This document shows, piece after piece, positions 1 through 59,218 of a stretch of DNA of 59,218 nt. This DNA comes from Mesotaenium endlicherianum. Lineage: Eukaryota. The first letter of the stretch is position 1. Every line of letters begins with the position of its first letter. Position numbers and translations under genes: made by a program. The stretch spans positions 255,330 to 314,547 of the forward strand of contig WELA01000395.1 in assembly GCA_009602735.1 (NCBI GenBank), written 5' to 3'. Below the pieces are notes generated by a model that saw only the letters and a list, made by a program, of their open reading frames with translations, searched no databases and was not told where the DNA came from.

Positions 1-381
1 GGGGGAGGCCGGGGGGGAGGGAGGAGGGCGGAGGGGGGGCGAGGAGGGAGGAGGTGCGCACGCGCGTGTGCATATGAAGGGCACTGTCGGCACCTGACAC
101 CCAAGCTTTGCAAAACCAAGGGACAGTGCACAAAGCCAGACTGTTTGTTCACTTGACCTCCTGCCGCCTGGCAGCCTCCCCAAGGTAATTGTACTGGCCC
201 AGAACCCAAGACCCCAAGATTGACCCAGGCCTGCATATATGAATATGTTAGTGTGTGCGTGTGTGCCTTATTCCCCCCCTCCCTTCTCCCCACCCAGGCA
301 TCAGCCCAGGCAGCCGCCCAGGCGCCCCCCCGGGCGGCCGGGACCAGGGGCCAGGTGGCGCCCGCATGCGCCCCCTCCCAC

Positions 382-1398
382 CTGGTCGAAGATGCCCTCG
401 TCGGGCACGCCGTCCAGGCTGAGCGTGGGCGCCAGCACTACGGTGAACTTGTCGCCGCGCTGCACCGGGTACACCTCCGAGTTGACGTCCAGCACCATGT
501 CCATGTCCAGCTGCTCGCTGTGCGCCACGACGCGCGACACTGCTCATGCCCCCCCCTTGTTGACAATTGTCACTCTCATTGGTATGCTCCCCAGCGTACC
601 CCAGCCCATGGTGCGTTTGTGTCCGTTTCAGAAGGTGTATGTCAAAGAAATGGTGCAGCTGTGGTGTCTTGTCTATGTGCGTGTATGTGCGTGTGCGTAC
701 GTGTGTGTGTATGGGTGTGGGTGTATGGATGTGTGTTGGTTGGGGGGTGGGGGTGGGTGTGGGTGTTCCCCACTGCAGAATTACGGGAGCCACCAACCTT
801 TGACTCGGGAACAATCTGATGGAGTCCGACACAATGACACACGTGCAAGCAGTGTGCTACCTTTCAAAATGACCAACACAGCCAGCAGCCAGGAGGTAAA
901 GAGCTGAACAGTGAGCTCAGAAAACCGTGTGAGGCTGAGGCCACTCTGTCAGGGGCATGAGGGGGTCCTTCCTCCACAGTGGCAGCACCCGAGGCAGTTT
1001 CATCTGTCTTAAATTCTATATCAGCATGTGACTGAGAGTTCGCTCTTGAGTCACCCTGCAATGGCAACCCTTGAAGTCCTGTTTCCCGTTTGGGGGTTCC
1101 AGTGCCACTTTCAACTGAAGCCATTGCAATTGTCATTGCCATTGCCTCTCTAGACCTGATTAGAGGAGCACACACAGTAGACAGCCTCCTAGGCAAAGCC
1201 TGGTCAGCTCGGGCTGGCTTTAAGGATTGAGCATCAGGAAAGGAATACGCTTTGAGCTAGGATGGGAAGCATGCAGGAAAAGCTCAGCTGTGTCTAAAAG
1301 TTTGAATGCTGCGCAAGGTCACCTTTGTCAAACTTCTTTCCACCAGGATCCATGTCGTTGATCGTGAAAATATCCTCTAGCAGAATTGTCTCCACCAT
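382..1398 (-). CDS. RPB8: RNA polymerase I/II/III common subunit RPABC3 (RPB8), exons 1323-1398 and 382-539; 3' exons not identified (likely left of the window)
   Basis: Spliced translation [78 protein letters not shown] is typical RPB8; GT-AG boundaries at 1322/540 and donor at 381. Confidence 0.93.
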
Positions 1399-1699
1399 TG
1401 TGCAGGAATTGTTTTCACCAAGGAGTACTCGTGCAGGTTGTAATCTCAAGCACGTAACTTTGTCCCGGTGCAATCAGCGGATGTAGGTATCAAGTCCACA
1501 AAGGCCGCTACTTAGAGAAGATGCAGGCGACGAACGACGGCGAGCTGGAAAGGAGAAGAATGTTCATGAAAGGAGTCTCTCGGAAAAGAATGAAAGAAAC
1601 CTATGCAAGAAGTTCCTGTTCAAACATCATCCCCCAACTTCACTTTCGTTCACTCACTCGTTCGCACGCAGTGGTTCATTCCTTCGTGCTCTTCTGAAG

Positions 1700-4600
1700 A
1701 TGCCACTACCCGACTTGTTTCGAAGAGGACACAGACAGCTGCGTGTGCTCTTGCCTTCGGTGTGCGGGCCTTTCCTTCAAAGCCATACGGCTCTTGAGCT
1801 ACCGTCCGGCTCCAGCTCACGGCCAAGTTGGCATCATCCAGACTTGTGTTCAGCGTCCAATTTTCCTTATCCTGACTGTTTTCCGCAGAGACCTCTAGGC
1901 TTGCCACATCAGCTGCAAAACCGCTATGGCTATGGCGAGAGGCACTTCATCTACGAGTCTACTTCTTACGCAAAAAAAATTGTGGAAAAGCCCAAGTATT
2001 TCTCACAGGAGAGCTCGCCATTGGGGGATACCGAGACGGGTTTGGACTTCGACTCTGACATCCCTAAGGAGGGGTGGAGCGTGAGGCGTGCCCCGACGGA
2101 AGAATTCGTACTGATGGCAAAGCTGAAGACGGTAAGCAGATGATGATAGACATGTTCGCTGAAATGATGTATTGATTGTGCGCAAAAAGCGAGGGAATAA
2201 AGTTGAACCTTCCGCCCTTGCGCTATTGGGTATTTGCTGACTCGTAGGCCACGCGCAGGCAAGAATGAGTACAGTGCACTTCAACGAGGGCTTTCGTTTG
2301 CTTGCTACATCATAGCCGTGTGCTGAGAGGAAAGTGTAGGCATTCTTTTACTTTCTGAAATGCTCAAATGCTGAAACCCTTCGTGTTGACCAGCTGGACA
2401 AGATGTCCGTCCTGTCACTGACCGACAAAAACTCCTTAAGTGTAGGGTTTTCCGGGGTGCGTGGTTTTGAGTTTGAGGTACACGACGAGTGTACATCCAC
2501 CCCTTGCAGCCAGTGAGCAGGCTGGTCATTTCTCCCCTTCCTCGCTCCAATCATTCTTGTGACCTGAAGCTGGTCTGTCTCACCTTATACCACATCAGAA
2601 CACTCCAAACCCCAAATCCGAAACCCCAAACCTTGACCCGATGCATATGCCCTTGTACCTTCTAGTAAGCTCAGCAACCCTCCTGGCAGCCATGGCAGCC
2701 ATGGCTGACCCCTTCTGCAGTTCGCCCGCTGCGCAGGCCCGGCTGAAGTGCGAGAGGCAGAGGGCTCGCGTGGACAAGCTCCTGGCCAGGGTGTCGCCAG
2801 CTGGCAACCCCGCTGACGTGGAGATCCTGACGCCCGAGGACAAGCACATGCTGCGGCGGGTGGCCCTCAGGACGAAGAACTACGTTCCCGTGGGGAGGAG
2901 GGGCCTATACGCCGGCACCTTCGAGAACATGCACCTCCACTGGAAGCACCACCAGACGGTGCAGGTGCGCTCTCACGCTCTGTTGCTCTCTCCTGTAACT
3001 CGGCCGCACACGTCTCCTTGGACTGGCGTTGGCTGCTGTTGACTGTTGTGGACTGGCGTTGACCGGCGTCTCTGGTCCCTCTTGACAGTGGAGGTGCCAT
3101 TACGAGCTTCAAAGAAAAACTTTGCTTCCGTGTGTCCTAAGCATGAAACAATCGATGTCTTGCCCCCGCATGCCACTCCTTTGAAGCCGCCATAGGGCTT
3201 GCAAAGGGAGTGTTGGAAGCTAGCCACAGTGAGCCCCGCCCGACGAGGACGGGTAGCATCCTCCGAGGAAGTGAGGAGCACGGGGAGAGTGGCTTAAAGA
3301 CGCGGAGACCTAAGGCGGGAGTGAGAGGGCTCGGAGGGTGGGGGGTCAAATGAGGGCCGAGACTCAAGGGTAGGCGTCGTATGTGGCCCCCACTTGCACG
3401 CGAGCGTGAGCTCCACATTCTACGGAGCCCTCTCTCTCTAGAGGGATGAGGCTGGTAGGCTGCAGGAGAGGTGGCTCATGGGGAGCAGGAGGGGTGGTCA
3501 CATGTCAGTGCTGACAAGTGTCTCTCAGCGGCACGAGCGTAAGCTCTACACTCTGTGGGGGGGGTTTGACGTCTGGGAAGGGGGCTCGCACGCGTCCTGG
3601 CTTACAGCTGTCAGCGCGGCCAGAGCTCGCAGCCGCTAATGACGCCGCACTCTCGTACTGAACGAGGTGTGGGGCTGATGCAACTGACACCTGGCGCCTC
3701 GTTGCTCTGCCAGCGCAGGCCACGTGCAAACAGGCTCTCGGCCTAAACCTGAAATATTAACCCAACTTTAAGAGAAACCCCGCACCCCATCTCTCTCTCT
3801 CTCTCTCAAGAGAGGCAGGGGCCTTGTCCCGCAGTTAGCCTGCAGAGTGCAGGTAACTAGTGCAGTGCAGTCAGACGGCGTGGCCGCGCTCGCCGCTCTC
3901 GCCGCGCTCGCCACTCTTGCCACTCGCTTTAACGACGCCGCGATCGCCGCGCTCGTCTCTCTCGCCACTCTCGCATTAACGACGCCGCCAGACGGGCGCC
4001 CTTGGCCCCGCCAGCCTCATCATCGCTCGGCTGCGCGTGCGCCCGATCATGCCGCTGACCTCGACTTACATCTACGCCTGAGATGTTTTTCTTCGTCTCA
4101 CCGCACAGTGCAGCGTCTTTCGCTTCTTTCCTTCCACTGCCGCTCGCCCCCTTTTTGAGTGCTGAGGCGTGGGGAGGGTGCCGGCACTGGACCTGCTTGA
4201 CTGCTCGAGTGGACCTGGCTCTCGCAACTTGACTCTTTCTCTCTCTCTCTCTTCCTGTCCCTTTCTCTTTCCGGGTGTCGTGTTTTGTGGAGGCCTGTCG
4301 CTGGCGTGATGAAAGATGGACCAGTGTGTCTGTGCGTATGTGTGCGCGTACGTGTGTGTGTGTGTGCGTCTATCTGTGCGTGCATGTCATGTGTATGTGC
4401 GTGTGTGTGGGCGTGCATGTGTGCAGGCGGGCGTGTTGTGTGTGCATGCGTGCCTGCATGCTGTGTGTGTGCGTGTGTCTGTGCGTGCACATGCATGTAG
4501 ATGCACCTGTGAGTGGGTGCATATATGTGTGTCGACGCATGCGTGCTCGCCTGTGCGCGCGTGCGTCCGGTCTCCTCCCTCCCCCCTCCGGCGCGTCCAG

Positions 4601-5940
4601 CACCCCACAGTAAAGACCTTGCTCCTTACGTGCGCCGCCCCTCCTCCCCTCGCGGTGACAGGTGGAGTTCTCCGGCTATCCCAAGGAGCAGGTGCAGGGC
4701 GAGCTGGCGACGCGACTGGTGCGCGAGAGCGGGGGCATCCTGCTGGACGTGCACCAGGGCAAGACGGTGCTGCTGTACCGCGGGAAGAACTACGCGCGCC
4801 CCAAGATGCTGAAGCCGCCCACGCTGCTGGACCGCCGGCGGGTACGTCGCCGACGCCCTCCCATCCTCCTGCCTTGACTGTTTGGTTGATCTCATCCGAT
4901 CCGTCGGCGAACTTTCGGCGATCCGTTGGCAATCCGGGCGATCTGTCGGCTCCCCGCTGCTCTGCAGCTCGAGAAGGGGCGGGGCTAGCTTTGTTGCAAG
5001 TGGCGCACTGTTCTGGGGTCGCTCTGCTGCTGCTGCTGCTGCTGCTCCTGCTCTTTTCCTTCTACTGCTGCGGCGGCGGCGGCGGCGGCAACAGCAGAGG
5101 AAGAAGGGTTTCCGGAGTTGGCGTGTAGCAGGGTGTGACTTCGGGAGTTCCTGCTGTGTTTCTTGCGTGCTGCATGAGGGCAAGGCCAGGAGCAATTTGG
5201 TTCAGCAACCTGTGCGACCTGTGTGTCGGCGGAATTGGCGCCAGCTTGAGGAACATGTGATGCTGTGGTGCCGATTCTGCGTGCGTCAGCGGAGCTGCAT
5301 TTTGCAGCAGGCTTGCTGCTGTGACCTGGCGCCTGGCGTGTTTCACGCTGGGGGCTATGACTTCCGCGATGCCTGTGTGTGTCACTATTGTGGCGGCGTT
5401 CGTGTGATACCCTTCTGCGGCGGAACGAGGCGGGGCTGTGACGTGCGTGGGGCCAGCGGGCGGGAAAGAAACGGAGGGTTGTGAGGGCTGTTCTGATGTC
5501 GCGTGAAGAGAGCACGAGCCCAAGCTCCAGCCACGTTGTCGCCTGCGTCCCCTCTCCAGGACAACGCCAGCCCCGCCCTGTCCTTCTCTGCCGCATGATG
5601 CTACGTGCTCGCGAGGCTCTTGCAATCTCGGGTCTCGGAGCCTCTCAAGCGAGACGAATAAATGGGGGGGCTTCACTGCTGTCGGCCGTGGGGGGGCTGC
5701 GAGCAAGTGCAGGCGCTGCAGTGGTCGCTGGCGAATCAGTCGATGAAGGACCTGGAAATGCGCATCGAGGCGCTCGAGGCCCAGCTGGCGGACGTGAGGC
5801 GGCGCAAGGCCGAAGCTTTGGAGCAGACGAAACCGCGGCTCAGATCGCAGCTTCGCGTGTCCGGAGAAGGGGCTGGAGCCGAAACTTCTCCCAAGAGTAG
5901 TGCAGGCCTTGCTCTGAAAGGCGACGCCGGCGCTGAGTAG
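1700..5940 (+). CDS. CRM (CRS1/YhbY)-domain organellar RNA-binding/intron-splicing protein; exons ~1700-2131, 2737-2964, 4662-4841, 5713-5940
   Basis: EILTPEDK...KNYVPVGRRGLYAGTFENMHLHWKHHQTVQ|VEF...ESGGILLDVHQGKTVLLYRGKNYARP is a single-CRM-domain plant protein (GxxG and YRG motifs) followed by a coiled coil; phase-0 GT-AG introns; start codon less certain. Confidence 0.88.
4326..4565. repeat. Degenerate (GT/GC)n microsatellite in CRM-gene intron; similar tracts at ~675-760, 7330-7680 and 30160-30275
   Basis: Runs of gtgtgt/gcgtgc visible directly. Confidence 0.85.
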
Positions 5941-7759
5941 TGGCCAAGTCCCGCGCCAGGCCCCCGCTACGGGGTTGCACACCTTGGAAAGTTCAAAGGA
6001 TCCTGGTCCCCCTTTTCTTTTGTGGCTGGTCAGGGTGTTACACGCAACATACCTGAAAAGTATGGGGGCCTAATGTAGATCCTGGAGGTAATGAGAACGA
6101 GGGGTCAGCAAAGTCTTGTTCTGAAGGAGTGTGGGAAATGCAGCTTACCCAGCAGTTAATGCACAACAGACATACGGGACTTTTTCAATAGAGAATGCGC
6201 TTGCGTGTGGCGCACGTGTTGGCATTCTTCGATCGAGATGTATCCCTCATAAAGATTACTTGCAAAGATGCAAATCCAAAACAGTTCATCATGTTACCAT
6301 CTGTATACATGAGGTCCTGGCTTCAAATTGCCACAGACTTGACTTGGCCAAACAGGAACGAGGAAAGAGGAAAAAGGTCAATACAATGTGTTTGCTCTTT
6401 GCATGGTGGCTATAAGCAGATTACAGTATGGTACAAACACGCTGGCTACAAGACGGACCATTAGAATTGTTACTGCTATACCAATAATATCCAGTCTTCC
6501 TGCTAAGGGAAAATCCCACCAAACTTATAGAGAAAGTCATACTGCCTTAGCTGTTGGAAAGAGCAATCTCAGTCTATGCATTCCGTTTTGTCTCAAATTC
6601 CGACAAAGGGAAAAAAAAGTGTCACTAGAGACCCCATTACTGCTTGCAGCAGATTCTTCACCCTCCAAAGCAGGTCTTCAATACATGCCCTCTACATTAT
6701 GTACATTACCCCAACACCCCTTCCCCCGCAGCCCCCCCATGCCAACCCATAAGCTCACTTCATCAACAGGACAACAGAGCTCCATGATGATTTATGCTCC
6801 GATCAGTTTTATGTGAGAAGTATTATACAATAGAGTGGATGGATAACAACCTAATCTAGAGGACAGCCAGCACACTCTTCATTAATCCCCCCCCCCCCAC
6901 CCGGCAGATCCTGGCAGAGACTCCCAAGGTCTTCGTAACAGCCAACCACGTCCAGCAGGCCCGAGCTGCAGAGGCTGACAGGTGGCACAGTTCTGATTCT
7001 ACTCTTGGAGGGACTGCAATACCGAGGATCTGAGAACAGAGCGGGCCCCCCTCTCAGCTCAATTAGAAAAAGCGTTCTTCTCCTGAGCGTGGCGCGCATC
7101 CTCCTTCTGCGCTACCTCAGACCCCTGGCTGCGGTCATACTCCACGCCGCCATGTGGCACCTCTCCATCGCTTGGCTTGCCTGGCCCCTTCCCCTCGCTC
7201 CATGCAGCTGGCGCATTCCCAACGCTGCATCCAAGAAATACGATCTCATATTATTGTGTGTGAACATGAAGTACATACACGCGCACACGCGCTACTTAAT
7301 CAGGACATTAAATATTCACTGTTCATAATGTTCACTCACACCCACACACACAGACACCTGTGCAAACACATTTTCCACGTAGATGCATACTTGCTATGAT
7401 AATACACACCATGTTACGTATGTGATATCTGATATACATAGAGCAGTCACACACACACACACACACGCACACACACATACCCTCTGCCCTTTCCTTCAGC
7501 CTCGCCCCCCCTCCCTTCCCCAACCCCCTGACCCCATCCCCACCCACACCACCCCAAACAAAACATGTTACACACAAATGCACGCATACAGAGATGCACA
7601 CACACACCAACCCGACCCAACCCCAAAAAACACACGCATACAGATGCACACACAGACGCACACGCACAAACACACAAACATGAATAGTGTAGACACTGAG
7701 CTCAGAGCAAGTAAATACCAGAAGACGACACGCTTGTGCAGAGTGGAAGGATGAAAAGC

Positions 7760-8897
7760 TTACGTGCCAACCCCTTGCACCTCGTCAACTGGCTCGCCAT
7801 AGATCTGGCCGTACCCCTCGTCCGTTGAACGGCTGTGATACCCCGCACCAAAGGCCTCTGCCATGTCATCCTTGTAGGCCTCACCCAAGTCAGCGACAGG
7901 ATCGCGCAGCGTCTCCTCATCTGGACCATGCCCCTTCTTGGCGATGCCAGGTGGCATGCTCTGAGTCTGCCCTGGCTCCACCTGGCAAGCAGACGCATTG
8001 TGGACGGAATAGTGATGAGAAAGAACATCTCAAAGTTTCAACATTGTATGTCTATATGACGAAGCTTCTACGTCTCACAATATTCTACCTCACATGGGGT
8101 ACAAAATGTATGACACAATAATATGAACATGGATAAGTGATCCTTCGATCACTACATGAACTATACCTGACCTGTCTCAGCTGTCAGGACATTTATGAAC
8201 ACGCTTCAAAGCAGACTTAATCTCATGTAATCCACACACAAAGTGCGAGCTCATGAACCCATGACTTCTCTCTTATTTTGCAAATGAATTGTGTAAGAGG
8301 AATTATAGGACCAAAGCTCTAGCAGAAAAGATTATACTATCAAACACTCTGTGCAAGGAACAGTATCATGCACGCCTACAGCATACTTGCCACGCAGCAT
8401 TTGCACACTTCTGACGTCGTCAGCACACAAATCTTACGCCAGCAGTGCAACACCTATCGGGCTTTAACCTATGAATCACATATATAAAAATTAAGATAGA
8501 AGCATGGACAAATTTTGAGTCAGATGTACAACATCACATTCCAAAGACATTGTACGCACAAGATAGGCTTGAGATGTACCTGCTGCTTGACTTCCAATTG
8601 GTCGGACGACATAGTTCCCCCACCTCCGCTGCTAGCGCTTGACGCACTTGAGAAAGAACGAGGAAAGAGAGAAGCTGCTGAGAGCTTGTTCAGCTTTTGC
8701 GCCCCAGAGCCACCAAAAGCTTTGACTGGTTGAAATGACGGGAACCTCAATTTTACGAATAGTGCTGGTTCTCTTGAAGCTACTTGTACTGCAGCTGCAG
8801 ACGACGAGAATGCTGGTGCTCTAACGGCACGAGAAACTGACTTTAGAGCGTAACTTGTAAAGGAAGTGGCAAGACTGCTGAGTGACACAGTATTCAT
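7760..8897 (-). CDS. Small (~179 aa) uncharacterised protein with Ser/Ala/Arg-rich organellar transit peptide; exons 8580-8897 and 7760-7981
   Basis: Phase-0 intron (CAG|gtacat ... ttgccag|GTG); C-terminal exon DMAEAFGAGYHSRSTDEGYGQIYGEPVDEVQGVGT* is conserved in the paralog at 26841-27086. Confidence 0.75.
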
Positions 8898-11435
8898 GCT
8901 TCTTCAAATTGCATATCCAATAGCATTTTCTCGGTGACTATGAATTACAAGAGTTCCAGAGTAAAATTCCTGTCTGCGTAGAAAGTTAGAATTAAGTTGC
9001 TGTATAAAAACCACTGCATATACGACGGCAAGAAATCTTGCATGTGATGCGCACTCCAAGAAACAGAGCTTTACTGGCCTATTCAACACTGGTCCGGGCA
9101 ATACTTGCTAGATGTCCTTCTGCTGAAATTTATCGGTACAGAAATGTGGAAGAAGGCCGGTAAATGTGCATCGAATTATAATGGGAAGCTCGGCCTACAA
9201 CGATCGGAAACATTTTCGCCCGTGCTGCATTGCCCGCTTCAGGAAGATTGGTAGTCTATTTGCAGGGCACTGGGCACCGGTACGGCCATGGTGGGCGATA
9301 AGTAGGAGCAGCATGAAGAGTTGGCAGGCTCTTAAGAGGAGACGGTGCCATGCTGACTTGGCACTGCTTGGCCTGGCTAGGCCTAGAGCAGGAGACAGGA
9401 CCCAGCTGGAGACCAGTGTGTTTGGACATCGACCTGGCAACTTGCTTGCTTGCCAGCCATAATGCCAAGCTCTGTGTCGTTGCCATCATATGCGTCCGGA
9501 AATGTCATTAACGCTCTCAATGGCATTATTGGCAGCTCAGTGGTCCCCATATGGTTCCAAGATGCCTCAGGTGGTCCAATGAGTCTAGTCAACACACACA
9601 CAGAGTTTCAAGTGGTCCTTGGCAGGTCATTGGTCGTCCTTGGAGGTGGTCGTCCAAGCTGGGTCCAAGTCATTTTGGAATTGAACGTCAGGCCTTGTAA
9701 CGTTCGGACGCCGCTCCAACTCTTTCACGATGTTCTGCTCAGACATCTGACGTTGCCATGTTATCTCTCGCATCGTGCACGAAATGTGACTGCTTCACAT
9801 GGATGCATGATGATACAGGTGATGCAAGTGAAATTAGAATGATGAGCTGGAGGTCAGTAGGTACAGTCGTAGCAAGAGGTTGCTAGAGTACTCGTTGATG
9901 AGCATGTGCTGACGGCCCACTTTTAGTACAGTGGTCATCTTGGTGCGCCGTGTATGGCTATGGTGTTTGACAATGCTTCTGCTTCTCCATAGGTATGTTG
10001 GTCAACTTCTTTTGCCGCTCCTCATACTCCTGGAAGTCATCCCTTCATGCCTGATGCCTGTAGCTCGCATGCGAAGTAGTTTTGGTCTTTTATGTAGATG
10101 GTGTTCTCATAAACATGCGTCTCATTGGATGCACATGATGAGGATAATGTTGTCTTATGGCGAGAGTATGTATTGAAAGATAGAGGGGTTCACATGTCGG
10201 AGCTTGGATCGCGAGTGTGTAAAGAATTGCACAAAAGCGGAATCATACGGGTTGAAAACGTACTAGAGCACGATGTTTCAAGAAGGATCAGTACAGGTTC
10301 CTTTTTCAAATGTGCGTCCACTTACAAACGTGACCTCGCAAACATAAGCTTTGTTTTATTTTTGGCATGATGATTGCCTAGGAATAGATGCATACATTGT
10401 CAAGCCGCTAGTAACATGCCCTCTGATGTGAGTATTCCATCCTACAATTGTTCCATATGCCTGGGATATGTGGTCAAGGTACCTCACCTGTATGCGCACT
10501 TACCAACAAACCCCCCTCCCCCCCCCCCTCCCCCGGCGATCTTGAAAAGAAGAACAAAATGCACCCGCCCTTACCTTGAGTCGCGTTTTCCAGATGTTAT
10601 GATGGTGTATACTGCGAGCGTATTGTACCTGACATGCTCCTGCCTGCACTACTCACTCAGTTTCTCATCTTCAACCCAGCTTCCTGGTGGCAAGCAAGAA
10701 CTTGGAAGTGCTCTCTGCTTGGCATGTTATCTGACAGATCCTGCGGTTCCTGGGCTCTCTCTCTTGTGCACGTGCAGGGGGGGAATATATTCACATGTAG
10801 AGACAGTGTGATTGACATAAAAGTTGGCGGTCTGGTGTGCGTTAGTTCCAGCTTTTCTAGACAGGATAGGATGGAGCAGATTTAGAGCACCAGCATCGTC
10901 AAAGGAGGGGTCAGGGGGTCACGCAGGTGTCAGTAGCCAGGAGAGCCTTGAGGGGTGGGCCTTACCGACACGTGGCAGCTGGAGACTTGGCCAGCTGGAC
11001 CATGACCAACACCACAATCAGCCGGGGCTTACGCGCAATGTATTGCCTGGGCTAAGTCGACGGCTTAGCCAGAGTTCTCATTGCTTCACCCATTCAACCT
11101 GAGGGGCCCTTTAGGGCATGGCCAGAATTTGGCCCAAGGCGCGTAGCTTAGGGTTAGGGCTAGGGGTAGGTAGGGTTACCACGTGCACGGCTGCGACCTC
11201 CTCCGCTCCGTAGTTTCGCAGCAATAACACGCTGATCTGAGGTAGCCGACCAGTAGAAAGAGGGCCAGCCACGCTCGGGCTCGAGAGGACACTCATCCGG
11301 GCCAGACCTAGGGCAGGCGTATCGGGAACGCGAACCTGGGCTACGGGGCCCAAGTTTGAGATTCACGGTTTTGAACCCACGGACTCAGGTCTAGGGTTTC
11401 AAGTCTAGGGCTTAAGTCTGCAGGGAATTAGCACC

Positions 11436-14400
11436 ATGAGCAGCAGCAGTTGCGGCAGCGGCGGCAGCAGCGGCGGCGGCGGCGGCGGCACCAGCATCCA
11501 GGAGCTGCACGGCGAGCCCCTGCGGGCCATCCTGGGGCGCGTCTGCCGTGACGAGGGCATTGTTGCGGGGCTCCAGCGCTGCCGGGCCGTGTGCCGCGAG
11601 TGGGAGAGGGCCGCGTGCGGCCTCGTAGAATTCGTGTCGTTGATCGCCGCCCGGCCAGGACATGGGCAGCCGTGGGGGCGCTCGGGCCGCTCGGGCGGCG
11701 CTGGGGCTGGCTCGGGCGGCAGGGAGGATGACATTGACGACGACGACAACGACGACTGGGACGCGTGCGCGGCGGACAGCGTGCTTCAAGAGCTGAGAAG
11801 GTACCCAAGTGTGAAGAGAGTGCGGGTGGGGGCGGCCGCGGAGATCCGGGCGGCGTCGTACGTGCGCGTGCTGACGAGGCTCGCGTGTGCGGATCCGGCG
11901 GAGGAGCTCGTTGCGCTGACCTCGCTGGATCTGGTCTACTGGCACCACCACCCGGGTCCCGGTTGCTGTGCCTTGGGCTCAGGCGTGGGCTCAGGCGTGG
12001 GCTCAGGCTTGGGCTCAGAGTCAGGCTCAGGTGCAGAAGCGTGGTCGCCAGGCTCAAGAGGATCAGCCTGGGGATCAGTCTTGGGGGGATGGGGAGGGGT
12101 TTCGAGAGAGGCTTGGGAGGAGCCCGGGGAGGTGCACCTGGGGGAGGTGCAGAGTCCCCTGCAGGCGCTGGACGCCCTTCTGACGCGCCGGCAGGGCACC
12201 CTGGTGAAGCTGTCCCTGACACTTGTCAACCCCGAGGAGTTTGCGTGTGCGGGGGCGACAGCTGGCGGCGCTGCTTCTGCTGCTGCTCTTGCTGCTGCTG
12301 CCGGAGGACGTCCCCCCTGGGGGCTGCGCCAGCTGGCACGAGAGGCAGTCAGCGGAGCTGCCAGCAGTGGTGATGCTAGTGGTAGCAGTAGCAGCGGCAG
12401 CGGCAGGGGCAGCGGTGGGGGCAGCAGTGACAGCGGCAGCGGCAGCCCCAGCGACCGTGCGGAGAGGGAAGGGAGAGAAGGAGAGGAGGGACTGCTGCCG
12501 GAGGGGCAGCAGGAGGGCCCGCCAGGATTTGCGTTGCCCTCCTCCTTGTCAGGCAGCGGCAGCAGTGGCAACAACAATGGCAGCGGCAGCGGCAGCGCTT
12601 GCAGCGGTGGCGGCGGTGGCAGCAGGGACAGCAGAGGGGCGCATGCAGCGTTGCCTCCGGAGTGCGCATCGATGGCTCCCCTGGTGCTGAGGCCGGGGGG
12701 CTCGGGGTTGGGGCTGGGGCTGCACGCGCAGCAGCAGCAGCAGCACTCCTCCAACGTGCGAGACGTGATGCGCTCCATGAGGGCGCATCTCAACCGCCCC
12801 CCCCCTAACTCCTCCTCCTCGTCCTCTTCCCTGCTCCCCTCCCCTCCTCTCCCTTCTCCTCCTCTTTCGCCGTCCCTGGCCCCGCCCCCCCCCCAATCCC
12901 GTCCCTCTCTCACCTCCCCTCTCTCCTCTGATCGGCCCCTGCCTCTGCCTCTGCCACGCCCGCAGCTCCTGCCTGAGGCCCAGCCCCCAACGGGTGAGGC
13001 GTTCCTGAGGATCGTCGCTGCAGGAGTGATGCAAGGCTCCCCTCCCCTGCCCAACCGGATGCTTACTTCACCACTCTCGTCGTCAGCTCCGTTGCCGTCC
13101 ACGTCAGCGCCGCCGCCGCCCTTGCCGCCCGTGCCGCTCGCGCCGCCGCCCACCGACGAGAGCGTGCTGGACCTCGGAAGGCTCCGCCGCCTGCGCACGC
13201 TGCAGCTCGACTATGGCTGCCTCCCTCTCTGCGCGCCAGGTGGCGGCGGCAGGTGCGGCCGCCCGCTGCCCTCGTACCGCACCTTCTTCCGCCTGGGGGC
13301 CCTGGCAGAGCTCAGGGCTCTGTCGATTCGCAGCCCCGTCGAATCTCCCCTGCCCGACTCCCTGTGGGTCCTCTCAGGCCTGCAGCACCTGAGGCTGACT
13401 GTGGAAGAGAGCAGCGGCAGCAGCAACAGCAGCCGTAACCAGGGCTTCGGGTTTGGGCGGCCGAGGCTCTTAGTCCCTCGCCGCCGGCCCCTTCACGCCT
13501 CCAACCCTAACCCTAGCACAAATTTCGATCCCTGCAATCTTAACACAACTGGCACCCTTCTCCCTACCCGTCAAAGGGGCCTTTACCCCAACTACAACCC
13601 CAGCCCTAATCCCAACGCGATCGGGATCCAGAGCCTAAACCCGCTCCTTAGATTCAACCCTGACCCCGACCCCGGCCGCAACACTAACCCTAACCCAAAC
13701 CCGATGCCTGAGTGGCCCCTCCTCCCCCAAGCGCCACATGTCGACCTTGGCCCCCTGGATCGGCCGTTTGAGAACCTGAAGGGGCTGCGGGAGGTGGAGC
13801 TGCGAATGCTCGACATTCGGAGCGGCTTGAGCGAGGGCGAGGCCACGGCGCTGTTGTCGATCCCCACCCTCACGGCCTTGTCTGTGCACGCCCTCCGCCA
13901 GCGCTGCAGCCGCAACAGCGCACTTCGTGGACATGGCCCCCCCGCCCACGCCCACGCCCACGCCCAGGCTCATCCCCACCACCTCCGGCAGCGTAACAAC
14001 GACGGGAATGTGGGCGCCGTTGGTCGGGCTCACGTGAATGCACGTGCCGGTGCGAATGCAAGCAGCGTGCGCGCGCGGGAGCACGCACACGCGCGCGCTC
14101 TGCAGGCGCTGCTCTACTGGCCGGGCCTCTCGCGGCTGTCACTCGACCTCTTCGAGCTGCCGCCCATGCCGTCCGGCCACCTCATGCCACGCCTGCGGGA
14201 GCTCACGCTCGTCGTCCACCTGTCGACGTTCGAGCACGACTTCTTCCGGCACTTGCCCAATCTCACACACTTGGATGTCACGCTCTACAACGTGTTTGTG
14301 TGGCCGACACTTGGCAACCTCTTGCACCTTACGTCCCTGCGAATCGGCTTTCTCAACCCCAGCAGCAAGCTGCCTGGGGGATTCTCCCCGCCCGCCCTGA

Positions 14401-14540
14401 AAAAGTTAGAGCTTGCCGACTGCACTATGCGGAGCAGGCTGCCCGAGATTCTCGGGCACCAAAACCTCAGTGACGAGGTTGCCGTCTCCCTCAGTTGCCC
14501 TTGCAAGCGATGCATAGATGCGGGAATATTTATTGTTTGA
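11436..14540 (+). CDS. Intronless F-box/LRR-like protein (1034 aa) with Gly/Ser-, Pro- and Asn-Pro-rich insertions
   Basis: N-terminal F-box-like IQELHGEPLRAILGRV...LQRCRAVCREWERAA; multiple LxxLxxLxL repeats (LRRLRTLQL, LSGLQHLRL, LPNLTHLDV, LLHLTSLRI, LKKLELADC). Confidence 0.72.
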   Translation: MSSSSCGSGGSSGGGGGGTSIQELHGEPLRAILGRVCRDEGIVAGLQRCRAVCREWERAACGLVEFVSLIAARPGHGQPWGRSGRSGGAGAGSGGREDDIDDDDNDDWDACAADSVLQELRRYPSVKRVRVGAAAEIRAASYVRVLTRLACADPAEELVALTSLDLVYWHHHPGPGCCALGSGVGSGVGSGLGSESGSGAEAWSPGSRGSAWGSVLGGWGGVSREAWEEPGEVHLGEVQSPLQALDALLTRRQGTLVKLSLTLVNPEEFACAGATAGGAASAAALAAAAGGRPPWGLRQLAREAVSGAASSGDASGSSSSGSGRGSGGGSSDSGSGSPSDRAEREGREGEEGLLPEGQQEGPPGFALPSSLSGSGSSGNNNGSGSGSACSGGGGGSRDSRGAHAALPPECASMAPLVLRPGGSGLGLGLHAQQQQQHSSNVRDVMRSMRAHLNRPPPNSSSSSSSLLPSPPLPSPPLSPSLAPPPPQSRPSLTSPLSSDRPLPLPLPRPQLLPEAQPPTGEAFLRIVAAGVMQGSPPLPNRMLTSPLSSSAPLPSTSAPPPPLPPVPLAPPPTDESVLDLGRLRRLRTLQLDYGCLPLCAPGGGGRCGRPLPSYRTFFRLGALAELRALSIRSPVESPLPDSLWVLSGLQHLRLTVEESSGSSNSSRNQGFGFGRPRLLVPRRRPLHASNPNPSTNFDPCNLNTTGTLLPTRQRGLYPNYNPSPNPNAIGIQSLNPLLRFNPDPDPGRNTNPNPNPMPEWPLLPQAPHVDLGPLDRPFENLKGLREVELRMLDIRSGLSEGEATALLSIPTLTALSVHALRQRCSRNSALRGHGPPAHAHAHAQAHPHHLRQRNNDGNVGAVGRAHVNARAGANASSVRAREHAHARALQALLYWPGLSRLSLDLFELPPMPSGHLMPRLRELTLVVHLSTFEHDFFRHLPNLTHLDVTLYNVFVWPTLGNLLHLTSLRIGFLNPSSKLPGGFSPPALKKLELADCTMRSRLPEILGHQNLSDEVAVSLSCPCKRCIDAGIFIV

Positions 14541-15726
14541 TTATGCCGTAGGTTAGAAGCAGTTTGATTCTGTGCTTGTCAAAAACCCCCCGTTCCATGA
14601 GCTTGGATACTACAACATAGTGTTTGCGATGATTTAACCTTTGTGCATATGATATATAGAACCCTTGTAGCGCCCAGGTATAGCAACGGTTTAGGCATTT
14701 TTGGGTGATCTCTTGTACATTCTCCTTTGCATTCGGCAATTGTAATTTGGGGCCTTATTGAAGCGTAGGTTCATGTGTCAAGTTCCCCATGTCCAATATG
14801 ATACCTTTGTTGACACGTATCATGTTTCTCGACACTTCGACTTTCTTATGTGTGGATGAAGCCAGAATCAATGTTGTTTAGTGCCCAAACCATTTTTTAA
14901 CTGGTGCCACTGTTGTTTTTCAGTGTGAGGCTAGGTAGCCCCATCATAGGTTTTGCGACATTGTATTGTGACAAAGGTCTCACTTGATAACAAGGCAAGG
15001 AGTGCCATTCATGTCAGTTGTTGCTAAGCTTCAGGTAGGATCATGTTCGGTTAAATGTTATCAGTATTTCCATCACACTTACGACACAAGCTTTTGAAAG
15101 CAACATGCACCTCACAATCACTGCAAAAAGCTATTAAGCTCCAAGAACCCCTATCATTGAGTAATGAGGGGGTTTATATAATCATTCTAGTCGGCTATTA
15201 AAGCTCTTAAAAAGACCCTCTGTCAAGTCATCAAGTAGTATATATGTTATATATACATGTAGATATATATGTGTATATATATGTGTACATCTTGATGTTT
15301 AAAGTCAATTTACATATATCTACCTATCTTATCTTGGTTTTTTCATTTAAAGAGTGGACCCCTTGCTCATCAAACACCTTAGTGATATAATCGACCAATC
15401 GGAATTGTTCCTCGGCTATACCGACGCTGCTGATTGAAGCTGACAATTTGAGCAAGCTCAAATTGAGGTTTAAAAAGGAGGGAATTTCAATGTGAAATAT
15501 TTAGCAAAAGAATTCACTAAATATACAGAAGTGACACTTCAGCTACTCTCGAGAATTCTGAACAGCAATACTTAAGCAGCCTCCACAATAACCTATTCAT
15601 GCAAGCGCACTAACAAAGTGCCTAGTTGAGTTCTTTTCTTCGCCCATGTCCCATATTTGCATTAGAGCAGTTGCGCATAGAGACACTCAGAATAGACGCA
15701 TTCTCTCTCGTCTTCGAGCACTAGCG

Positions 15727-17752
15727 ATGGCCGACACTACCACCGAAACCGAGAATTCTACACCCCTCACCATCACACCTGCCGCTCTGCAAGAAACCTT
15801 GAACGCCACTCCTCTACAACACAATCCCTCTGGTGAGGAGTCCTTAGGGGCGGCCGCACAGAGGGCCCTCGCGGACCAGTTAGTCCAAGAAATTCAGGAG
15901 CGCTTGTCTCAGCCTCATCCTCCCCCTCCCACAGAAACAGGCCCTACCCTAGTTTCAGTGACACAGCAACTGGGTCACTTACAGCAGCTAGTGACATCGC
16001 TCACAAAGGACAAGACCGCCATCAACAACGACAGCGACCAGTGGCTTCAACAAGTCAAGAGAGCCAAGTTGAAGCACGACCTGATGGGCGACAACAAGCT
16101 CTCCGAGATGAACAAGATGCATATGGGAGTCTGCTCCGACATGGTCGACATGATTGGAGACGCCCAAGCAGCACTAGACAAGCAAGACTCGGAGGAAGTC
16201 AGGAAGCTTCTAACAGAAGGTTTGTCTGCCATTGCTGCTAGAGCTAGACAAATCAATACTGCTGATAAGCATGGTTGGAACCTAAAAATAGAAGAGTCTA
16301 AATCTATGAGCACAAATAAGGAAGATAATGAATGAGAGCCGAAAGTCTTCAAGCATCTAACTAAGAAGACTAAGGTCGAGGTTGTCAATGTCAAGGTCAA
16401 AGAGGAGGGAGGACTTAGATCTAGACAGCAGATCCCTATGTCTGTGCGCAACAGTTGGATCTGTTACACTTGCCAGGAGTTAGGTCATCTATCAACACGT
16501 TGCCCTTACAATCTGGTCAAGAACCACACCTTAGGAGCCCAACAGACATACATTACCCAGCAAGCTCCTACAATACACACAGCCAGTTGTACCAATGAGC
16601 CCTACTCAGGCAGCCTTTAGTCAACCAAACCACACTCAAACACCCCAATAGAGACAGCAGGGTCCCCAGCATAACTCAAACTTCCAGCATTACGGACCCA
16701 GACATTAGATTCAGAAGTCAGGTCATAAGCATAGAACAAGTCCATGGATTTACTAGTTAGATCAGCTAGGTCTGTCAGCAGGAAGATTGAGCTTCCAACT
16801 TGTAAGGAAACAAGATACAATATTACTCCAATTTGCTCTAAATATTGGACAGCTTGGGACAACCAAGTTTTATTTGTGCTGAGACGATTAGCTTGTGTGC
16901 ATCCAAGATAATTAGAAATGTGCTGAGACAATCAGCAAGATCAAACTGAGACAATCAGTAATTATTATTTCTATTGAGATATTTGCAATGTGCTGAGACA
17001 ACTAGCCCTGTCAGACTGAGACAATCAGAGGTTAATCATGCTATGAGATGCATCTTGTGTTTGCAGATCAGGATTGTTCAAACATACTCATGGTCCTCCT
17101 AGGCAGACAGGAGGAAGTCATCACTTCCAAGGTTAGCTCCACCCAAGAAATCTCAGGTCTAGCTAACCGTCTGACTGAGAGACTAAGTTGGTGGAAATCT
17201 TGAAGCACTTGTTCTTTTGCTCTGCCAGTAATAGCCAGAGGTTATAAGTTACAGTGGGTAGCCTCCCCCCCTATGGCATTTGCTCAGGAAAACCACAGTA
17301 CAATCAAGAGCCGTTTGCAATTTACACAAGACTCCATCCAGAAGCTGGTCCTCACGGGAGCAGCCAGAGTCTGGGATGAACCTCAAGCACCTCACTATGT
17401 CAGCCCCTTACATGTGGTAGAAGGGAAAAAGCCTAGACTGATCTTGGATTTGAGAAGGGTCAATGCTGCTTTAGCCTCTTCCAAGTTCAAGTACGAAGTT
17501 CTTAGCAAGCTTCCTGACATCATAGAGAAAGGTGATTATATGTTTTCTATAGAATTAAAGTCCGGTTACCATCCTATCCCAATACACAAGGACTCTCAAA
17601 AATACCTAGCATGCAAACTAAATGACACTGTATATGTGTTCTAGCTGTTCCTTCCATTTGGCCTAGCTACAGCCCCACACGTTCTCACAAGGGTTCTGAA
17701 AGAGTTAGTGAGGAAATGGAGAAGTCTAGGCATCAGAATCCTCCCCTATTTG
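15727..17752 (+). mobile_element. Decayed DIRS-like (tyrosine-recombinase class) retrotransposon fragment: gag-like ORF, CCHC knuckle and truncated RT
   Basis: Zinc knuckle CYTCQELGHLSTRC (~16460-16503); RT RLTERLSWWKS*...IARGYKLQW...ENHS...SPLHVVEGKKPRLILDLRRVN...FKYE...ELKSGYH...LPFGLATAP...WRSLGIRILPYL is DIRS-type and ends just before the catalytic DD; stops and frameshifts present. Confidence 0.8.
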
Positions 17753-18258
17753 TACACTACGCCTATAATGACTACATATGCCTAATCATTTTCATATCTC
17801 CTTATAATTGCTCTATCTTATATTCTCCTTCATTTCACTTTGAAATTCCCTCAGTTGGGAAAATTTCAGGGGAACGTCGTGGTACTCGGCCCACTAGTCC
17901 CACACTTGAAGCGTCGCTAAACAAGAACCGAACCACAGAATCTCGATTGCTCCTTCAATCGAATTTTCGTAACGTGCATGCTGAACGTTTTGTGGGGCGT
18001 GAGGACTTCATTTAGGACCGATCAAAACTCATTACAATCGCTCGAGCACTAGCCGATAGTATTCTGTCGCTGAACAGATCATGCTCTCAAGACATGATGA
18101 ATGGCTGTCCCCGTGCAGGACGTTTCCTTTATCTGGCTCTTCCACGTCCGACCTAGCTGGATTTCTAGATCTCCGCCAAATCTGTAGGCAGCATCTAGAT
18201 CCCATTCAGAACATTAAGAGGTGTTCACACCAGGGGGTGCTTCCCCCCACTCGACTCT

Positions 18259-21200
18259 ATGACGGGCGGGTGCCTGTGCAGCAAAAAGTTCCATCTCTTA
18301 GTGATTTCCGTCGTCCTCTTCCTCTCTTCCAAAGCCTCCTGTGATGATAAGGAAGCCTCCCCCGCCTTTGGAAATAGTGAATCATACTCAGCAGGCCTCA
18401 ACAAAGACCCTACCAGCGTGACACCTGTCTCCTGCTTGTCCTCCTCCCCACCTCCTCCCTTTGCAGGATCATCAGACCAGGTGCAGGGGCAAGAGCAAGA
18501 GCAAGAGCTTCCTGGAGTGCAGTCAGAAGCCGCAGCTAATGATGCCAGGTGTCAGCGCCCCCTCAAGCCTGAGCCTGCAGTAGAAGACAGGTGTGAGCGC
18601 AGCGCTGAGACACGTGGCAGCGCAGGCACGAAGGGCACAGTGCTGCTGCTGTCGCAGTCTCTCGCAGGACACCTCATCCCCCTGGTGGCCCTGGGGCAGG
18701 AGCTTATCAGCAGGGGCTACAGCGTACACCTGGCGGCTCCCTGGGTGAGCGAGCGCATGCCTGGCAGGCTAATTGAGGGCACGGGTATCTGCCACATCAG
18801 CGCGGGTGTGGAGGCCATGTCTGAGGAGCAGAGAGGCCGGCACGCCGTGGCGCTGACTGGGCAGGTGGGCCCGTTCACGCTGATGTGGCGGCTGAAGCAG
18901 TTCAGGATGGAGAAGGGCGCCTGGATGGCACACAACCTCCTCGCTACGGGGACCCTCGGACCGCCAACTGGCAATCTGCCAGCTGGCAGACCGCCGGTTG
19001 ACAAGCCCAGCAAGTGTCCTTCAATGCCTGGCAGATGTGCCAGTTGTCGGGCCTTGTCGTCCTCCAGGTGTACGATCGAGGGCCGGCCGCCCGACGCGCC
19101 CAATGGCAACAACAAAGGCGAAAGCGCAGACCCAGATGAGCAGCAGCAATGCACTGCCGCAAGCCACCTGGCAGAAGCAGGCGGTGACAGGTGTGCGGCT
19201 CCCCCCAGCAGCTTCCCTGACAGAAAGCAAGGAGGGGGCAGCGAGCAGGGCCACAGCGACTGCGACGGGCGGGGGGGAGAGGAGCCAGCTAACATTGTCA
19301 GGCCGGACATCATCGTCGCTGACCTCAGCGCAGGGCTGACAGGAGGACACCTGGCAGAGCTCTTTGACATCCCCCTGGTGTTCAACACGGGGACCTTCAA
19401 CTACCAGCACCGCCGCCCGCCGCCTTTCCCCTACCCCCTCTTCGGGTCCGCCGTGAGCCTCCAGGAGATGACACTTGTCGACAGGGTGCAGGCCGAGATT
19501 TGGCGCGTGCTGCGGATTGGCCAGCTGGCGGGCTACCTGGCGGAGCGGCAGGCGAGGGCCCGGATCAAGCAGGCCTACAACCTGACGGTGAAGATTTACC
19601 TCGAGCCAGGCGTGATGCACCCCCTGCTCATCAACACAGCCCTCGATTACCCTCTGCCTGTGGGGCCCCTGGTGACAGTCACAGGGCCCCTCCTATTCCC
19701 ACCCCCCCCTCCTCATCCCCCTCCCCCTCCTGCTGCTGCTGCTCCAGCTGCTGCTGCGGCTGCCGGCGCTGGTGGCTCCTCCTCCCCCTCCTCCTGCTCC
19801 TCTCGCCCGGGGACAAATTCGGGCGCTGCCATGCGGAGCCCCAAGAGGGCGAGATGCGCCAGGTGCTGCAAGGGTGAGGAGCCCTGCGAGGAGCCGGACG
19901 GCACCAGCGGTGGCGGTGGCCATGGCCTTTTCCCTGCGGGCTGCGACAGCGGCTGTGGCAGTGGCATTGGCAGCAGCAGTGACAGGGGCAGCGGCCGTGC
20001 CGGCAGTGGCGGCAGCTTTGGCGGCGGAGTACGGACTTCTGGCGTTGCCATGTATGCAGGCGTAGGAAAGAGAAGCAACGTCGACGAGGAAGGGGAAAAA
20101 GTAGGGAAAAACGAGGGGGCGCCGATGAGGGCATGCATGGCGGAGCGCTGCACTGACAGCTGCAGCTGCAGCAGTGGCAACGGGGGGATGGGGAGTGACG
20201 CATGGCAGGAGGGCGGCGGCAACGGCGACGACAGGGAGGAGGGCTCCTCAGCCAGTGAGGTGCAGAGCTGGCTGGACAGGTGGCGCGCGCGCAGCGTGGT
20301 GGTGGTAAGCATGGGCAGCCTGGTGCAGCTGTCGGAGGCGCAGGGCCGCGCTCTGCTGGCCGGCGTCACGGCCCTCGGCCGCCCGGTGCTTTGGGCGGCG
20401 CCCGTCGGCGCGCGCACGTTTTTGGCCGACGAGATCCGCGCCGGGGGGGGCCGAGGGGGGCAGCAGCAGCCGGAGGAGGAGCAAGGGCCGCCGAAGCAAG
20501 AGCAGCCGCAGCAGGGGCAGGGATGGCTGGGACAGCCGCAGCAGGGGCAGCAGCAGCAGCAGGCGCAGGAGCTGGACCAACGGCAGCAGCAGGAGCAGCA
20601 GGAGCAGCCGCAGCGACAGAAGAAGAATGGGCCAGGGCAGCAGCGGTGGCATCGGCAGCGGCAGCAGCGGCAGCGGCAGCTGCGGCAGAGGGGGTGCGCG
20701 GGGGAGGTGAGGGTGGAGAGGTGGATAGCGCAGAGGGAGGTGCTGGCACATGGCGCCACGGGGGTGCTGGTGGGGCACTGCGGGGCGGGCGGCGTGCAGG
20801 AGGCGCTGCTGCATGCGGTCCCCGTGCTGTGCCTGCCCTTCTTCCTGGACCAGCCAGGCGTCGCCGCGAGGCTGCGCGACTCCGGCGCGGGCCTCAGCAT
20901 CGACCCGCGCCAGCTCAGCGCCGCCCGCGTCTCGGTGGCGCTCCGCAAGCTGATTGGTCGGCGACGCCGCTGCCACTACAGCCGCTGCCGCTGCTCCCCT
21001 TGTAACCAAGGAGGGGCGGCGGCAGAGGAGGAGGCGGAGTACGAGGAGAAGGAGGATGAGAGGCATGGGGCGGAGGGGGAGCATGAGGCAGAGGCGGCGG
21101 AGGAGGCGGAGGGGGGGGATGNGCCGTGCCGGCAGTGGCGGCAGCTTTGGCGGCGGAGTACGGACTTCTGGCGTTGCCATGTATGCAGGCGTAGGAAAGA

Positions 21201-22588
21201 GAAGCAACGTCGACGAGGAAGGGGAAAAAGTAGGGAAAAACGAGGGGGCGCCGATGAGGGCATGCATGGCGGAGCGCTGCACTGACAGCTGCAGCTGCAG
21301 CAGTGGCAACGGGGGGATGGGGAGTGACGCATGGCAGGAGGGCGGCGGCAACGGCGACGACAGGGAGGAGGGCTCCTCAGCCAGTGAGGTGCAGAGCTGG
21401 CTGGACAGGTGGCGCGCGCGCAGCGTGGTGGTGGTAAGCATGGGCAGCCTGGTGCAGCTGTCGGAGGCGCAGGGCCGCGCTCTGCTGGCCGGCGTCACGG
21501 CCCTCGGCCGCCCGGTGCTTTGGGCGGCGCCCGTCGGCGCGCGCACGTTTTTGGCCGACGAGATCCGCGCCGGGGGGGGCCGAGGGGGGCAGCAGCAGCC
21601 GGAGGAGGAGCAAGGGCCGCCGAAGCAAGAGCAGCCGCAGCAGGGGCAGGGATGGCTGGGACAGCCGCAGCAGGGGCAGCAGCAGCAGCAGGCGCAGGAG
21701 CTGGACCAACGGCAGCAGCAGGAGCAGCAGGAGCAGCCGCAGCGACAGAAGAAGAATGGGCCAGGGCAGCAGCGGTGGCATCGGCAGCGGCAGCAGCGGC
21801 AGCGGCAGCTGCGGCAGAGGGGGTGCGCGGGGGAGGTGAGGGTGGAGAGGTGGATAGCGCAGAGGGAGGTGCTGGCACATGGCGCCACGGGGGTGCTGGT
21901 GGGGCACTGCGGGGCGGGCGGCGTGCAGGAGGCGCTGCTGCATGCGGTCCCCGTGCTGTGCCTGCCCTTCTTCCTGGACCAGCCAGGCGTCGCCGCGAGG
22001 CTGCGCGACTCCGGCGCGGGCCTCAGCATCGACCCGCGCCAGCTCAGCGCCGCCCGCGTCTCGGTGGCGCTCCGCAAGCTGATTGGTCGGCGACGCCGCT
22101 GCCACTACAGCCGCTGCCGCTGCTCCCCTTGTAACCAAGGAGGGGCGGCGGCAGAGGAGGAGGCGGAGTACGAGGAGAAGGAGGATGAGAGGCATGGGGC
22201 GGAGGGGGAGCATGAGGCAGAGGCGGCGGAGGAGGCGGAGGGGGGGGATGGGGGGAGGTGGGACGACGAGGCTGGAGGAGGGAGGGAGGCGGACGGGGCA
22301 CAGGAGGAGGAGGAGGGGGAGACCAGCTTTGTGAGAGCTGCAAGACGTATGGCCAGGTACACGAGGACGCTGGGCGGCGTGCGGCGGGCGGCGGATGTAG
22401 TCGAGCACACGCTGGCGGACGGCAGCGCGCACCTCGCGCTGCCAGATGTCTGCATCTCGCTCTTCGTCCTGTACAGGCTGGACGTGTACCACGCCCTCTT
22501 GAGCACTCTCCTTTCCGCCTGCCTGCTTGCCCCGCTCCTCCTGCGGGCCTTGACGAGGATGCTCGCTACAATTTCTCGTAGCATTTAA
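18259..22588 (+). CDS. UDP-glycosyltransferase (GT1), animal-type architecture with signal peptide and C-terminal TM helix; ~1066 aa after removing a 1129-bp duplicated segment
   Basis: N-terminal GHLIPLVALGQELISRGYSV; VVVVSMGS; UGT signature WIAQREVLAH...VGHCGAGGVQEALLHAVPVLCLPFFLDQ; C-terminal AADVVEH...GSAHL...YRLDV + hydrophobic helix; removing 1129 bp restores one 3201-nt frame. Confidence 0.87.
19994..22250. repeat. Apparently identical tandem duplication 19994-21121 / 21123-22250 separated by a single N (probable scaffolding artefact)
   Basis: Identical ORF translations recur at a 1129-bp offset (e.g. 20280 vs 21409); N at 21122. Confidence 0.9.
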
Positions 22589-25024
22589 GGTTTGGGAATA
22601 GCATTCTGGGTAGGGTTCAGAGAACAAGGGCCCGGATTCAAATTATGTCCAGGTGCTATGATTGGTGGAGAACGGTGTTCATCAACCGTGTCTATAGGGT
22701 CTAGTCTCAGTCGTCGTGAGGTGGCGATGACTGGGAAGGATCGACCCATACTCAACCCCCCCCACCCCCCNATGCTGTATACGTGTCTTACAAACAATTT
22801 CTGGCCCTTGAATGAGGAGAGAGCCGTTGTGCTTTGTGAGATTGGTCGTACGATGGCGACCACCTCCAGCGACGTAGTAATATGTGCAGCTGCGTGATTT
22901 GCGAAGCACACTACCCTGCCCTGCCCTGCCCCCGCGCGTCAATTGACTCCATACAGCATGTCATACCCCTCCCCCTCTTCCTCCTCCTCCATCCTCCGAA
23001 GGACCCTTCTTTTATCCGCAGTTACGCTGTGAGCAGCTTTGTTGGGGCAACAGCTTCATATTTGTGACGCTCATCTTCCGATGTATGACGTGGCATCTCC
23101 CGCTCTGCGACGCTCGCCTTCTAATTCGTGACGCGTCTCTCCCCCTTTGCGACACACGTCCTTGACCCTTGAGGCCAGCATCATGGCACACCGCTCGGCA
23201 TGGTACTTTCAAGATGCGTCGGGGGTCTAGGGTTAGGGTTCGGGTTGAGGTTTTTCTGCGGAGCAATGCCCCTGCCTTTGCCCCTGCCCCTGCCCCTACC
23301 CCTGCCCGTGCTAGCTGCCAGCCTCGCGAGTGAGCGAAGGGCTGCAGCAGATCTCGGGAACAAAGACTTCGCCGAAACACGTACTTTGGAACAATGACTA
23401 TCGCCCGAGTACTCTGGAATCATGACGTTGCCCGTGCAAACAGCATCAGGGCCTCCGACGGGCCTGTTGCTTGCGTGGTGGTGGGCTCTGTGACGTGGCG
23501 GCGCCGCCGCCCAAGGCACTGAGCACCAGTGGCATCGTGGGAGAGCGAGGCGGGGCTTGCCGCCGCTTACCTGGCGGCAGCGACAGGCGGCACACTGGCC
23601 CCTCCACGAGGGGTGCCAGCTGTCAGGATTACCCTACATTTGCAATGCACACGAGCGTTCATGTCCCCGGCTGGCGGAATCGCTGCCAGAACCAGATGGC
23701 CTCGTGAGAACAAGACCCAACTTTATTGACCCAGCGCCGCCCGGTCATCGCCCCCGCCCAGCCCAAGCCCCTTGCCCTTGCCCTTGCCCTTCTTCCTTAA
23801 TTGTTTGATACATGAGACAGTGTAGAATATACAAATCATAGGGTTTAGAGAGTAGGACATTTAGTCAGGCAATGCCCCTGGAGTCGGGGGCATGGAGCCC
23901 AGGGCTTATGGCCTAGGGCCTTTAGTCTAGAGCCTTAAGCCTCGAGCCTAGAGCCTAGAGCCTAGAGCCTCTGAGACGCCTAGGACATAGGACCTGGGGC
24001 GATGCTGGGCCAGATGCAGAGCCTGCTGCTGATGAGGGCCTGCGTGCCACAATTGGAGCTGTACATGCTCCCGAATGTTTCGCATGAGGTTAAGTGAAGT
24101 GCGGCTTTTCTTTCCTCTCTCGGTAGTGGCCTTTGTGCGTGCACTCACACGCTCCTTTGCTCAATGCCGTAGATCGGGCCCCTCGAGGGTTCATGATATT
24201 TGGCAGAAGCATCTGGAAGGGCCAGAGCTCTCGAAGGACTTGGGCACATTGCAGATACCAGAGGATTTAAAATTCCTGGCAGAAACATTAGTCCTGGTAG
24301 GGTTTAGAGTCTCTGGCCTGGTGCCAGGTTCTGGATGGTAGGCGAGCAAGACGGCTGCTTGTATCTCTATTTAGCCTGGCTGATTGCCTGCTTAACTTTG
24401 TGCTTATACCATGAGTTGGACACTTTGCAGCAAGCTGCTGGTTTGCCATGAGGCAGCATAACTGCTAAGATTGTATGTTCTTCCTTAACCACGGAGAATT
24501 TGCGTAGTCTTTGTGAGCTTTGTATAAGCGCCTGTGACTTTTATATCAATTAGGACAAGAGCCAAAAGGCAGTCTTTAGTCTGTAAATTGTATCAAAAGT
24601 GGATATCTAATACTCAGCTTTATCACGTAGTAGAATCAGTCATAAGTCCAGAGAAGAAATGTTGATTGCACACAGAGCCTCAAGGAGCTCAAATAGCGAA
24701 GTTCGCAAATCTCTTTACAGAAATCACTATGAAAACCCGAGTTATGAGCCAATTTACGAGATGAATTTTACAAATTTCATTTCAAGAACTTCACCAAGTT
24801 ACTTGAGACCTGCTGGTTCCTTGTCAGTCACCAGCCACCAGCCACCAGCCACTTGCCACCTGCCACCTGCCACCTGCAACTATTAGCAAGGAATACATGG
24901 GCTCTCTGCTCTTCAGATTAATTTGCGAGGCTCCTTTTGCAACTCTCCTTAGTACAACTAAGTTTTCTCTTTCAAAGACATTACAACGTTTATATTATTT
25001 CTAAACGAGAGCAACTGTCATCAA

Positions 25025-25096
25025 GTCGGTGTAGTTTAGTGGTTAGAATCCCACGTTGTGGCCGTGGAGACCGGGGCTCGAATCCCCGCACCGACA
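25025..25096 (+). tRNA. trnH-GTG: tRNA-His (GTG)
   Basis: Acceptor stem GTCGGTG/CACCGAC, D-arm TAGTGGTTA, anticodon arm CCACG-TTGTGGC-CGTGG, T-arm GCTCGAATC, TTTT terminator at ~25099, TATA-like element ~30 nt upstream. Confidence 0.95.
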
Positions 25097-25958
25097 CCTT
25101 TTGCATCTTTCACCTTCAGACCTGCGACCGACCTGTATGTACTATGGCGGTCCTGTTCGATCTGGTCCCCCATGGTCCCCAGTCTCGACTTTAGCTTCAC
25201 TTCCTTCAGCAGCTCAGCTTCAGGTGCTGTGCTATAGTAATCGTCGCTAGTCGATTTGGCCAGAGTTGGCCAGCGTTGGCCAGCCATGAGGGGAATCTAG
25301 TGCCCATATATCTCTTGCTGGTTTGAGCCCATGTGCGGAGGTCTTTGGAATCATCTTGAAAGGCGCATGCAGCATGCGCCCGAAACTGGGCTCAGCTGCA
25401 GTTTATAGACAATTGTAGCTGGTTGATTTGTAACTCGACTTGATTCTACGCTAGCGTCACAATCTATATGCGGATTTAAGCATCGGTTTTACATCTGCAG
25501 GACCTCCGAGGTTACCGTGATTGGAGCAGAGGATACGACGAGCTTGAGCACATCAATATTTGGGTCAGACGTATCGGGTTGGGACAACTCTGTGGAGTCT
25601 ATACCTTACGTGCCATGTAGCCCTTCGCAATACACTACGCAATCTTCGCTGGTGCTCGTTTAGGTAGAGTAGAATACATTGAGCTTGTGTTCTTTGTGTA
25701 TGTAATGAGAGTTGCTTCTTCAGTATTTTTTCGTCTTTAATCCTGCTCGATGTGGTACGCAATTGGTCTTTGACTGCAGGGGTGAGGAAGGAGCTCCCTT
25801 TATGCAATCAATTCAACTCTAACATCTGCACATATTTGGATGGTTGTCCGCTAGTTCATTCAAACATTTTATTCTCGTTGTGCTTATCTTGTGACCCCTG
25901 CATCCAGCTAGATATACTCAATTGGAGAATCTCCGGCATATGTTTAGTTGGGACCGGA

Positions 25959-27086
25959 ATGCTCTTATTGCGTGCAATTCAAAGGATCACTCGTTCTGCT
26001 GCACTCGGCAGTCTTGTTTCTGCACCAACCAACAAAACTTTGACTTCTGGTACCCCTCTGTCACAACTCCATCGGTAGCCGCTTCAGCATTTATTCGTAG
26101 GAAACAATCCATCTATGTATTATCTGGAAAAGTTCTAGTCTTGTGCCTCAGCTGATTTAGCATACTTTACTGAAGTGATTTCCAACAAGCTCAATTTAAG
26201 CTTGTGCAAGCTCAGCACACTCTTCAGGAGCTTCTTTCTGGCTTTACCCTCCTGGAGTGTCAGGTGGCAGGAGAGCTGTGGGAACAATGTCAACAGACGA
26301 GATGCCAGGCACAGTGCAGGTATAATATATATGCGTATAATTGTATTTACATTTGTCCGTAGCATGTTATTGCCCTGCATTCAGGGGAGTAGAACATTTC
26401 CCAGGGGGTTTTTGTAAATAGTTTATATACTTGTTACAGAAACTGCCATTGTCTTCTCCCAGCCATCTTTTCTTGAATTCCCATAAACCACGAATAAGTT
26501 TGCTTATTTGCTGAAGAAACTGACGAGAATTACTGGTCTGCAAAGAGAATCCAAAATTGCTGTTCTGATGTCAATTAGCATGCACTTATTAATCCTGGTT
26601 GTATGTACTCATGTGCCTGATAGTGCACACTTCACTTAATATGCTGTCAATTATAGAAGCGACTTCATCTTTTTAAACGCGCGGTTTGTGTTGCTTGCAA
26701 CACAACTTTCTGCGTATAACGTTTTTGCAAACTCCCCTGTTCCTCCCTCCGTCTATATCTCCCTTTTCTTTCTTATGGAAGAAATATGTCCTCTTATGAG
26801 AATGAAAAGTTCACTTCTGGGCTTGGGGGTGCACTTGCAGGCGGAGCCTCAGGGCCCAAGCCACAGCCAGGGGCAGAGCCAAGAGCTGCCACCTGGCAGT
26901 TCCGAGCAAGGGGTGGCTTCAGATGAGGCAAAACTCCACAGCCTAGTCGTTGCAGAGATGACGATTGCATACACGTCCGACATGGCAGAGTCTTTCGGTG
27001 CCGCATATCAGAGCCGCTCGATCGACGAGGGGTATGGCCAGATCTACGGGGAGCCCATCGACGAGGTGGAGGGGATTGGCACGTAA
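25959..27086 (+). CDS. Paralog of the 7760-8897 small protein; exons tentatively 25959-26074, 26211-26319, 26841-27086
   Basis: Last exon ...DMAESFGAAYQSRSIDEGYGQIYGEPIDEVEGIGT*; preceding exon ends GTMSTDEMPGTVQ|gt, matching the paralog's GTMSSDQLEVKQQ|gt at the same intron position; first exon MLLLRAIQRITRSAAL is transit-peptide-like but its splicing is uncertain. Confidence 0.65.
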
Positions 27087-29454
27087 GCCGACTCTCGTTT
27101 TGCAATGACCGCTTTCTCTGATGCTCGTCATCACCACTCATCCACGTGTGTGATGTACAATTTCTACTACATATGAAGAGTAAATAGAGTATGTGTAGGA
27201 CTTGTAAATCATGTAGTCTATAAAGCGTCTAGATTGTTAACCATGATGTGGATAAACTGGTATATATATACAACTTTTATGTATACTGATATGTATAAAC
27301 TTTTGCTATGTGTGGATAATGGTGTATCTATCTGTATATAGATCTGTACATAGACCTAGAAGTAAAGGGATGTACTTTTTGTAATAGCGGTTGAATATGC
27401 GCTGCCTAAGATACATGCATGTATTTACACATCTCTACCTATATGTATAAGCTGAGAAGCACAAGCATTACCTAGCTGCATGTACAGAAGTGGGCGAGCT
27501 CCGTGTTTGAGATTAAGTGCGATGTAGATCTGCGTAGCGACAGGTATTCTTCATCTGAGTCCTTTGTCTTCCTGACTGGGCTTTCATGCAAGCTCCAAGC
27601 ATGCAGAAGCTGCAATAGAATTTATATATTGAGCTTGTACCAGTGTAACAAGCTCAGGCAGCACCCCCGTTCATCATGACGAGCTGTGCGTCACCATTTA
27701 CATCACTCGCACAACGGCAAATGAATTGCTGTCACGATGGTGAGATGCGCACAGCGTGCACCTGTAGCAACCGTGACATGCGTATGCAGGCCGGCATGCA
27801 GGTCGAGGACTTAGTCTGTAGTTCGCAGCTTTTGTGAGACTACGTCAGTTGTAGACCACTGAAAATGAGTGCACCTGCACTATATTATGTTGTCACTTGT
27901 CTATAGATGATGTTTGGGTCTCGCTAAGTCCTGTGGTGGCAGTCGTAAATCGTAAAATGTTAGATACTACTAGCCACTGCATTTCTATAGACGTATGCCT
28001 ACGCCAAGAAGTACACAAGACATATTGAATGTATGCGTGTGAGAAGAATTATGTGTGTTTCTTCTCTCTACATCTTAATTCCCCTCGTTCAGATGAAATT
28101 AAAGATCAGCTAACTTGACTTGCGCAACTTCAATTCGCTGGTCGGTGTGCAGGGTCGGAAATGCTCCGCCCGCCTGGAAGGAGAAGCTAAGTTCAAAGCT
28201 CAGGGGTGGGCTGGCTGGCCAGGTGTCACCAGCTCGGCTAGGGTCTGAGAAGTGCGAGGTGGCTCAGGAGAAGGATGGGTAGCGTGTGCTGTGAAGATGT
28301 AAAAGGAATCCTTCAAGAGCGCATGCATGCGAGGGAAGAATAAAGAAGATATATCCTAAGAGCACTGATGTATAAGCTTACTGCAATGCATAGGAAAAAG
28401 CAACAGGAGGATGCGCAGCATCTTGCAAAGAATGAAACCGTAAAGAGCGCATAAATGCCCGTGCAACTAGAGGAAGAAGGCAATAACACTACAGTAGAGC
28501 TCTTTTTTTGGTGTTCTGTATAGAAAACTATAGTGTGCGTCATTGAATGCACCTTGTCCTCAATTTTACGACTGTCCTAAAGTTTTCCAAAAGTTCTGCG
28601 AGTTTGTGGACTCATTTTGTCCAACGACTCTAGAGGGCTGCATGCTGGCTTAGACAGTCATCTATACTACTTGGTAGTTCTTGCATTTATGCGACAACCG
28701 GCCTACTCTACGGCAGGCTGCCAGCTGGCGTGCACATGCGCTATAGAATATGTAGTCACTGGTGACTCATTGGTGTCGGTTGGGCGAGCTTCTCTTAAAG
28801 CTCCCAGCCGGCTACAAGAACAGTCACTAATCTATTCAAAAGTAGCCAAGAAAAGGACTAGTCAGAATAGACACTACGCGTAGACTTCAAAGCGATTGCC
28901 ACTTCACAAATCGATATTAATTACTTTTTGTACTACACACGGGCCATGCTGGAGCAGCAACATAACATGCAGCCACTAGAGCACAGCCGGCTCAGAAAAA
29001 AATCAGTGAGCAGCTGCTAGCGGTTGCAGAGGACAATTGTTTGCCTCAGAGTGTAGGCACGCATGCACTTCCACCTCGCAGTAAGCAGAAAGTGGTCGCC
29101 ACCTGGCACCGTGAGGCCGCTGCTGGTTGCTGCTTCGGCCACCTCCTCCGAGGGTGCATCGCCGGGTCCTCCTTTCGCCACCTGTCAGCTGCCAAGGCTC
29201 CTGATGCCTACAGACTGCCCAAGTTTGGTTCCACGTGTCAACTTTGAAGCCAAGGACCCACTTGCACCACTGAAGAATTGTCAACCCCTTTTGCCAGGTG
29301 TCGGCTGCGGGGCGCTCGCAAAGGGGCCATGCGAGGTCCTGTGGCTTGTTGATGGCGTTTGCAGAAATCTTTGAGTAGTTAGGGCCTGGCGTAGGCGCGC
29401 GGTGCCATCAGGCAGCGCAAGAGCTACAGGGGCACGTGGCCGCCAAGCTCTTGG

Positions 29455-29552
29455 GCTCTTGTGCCCTCGTGCCCTCGTGCTCCTGAGCTCTTGTGCCCTT
29501 GTGCCCTTGTGCTCTCGTGCCCTTGTGCCCTTGTCCTCGTGTGCCCTTGTGC
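29455..29552. repeat. Degenerate 8-bp tandem repeat (TTGTGCCC/TCGTGCCC)
   Basis: Repeated units visible directly. Confidence 0.75.
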
Positions 29553-30417
29553 TCCTCCAGCGGCTTCCAGCTTCTAAAGTTCTCCACTGCCGTAAGCACG
29601 GGAGAAAACCCCGGTCCCCAACCCTGACCCAAAGTCTTTGCCTGCCCTAGGCCTCCTAACCTTAGAACTCCCTAAACCCTGAACTGTAACCCTAGACTGA
29701 CCATGGACTGCAACCCCCTCTTGGCCCTGCTGGGTGAGCTCCTCCTCCACATGGGCGCGCTTGCATGCACACGCGGGCTCACACGTGCGCTCACACGTGT
29801 TCTCACGCGCAAATGCAGCCACGTGGGGGAGTTTAGAGGGCACCATTCTTTGAGCAGGCGCGGTGCCACTGCAAAGGAGGGGAGATAGCGTTGCCGGGGA
29901 GGGAACTGGTAAGGGCTGATGATGAGCTGGCAAACAGGCAGGCGTTCCCTGTGGTCCACACACCGGCCGATGGTGAAAAAAGCAGCAACGGCAGCATCTC
30001 GCAGAACATCGATGGCAAGGCTATCTGGTGCAGAGACACAAGGGGTTGAAGAAGCTGTGATGGAAGGGAGGGAAGGAGGGAGAGGGAGGGAGGGAGGGCG
30101 CCAGGGGGCTATAGGGAGTGCTAGAAGGAAAGGGAGAGGAGTGGGAAGGGAAGGCGGGTACGTGTGCGCGTGCGTGCGGGTGCCCATGCGCGTGTGCGTG
30201 TGCATGCGCAGGTGCCAGTGCATGTGCGTGTGCATGTGCGTGTTTGGGTGCGCGTGCGTGTGCGCGCGTGCGCGTTCGACTTGCAAGAATGTGAATGGAG
30301 GAGACACACAGTGGAGGCTCTCCAGGCACCTGGAGCTTGCCGCAGGGCCGTGCCCACTGCGAGCTCTTCTTCCTCCTGTGCATCATCATGAGGCCCAACT
30401 CCCACCCCCACCCCCAC

Positions 30418-31336
30418 NNNNNNNNNNNNNNNNNNNNNNNNNNNNNNNNNNNNNNNNNNNNNNNNNNNNNNNNNNNNNNNNNNNNNNNNNNNNNNNNNNN
30501 NNNNNNNNNNNNNNNNNNNNNNNNNNNNNNNNNNNNNNNNNNNNNNNNNNNNNNNNNNNNNNNNNNNNNNNNNNNNNNNNNNNNNNNNNNNNNNNNNNNN
30601 NNNNNNNNNNNNNNNNNNNNNNNNNNNNNNNNNNNNNNNNNNNNNNNNNNNNNNNNNNNNNNNNNNNNNNNNNNNNNNNNNNNNNNNNNNNNNNNNNNNN
30701 NNNNNNNNNNNNNNNNNNNNNNNNNNNNNNNNNNNNNNNNNNNNNNNNNNNNNNNNNNNNNNNNNNNNNNNNNNNNNNNNNNNNNNNNNNNNNNNNNNNN
30801 NNNNNNNNNNNNNNNNNNNNNNNNNNNNNNNNNNNNNNNNNNNNNNNNNNNNNNNNNNNNNNNNNNNNNNNNNNNNNNNNNNNNNNNNNNNNNNNNNNNN
30901 NNNNNNNNNNNNNNNNNNNNNNNNNNNNNNNNNNNNNNNNNNNNNNNNNNNNNNNNNNNNNNNNNNNNNNNNNNNNNNNNNNNNNNNNNNNNNNNNNNNN
31001 NNNNNNNNNNNNNNNNNNNNNNNNNNNNNNNNNNNNNNNNNNNNNNNNNNNNNNNNNNNNNNNNNNNNNNNNNNNNNNNNNNNNNNNNNNNNNNNNNNNN
31101 NNNNNNNNNNNNNNNNNNNNNNNNNNNNNNNNNNNNNNNNNNNNNNNNNNNNNNNNNNNNNNNNNNNNNNNNNNNNNNNNNNNNNNNNNNNNNNNNNNNN
31201 NNNNNNNNNNNNNNNNNNNNNNNNNNNNNNNNNNNNNNNNNNNNNNNNNNNNNNNNNNNNNNNNNNNNNNNNNNNNNNNNNNNNNNNNNNNNNNNNNNNN
31301 NNNNNNNNNNNNNNNNNNNNNNNNNNNNNNNNNNNN
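30418..31336. other. Assembly gap (N run); second gap at 35389-35746
   Basis: N characters. Confidence 1.
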
Positions 31337-32416
31337 CTTTCGCCCCCTGCCCCCTCCCCCCTCCAAGGAACCTTTCACGCTTCGAACTTCACGTCGTACA
31401 CGTGACACTCGTAGGAGGGTTAATTGATCTGCTTTGGAGGCCTCACGGAAGGTCGTGGAAGGATATGACCCACTCGGCCCTTTAATCGGGCTTATGTACA
31501 TACTACACACGGGTGTGCATTGTAAGAAGCTATATATTCATATATGAAATAATGAAGAAGGCGAAGACCATGCCTTTACTCTGCATGCTCCGAGTCTAGA
31601 GTATGCGAGAATATGATTATAGTCCAGTCCCTCCAATTTGGTATGCTTTATTTACATACTTGTTTCCGTAGCCAAGAATCTCATAGTTTAGAAGATTGAG
31701 ACTGGATGGAACACTTTTATATATGATCAAAGTCGCAAAAGAATACCATGTCTGATATATAATAGTGTTTAAGGCGCTTTCTGCTCCTTCGGTCAAGAAG
31801 CATGACAAATTTCTACTTAGATCTCAAAAGTGCCAAAGTAAATCATGCCATCACCTAACTTCTCCATCCGGCTTTTACATTCACAAGTACGAGCAGTTGC
31901 AGCCCGCAGCTTGTGTTTCTGCTTCGACCATAATTTCTTACCCCTTCACGTTGCTTTTCCTGGAGGAACGCCTTCCTGCACACTTTCTAATCGACGCTCT
32001 TCACTTGCAGAAGTCGCTTGTTACTACCAAATTTGGGAGCGAAGTTTTTGCAAACCATGCACTCTACGCGGATTTCCGAGAAGAATTTGGCATGGATCTG
32101 GGAGCATGCGTTGGCTCTTCTGGCGTATCATATTGCCAACAATTTTACGAGCAATTTTAGGTCGTAAACGTTTCCAGCGTACACCACTTCGTTTTGCGAG
32201 ATTGTAACGGTTTCTGGCGTACCATTTGCGTTCTAGCAAGCAAGAAATTGTACTTCTTGTTGACGAACTACAGCGTTTTGCGAAGTTGTAGCTTTATTTG
32301 GCGTCTGATAATCTCTCTCATTTCTGAAATTCTTTTGATAAATTATTCTAGAAGTAATAGTAACTTTATATATAGCACATTTGAGATGTATAATTATATT
32401 GAGTATAGTTTGGTAT

Positions 32417-32736
32417 TGTAAAGAGTAGAGTAGAGAGTAATAGGCTTTTATTATAGGAGAGAATGAGTGAACTTAAGCTCTCTGGGATTGAACTTGCAAA
32501 TTAGGGCAAGATCTATGTCGTGCCTAACAGCGTCGGACCCCTGGCACGTGCGTAGCTTCTCAGCACGTGTGCCTTCAACCTGGTCGACGTGTCGGTGCGT
32601 TGCTGCACGTGGGAAAATCGACCGAGTTAATGGTCCCCTGCACGTGTGTCGGTGACGGCAACCAGTTCCTCACTCTACCTTACCAACACTTAGTGGAAAT
32701 TTTCAAAAACTTATCTCATCCTCAGCTTCCCTTACA
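32417..32736 (-). repeat. 3' LTR of element A (~320 bp)
   Basis: On - strand begins TGTAAG and ends CTTTACA, contains AATAAA, preceded by polypurine tract GAGAGGGAGGGG (32737-32748); its first ~176 nt recur at 51737-51912. Confidence 0.75.
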
Positions 32737-32782
32737 CCCCTCCCTCTCAGCTGAGGCGTCCCTGCCTTTCCGTTGAAAGCCT

Positions 32783-35187
32783 CTATCTCCTGGCCTTGCG
32801 GCTGGGGTTTTTAGGAAGGCAGTTAGGACATTCCCATTGTCTTGCCATAATCTCCTCTTCACCAATGCAGAAGGTGTGCCAACGGGCACTACACTTATCA
32901 CAAGTTACCATTGTTTCTTGATCATCCCGCACTTTGCAGCTGGCACAAGGTGTGGCTGGCACCAATTCCTCGGGCACAGTCTTAACTGTAGGATCGATAT
33001 TAGGCAAGTGGCACAGCGAGCAGTTATGCACGTGATCTCTTATGGTTTTACCATCAGAACCTTCCACTTCCAACACACCATTGTCGAACGCATGTTTCAC
33101 GCGTAAGATCACTGCACCTGAACTGGTGTCAATGGTGGTCTTAGTCTGGCGCTTGCGATAGACGAAGTCTCCTTTCTGGATCTGCGTCATTCGCAGGCGG
33201 TAGCTCCCGTCTCGCGTCCTGGCGTAACGCTGTGTGTCTTTTTTCTGTGCGATTTTCAGATTGTCCAGGGCAGCAGGCATCATGTGCTCAAATAACGCCT
33301 TGCGACGTAACATGACCTTTAGAAGTTCATCGAGGTTGTTCAGGTCTTTCACCTGCTCAAACTCCTGCTTGATGCTGCTGGGCACAACTGGACTTCTGCC
33401 AAACGGAATTTGATAAGGCGAGTAATTCGCCAAAGCAGCTTACTTGCTAAATATGTAACCCATAAGCAGCCATGGCAGGGCCATGACCCAATCACGCTTA
33501 TCATGCTCACGGCAAAATTTGCGCAAAGCAGACTTAATGGTTTGCACCATCCGTTCTGCCAGACCATCTGCTTATGGGTGGTCTCCAGACGTAGTGCGAT
33601 GGTCAATGAAGCATTTGTCCAGGAGATCTGAAAAGATCCTTGGAACTCAGACCCTTGCTCTGTCAGCACTTCTGCTGGGGCTCCATGACGTACAATCACA
33701 CCATTGAGGAGTGCTTCCGCGGTCCCCAAGCTTTCCTTAGCAGTTAGAGGCACTACCTCTATCCACTTAGACAAATGCTCAATCATGACCGTAATGTACT
33801 TGTTACCTCGCTTGGACAGCGGTAGCTCACCTGCGAGATCGCAGCTCCACCGGTATCCTAGGCCCATGATTGGCAGAGGTTGCAGGTGTGGGTGTTGCTG
33901 CGTAAAACCAGCCTTGACGCGATCGCAGCTTTTACAGGCCTTGACCACATCCTCACACTGCTGCTTCATGCCCCTCCACCAGTAAGACAGCTCAAGAAGA
34001 TTGAAAGGGGCAGAGTGCCCTAGTGGAAGCGTAGTGACTCACGAGGAAAGGAACTAGTTGCCATCATACTAGAGAGTGCAGCGGCATATCACTAACAAAG
34101 CTTAGGAAAATTACTCAACATTTTGAGTAGCAGGAAACTGCTCACAAATGATGTAGGATGAAAGGCCTTGTCATTACAAACCCGTAGAAATTTACAGAAG
34201 TGAAAACTGCCAAGAAACAAAGAAGTTATGCCTATTTATAATTTTCTGCCTAAGTTCTCCTCCCTAGGAGGAAGCTACGGATTTTCCTAAGTGTTCGTCA
34301 AATCGTCCCTTCCAGAATATTCGTGAGTAAGCCAGATCAGTCTAATCTGACGTGTCAGGCCGAATTGACGTCCACATACATGCATCGACATTACTAGAAT
34401 ATTCTATCTTAGACGCGCTAGGCTAAACCGAAACTTCTAGGTAAATCGACCTAGTCGGCACTCCGCGTCAGCCGAACTTACGTGAAGGTTCGAGTTCATT
34501 CTAACGGGCCAGATCGCTCGACGCTGTCGGTCAATCCGACGGTCGCGCTCACCGCGAATTAAGGACAGTCGTCAACCGACCTCAAAACTAATTAAACTTC
34601 GGAAATCCATAACTCTCTCAATACTTGACCAAATTCGATGAACTTTATATCAAAATGACCACAAAAGTGCACTCTACACTACTATACAATCAAAACATAC
34701 TTTCATGATACTCAAAAATGCACTTCATAAACCTATGACCTTACAAAGATTGTATGTCTTCTTGACACCATAGTGTCCAGTATTCTCGTGCATTTCCTGC
34801 ACCAGAGCTCGCCTTTTGGTGGGTTCCGGCTCCAACTTCTCCTGACCAGTTTCTTCAATCTTGAAGAGGTTATTGCGTTTCCAGCAAAACCGTTTAGCTC
34901 GATGGCTCACTTGGTCCTTTTCTTTCACCGATGATCCTTCCATGTGGAGTCCCGTCTTCAGCCAATGCATAATGGCTTGCTCTTTCCAAATCTCTGGACT
35001 GAACAGGAGTAGAGGCTCAGCTTCTCCTCACGCTACCATTCTAGCCATTTCGGCCAGGTAGGCTGCCAATTGTGCTGGGCTGCTCGGATCTTCGTCTTCT
35101 TGAGCTCCCGTTCTGTCGTCTGCAAATGGGTCGGGGTTCCTGCTGAGTCCATCGCCGTCGTTGTTGAGTATACGTGCTCGATGTATC
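32783..35187 (-). pseudogene. Element A RNase H end and integrase (HHCC, DDE core) with C-terminal PHD finger; split by solo LTR and frameshifted
   Basis: HENTGHYGVKKTYNL|LELSYWWRGMKQQCEDVVKACKSC; WSCDLAG; TEQGSEF; GLAERMV; PHD C4HC3 at 32819-32947. Confidence 0.85.
34002..34745 (-). mobile_element. Solo LTR (744 bp) of element C family with 5-bp TSD AAGAT
   Basis: Reverse complement of LTR 49197-49939; TG...CA ends; AAGAT at 33997-34001 and 34746-34750. Confidence 0.93.
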
Positions 35188-36529
35188 ACTGTTGTAGTGA
35201 AACAGATAGATAAAGTACTTAGTAAAACAGAATACTTTATCTATTCAAGACAAGGATCTTTGAACACAAGTGGTAGCTTCTTGAAAGAGAGATGGCTTCT
35301 TGAAAGTTAATATATTTCTGGATTTTGGCAAGTACAAGAGTGATTCTCCAATGTCTTTCTATGTTCTAGCTCTTGTTTATATACTTGCNNNNNNNNNNNN
35401 NNNNNNNNNNNNNNNNNNNNNNNNNNNNNNNNNNNNNNNNNNNNNNNNNNNNNNNNNNNNNNNNNNNNNNNNNNNNNNNNNNNNNNNNNNNNNNNNNNNN
35501 NNNNNNNNNNNNNNNNNNNNNNNNNNNNNNNNNNNNNNNNNNNNNNNNNNNNNNNNNNNNNNNNNNNNNNNNNNNNNNNNNNNNNNNNNNNNNNNNNNNN
35601 NNNNNNNNNNNNNNNNNNNNNNNNNNNNNNNNNNNNNNNNNNNNNNNNNNNNNNNNNNNNNNNNNNNNNNNNNNNNNNNNNNNNNNNNNNNNNNNNNNNN
35701 NNNNNNNNNNNNNNNNNNNNNNNNNNNNNNNNNNNNNNNNNNNNNNCTCAAATCACTACATCACCCCCCCGATAGAAAAAGCGACGTCTCGGCGCGTCAA
35801 GTAAGGTCTTACACATGTGGAGCAAACTAGTCAACAGTTTCAAGTCAGATGCCACACATGTGAAGAGGACTAGTTGAAGGCGCCAAGTCAGGTGCTACAC
35901 ATGTAAGGTAGACTAGGCAAGGTCGTAGGTGGTGTGACCTTATTGGCTAGCCTACTCCTTAATGATAAAGAAAATTGTACAAGTTGGCCCAGAATCTGCC
36001 ACGAACTCAAAAATTCATAGCGGCCACAGAACTGCTCCAAATCTGAAAATTCGAGTGCCAGACGGACCGCGTCGGAGAACTCTACCGGGTCACCAAATTT
36101 GAGAGCATTCTCATTTCTGGAGTGTCGTTGAGAGCTGAGAGAGTAGGCACTCCTCCAAATCTGTGCAGAAACTTCTGAAAATCATAAGTCCTTCTATACT
36201 TCTCCAAATTCTGCAAACTAAGTCTCAAACTGGGCGCTGTAAGATGTTCTACCAGAGTCTTGAGTTTCAGAGCATTCCAAGTTCAGGGGAGGGCACAATG
36301 TCAGAAGGCATATTCTGCCCTAACAATGCCAGCAGCCTGACCCCCTTCTACTTAGAGCATCATATCTCTCTCACCAGTGCTCCAAATTGAGCAAACTTGG
36401 ACTCTAAATGACCGGCTACTCATGGACTACAGCCAGGTAAATTTTCAGAATTTATTATGCAGAGACCTATCACCAGTAGCAGTTTTAGTTTTCTGTCCAG
36501 AAACTGCGAGAAGAGAAGAGTGTCTAATG

Positions 36530-39500
36530 TCAATTTTTCCTCTTTCTTGTTCTTGCAGGCTGCCTCCAAGGGGTCTTCTGCTGCTTCTTGATGGTGGCAG
36601 GCTGCCTCCCTGAAGTCTTCGGGCTTCTAGTAGAGAGACTTGGGGCTGGTCCAAGATGGGGGTTGGCGGCATGGAAGCGCTTCAACTTTCTCTGAACTTT
36701 GTCAAGGTAGTGCGCCGCCACCCAACTATTCTCCGAATCTGGATATCCTTTCCACTTGATCAAGTATTGCTGCTGTCTCCTGAAATTTCTCATAGCCACT
36801 ATGTCTTCCACTTCGTACTCCAAATGATCATCCACTATTGTTGGGGCTGGTGGGGTTGTCACACGTCCTGGGAACTTGTTGTCGGGTTGCACATATGGCT
36901 TGAAGAGGGAAGCGTGGAATACGGGGTCGATGTGCATAGTCTGGGGAAGTTCTAGCTTGAAAGCAACGGGGTTGACTTGCTGGATAATCTTGAAGGGTCC
37001 CAAATACTTGGGAGAGAACTTGCTGCCGGCAGGCCTGTTGTTCAGGGAAATGTTCTTGGATGATAGTAACACGTTGTCACCCACTCTGTACGTAATTTCT
37101 CTTCTGGATCTGTTCGCCACTCTTGCTTGAGCATCTTGCGCGTGTTGTAGAGCTTTCTTCGCTGCTGTAAGGGCTGCTTCTAATGTCTCCATAAAATCTG
37201 TGGCTGCAGGTACTTCATCATGGCCAGCCGTGAAGCTCAGTGGCGTGGTCGGATGGAAGCCATAGTTGAGGAAGAATGGGGACTCTTGGGTAGAGGCCTG
37301 CGTAGTGTTGTTGTAGGCAAACTCGAGGGGGGTCAAGTACATGTCCCAGTCTTGCTCGAGGGTAGACACGTAGGCCTTTAGAGAGGTCTTTAGGGTACGA
37401 TTCATACGCTCGGTTTGCCCATCTGATTGTGGGTGGTAGGCAGTAGACATATCCAGCGATGTACCCAAGTTCTTGAAGAGATTTTTCCAGAAATGGCTTG
37501 TGAATCTTGGATCTCTATCTGACACAATTCTTGATGGTAGTCCATGGAGTCGGAAGATGTTGTCAAAGATGAGTCTTGCAAGTTGTGGTGCTGTAGCCTT
37601 AGTCGTCGTGGGAATAAAATGAGCCATCTTGGTAAGTCTGTCCACCGCCGTGAGTATTGCATTATGGCCTCGAGGTGTCACGGGCAAGTCCACGATAAGG
37701 TCCATTGAGATGTCCGTCCATTGTCTTTCGGGGATTGGTAGTGGTTGGAGGAGTCCTCCCGCCTTTTGCGATGATGGCTTGATTCTTTGGCATGTGTCAC
37801 AGCTCCTGCAGTACTCCTTGACTTGCTTAGACATGCCTGGCCAACAATAAGTCCTAGCTAGAACGCCCGTGGTCCTTAGGATTCCAAAGTGTCCTCCAAG
37901 AGGGTTGTCGTGTGCTTCTCGTAGAAGCAAGAGCCGGAGGTCTAAGTCATTAGGAACACATCTCTGGCCCGTATCTTGCCTCACCCAATAATTGCCTTCT
38001 TGCTTCTTGCATGGGTCCAAGGCTGCTTCTCCGTTCTTGTAGTAAGGGTCTCTTTCATAGGCGGCTGAAAATCGAGCTTCCAGATCTGTCTTCAGGGATA
38101 CCATCACTGCATTTAATTGCAGTCTTGAGAGGGGGTCAGCCGGGTTTGTCTTGCCGGGCTGGTACTGAATCGTGATGTTGTATTGTTGCAAGTATCCGCT
38201 CCATCTTGCTTGTCTCCTTGAGAGATACGGCTGCGTTTGGAGGTGCTTTAACGCCTCGTGGTCCGTGGTGACCAGTACTTTGCGTCCTTCAACGTAGCAG
38301 CGCCAAACCTTCAAGGCATGTACAATCGCCAATGCCTCTCGCTCCGTGGTTGTATAATTTTGCTCGGCTGGATTTAGCTTCCTTGACTCGTAGGCGATGG
38401 GCTGCAGTCCCTTGCCTTGGTCTTGAAGCAGGATTGCTCCTATTGCATAGGAAGATGCATCGGTGATGACGTGGAAGGGCCAATCTGGGTTTGGACTTGG
38501 GAGTGTGAGCACCGGGGATGTGGTCAATCTTCGCTTTAACTCTTGAAATGCCTCTTCCTCTTTCTCGGTCCATGTATATAGCCTGTCCTTCTTGAGTAGA
38601 TCTGTCAGGGGGGCTGCTATGTGCGAGAAGCCTTGGATGAATTTTCTGTACCAATTGGCAAATCCCAAGAATGACTGGAGTTCTTTCTTGGTCGTGGGGG
38701 TTGGCCATTCCTCCACCACCGTGGTCTTCTTGGGGTCTATCTTGATGCCATCAGCAGTCACGTGGAGACCTAGGAACTCCACTTCTTGTTTGGCAAACTC
38801 GCATTTTGACTCCTTCGCAAACAGCTTGTTTTGCTTCAATACTTCAAGGACTTCTTTCAAGTGTCTCGCATGCTCTTCAAGGGTCTTGCTGTAGATAAGG
38901 ATGTCATCGATGAATACCACCACAAATCTGTCCAACATGGGCTGAAATATGGTGTTCATCATAGTCATGAAAGTTGCTGGCGCGTTGGTGAGTCCAAATG
39001 GCAGGACCATGAACTCAAAATGTCCATATCTTGTCCTGAATGCCGTCTTCTCTATGTCCGGTTCTGCGATGCGAATCTGGTGGTAGCCGCTCCGTAAGTC
39101 AATCTTCGTGAAGTACTTGGCTCCAACCAGCCGGTCCATGAGCTCATCCATGCGCGGCAGCGGGTATCGATTCTTGATGGTGATCTTGTTGAGGGCGCGA
39201 TAGTCCACACACATCCTCAAGGTACCATCTTTCTTCTTGACAAATAGCACCGGGGCTCCAAATGGCGACTTGCTAGGTCGAATGAAGCCATGCTCCAGTA
39301 GCTCCTTGATTTGCTTCTTGACTTCGTCTAGCTCCGTGTATGACATTTTGAACGTAGGCCGAGAGATGGGCTTGCTTCCGGGCTCCAACTCTATCTTGTG
39401 GTCTACGAATCTTTTGGGGGGTAGGCCCTTGGGCAATTCCGGGGAGAACACTTCTTTGTAGTCCTCTAAGACTTCTTGTATCTCCTTGGGAACGGGGCTG

Positions 39501-40138
39501 CCTTCTTGACTCTCGATGTCTTTCTTGATGTCTTTTGGCGTGATCAAGGCCAAAAGAAGCTCGTGTCCCTTCCTCACAAGTCTCTTGAGTTGGAGGGCGG
39601 ACAATAGTATCTCGTGTGCCGGCTTCTGGATGTCTTGGGTCTGGATATTCTGGATTGCGCGCAAAATACAGATTCTTGAAGTGATGTCATTCTTGATCTT
39701 GATAGTACCGGTCCTCCAATCAACTTGGGGGTTGTGCTTGGTCAACCAAGGCGTCCCTAGGATGACGTCGTACTTGCCCAATTGCATGGGGGAGAACACT
39801 ACTCTATCCTTGAAGGACTTGATAGAGAGTGCCAAGGGGTACGTCTTCTTGGAAGGGGTAGTATAGGAGAATCCATCGGGCATCATAATCTCCTCGTCGT
39901 GGTCAAGAGTTCGCATAGTAATACCGTGCTTGGTGGCAAAATCTGCAGCAATGAAGTTGCCTTGAGCTCCGCTATCCACCAAGATGTGGACCTTCTCTCC
40001 TCCAAGGTAACCTCTCAAACTCATTGGGGCTGGAACGTCGTCTTCAACGGGGGTCTCCACCTCACTTGGCGTGTTGCCTTCTCGTGAAGTGGGTCTTGGG
40101 GTGGTAGGCTCCTGGCCTACCGGCGCTGTCCGTTTTTT
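36530..40138 (-). CDS. pol: Element B Pol: protease, RT, RNase H, integrase, chromodomain (expressed by -1 frameshift from gag)
   Basis: LVDSGA; FIDD; TDAS; HHCC; SMDLI/SDRD/QTER; YEVEDIV...[15 protein letters not shown]; uninterrupted ORF. Confidence 0.95.
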
Positions 40139-41397
40139 GACAACTTTTTGGGGCATGAAAGTGCACGATGGCCCTTTTCCTTGCAATAAAAGCATAGTCC
40201 AGCCGTCATGAGAGCTTCTTTTTCAGCCGGGGAGAGTCTTGCTTTCACTCCTTGCTGGTTTCTTGCATCATAAGTGTCATTGGAGGGTCTTCCACTCTTC
40301 CGGGCAGCCGCGGGGTCCCTTTTAATAACTCCGATTTCCATGGGTGTGGGTCCAGATTCGGATGTGGAAGGGGCTGCGTACACCCGCGTCGTCGGTACCC
40401 GTGAAGATGAAGGCACGGAGTGCTTGAAATCCAAGGTATCCACCTTTTGGGCCACTTCAATGATCTTTGAGAAGTCCGTCAAGTCGCGTAACTCCACTTC
40501 CTTTGCCACCTTGGGTTTGAGGCCAAAGATGTAGCGGTCAATCTTCTCCTCGAGAGACATGTTGGGGATCTCAAGAGTGAGGGCGTGAAATCTGGATGTA
40601 TACTCTTGAACGGACGTCGTTTGCTTGAGATGGTGGAGCTTTCCTCGGGCAATCTTCTCCGCATTGATGGGCATGAATTGCTTCTTGAGGGCCTCACGAA
40701 AATCTGCCCATCTTGCATATGATGGTGGGGGCTCTTGGCCGAGCATGGGGTGCGCCATAGCTTGATATATAGCCGCTTGATAGTTACGCCACCATGATGT
40801 TGCTGCTCCTCTAAGTAAGGTAACGGCAAAGGGAACGTAGTCCTCCTCGGGTACTTCAAGGAATGCGAGGTACGTCTCCACTTGGTAGAGCCATAAATTC
40901 AGGTTGGCACCTTTCCCGGGGTTGAAAGTGTCGGGTTTGCCGGGCTTGATGAGTTTCCTTGCTCTCGTTGGCTCTTGTGGAGGCGCTTGAGCCGGGGCTG
41001 GATTTTGAGCATTGCTCGCAATAGGGGCAACCATGGCAGCCATAGCTTCTCTTGACGCTTGCACGGTTGCTTCATAGGTGGCCAAGCCCACTTGGTTGTG
41101 GACGGTCATTAGGAAGGCTGCCCACTCATTTGCGGGAACTCCTTGTGGTGGGGTCAACTTTGCTATAGCGGCTGCCACGGGATTTGACGGTGCTCCTCCT
41201 TGTGGTGCTTCTTGTTGTTGGAGATTTCCTTGAGTAGGCTCTCCCATCGACGCTGGAGGAGGGTGTGCTCCTCCTTGTGGTGCTTCTTGTTGTTGCAGAT
41301 TTTCTTGAGTGGGCTCTCCCATCGGCGCTGGAGGAGGGTGTCTTGGAGAGGAAGGGCTTCCTTCGAAAGCTTGCTGTTGGTCTTGAGGATCGGCCAT
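40117..41397 (-). CDS. gag: Element B Gag (426 aa) with CCHC zinc knuckle and a 75-bp tandem duplication at 41191-41340
   Basis: KPDTFNPG...W...[10 protein letters not shown]...GPTPMEIG...[14 protein letters not shown]. Confidence 0.93.
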
Positions 41398-41942
41398 CTT
41401 CTTGTGCTACCAAAGTGCCTAGCTCCGATACCACTGTAGTGAAACAGATAGATAAAGTACTTAGTAAAACAGAATACTTTATCTATTCAAGACAAGGATC
41501 TTTGAACACAAGTGGTAGCTTCTTGAAAGAGAGATGGCTTCTTGAAAGTTAATATATTTCTGGATTTTGGCAAGTACAAGAGTGATTCTGGAATGTCTTT
41601 CTATGTTCTAGCTCTTGTTTATATACTTGCTACATAAGTAATTTCTAGGAAGGTGTATGTTGATGTGTTGGCACCCAACACATCCCAAAACTTGCCACCT
41701 CTTTCTAGAATAATGTACACATGTCCTTTTGACCTAAAAATGGCACATCTGACTTTTGCCACATGGAGTTCTTCTAGGTCTTTCCTCTAACTTCGAAAAT
41801 GCCTTGGAAGGTTCAAAGGACATGAACCAAGTTACTAGAGTACCTATTCACACTTGAATCCACACAATACTACTCCAAATATATTTGAAAACATTAAAAT
41901 ATATGCATACTAATATATAATAACTCAAATCACTACAACTGT

Positions 41943-43300
41943 CATCTGGTACTCCTGGAGCTTGGAGCTTGAGAGCCCAGCGAGCCAATTTACCAGTGAG
42001 GTCTCCATTGTTCATCAGCCAGAGTAACGGCGAGTGATCTGTGATCATTGTGAAGGGTCTTCCCCATAGATACTCTCTGAAATGTGCAACAGCCCAAACC
42101 ACTGCCAGTAGCTCTCCTTCGTAGGACGAGTAATTGCTCTCCGCTCGGTTGTTAGAGCGCGAGGCATAGGCAATGACGTACTCCTCTCTAGGACTTGCAG
42201 CCTGAGGGAGTACTGCGCCGATTTCCACACGACTCTAGTCAGTGTGTAGATTGAAAGGCTTGGAGTAGTCGGTTTTCGCAAAATTGGGGCCATTACCAGA
42301 CGCTCCTTGAGCTCGTTCATGGTCTTCTCCTGGGCTTCCGTCCACACAAAAGGTACGTTCTTTTTTAGGAGTTTTGTCAAGGGTTTAGCAATTTTGCTTT
42401 AGTCCTTCACAAATTTACGATAGTATCTGCTTAGTCCTAACGGGGCTTTCAGCTTAGACACGTTCGCTGGTGCAAGTATCTTGTAAATGACTTCAGTCTT
42501 TACAGCCTGAGGGGATATAGCATTGTTCCCAATCTCATGTCCTAAATAAGGCACATGTGCCTCAAAGAATCTGCATTTTCTAGGTTGCAGCCTCATCTGG
42601 AATTTCTCCAGGCGCTGGAACACTTGTTCCAAGTGCTCGAGGTGCTCTTTTATGGACTTGCTAAACACCACCACGTCATCGATGTAGGGTTTTGCAAAAT
42701 CCAGCCCCTCCAGCACTTTGTCCATAGTCCTCTAAAAGATGGCAGGAGCATTTTTCAACCCAAACGGCATTATCGTCCATTGCCAAAGTTCCCTTGGAGC
42801 CCAGAATGCGGTCTTACCTCGATCTTCTGTTTTCACAGGGATCTGGTTGAAGCCTTTGCGTAGATCGATGGTGCTGAACACCTTTCCGGTGGTAGCAATC
42901 GCAAAGACCCGCTCTGGTGTAGGCATCACATAGTTGTCTGGCTCCGTGTGAAGATTCAGTCGTCTGTAGTCTCCACACATATAAGTGGCGATATAATTGC
43001 CAGCCTCGTCCTTCTTGGCAACTACTACTGTGGGAGCTCCATGTACTGAGGTTGATTTCTCAATCATGCCGAGCTTGTGCAGCACCTGGCAAGTTTTCTC
43101 CATACAGTCCCATTCGGTCTAACTGAGCTTATGCGACCCAAGTCTAACTGGGTTATCAGTATTTAGTGTGATCTCACACACACTGGCAGTGATTCTACCA
43201 ATCTCCTCCTTGGTAAAAGCAAACACCTTGCGGTGCTTCTTCAGCAGCCTTTCTACTTATGCTCTTTGTTGAGCTGAGACCATTTTTCCAATACTGAAAA
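41943..43300 (-). pseudogene. Element A reverse transcriptase and RNase H (stops and frameshifts)
   Basis: MCGDYRRLN, IDLRKGFNQIP, MPFGLKNAPAIF*, PYIDD, YVIAYASRSNNRAESNYSSYEGELLAVVWAV, TDH, ARWALKLQ. Confidence 0.9.
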
Positions 43301-45499
43301 CCTCAGTTTCTAGCTGCTTTTCCCCAACACAGGCATCCAGTAGTTGCTACTCTTTGGGTCAAGGTGGGGGTATTCTGCCCTCATCCTGACCTTCAGGCTT
43401 TTTTGCCTGATTGTTAGGAGGTGGAGTGGCAGGCCCGTAGCTTGCTGCTCCACTGCTTTAGGCTCGACTGCCCGCTTCCTAGGCTTTTTACCTTTCTCGA
43501 TGGATCGTCGACTCTCGTGTTGAGTGGGGTATGTCACACGCCTCCGGATGGGCTGCCTCAAGAACCTTTCTTCATCTGCAGCAGTCCAGCTGGTCCCTGT
43601 TCCTCCCTCTTCACGTGGCGGGGGCGGATTTGGCAACGGCCACCCTGCTAGATCTGCTCTGGGGTCAATTGTCCAACCCCATTCGCGCTCAATAGTAGTA
43701 ATGCGCGCAACGGTTGTGCCAAACTCCTCCTTGGCTGGTGGCGTAAGCGTCCATGCTTGTGTCAACGTCTGCTGTCTTTGAGCCGCAGCTAGTTGTGCGT
43801 ATACAACATTTTCTGCTGTCAAGCGGCTTATGGTGCTTCTCAGCTCTACCAGTTCCCTTTCAGAAACTCAGATGTCTTAGGAGCTGAACTGTCATTTTCC
43901 CACGTTCCAGTGGATGAAAGACGCACCATGGGAATGTGAATTCATAGTGCCATGGCTTTGCGAATCAAGCCATCCTCTCCTTCTCTCTGCAAAATCTCCA
44001 GGATAGGTTGCGGAGGTGGAGCCATGGTTCCTTTTGGAACCCCTTCTCTCTAAGCTGTTCCCCTATACTTGAGATAACGCATCAACATCCGCCTGAAAAA
44101 TGCATTTCCTTCCCGGGCTACCTTCCTTGGTCTGCTTGCGCGACTGCGAGGATTACCTTGTGTTGGTTCCACCTTAGCGGTACAGGCAGCCACTTCCTGC
44201 GGCTGTTGTAGCTGATGGGAAATAGCTTCTGGTGCTGGAAAACTGGCGGTTGGGGTGCTGGATGTAGGCGACCTCAAATTGTTGTATAGATCTGATGGGC
44301 TGGGCCCCTCCATGATCAAGTGGTTGGCCACCCAGTCATCCGTCCTGAGCTTTTGTAGCTCCAACAGATCCAGCTCTGGGGTAGGAAAACGTGCAATTTC
44401 TTCTTGAATCTTCTCTTCATTGGTGACTGGCGGCAGGTCGAACCCTGGAAGACCTGGCATTTCTGCGTCATCTTCAACTGACGTCTCCACTCCAGGTGGT
44501 GGCGGCTCTTCATCATTATCTGTGTTGAGGTTCGCCAAGTTGACAATGGCTGATTGCAGTGTGCTTGCTACCTTAGCCACTTCCTTTTCCTTGTGCTGTC
44601 GAGCGTCTGCTTCCAGCAGCTGCTCAATGATTTGCCTTGTAATGGATTCAGCTGTTTGAACTATCTGAACCCTGCTGTTGCCCCTAAGCCTGCGGCTCTG
44701 GACTCACCAAAGCAGGTGTTGTAGGCAATTTCTTGTCCAACTCCTCCTAGCGTTCTTCGAATATCACTTTGAGGCATATGGTCTTTGCAGACCCTCCAGA
44801 ATCTCCTAAATTCTGGCTACTCTCTTCAGCCCACTCACCAATATTGCACTGGCGTTCTCGCCCTAATGCTTGGTTTAGATAATATCCAATTTCTTCAGGC
44901 GTTGGCTCAGGAGTCTTCTTCTCAGACTCTTTTGACATGTCTTGTAATGGCGCTTGCTCTTGTGAAGACGACAGACACTGTTGGTTAGCTTCCCAGCTAC
45001 TTGAGCTAACCTGCCAGTAGTCTCCGCGCCCAGCTGCTCTTGGGTTGCAGTTGATATCATACCCTGATCTGGCATCTTCTGGAGTCTCCTCACGTCTTGA
45101 TGTCGTGGCTCCGGGGGGTGAGCTCCCAAATATCTGGCTGTGAGGGGCGTTTCTCACAGATGATGGAGTGTTTTGCGTATCGTCTTCTACTCTTGGCAGC
45201 GGCGTTGCCTGCTCAGGTGCCTCGTCCCCCATGGGTGTATCTTCTTTTTCCAGAGGTGCTTGTAATTTATTGGTCCAGTTATCAATCCGGTCCAACAGAT
45301 CCTGGCATCTCCTAAATTCAACCACCCTAGCTTGCCTGAGTGCTCTGTCTCTAGCAGCTTTCGCTGCGTCTCTTTGCACACCGTATTCTTCTTGTTGCAG
45401 GTGTGCCGTCCTGATAGCTCTTTGATCAGACGTTAGCACCACATTAACTCCAGTTGTCACTGGTCTTGTCCTCGGCATAGGCTTGTCAGTGAAAGTCAG

Positions 45500-46312
45500 C
45501 TGCTGCCATGTCATGATTGTTTCCACCAACCAAGTCATAGAGTGCTGCCCAATCATGTTGCCGAAAATCTTTGCAGCTTCATCTGACCCTACAGCACCGG
45601 CTATATGTCGAGCTATGTTGTCGGGTATTCCAAGGCATTTGCCCTTCTCCACCGCAGTAGGCTCTCTCCAAACGGCGTTTCATTCATGCATGTCTTTGAC
45701 CATTCCTGGTTTACCTCCTCCGAAGGCTCGGGATCTTGGATATGCTGTGAAGGTTGGCAGTACCACCCTTGGCTGACTTGGTTCGTTGATGACACACTGT
45801 GGATAGGAATCCCTCCTGGCCACCGGTCTGGTATGCACCGCCAGCGCCTCTTCCACTGTCAATGTCGTTGATGATCGTCGTGTAATGTCCTCCATCTCCC
45901 TCAGGACCTCAATGGATATGCCATTGGTCCAAAATATCCTGGCCCTATGGGATATTTCTCCGTGCTTGGCGTCGGTGATTAACACATGATGGCCCAAAGT
46001 GGAGTCGAAAATCAGCCATGGTTCTCCCGGCTTCATCTGCTTGTAATCCATTCCTGGATGTACATTCTCAATCACAAACACTGGTGGGTAATAGTGCTGT
46101 CGTTCCCGCAGCATGCTGATGATTTTCACCATCCATCCCCAGTGTTGTGCTCGTGGATAATTGAATCCGCTCCGATTTCTAGCTTGAGAAAACGGTTGAC
46201 AAGGAAATCCGGCAAAGATTAAGTCAATTTTGTAGCCATACAGGTGTTCAGGCTTCACATTGATGATGTTGCCTCCAGCGATGCGCTCGACATTGCTATA
46301 TGTGGGCGCCAT
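45500..46312 (-). pseudogene. Retrotransposon-encoded C5 cytosine DNA methyltransferase domain (DNMT3-like), motif I deleted, one in-frame stop at 45680-45682
   Basis: Motif IV DLIFAGFPCQPFS, motif VI FVIENV, motif VIII TDAKHGEISHRARIFWTN, and in the same frame after the stop motif IX REPTAVEKGKCLGIP and motif X KIFGNM. Confidence 0.88.
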
Positions 46313-46314
46313 CC

Positions 46315-49300
46315 TTTAAAATGATGCATTTGCCTCCACAGAGAGCTATGGAGCACAAGATTGAGTTGGAACCAGGGAGCAAGCCACCAGTGAGACCCGC
46401 TTATCGTCAATCGTTTGCGGAGTTGGATGAGTTGAAGAAGCAGCTGACAAAGTTATTAGAGAAGGGATTCATCCGACCCAGCGAGTCTCCATTTGCAGCG
46501 CCAGTTTTATTTGTGAAGAAGAAGGATGGGACTATGAACATGTGTGTCGACTACCGGGCACTCAACAAGGTCACCATTAAGAACAAGTACCCACTTCCAC
46601 AAGTGAACGACTTGATTGACAGGCTTGTCGGCGCGAAGTATTTCTCGAAGATTGATTTGAGGATTGGCTATCACCAGGTACGAATTGTGGAAGGAGACGT
46701 TCAGAAGACTGTCTTCAGGACTCGTTATGGCTTATTCGAGTTCACAGTCATGCCTTTTGGATTGACTAATGCACCTGCTACATTCATGGGACTCATGAAT
46801 AGTATCTTCAGACCCTACTTGGACCAGTTTGTGGTGGTATTTTTGGACAACATCTTGATCTATTCGAAGACCTTGGAAGAGCATGTGGAGCATCTGAAGG
46901 TGTTGGAGGTCTTGAGAGATCAGAAGCTGTATGGAAAGATGAGCAAGTGCGACTTCTGTCTCAAGGAAGTCGAGTTTCTTGGGCACATAGTGGGGGCTGA
47001 AGGAGTCAAGATGGAGCAGAAGAAGGTGCAAGCAGTCAGAGATTGGCCAATACTTGCTGATATTCATCAACTCAGAAGTTTCCTCGGCATGGCGAATTAT
47101 TATCGACGTTTCATTGAAGGATTTGCCAAGGTGTGTGCACCGCTCACGGACATGTTAAAGAAGCAGGAGAAGTGGCTATGGGGTGACAAGGAGCAGCAAC
47201 CCTTCGATAAGATTAAGGAGCTGTTGACACACGCACCTGTGTTGGCAATTGCCAGTTTAGAGCTTCCTTTCACCATCATCACGGACGCATCAAACTTTGC
47301 AGTGGGAGCCATTCTTCACCAGGACCAAGGCAAAGAATTGCAACCTATGGCATATGAGAGCAGGAAGCTGAGTCCTGCTGAGCAAAACTATGCAGCACAC
47401 AAGCGGGAGATGTTGGCTATTATCCAGGCTTTGAGGATTTGGCGATGTTATGTGGACGGCCGGAAGGTGTTCATCAAGACCGACCACAAGACCTTGGAGA
47501 AGTTTATGACGCAGCCAACGTTGACACCAAGACCAGCAAGGTGAATGGAATTTTTGCAACAGTTCGATCACAAGATTAAGTACTTAGCTGGGAAGATCAA
47601 CCCTGCAGACGTTTTATCCAGGAGGTGTGACCTTGCAGCTGTCTCAGTCATCAAGGAGAGTATGGACTTCAAGGAGAAGCTTCAGAGAGGTTATGAAGAG
47701 GGCTCAGAGTTTGTTCACGGGAGAGCAGCTGAGTCCAACTCAAGTATGCAGAAGGATATAAGGAGGACCCAGAGTATGCTGACGGTGGAGCAGCTGAGTC
47801 CAACTTGAGTATGCAGAAGAAGGACGGTATATGGTATTATGGTGATTCCAAGAGAGTGGTGGTACCTGACATCAAGGAGCTACGAGACTTACTACTTGCG
47901 AAGCATCATGAGTGCTTATATGTTGGACACTTTGGAAGCGAGAAGACGGCAAGCGTGCTGAAGCGGAAGTACTATTGGAGAAATATGGACAAGGACAATG
48001 AAGAATGGATCAGGAGTTGCGATGCGTGCCAACGTAACAAGACACCAAATCAAAAGAAGGGAGGTACATTGCAGCCCCTACCTATTCCAGAGTATCCTTG
48101 GGAGCAGATTGCTATGGACTTCGTCACATCTTTACCAGTGAGTGGTCAAGGGCACAATGCAGTATGGGTTGTGTCTGATAGACTCAGCAAAATGGCACAC
48201 TTCATTTCCATGAAGGAGACTTCTACGGCAGCAGATGTGGCACGGCTGTTCTTTGATATTTTCAAGCTACATGGGTTGCCGAAGGTGATTGTTTCAGATT
48301 GGGATCCAAGGTTTACTAGCAACTTCTGGCGGTCATTGTTTACTTTGATGGGGACCAAGCTGAGTATGAGCACTTCCTATCATCCTCAGACAGACGGGCA
48401 GAGTGAGAGGCTCAACAAAACTTAGCAAGAGGTGCTCAGGAGTTTCACTATGGAAGACCCTAGAGTGGGACATGAAGCTGCCAGGATTGGAGTTTGCCTA
48501 CAACAACAGCATGCAAGGATCCACCAAGCAATCACCATTCACTATAGTTTATGGGAGAGAAGTATATCATCCAGGGAACATCTTGTTGGAGAAGGCCGAG
48601 GAGATTCAAGTTCCTACTACACAAGCTTTTATGGAGCGGATGGCCAAGACTTGGGATATGGCGAAGACGTGTATTCGGAAGGCACAGAAGAAACAGGTCA
48701 AGTATTCCAACAAGCACAGGAGGGAAGTGACATACCATGTGGGTGACAAAGTACTCTTGTCAACAGAGAACCTACCTTTCACAGGCAAGACAAAACTGCG
48801 GGCACGGTTTACAGGTCCCTTTGTGGTGCTCAAGCAGGTTAATCCAGTGACCTACAACTTGGAACTTCCTTCAGGCTGGCGTATCCATGATGTGTTCCAT
48901 GTCAGTTGTTTGCGGTCATACGTTGACCCAAACGAAGGACATCCAGGACGACTACCTACACCGCCACCACCGGTTGAGATCGATGATGTGTTGGAGTATG
49001 AAGTGGAGGCGATTGTCGACGATCGACGAGTCAAGCAAGGTCAACGATTTGTCCAAGAGTATCTGGTCAAGTGGAAGGGCCACCATGCGGACGACAACAC
49101 TTGGGAGCCAGAGGCCAACTTGACTCATTGCAAGAGTAAGTTGAGGCGTTATCCACAGAATGCGTCGAGGACGTCGCATCTTGAGGAGGGGGATGATGTA
49201 AGGTCATAGGTTCATAAAGTGCCTTTTTGAGTTTCATGAAAGTATGTTTTGATTGTAGATTAGTGTAGAGTGCATTTTTGTGGTCATTTTAATATAAAGT

Positions 49301-49939
49301 TCATCGAATTTGGTCAAGTATTGAGAGAGTTATGGATTTCCGAAGTTTAATTAGTTTTGAGGTCGGTTGACGACTGTCCTTAATTCGCGGTGAGTGCGAC
49401 CGTCGGATTGACCGACAGCGTCGAGCGATCTGGCCCGTTAGAATGAACTCGAACCTTCACGTAAGTTCGGCTGACGCGGAGTGCCGACTAGGTCGATTTA
49501 CCTAGAAGTTTCGGTTAGCCTAGCGCGTCTAAGATAGAATATTCTAGTAATGTCGATGCATGTATGTGGACGTCAATTCGGCCCGACACGTCAAGTTAAA
49601 ATGATCTGGCTTACTCACGAATATTCTGGAAGGGACGATTTGACAAACACTAAGGAAAATCCGTAGCTTCCTCCTAGGAAGAAGCACTTAGGCAAAAAAT
49701 TGTCTATAGGCATAACTTCTTTGTTTTTTATCAGCTTTTACTTCTGTAAATTTCTACGGGTTTGTAATGACAAGGCCTTTCATCCTAGTACATTTGTGAG
49801 CAATTTCTTGGTACTCAAAATGTTGAGTATTTTTCCTAAGCTTTCTTAGTGATATGAAGCTGCACTCTTTAGTATGATTGCAACTAGTTCCTTTCCTCGT
49901 GAGTTACTATGCTTCCACTAGGGCACTCTGCCCCTTTCA
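46315..49939 (+). mobile_element. Element C: 5'-truncated chromovirus (RT, RNase H, integrase, chromodomain, PPT, 3' LTR 49197-49939), decayed
   Basis: RT FLDN (catalytic D mutated); TDAS; integrase; YEVEAIV...YLVKWKG...TWEP; PPT GAGGAGGGGGATGA; LTR TGTAAG...TTTCA; stops at 47544 and 48425. Confidence 0.92.
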
Positions 49940-51530
49940 GGCCCCCAATTTCTTTCATTTTTTCCTTGTTTGCCTCTTTCATGGCAGCATTTGCCCAAGG
50001 CGATCTTAAATTTGGGTTCTCAGACCAACACTCATCTTCTGAATGTCCCTTCTTGCTGCAATGTGCACATATCTGTTCCTTGCTAGTAGATAATTGCTTA
50101 GCATCTGGGTACGGACAACCCCTCTTCTGATGTCCTGATTTCCCGCACTTCCAACAGCTCTCTGCGGTTTCAGCAGTGTTGGCATGCTTAGCAAACGTGT
50201 TGAAAGACCCGCTCTTTTTCTTAAACTGAAAATTAGAGCTGTTGGCCTTAGGTGGAGAGGATTCCTCCCTCCTCTCAGGAGCCATAAGCGTTTTGGAAGC
50301 CTCTTTGTACCACACTTTACCTTCTTCAACATTGCGTGCTATTTCAGCCGCCTCGTCGATGTCCCAGTCAATCCCGTGCTTTGCGGACAGATGTGGCCTG
50401 ACTTCACGATCTGTTTCCTTGCCCAAGCACAACAAAAACTTGTCAGCCACTATTCTGGGCTCGTATATTCTTGCCTTTTTTGCGTGGTCTACCAATCTAG
50501 ATTTAACCTCCATGACTGTCTCGTTCTTTTGACGGACAAAATGCACATAACAGTGCACCTTAAGACTGCGATCTTCTGGGAATCGTGCTTGAAGCAACTT
50601 AAAGAAACAGCGCAGACAATGCTCGGGGTCTAGTTGGTCATCCCCAGCCTCCATATCCTTACGACAGCTAGCCAGGGCTTGCGCATGGCTTGCCTCTGTC
50701 GTGGCGCTATTGCCTTGCTGGCCATTAAAAGGTGCAGCTCTGCGTGTTACTCGTTCTTGAGCAATAGCAATCTTTTCAGACAATTCTGCACACACTTTTC
50801 GCAACTCTGTGACAGAGCCGGCATCATCGCTCTGAGTAGCAGCCCTTCGCTGACCCTCAGTGAGTTGCCTCATGGCCTCTGTTAATTCTTGTGTTAGTGC
50901 AGCTAAGCCTATGCTCTCAACAGGTGCAGTTGGCATTGCTCTTCCCGAAGATAGAGCAGACATTCGGGCTTTCGCAGCCTCTTTCTGGATTTTCAAATTC
51001 CGTGCCCTTTTCTGTTCTGCAAATGCCCATTCTTGGGTGAGATCCTCATCCTTCCGGAATTGGCGATATAGCTGCAGGGCATCCTTGTCCAAGTACTGAA
51101 CCAAGCCTATAAGTGCGACAGATTGCGTATAAGAAGAATCCTTCCGAATCTTCTCAAAGAATTTCGCCCAATAGATTTCATCAAACTCTTTGAAAGTCAG
51201 ACCATTTCTGCTGGTTCATCCGCTAAAGCACTTTGCAGACAGCTTGAACTTAGGATTTTCATCCCGATCATCACCGGCCATTTCGAACGGTGACCAGGAC
51301 TCACTGACTCTTCCCCACACGTCTTGCTCTCTGCCCTCAGGTACAAAGGCTTGTGTGTTATCCGGGTTTTCACCGCTTGCGGAGATATGACGGGACTCGT
51401 CTCTCGACAGTTGCTCACTCCACCTGTTGTCAGTATGCTCAGACGTTTCACTTCCTCGTGGACTCTGGCTAAAATCAAAACCTTCTACAAGCTCCACAGA
51501 GTGTTAGAGTCTTCCACTCTTTAACCGCAT
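49940..51530 (-). pseudogene. Gag of element A (two zinc knuckles), cut at 49940 by element C LTR; in-frame stops near 51505 and 51216
   Basis: CWKCGKSGHQKRGC and CAHCSKKGHSEDEC; RQKNETVMEV; frame continues upstream to MRLKSGRL at 51530. Confidence 0.8.
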
Positions 51531-53786
51531 ATACAGTTGAATTTCTCCGGTTCCCCTTCCAGGTTGAACACCGGCAGCCTTCACAGGCCTCAATCCCCAA
51601 CTGACTTGGGAATTCTTGTTCACCTGAACCAATCGAACAAGTTCTCAGAAGTAGGACAGAAGCGTCTTACTTCCCCACAGGCTTTTGTTCAAGTTGAGGG
51701 TTTACAGAATGAACAAGTTTTGTGGTTTGCAGGATTCAGCACGTGTGCCTTCAACCTAGTCAACGTGTCGGTGCGTTGCTGCACGTGGGAAAATCGACCG
51801 AGTTAATGGTCCCCTGCACGTGTGTCGGTGACGGCAACCAGTTCCTTACTCTACCTTACCAACACTAAGTGGAAATTTTCAAAAATTTATCACATCCTCA
51901 GCTTCCCTTACAAGGGCAGAAGTGTCTTACTTTCACACAGGCTTTCGCCCTAGTTGAGGGTTTACAGAATGAACAAGTTTTGTGGTTTGCAAAAATCACG
52001 TCTAAGCAGCTTAACAGGCAATGCCAGATTCAGAGAAAATCGCCCTTCAAGGCTTTCGCTTAACTTCCACAAGTCACAGCTTACAAAACTCTGAAACTGC
52101 ACATCTACGCTGGCCAGGCCTGAGCTCTTCACTCAGCACCGCGCCTTAATAGCTCTTCACTGTTCGGCTGGGCTCACTCAGTTCTTCACTGAGAGCTTTA
52201 CTTGTTAAGGCTACTCTTGCTATCAGCAATTCGACAATTGAGGCTTCTGAGAACTTAGAAACTAACACAGCACTCACCATTTTAAGTGTCTCTCGCACGC
52301 TTGTGGCGTTTGACCCAAATCTGTGCTAATCTCCTAACATATTCTATTTTGCAGCTCTCCACCTTCTACCAGCGAGATCCTCCCTTGGGAACTCCTAAGG
52401 TCTAACCTTTCTATGATATACTTAGGAAGAAAATCTTCCAGCGTCGGCAGAAGCGTGGCGTCTCGGTTCTTCTATGGCCTTGAGAACTCCTTCTTCGTCG
52501 TGCTCCCTCCGCTTCTTCAACTTCCTCTGACAACAATGCGAGCAAGAATCAAGCAGCTTCAGGACTTGTGCCTTTCACAGGCACCACACATTGTCCTCTC
52601 TCGAGAATGCCAGTGCTTAGTCAGAGTGCTTAACTTGCATGCCGTCCTTAGCAGCTCTCACACCGCTTAGGAATTGTCATTCTGCATGCATGCATGCCTT
52701 GGGATTGTCGCGCGTGAGTGCTTAGCCCTTCAGCTGACAATCATACTTATGTGGCTGGCTGGCAACGTTTAGGATGCACGCTCAAGCCGTGACTTAGTCA
52801 CTTGAGGGTCTTGGCTGAGGTGGCACATAACGCCTCTGCAACATCCCTGCTGTACTTGGCTTAGATAGCCAATTGATCAGCACCTTTCCGGGCACTTGCT
52901 GGTTCCATACCCTTAGCCTTTCGACTGACTACTCCACTCAAATCCCCATCCATCCCTGGGCGTGGGTTTGACGCGTCGTGACCACTTTGACAGTGATGAC
53001 GACTTTGAAATGATCGCTGACTGTGATCTCTCGGTCCTTTGGTCGATTAGTCAACGCTGAATACCTGGGCGGCCGTAGCTTGTGCTGCGCGTGCGGCACC
53101 GTCAAGTGAATAGTCGTCGCGACATCTATGGAGAGGCGGGCTTGAATAAGCCCGCCTCCTTTCATTCTTTCTTTCGAGATCATCAGACATATATTTTATT
53201 GTAGATTAAATCCATATTTTACTGTGCCTTCTGACGGGTAAAACCACTTCTTTTTCCATCATCAAATTACGCATTGCTTCCTCCACTCGGTTTCATCTTG
53301 AATTTCTAGCGCCACTATTCAGTTCTGTACGATTCGTACACCAGCAGAGCATCCCAGGCCAGAAGCAGCCCAGAAGGCGGGAGGTGGATGCTGCAGGATG
53401 CTGCACGATGCCGGCATGTTATGCACATGCGTGTGGTGCAGGTCAGTGCAGGTAGATTGGGAATTCCTAGATCCTCCCACTCACGGCAAAGTGGTAGCGG
53501 GCAATGGTGCGTTTAGTAGCAGGTGCCAGGTTATAGTCCAGTGGGAGACATTGCTGCAGGGAAGAACAGGAGGGTCGTGCAGGGCAGTGCAGGTTACAAG
53601 TAAGGGTCCTGTCTTATCGCGCCCTTAGACGAGACCGAGCATCTGGCCCAATTCTGTGACGCTTGACCTAAGCAGGCTGCTTCGTTGTACTGGGAAGAGC
53701 ACGGGGAAGGAAGCTCTAGTCGCCATCTATATTGTGTTACTGTCAGTGAATCATCTACTTTAGAGGTAATTAACTTAGTCATAATA

Positions 53787-55730
53787 ATGTCTAGTTGGGA
53801 GTTAAGTACACCAGCAGTAGAAGGGGGCCCGCAAGGTACCATTGTATATACTTCTCAAGATAGCTCCCTTAAGAAGGTCTCAGAAGTTGCAGTGGGAGGA
53901 GTATTGGTTCTTTTAATAGTCATTATCGTCATGATGTTCATGAGACGAATAAGAGGACGTTGGTTAGTAGCTAATAGACAAAACCAGGCCACGACATTTA
54001 TCCTTCAAGCAGGCCAGGAACCTGGTAATGTTGTTCTTGTGCGAGTTGGAGAGCAAAGTGGACTTGATCCTCAGAGGATTAGAGAGTTGGGTCCTACCCT
54101 TGAATATTCAGCGGAGATTGGTTTGGAGGTCAAGGGAGGAAAGTCGTGTCCCGTATGTTTGGGAGACTACAAAGACAAGGATATGTTGCGAAAGTTGGAA
54201 AAGTGTGAACACTATTTTCATCAGGTTAGTGCCGACGCATCCTGCAGTTTGTTATTGACAGGAAGTTGAGTATTCTTTGAGAATCGGGTGGTTGCCAATC
54301 TTGAAGTGAATATGTTTCAAATTTGTCTGCGTCAAAGTCGCATGCTTGCCTGTCGTCGCGGTAATTATGTTGAAGGTGGTTGGAAGGAATGCCATGCTTG
54401 CTTGTCAGCAGAGGGTTATGAAGAAGTTGGTTGAAAGGAATGCAAAATGGTCATCTGTTTGAGGCGAATGGCAAAGTCCAAAAGCCTTGTATAACATCAT
54501 TTGAGAATGACCTGTACAATTTCGAGGACCTATGGAAATGGACTCTACTTATGAAAGCTGACATGAATGATAGAGTATATTCCTTTGATAGTGGAACATG
54601 TGCGAAGTGAAAATGATTGAATGCAAGCGAGTAGCATAGTACTTGTCACTTGTTAATGCTCTCTTGGTCAATGATATTCTGCTTGTCCTATGAGCTCATG
54701 CGCAGTGCAACTAAGTCATCCAGCAATATATTGGTGTGGGTCATATGGGGTTTTAATTCCACGTCATATGAGTGCCGGTGCTAGAACATCATAGCTTCAT
54801 GTGTGCCCTTCCCCGCTTTTTCTTCAGATTATTGAAACACCATCTTTGCCAGGAATGTCTCAGAAATAGAGAACTCTCTCTTTCTCTCTCTCTCACTGGA
54901 CCCAGTGATATACCTCTTGTTACTTAAGTGTGTAGTAAAAAGATGTGGTAATTGAATACTTACCTCTTGTCATCTTCAAATTTTAGGGGCAGTATGTATG
55001 AGGGTGAAAACTGGCTCAGTAGCGGGGCAATTGTTGGCAATGATCACATGTACAACATGGATATATATCGCAAGGTTGCTGGGTCTGCTTGTTTTATTCA
55101 TGAAGTACTTTGCCGCTTGCACATTTGCTAATAATGATCAGCATTCTGCTCACCAGATTCACGCCCATGTTCTAGAAACTCTTCAATATATATTCAATGC
55201 TTGGGTTGTGGGCAATGTGACAGATGCTTGCAGGCATGTGATGTGGGGATTTGCAATGATGCCTTTCATTGTGCAACCGTTGCTGCTTGAAGTGTGTCCT
55301 CCGCCTTCTGTCGTCCATTTTAAGTTTGATATATGCACAGTGGCCGCAGAAGCATGCTTGTTTGCGCGTGTGCTAGTGCATGTACATGTCTCTACGCCTG
55401 CTCATGTACATATGCACTGACATGCACATACAGCTCCATTGTGTTGTTCCTTTTGAAGTTTGTTTGCTAAGGTATAGTGCATGTTTCTTGGTTTGTTGCG
55501 TGCAGGAATGCATCGATGAGTGGCTCCAGAAGAGTGCCACTTGTCCAATCTGCCGCGTCTCTTACCTGCCAGAGGGCCCCAACTCCGCACCAGCGTCGGC
55601 TGCTCCTGCAGGCCCCAGCAGTGGTGAAGGTCACACTCACGGTGGCAGTCATGCTGTCAATATCCCCCCTGGGCATGCCCATGTGGAAGGTGCAGAGGCA
55701 GTTAGGACTCCCACGTATGTTGCCGGCTGA
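53787..55730 (+). CDS. ATL-family RING-H2 E3 ubiquitin ligase (~220 aa); exons 53787-54224, 55506-55730
   Basis: TM helix VAVGGVLVLLIVIIVMMF, basic stretch, GLD motif, CPVCLGDY...KCEHYFHQ|ECIDEWLQKSATCPICR; phase-0 GT-AG intron. Confidence 0.92.
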
Positions 55731-57797
55731 TTTATTTCGCTGGAAGCATCACTCTAGACGCAACTCTGATAGGAGAAGCCATGGCGTGAATACTGGTCGA
55801 GGGCGGCCCTCCCTTCATGATCGTTGCGCTCGTCGGGTACACATTCGCCTAGCGTGCTCACTCATCCCTTTCTGTATTTATATCTCTTGAGAGTGGTAAA
55901 TAGTCCTGTCAGCCTTCAGTCTGGTCATTTTCAGGGGCATTCTGCTCTAGGTTCAAGTTCTATGCCTGAGTCCAGCCTGCAGGCTATATGACAGTATAAT
56001 GTTAGGAGATTAGGCGTAGGATGCGCCAGCATCATCATGCGGTAGTGTTATTACGTACGGCAAACGCTTTTGAGATATTGGCTGTTAAACTTTGTGGGTA
56101 AAGTAAGCTTTACAAGTTGCGTCATTTGCGTCTATTGCATCTAGGTAAAGCATGCGACCGTCTATGGGCAGTTGTGCCCATTGTTAGTCGCAGTCACGGA
56201 GTACGGCCAATGGCTTGGGGCTAACTTAAGGGTTGATAGGCGTGTGTTTAGTGGACTTCGGCTTGTCACTCGTCCCCTTGAATCAATGCATGTAGACCGG
56301 CTTTTACTTTTCGCCTACTTTTGTCGATGTAGGTGGATAGTAATGAGTCATTTGTTTTTGATATTGAAGACAATGTGGCTAAGAAAAGCAAAGTTGCATG
56401 AGGCAAGTGGTCACCAATTTGTTGCAAGCTGGATTTTTTAGTCAAACGCATACTTCTCTTGATATCTGCCACATTTGTCAAGGGTGAGGCACTCAAAAGG
56501 GCGGATCTTTGTGGAGATTCACGACAGACATGTAGACTAGAAATTATGAAAATTTGCTTGATAGCCTTGTCTACTTATGCTTCTTATTTGAGGCCAGGAT
56601 GAACGCTTCATGCGTAATACAAATGATTTGCTCCTACGTTCAATCTTTGGTTGGCATGGGTGATGTTCTTGACCTCCACAGCGATGAAGACATCAATGTT
56701 ATATGTACACTAAGATGAGAAGCTTGCTGTTTAAAAAGAGCAAATATGCAAACCCTATGAAAATGCGCCAAAGAGGCGGCAAACAAAAAAACTTGTCTTG
56801 ATTATTTAAGTGGGTATGTTTGGTTGGAAAAGTAATCGGTAGTCATGAAGTAATAGCTGGCTGTGTAATACTTAAGTGTAGCGTGCATCCTCAATCTTGC
56901 GAAGGGCATTATAAACGCTGTCCACGTGCAGTAGCTCTTAGTCATACTCTGCTTGTTTGTAGTATTGTTTTTTTCATACAAATAAACTTGAAACCAATAC
57001 CAGCCAACACATTTGGGTAATCCGGCACAAAGTAAAACGTCTGACGGCGGGCAGGACCGGCCCACATCGGCGGCTAAGGTGGTACTTCGATTCCGCATGC
57101 GAGAAGCATACGATTGCGAATTAAAGGTACGGACAGGTACTAAACATTACCATCATTGGACAAGAAAGTCAAGGAAGGTCAGAGTGGTCAGCGAGCTATT
57201 GCAAGTTCGAGGGAGTGAAGTCACTGGAAGCTGACTGGAAGTCACCTTTTTTTGTTTTCGGTTCTGCTCAAAATGCACCCCCAAGACGCGAATAGTTCGT
57301 ACTGAGATGTTAATTTGGATGGGATCAACAGTGATGTCAAGGCAGAGTCACTAGGTCTAAACCGTCACTCGATCGGTGCTCTCTGCGAGGTAACTCAAGC
57401 TGCACAAAAAGTTGCTGCATGCACCAAGTTAGTTCGTGAGAAGCTTGTATTTCAGCATCATGTACGACAGTTTCTCGAGTGGTTGAGACTAAAGGAGAAT
57501 ATGACGAGAACACGAAGTCTTGTTGGCCTAGATCGAACGAAAGGGGTGGGATGCCGGACGTGATGAGAGCAAGGCCCGCGGATAAGTTGTTGCCCAAGAG
57601 CGTTTCTCGCCATTATGCCACGGTTCATGCCAGACCTTCTTTACGCCCTATCAGCTGAGGATTCACCGTAGCAAGTGACATTCCTTAGCTGCAGCTCACT
57701 AGAATTGCTTTGCTCCAGTTGAGGACAAATGCAGCTTCATCAAATGGCCTGAAAGACTCTTACAGTAAGCCGATCACTGCAACTAGCTTCCCTCACA

Positions 57798-58355
57798 ATG
57801 TGGCCCTTCTCCATTAAGCAGCAGTCCGAATCCGAGCACCTACTCTCTCATGATGGTGGAGCCACGGGTGACGGTGGCAGTATGCATGAGCCATCTTCCA
57901 GAGCCTCCTATCTACCACCTGGTAGTGCAGTCAACGGGGTCAACGAGGTCAAGGCAGGCAATGCCGCCAGCAGGGCCTCTGCGAGTTCTGGCCAAGATGG
58001 GCACACGTCAGATCTTGAGGTGCAGGCTCCAGTAGCTGCAGCTGGTACTGGTCGACTAGGTCAACCTGGTCAACCTGCTCAATCTGTTCAACCTGGTCAA
58101 CCTAGTTCGCTGGATCAGGCGGAGAAGGCTTCAGGAGGAGCGGGAGCCGAGCCCCAGGAAAGTCAGGGTCAACGTGGGAAGACTCCAGGGGTCAACTTTG
58201 ACTTCCTGCGACGCCTGGTGGCGCTGATGGTGCTGGCGCGCGCGCAGGGAGCCCTCATGCTTGTGGCTCTCTCTGTCGCAAACATCCTGATTGTCGCAAA
58301 CGTGGGGACGGTGGCAGGGTCCTTCTACAAGGCGCTCGTGAACGAGGACTGGCAG
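57798..58355 (+). CDS. First coding exon of an ABC transporter subfamily D protein (ABCD4-like); rest not identified, likely beyond the window
   Basis: GVNFDFLRRLVALM...LMLVALSVANILIVANVGTVAGSFYKALVNEDWQ|gtgcgc resembles the ABCD N-terminal TMD start. Confidence 0.62.
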
Positions 58356-59218
58356 GTGCGCGCGACGACACTGGGCACGTCTCTGGCACGACACTTGGCA
58401 TGGCTTTTTCTGTGGGCATGCCGTTGGCCTCGCCATCCTTTTAGCTCTGACATGAAGCAGGCGTGCCGGGGGGGTTTGTGCTTGGTGCGACATGTGGATT
58501 ATGATTTCGATTCCGATCCCAAGAATCTCGATTCAAATTTGCATACAGAATCGGATGTTGGAGCAGACTTGCTACGGGGGCGTGCCATGAATGCACGGTT
58601 GCATGCATGCACAGATGTATGGGTGCATGCATGCACGCATGGAGCATGGTTCCAAGGGTGCAATGCATGGATGCATTGGTGCGTGCTTGTCCGCGCGCGC
58701 GCGCACTTGAGAGGGGGGGATCCCTGCATGAACCGCAGAGACGTGCAACTCCGGCCCTCCAGGTCAATGTTGGTCAACGCTTTTCAGCATAGGTCAACAA
58801 GGGTCCACGCAGGCTCTGAGGGAAGCCTATGGGCCCCGGAGACTAGTGGCACTCGCCTTTGATGCTAAGCCCGAAACTCACACGCCCCCTGGCCAGCTCA
58901 AACTGGTCAAAGGTTCAGGGCGTTGAGAGGGTCAGAGGGGTGGAGGGAGGCTTGACACATTTCGAGCACTAGGGATGAAGGCCTGCCCCCTCGCTGCACT
59001 TTCCCTAGAGGCTACGCTCGAAGCAGCCCAAAATTCCCAGACTGCATGCCTCTCTCTTATTCGTCAAAATGACGGCGGACACACCAGAACTACAAGAGTT
59101 ACAATATCCTCTGAATGAAGAACGGAAGCAAAGTGAAGAAAACTGCAACTTTTGTACTTTCTGAGATGTGTTCATGGACAATCACTTTCATTTGCCTTTG
59201 CCCTAACTCCCCCCCCCC

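Follow-up and report, generated by a model that had tools for sequence, protein, structure and literature searches.

A dead, nested Ty3/Gypsy retrotransposon copy with a DNMT3-type cytosine methyltransferase ahead of its reverse transcriptase

Introduction

Does the locus around 46 kb of a 59,218-nt stretch of Mesotaenium endlicherianum DNA (the whole stretch analyzed, hereafter the window) belong to a retrotransposon equipped with its own cytosine methyltransferase, and what would such an element do with the enzyme? Elements bearing the silencing enzyme of their hosts have rarely been published. A sequence-only reading of the window proposed a dead Gypsy copy with a DNMT3-like domain (DNMT) between gag and the reverse transcriptase (RT), and named de Mendoza et al. 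(2018) as a precedent. The accessible portion of that paper (PMC5890265) bears this out: it describes KnitGypsy-Dnmt3, a Gypsy element of Klebsormidium nitens that carries Dnmt3, and reports purifying selection on this domain. DNMT3 in retrotransposons of streptophytes and dinoflagellates is also mentioned in the available part of PMC12344493, whereas the available part of PMC6317226 mentions neither PHD fingers nor methyltransferases.

Results

Translation of the minus-strand frame 46312-45500 matched PF00145 in Pfam with 50.6 to 51.1 bits (cut-off, 22; E about 2e-13), as the sequence-only reading had anticipated. The motifs that it had placed in a single frame on the coding strand of the element were all located there: GFPCQ (motif IV; 46210-46196), ENV (motif VI; 46069-46061), and HRARIFW (motif VIII; 45949-45929), followed in the same frame by the motif IX-like REPTAVE (45667-45647) and the motif X-like FGNMIG (45565-45548). 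The catalytic PC, ENV, and RxR residues are thus retained. Pfam, profile, and fold comparisons together delimited an N-terminally truncated DNMT3-type C5 cytosine methyltransferase domain at 45500-46332 (minus strand), interrupted by one in-frame TGA stop (45682-45680). A profile built exclusively from relatives of the domain, with the window excluded, scored the frame at 161 bits over profile positions 98 to 340 of 343. No other stretch in the six frames of the window exceeded −1.6 bits, indicating that profile positions 1 to 97 (motifs I to III) are absent from the window; consistently, the SAM-binding motif I (FxGxG) was not found in its DNMT copy. A deletion at the junction with a chromovirus (∼46333) eliminated motif I and also removed the protease that, judging from the relatives, an undeleted element would be expected to encode. 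The stop codon and the missing motif I, both already noted in the sequence-only reading, make the DNMT copy of the window a pseudogene of its family.

The host of this domain is a dead, nested, and thrice-interrupted Ty3/Gypsy LTR retrotransposon, which occupies ∼51.9 to 32.4 kb on the minus strand, less three younger insertions. Its parts follow the Ty3/Gypsy order gag-(protease)-RT-RNase H-integrase, with a polypurine tract and a TG...CA LTR behind them and the protease deleted in this copy, which upholds the assignment to Gypsy. The 5′ LTR piece (51736-51912, minus strand) consists of the first 177 bp of the repeat and shares 97% identity with 32560-32736. Of the 320-bp LTR, the other 143 bp were not found upstream, and the 5′ end of the element is therefore rearranged. 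No target site duplication matching the ends of the DNMT element was found, with 177 of the 320 LTR bases present on the 5′ side. An 86-bp repeat (51913-51998, minus strand) is 87% identical to 51653-51738, and the pair flanks the 5′ LTR fragment. We considered whether the succession of 86-bp, 177-bp, and 86-bp repeats, coding region, and 177-bp repeat amounts to a DIRS-like mirror layout, and rejected it; the lower identity of the 86-bp pair (87% versus 97% for the LTR pair) and the skipping of ∼260 to 310 bp at this repeat region in other copies fit a local duplication instead. Several CACGTG palindromes lie within the LTR sequences (32560-32736 and 51736-51912).

A gag-like open reading frame (ORF) with two CCHC knuckles (49940-51215, minus strand; zf-CCHC E of 0.014, below the Pfam cut-off) is cut at its 3′ end by a chromovirus fragment inserted on the plus strand (46333-49939), which comprises RT, RNase H, integrase, chromodomain, and a 3′ LTR (49197-49939). 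The 5′ half of this fragment was deleted along with the gag end, protease, and DNMT motifs I to III of the host element, and the loose ends of contigs at 46333 run on into chromovirus sequence. Between DNMT and RT lies a low-complexity linker of ∼720 codons with stops and three frame switches (43340-45499, minus strand), which matched none of 281 proteins and gave exclusively weak, subthreshold rows in Pfam. RT and RNase H (RVT_1 and RT_RNaseH; 41938-43339, minus strand) carry stops and frameshifts, and the RNase H end is split by a younger chromovirus (35193-41937, minus strand) with open gag and pol, a chromodomain, and a 5-bp target duplication on both sides. This insertion is young, with overlapping open gag (429 amino acids) and pol (1,230 amino acids) frames and LTR parts 99% identical, and read depth in the region examined peaked, by a wide margin, at its LTR. 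The RNase H end and the first half of the integrase H2C2 zinc finger follow at 34746-35192 (minus strand). The zinc finger is in turn interrupted by a solo LTR (34002-34745, minus strand), 94% identical to 49197-49939 and again flanked by a 5-bp target duplication. The integrase core (rve E of 2e-7; Integrase_H2C2) and a C-terminal PHD finger (∼32947-32819; PF00628, 26.5 bits against a cut-off of 24) occupy 32783-34001 on the minus strand, and the polypurine tract and 320-bp 3′ LTR with TG...CA ends (32736-32417) complete the element at 32417-32747 (minus strand). The two 5-bp target duplications join RT-RNase H and integrase-PHD into one element. For the link of gag to DNMT, interrupted in this copy, the evidence consists of the shared piece of LTR, weak phmmer matches of the gag ORF, exclusively to polyproteins with DNMT before RT (P0012, P0201, P0035, and P0061), and a contig joint connecting 51257 to 43878 in another copy. 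The proposed position of DNMT between gag and RT is thus right as to order, but the 3.6-kb chromovirus fragment and the 2.2-kb linker intervene.

DNA sequencing runs revealed that DNMT is a feature of many diverged copies rather than a one-off. Runs X1, X2, and X3 derive from one sample, which may be the source of the window itself, and X8 is from another study. Single DNMT sites were covered by up to 28 distinct contigs in X1, and X8 yielded a 265-nt DNMT piece with 20 differences. Summed depth in X1, which is not a copy number, was 10,754 to 11,912 for DNMT and 30,276 to 33,921 for RT, and the DNMT/RT depth ratio ranged from 0.34 to 0.48 over the three runs of the one sample. One contig joint skips 44817-46311, so that DNMT is missing from that derivative. 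Together, the ratio and the joint point to many related copies that either lack DNMT or are less than 80% alike in this region. No intact copy of the family was seen. Of the three frame switches lying between DNMT and RT, two (∼44660 and ∼43870) coincide with single-base indels in other copies; the third, near 43330, showed none among the rows displayed. These indels suggest that DNMT and RT would share one reading frame within the family, as they do in the relatives P0153, P0201, and P0185.

Three RNA runs, sampled at 6, 13, and 24% of each, had zero depth over 42574-46280, except for two bins of X11 at 0.5 to 0.65, whereas the neighboring chromovirus was covered by reads in all three; the family is thus close to silent in those samples. 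A search for runs containing the sequence returned no RNA run among those listed. In X14, >1,000 RNA reads were confined to a short stretch at the polypurine tract and LTR start of the chromovirus (49160-49204); they continue into other sequence on both sides, indicating that an expressed locus elsewhere shares this stretch. DNMT could, on these data, be an inherited and dispensable passenger that is being lost and confers no current benefit. The depth of DNMT plus linker, ∼1/3 to 1/2 of that of RT and gag, the derivative that skips DNMT, the long terminal branch of the window's DNMT, and the scarcity of RNA reads are all compatible with such decay. However, any LTR family commonly contains deletion derivatives, and the same depth ratio results at the 80% cut-off if DNMT diverges faster. 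Furthermore, the remaining motifs are all intact at 32 to 34% identity to the nearest relatives, which speaks for long constraint and renders the passenger explanation improbable.

An exhaustive phmmer search with DNMT retrieved 343 proteins at E ≤ 0.001. Among the best 150 of these, 77 DNMTs shared their protein with gag, RT/RNase H, or integrase: DNMT followed RT/RNase H in 49, preceded integrase in a fragment without RT in 21, preceded RT in 5, and followed gag in 2, with no such domain shown in the other 73. This distribution and the contigs described above settle in favor of a family-level domain the question of whether a single exon had been captured. The catalytic C was conserved in 132 of the 150, E in 145, and the two R residues in 149 and 148, and a motif I-like pattern occurred in 110. 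A PHD finger accompanied DNMT in 13 of the 27 relatives scanned, and in the largest group of relatives DNMT lies directly ahead of integrase. Of 20 relatives looked up, six had a recorded organism, namely, Scenedesmus sp. PABB004, three Closterium strains, Klebsormidium nitens (KFL_013780020), and Mesostigma viride. The Scenedesmus pol protein (KAF8056149.1) has DNMT after RNase H and before integrase, and DNMT before RT, as in the window, was found in Klebsormidium, Closterium, and Marchantia. Best identities of the window to the relatives were 32 to 34% for DNMT and 49% for RT. Word-based homolog searches with DNMT recovered none among 393 and none among 289 candidates, consistent with a family whose relatives all lie at or below ∼35% identity, and metagenome scans for DNA around the relatives yielded no loci.

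Among 120 rows from an independent search with the RT of the window, 10 were DNMT-bearing polyproteins, 9 of them with DNMT before RT (including Closterium and Marchantia Mp_2g26090), and 20 were PHD-bearing polyproteins. Gag-protease-DNMT followed by RT-RNase H-integrase is the order found in Klebsormidium and Closterium proteins; the domain order of the window is thus no novelty. Members of the group with DNMT after RT/RNase H (P0028, P0018, P0034, P0038, P0070, and others) often end in a C-terminal PHD finger, and the only member with a recorded organism belongs to the chlorophyte Scenedesmus sp. PABB004. The annotated Marchantia gene Mp_2g26090 (P0214), with which P0189 of Calypogeia fissa was grouped, encodes a DNMT-RT-RNase H protein that belongs to this lineage and is truncated; gene models of this kind could be mistaken for host DNMT3 genes in counts.

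Proteins whose RT matches were short or duplicated were omitted from the RT tree, as were the majority of the odd-numbered DNMT-after-RT rows and of the generic Gypsy rows. In its 78-row version, the window and all DNMT-bearing rows formed one clade (SH-aLRT, 97) that comprised 15 other DNMT-before-RT rows, 24 DNMT-after-RT rows, and 23 rows in which the ORF starts too near RT to tell the DNMT order. The DNMT-after-RT rows made up a subclade (SH-aLRT, 100). Kinship of the window's element with those of Klebsormidium, Closterium, and liverworts is thereby shown. Its exact position is unstable: with 40 rows the window was sister to four DNMT-before-RT rows (94), with 78 rows it was sister to the whole clade instead, and its DNMT was flagged as a long branch. 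P0210, a Gypsy polyprotein with a Dam-type methylase family domain (PF05869) and a PHD finger, fell outside the DNMT3 clade of the RT tree.

The type of enzyme was assessed by profile and fold. Among the 59 solved sequences that matched the relatives' profile at E ≤ 1, DNMT3A/B/C ranked first (69 to 88 bits), followed by DRM (49 to 57), HhaI (35 to 44), DNMT2 (18 to 29), and DNMT1 (12.5). An AlphaFold model of the domain from 50 sequences reached a pLDDT of 88 (37.6 for a single-sequence fold), and its structural matches were DNMT3B (Z of 17.0; rmsd of 3.1 over 223 aligned residues), DNMT3A (Z of 15.9), and HhaI (Z of 14.4). Foldseek E-values tied the DNMT3 and HhaI groups, whereas TM-scores and rmsd favored DNMT3. 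The motif order is unrearranged, unlike that of DRM. The predicted DNMT3-type membership is supported by these two rankings, both of which DNMT3A/B head.

The sequence-only reading had taken GFPCQ for a bacterial feature of the enzyme. The motif is no bacterial graft, since AGFPCQ is also present in the Klebsormidium element (KFL_013780020); F occupies the corresponding place in 17 of the 150 relatives. In a DNMT tree confined to retrotransposon and viral rows, from which subsets of the DNMT rows were left out, the window and 25 retrotransposon DNMTs separated from 14 viral methyltransferases (of 80 viral loci) with an SH-aLRT of 99. The family profile gave these viral enzymes 21 to 44 bits and the window 161. 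Capture of a host exon, or of a bacterial or viral methyltransferase, by this copy alone is extremely improbable on such evidence. It could draw on the resemblance of GFPCQ to HhaI, on a single-sequence PDB search topped by bacterial enzymes, but only at E of 0.02 or worse, and on ESM Atlas neighbors that are generic, partly viral PF00145 clusters. However, the best relatives are retrotransposon polyproteins matched across nearly the whole domain, whereas the strongest of 8 phage records listed (of 182; E of 2e-9) spans residues 4 to 135 only. Furthermore, the base composition of DNMT is that of the element (GC of 0.49 versus 0.48 to 0.51 elsewhere in it), two host-like ORFs having 0.64 to 0.68. 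Multicopy cover of DNMT in the DNA runs and coclustering of RT and DNMT refute such a capture.

Discussion

The window thus holds a dead copy of a published kind of element, already described from a charophyte alga. With its Dnmt3-type domain in the Pol region and its many copies, it falls into the Gypsy-DNMT3 class of streptophytes. In K. nitens, KFL_013780020 (zf-CCHC, protease, and DNMT) and KFL_013780010 (RT, RNase H, and integrase) lie on one 7,497-bp contig; both are presumably among the copies reported in PMC5890265. They share the domain order of the window and its DNMT and RT clades, and KnitGypsy-Dnmt3, as described in the accessible text of that paper, likewise has an intron-free Dnmt3-type domain in the Pol of a Gypsy LTR element. 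The differences are substantial. The hosts are not the same, the window's DNMT is <28% identical to that of Klebsormidium, which is not among the 14 nearest rows, and the DNMT-RT linker of ∼720 codons compares with at most ∼140 residues in 15 relatives. The window's element has a PHD finger, and none is mentioned for KnitGypsy-Dnmt3 in the accessible part of PMC5890265. The legend to Fig. 4c of that source ascribes DIRS-like repeats to KnitGypsy, whereas in the window a plain TG...CA LTR follows the polypurine tract; no B-A-B repeats were found behind the coding region. Membership in the KnitGypsy-Dnmt3 family itself was rejected on this account, i.e., the plain 320-bp LTR in place of a DIRS-like layout.

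The database relatives, i.e., Closterium GJP34393.1, CAI7886383.1, CAI5973665.1, and CAI7855100.1, Marchantia Mp_2g26090, Mesostigma Mv19666, and KAF8056149.1, have the same DNMT family and, wherever RT is present, the same RT clade, but they differ from the window in identity (at most 34% in DNMT and 49% in RT) and, in the Scenedesmus type, in the location of DNMT between RNase H and integrase. SymbioDIRS-Dnmt3 and SymbioLINE-Dnmt of Symbiodinium also carry a C5 methyltransferase, the DIRS type with Dnmt3 in Pol, but they belong to other element classes (tyrosine recombinase or LINE) and represent independent captures according to the available text of PMC5890265. The EpiLTRs of Euglena and Cymbomonas combine an LTR element, a C5 methyltransferase, and a chromatin reader; the accessible part of the preprint (bioRxiv 10.64898/2026.05.21.726589) attributes to them a DNMT sister to DNMT4, a DAM adenine methyltransferase, and a chromodomain, and calls them distinct from streptophyte Gypsy-DNMT3. 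We rejected this identity, too, as neither DAM nor chromodomain was found in the scanned ORFs of the element and the enzyme is of DNMT3 type.

What appears new in the window, judged by sequence comparison, is a very divergent family (at most 34% identity) with a long linker. Of greater interest are the relatives, a single RT clade of green plants in which DNMT3 occurs at two positions and a PHD finger is found as well. We found no published description of such elements in desmids, liverworts, or chlorophytes, nor of the second domain order with DNMT between RNase H and integrase, in a search that covered mostly literature outside subscription. The trees hint at one old green-plant lineage with two DNMT positions. 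Tentatively, and short of an even chance, Gypsy-DNMT3 may constitute a single ancient lineage (chlorophytes, Mesostigma, Klebsormidium, desmids, and liverworts) with DNMT3 plus PHD, in which DNMT would have changed place a single time, from ahead of RT to the interval between RNase H and integrase; the high-copy family of the window, with its 720-codon linker, would be the deepest branch found, and the writer-plus-reader module would mirror animal DNMT3 with its histone-reading finger. As the relatives show, the design occurs widely among green plants, in two domain orders; it bears on the origin of plant DNMT3 and DRM and supplies dozens of naturally intact domains for activity tests.

The preferred reading as a whole, i.e., a dead copy of a DNMT3-bearing Gypsy element whose enzyme would methylate the element's own cDNA, has a probability of roughly 0.6 in our estimate. 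That the element is a multicopy Ty3/Gypsy retrotransposon with a DNMT3-type methyltransferase before RT and a PHD finger after integrase is highly probable; methylation of cDNA in cis as the job of the enzyme stands at about even odds. Pol domains of Ty3/Gypsy elements are packaged into particles, the site of cDNA synthesis. In live copies, DNMT would be part of the Pol polyprotein in one frame with RT and, packaged with RT and integrase, might gain first access to new cDNA. De novo CG methylation of this cDNA, or of the fresh insertion, would make it resemble ordinary methylated DNA of the host. The PHD finger C-terminal to integrase probably recognizes histone tails at the target, comparable to the chromodomains of chromoviruses. 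Self-methylation of cDNA was proposed as a hypothesis by de Mendoza et al. (PMC5890265).

Base composition bears on this role. The CpG observed/expected ratio is 0.52 to 0.64 in the element versus 0.54 to 0.66 in the neighboring DNMT-less chromoviruses, and the 25 listed copy-specific C-to-T sites, a selected subset of >1,000 rows, fall into background contexts (3 CG, 6 CHG, and 16 CHH). With CpG loss no greater than that of its neighbors and such contexts, the element carries no compositional mark of self-methylation. The enzyme may be real with a different role, whereby DNA or chromatin binding steers or protects integration together with the PHD finger, or host DNA is methylated around the insertion. 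The unremarkable CpG loss, the frequency of PHD fingers beside DNMT among the relatives scanned, and the placement of DNMT next to integrase in their largest group would suit such a function, as would the lack of methylation by the Klebsormidium Dnmt3 domain in yeast, a result termed inconclusive in the accessible text of PMC5890265. By the same source, however, the related SymbioDIRS-Dnmt3 domains of Symbiodinium are active, performing de novo CG methylation in yeast, and the retention of catalytic and SAM-binding motifs across very distant relatives points to catalysis. We regard a role other than cDNA self-methylation as rather unlikely and retain cis-methylation as the preferred reading.

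Other features of the window

The ORFs of the window are intron-free, GC-rich, and of low complexity; together with its chromoviruses, they would suit a green alga or seed-free plant, and the named relatives sharing the DNMT order of the window are streptophyte algae and liverworts. A RING-type zinc finger ORF (53667-54269, plus strand) lies just upstream of the DNMT element. At 11436-14540 (plus strand), an intron-free ORF of 1,034 codons contains extended G/S/P runs and, at its C terminus, weakly matches a leucine-rich repeat. The gene at 18259-22588 (plus strand) is UDP-glycosyltransferase-like and intron-free; it contains N bases and a nearly identical tandem duplication of 1,129 bp, which may be an assembly artifact. 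Finally, a tRNA-His (GTG) gene is located at 25025-25098 (plus strand).
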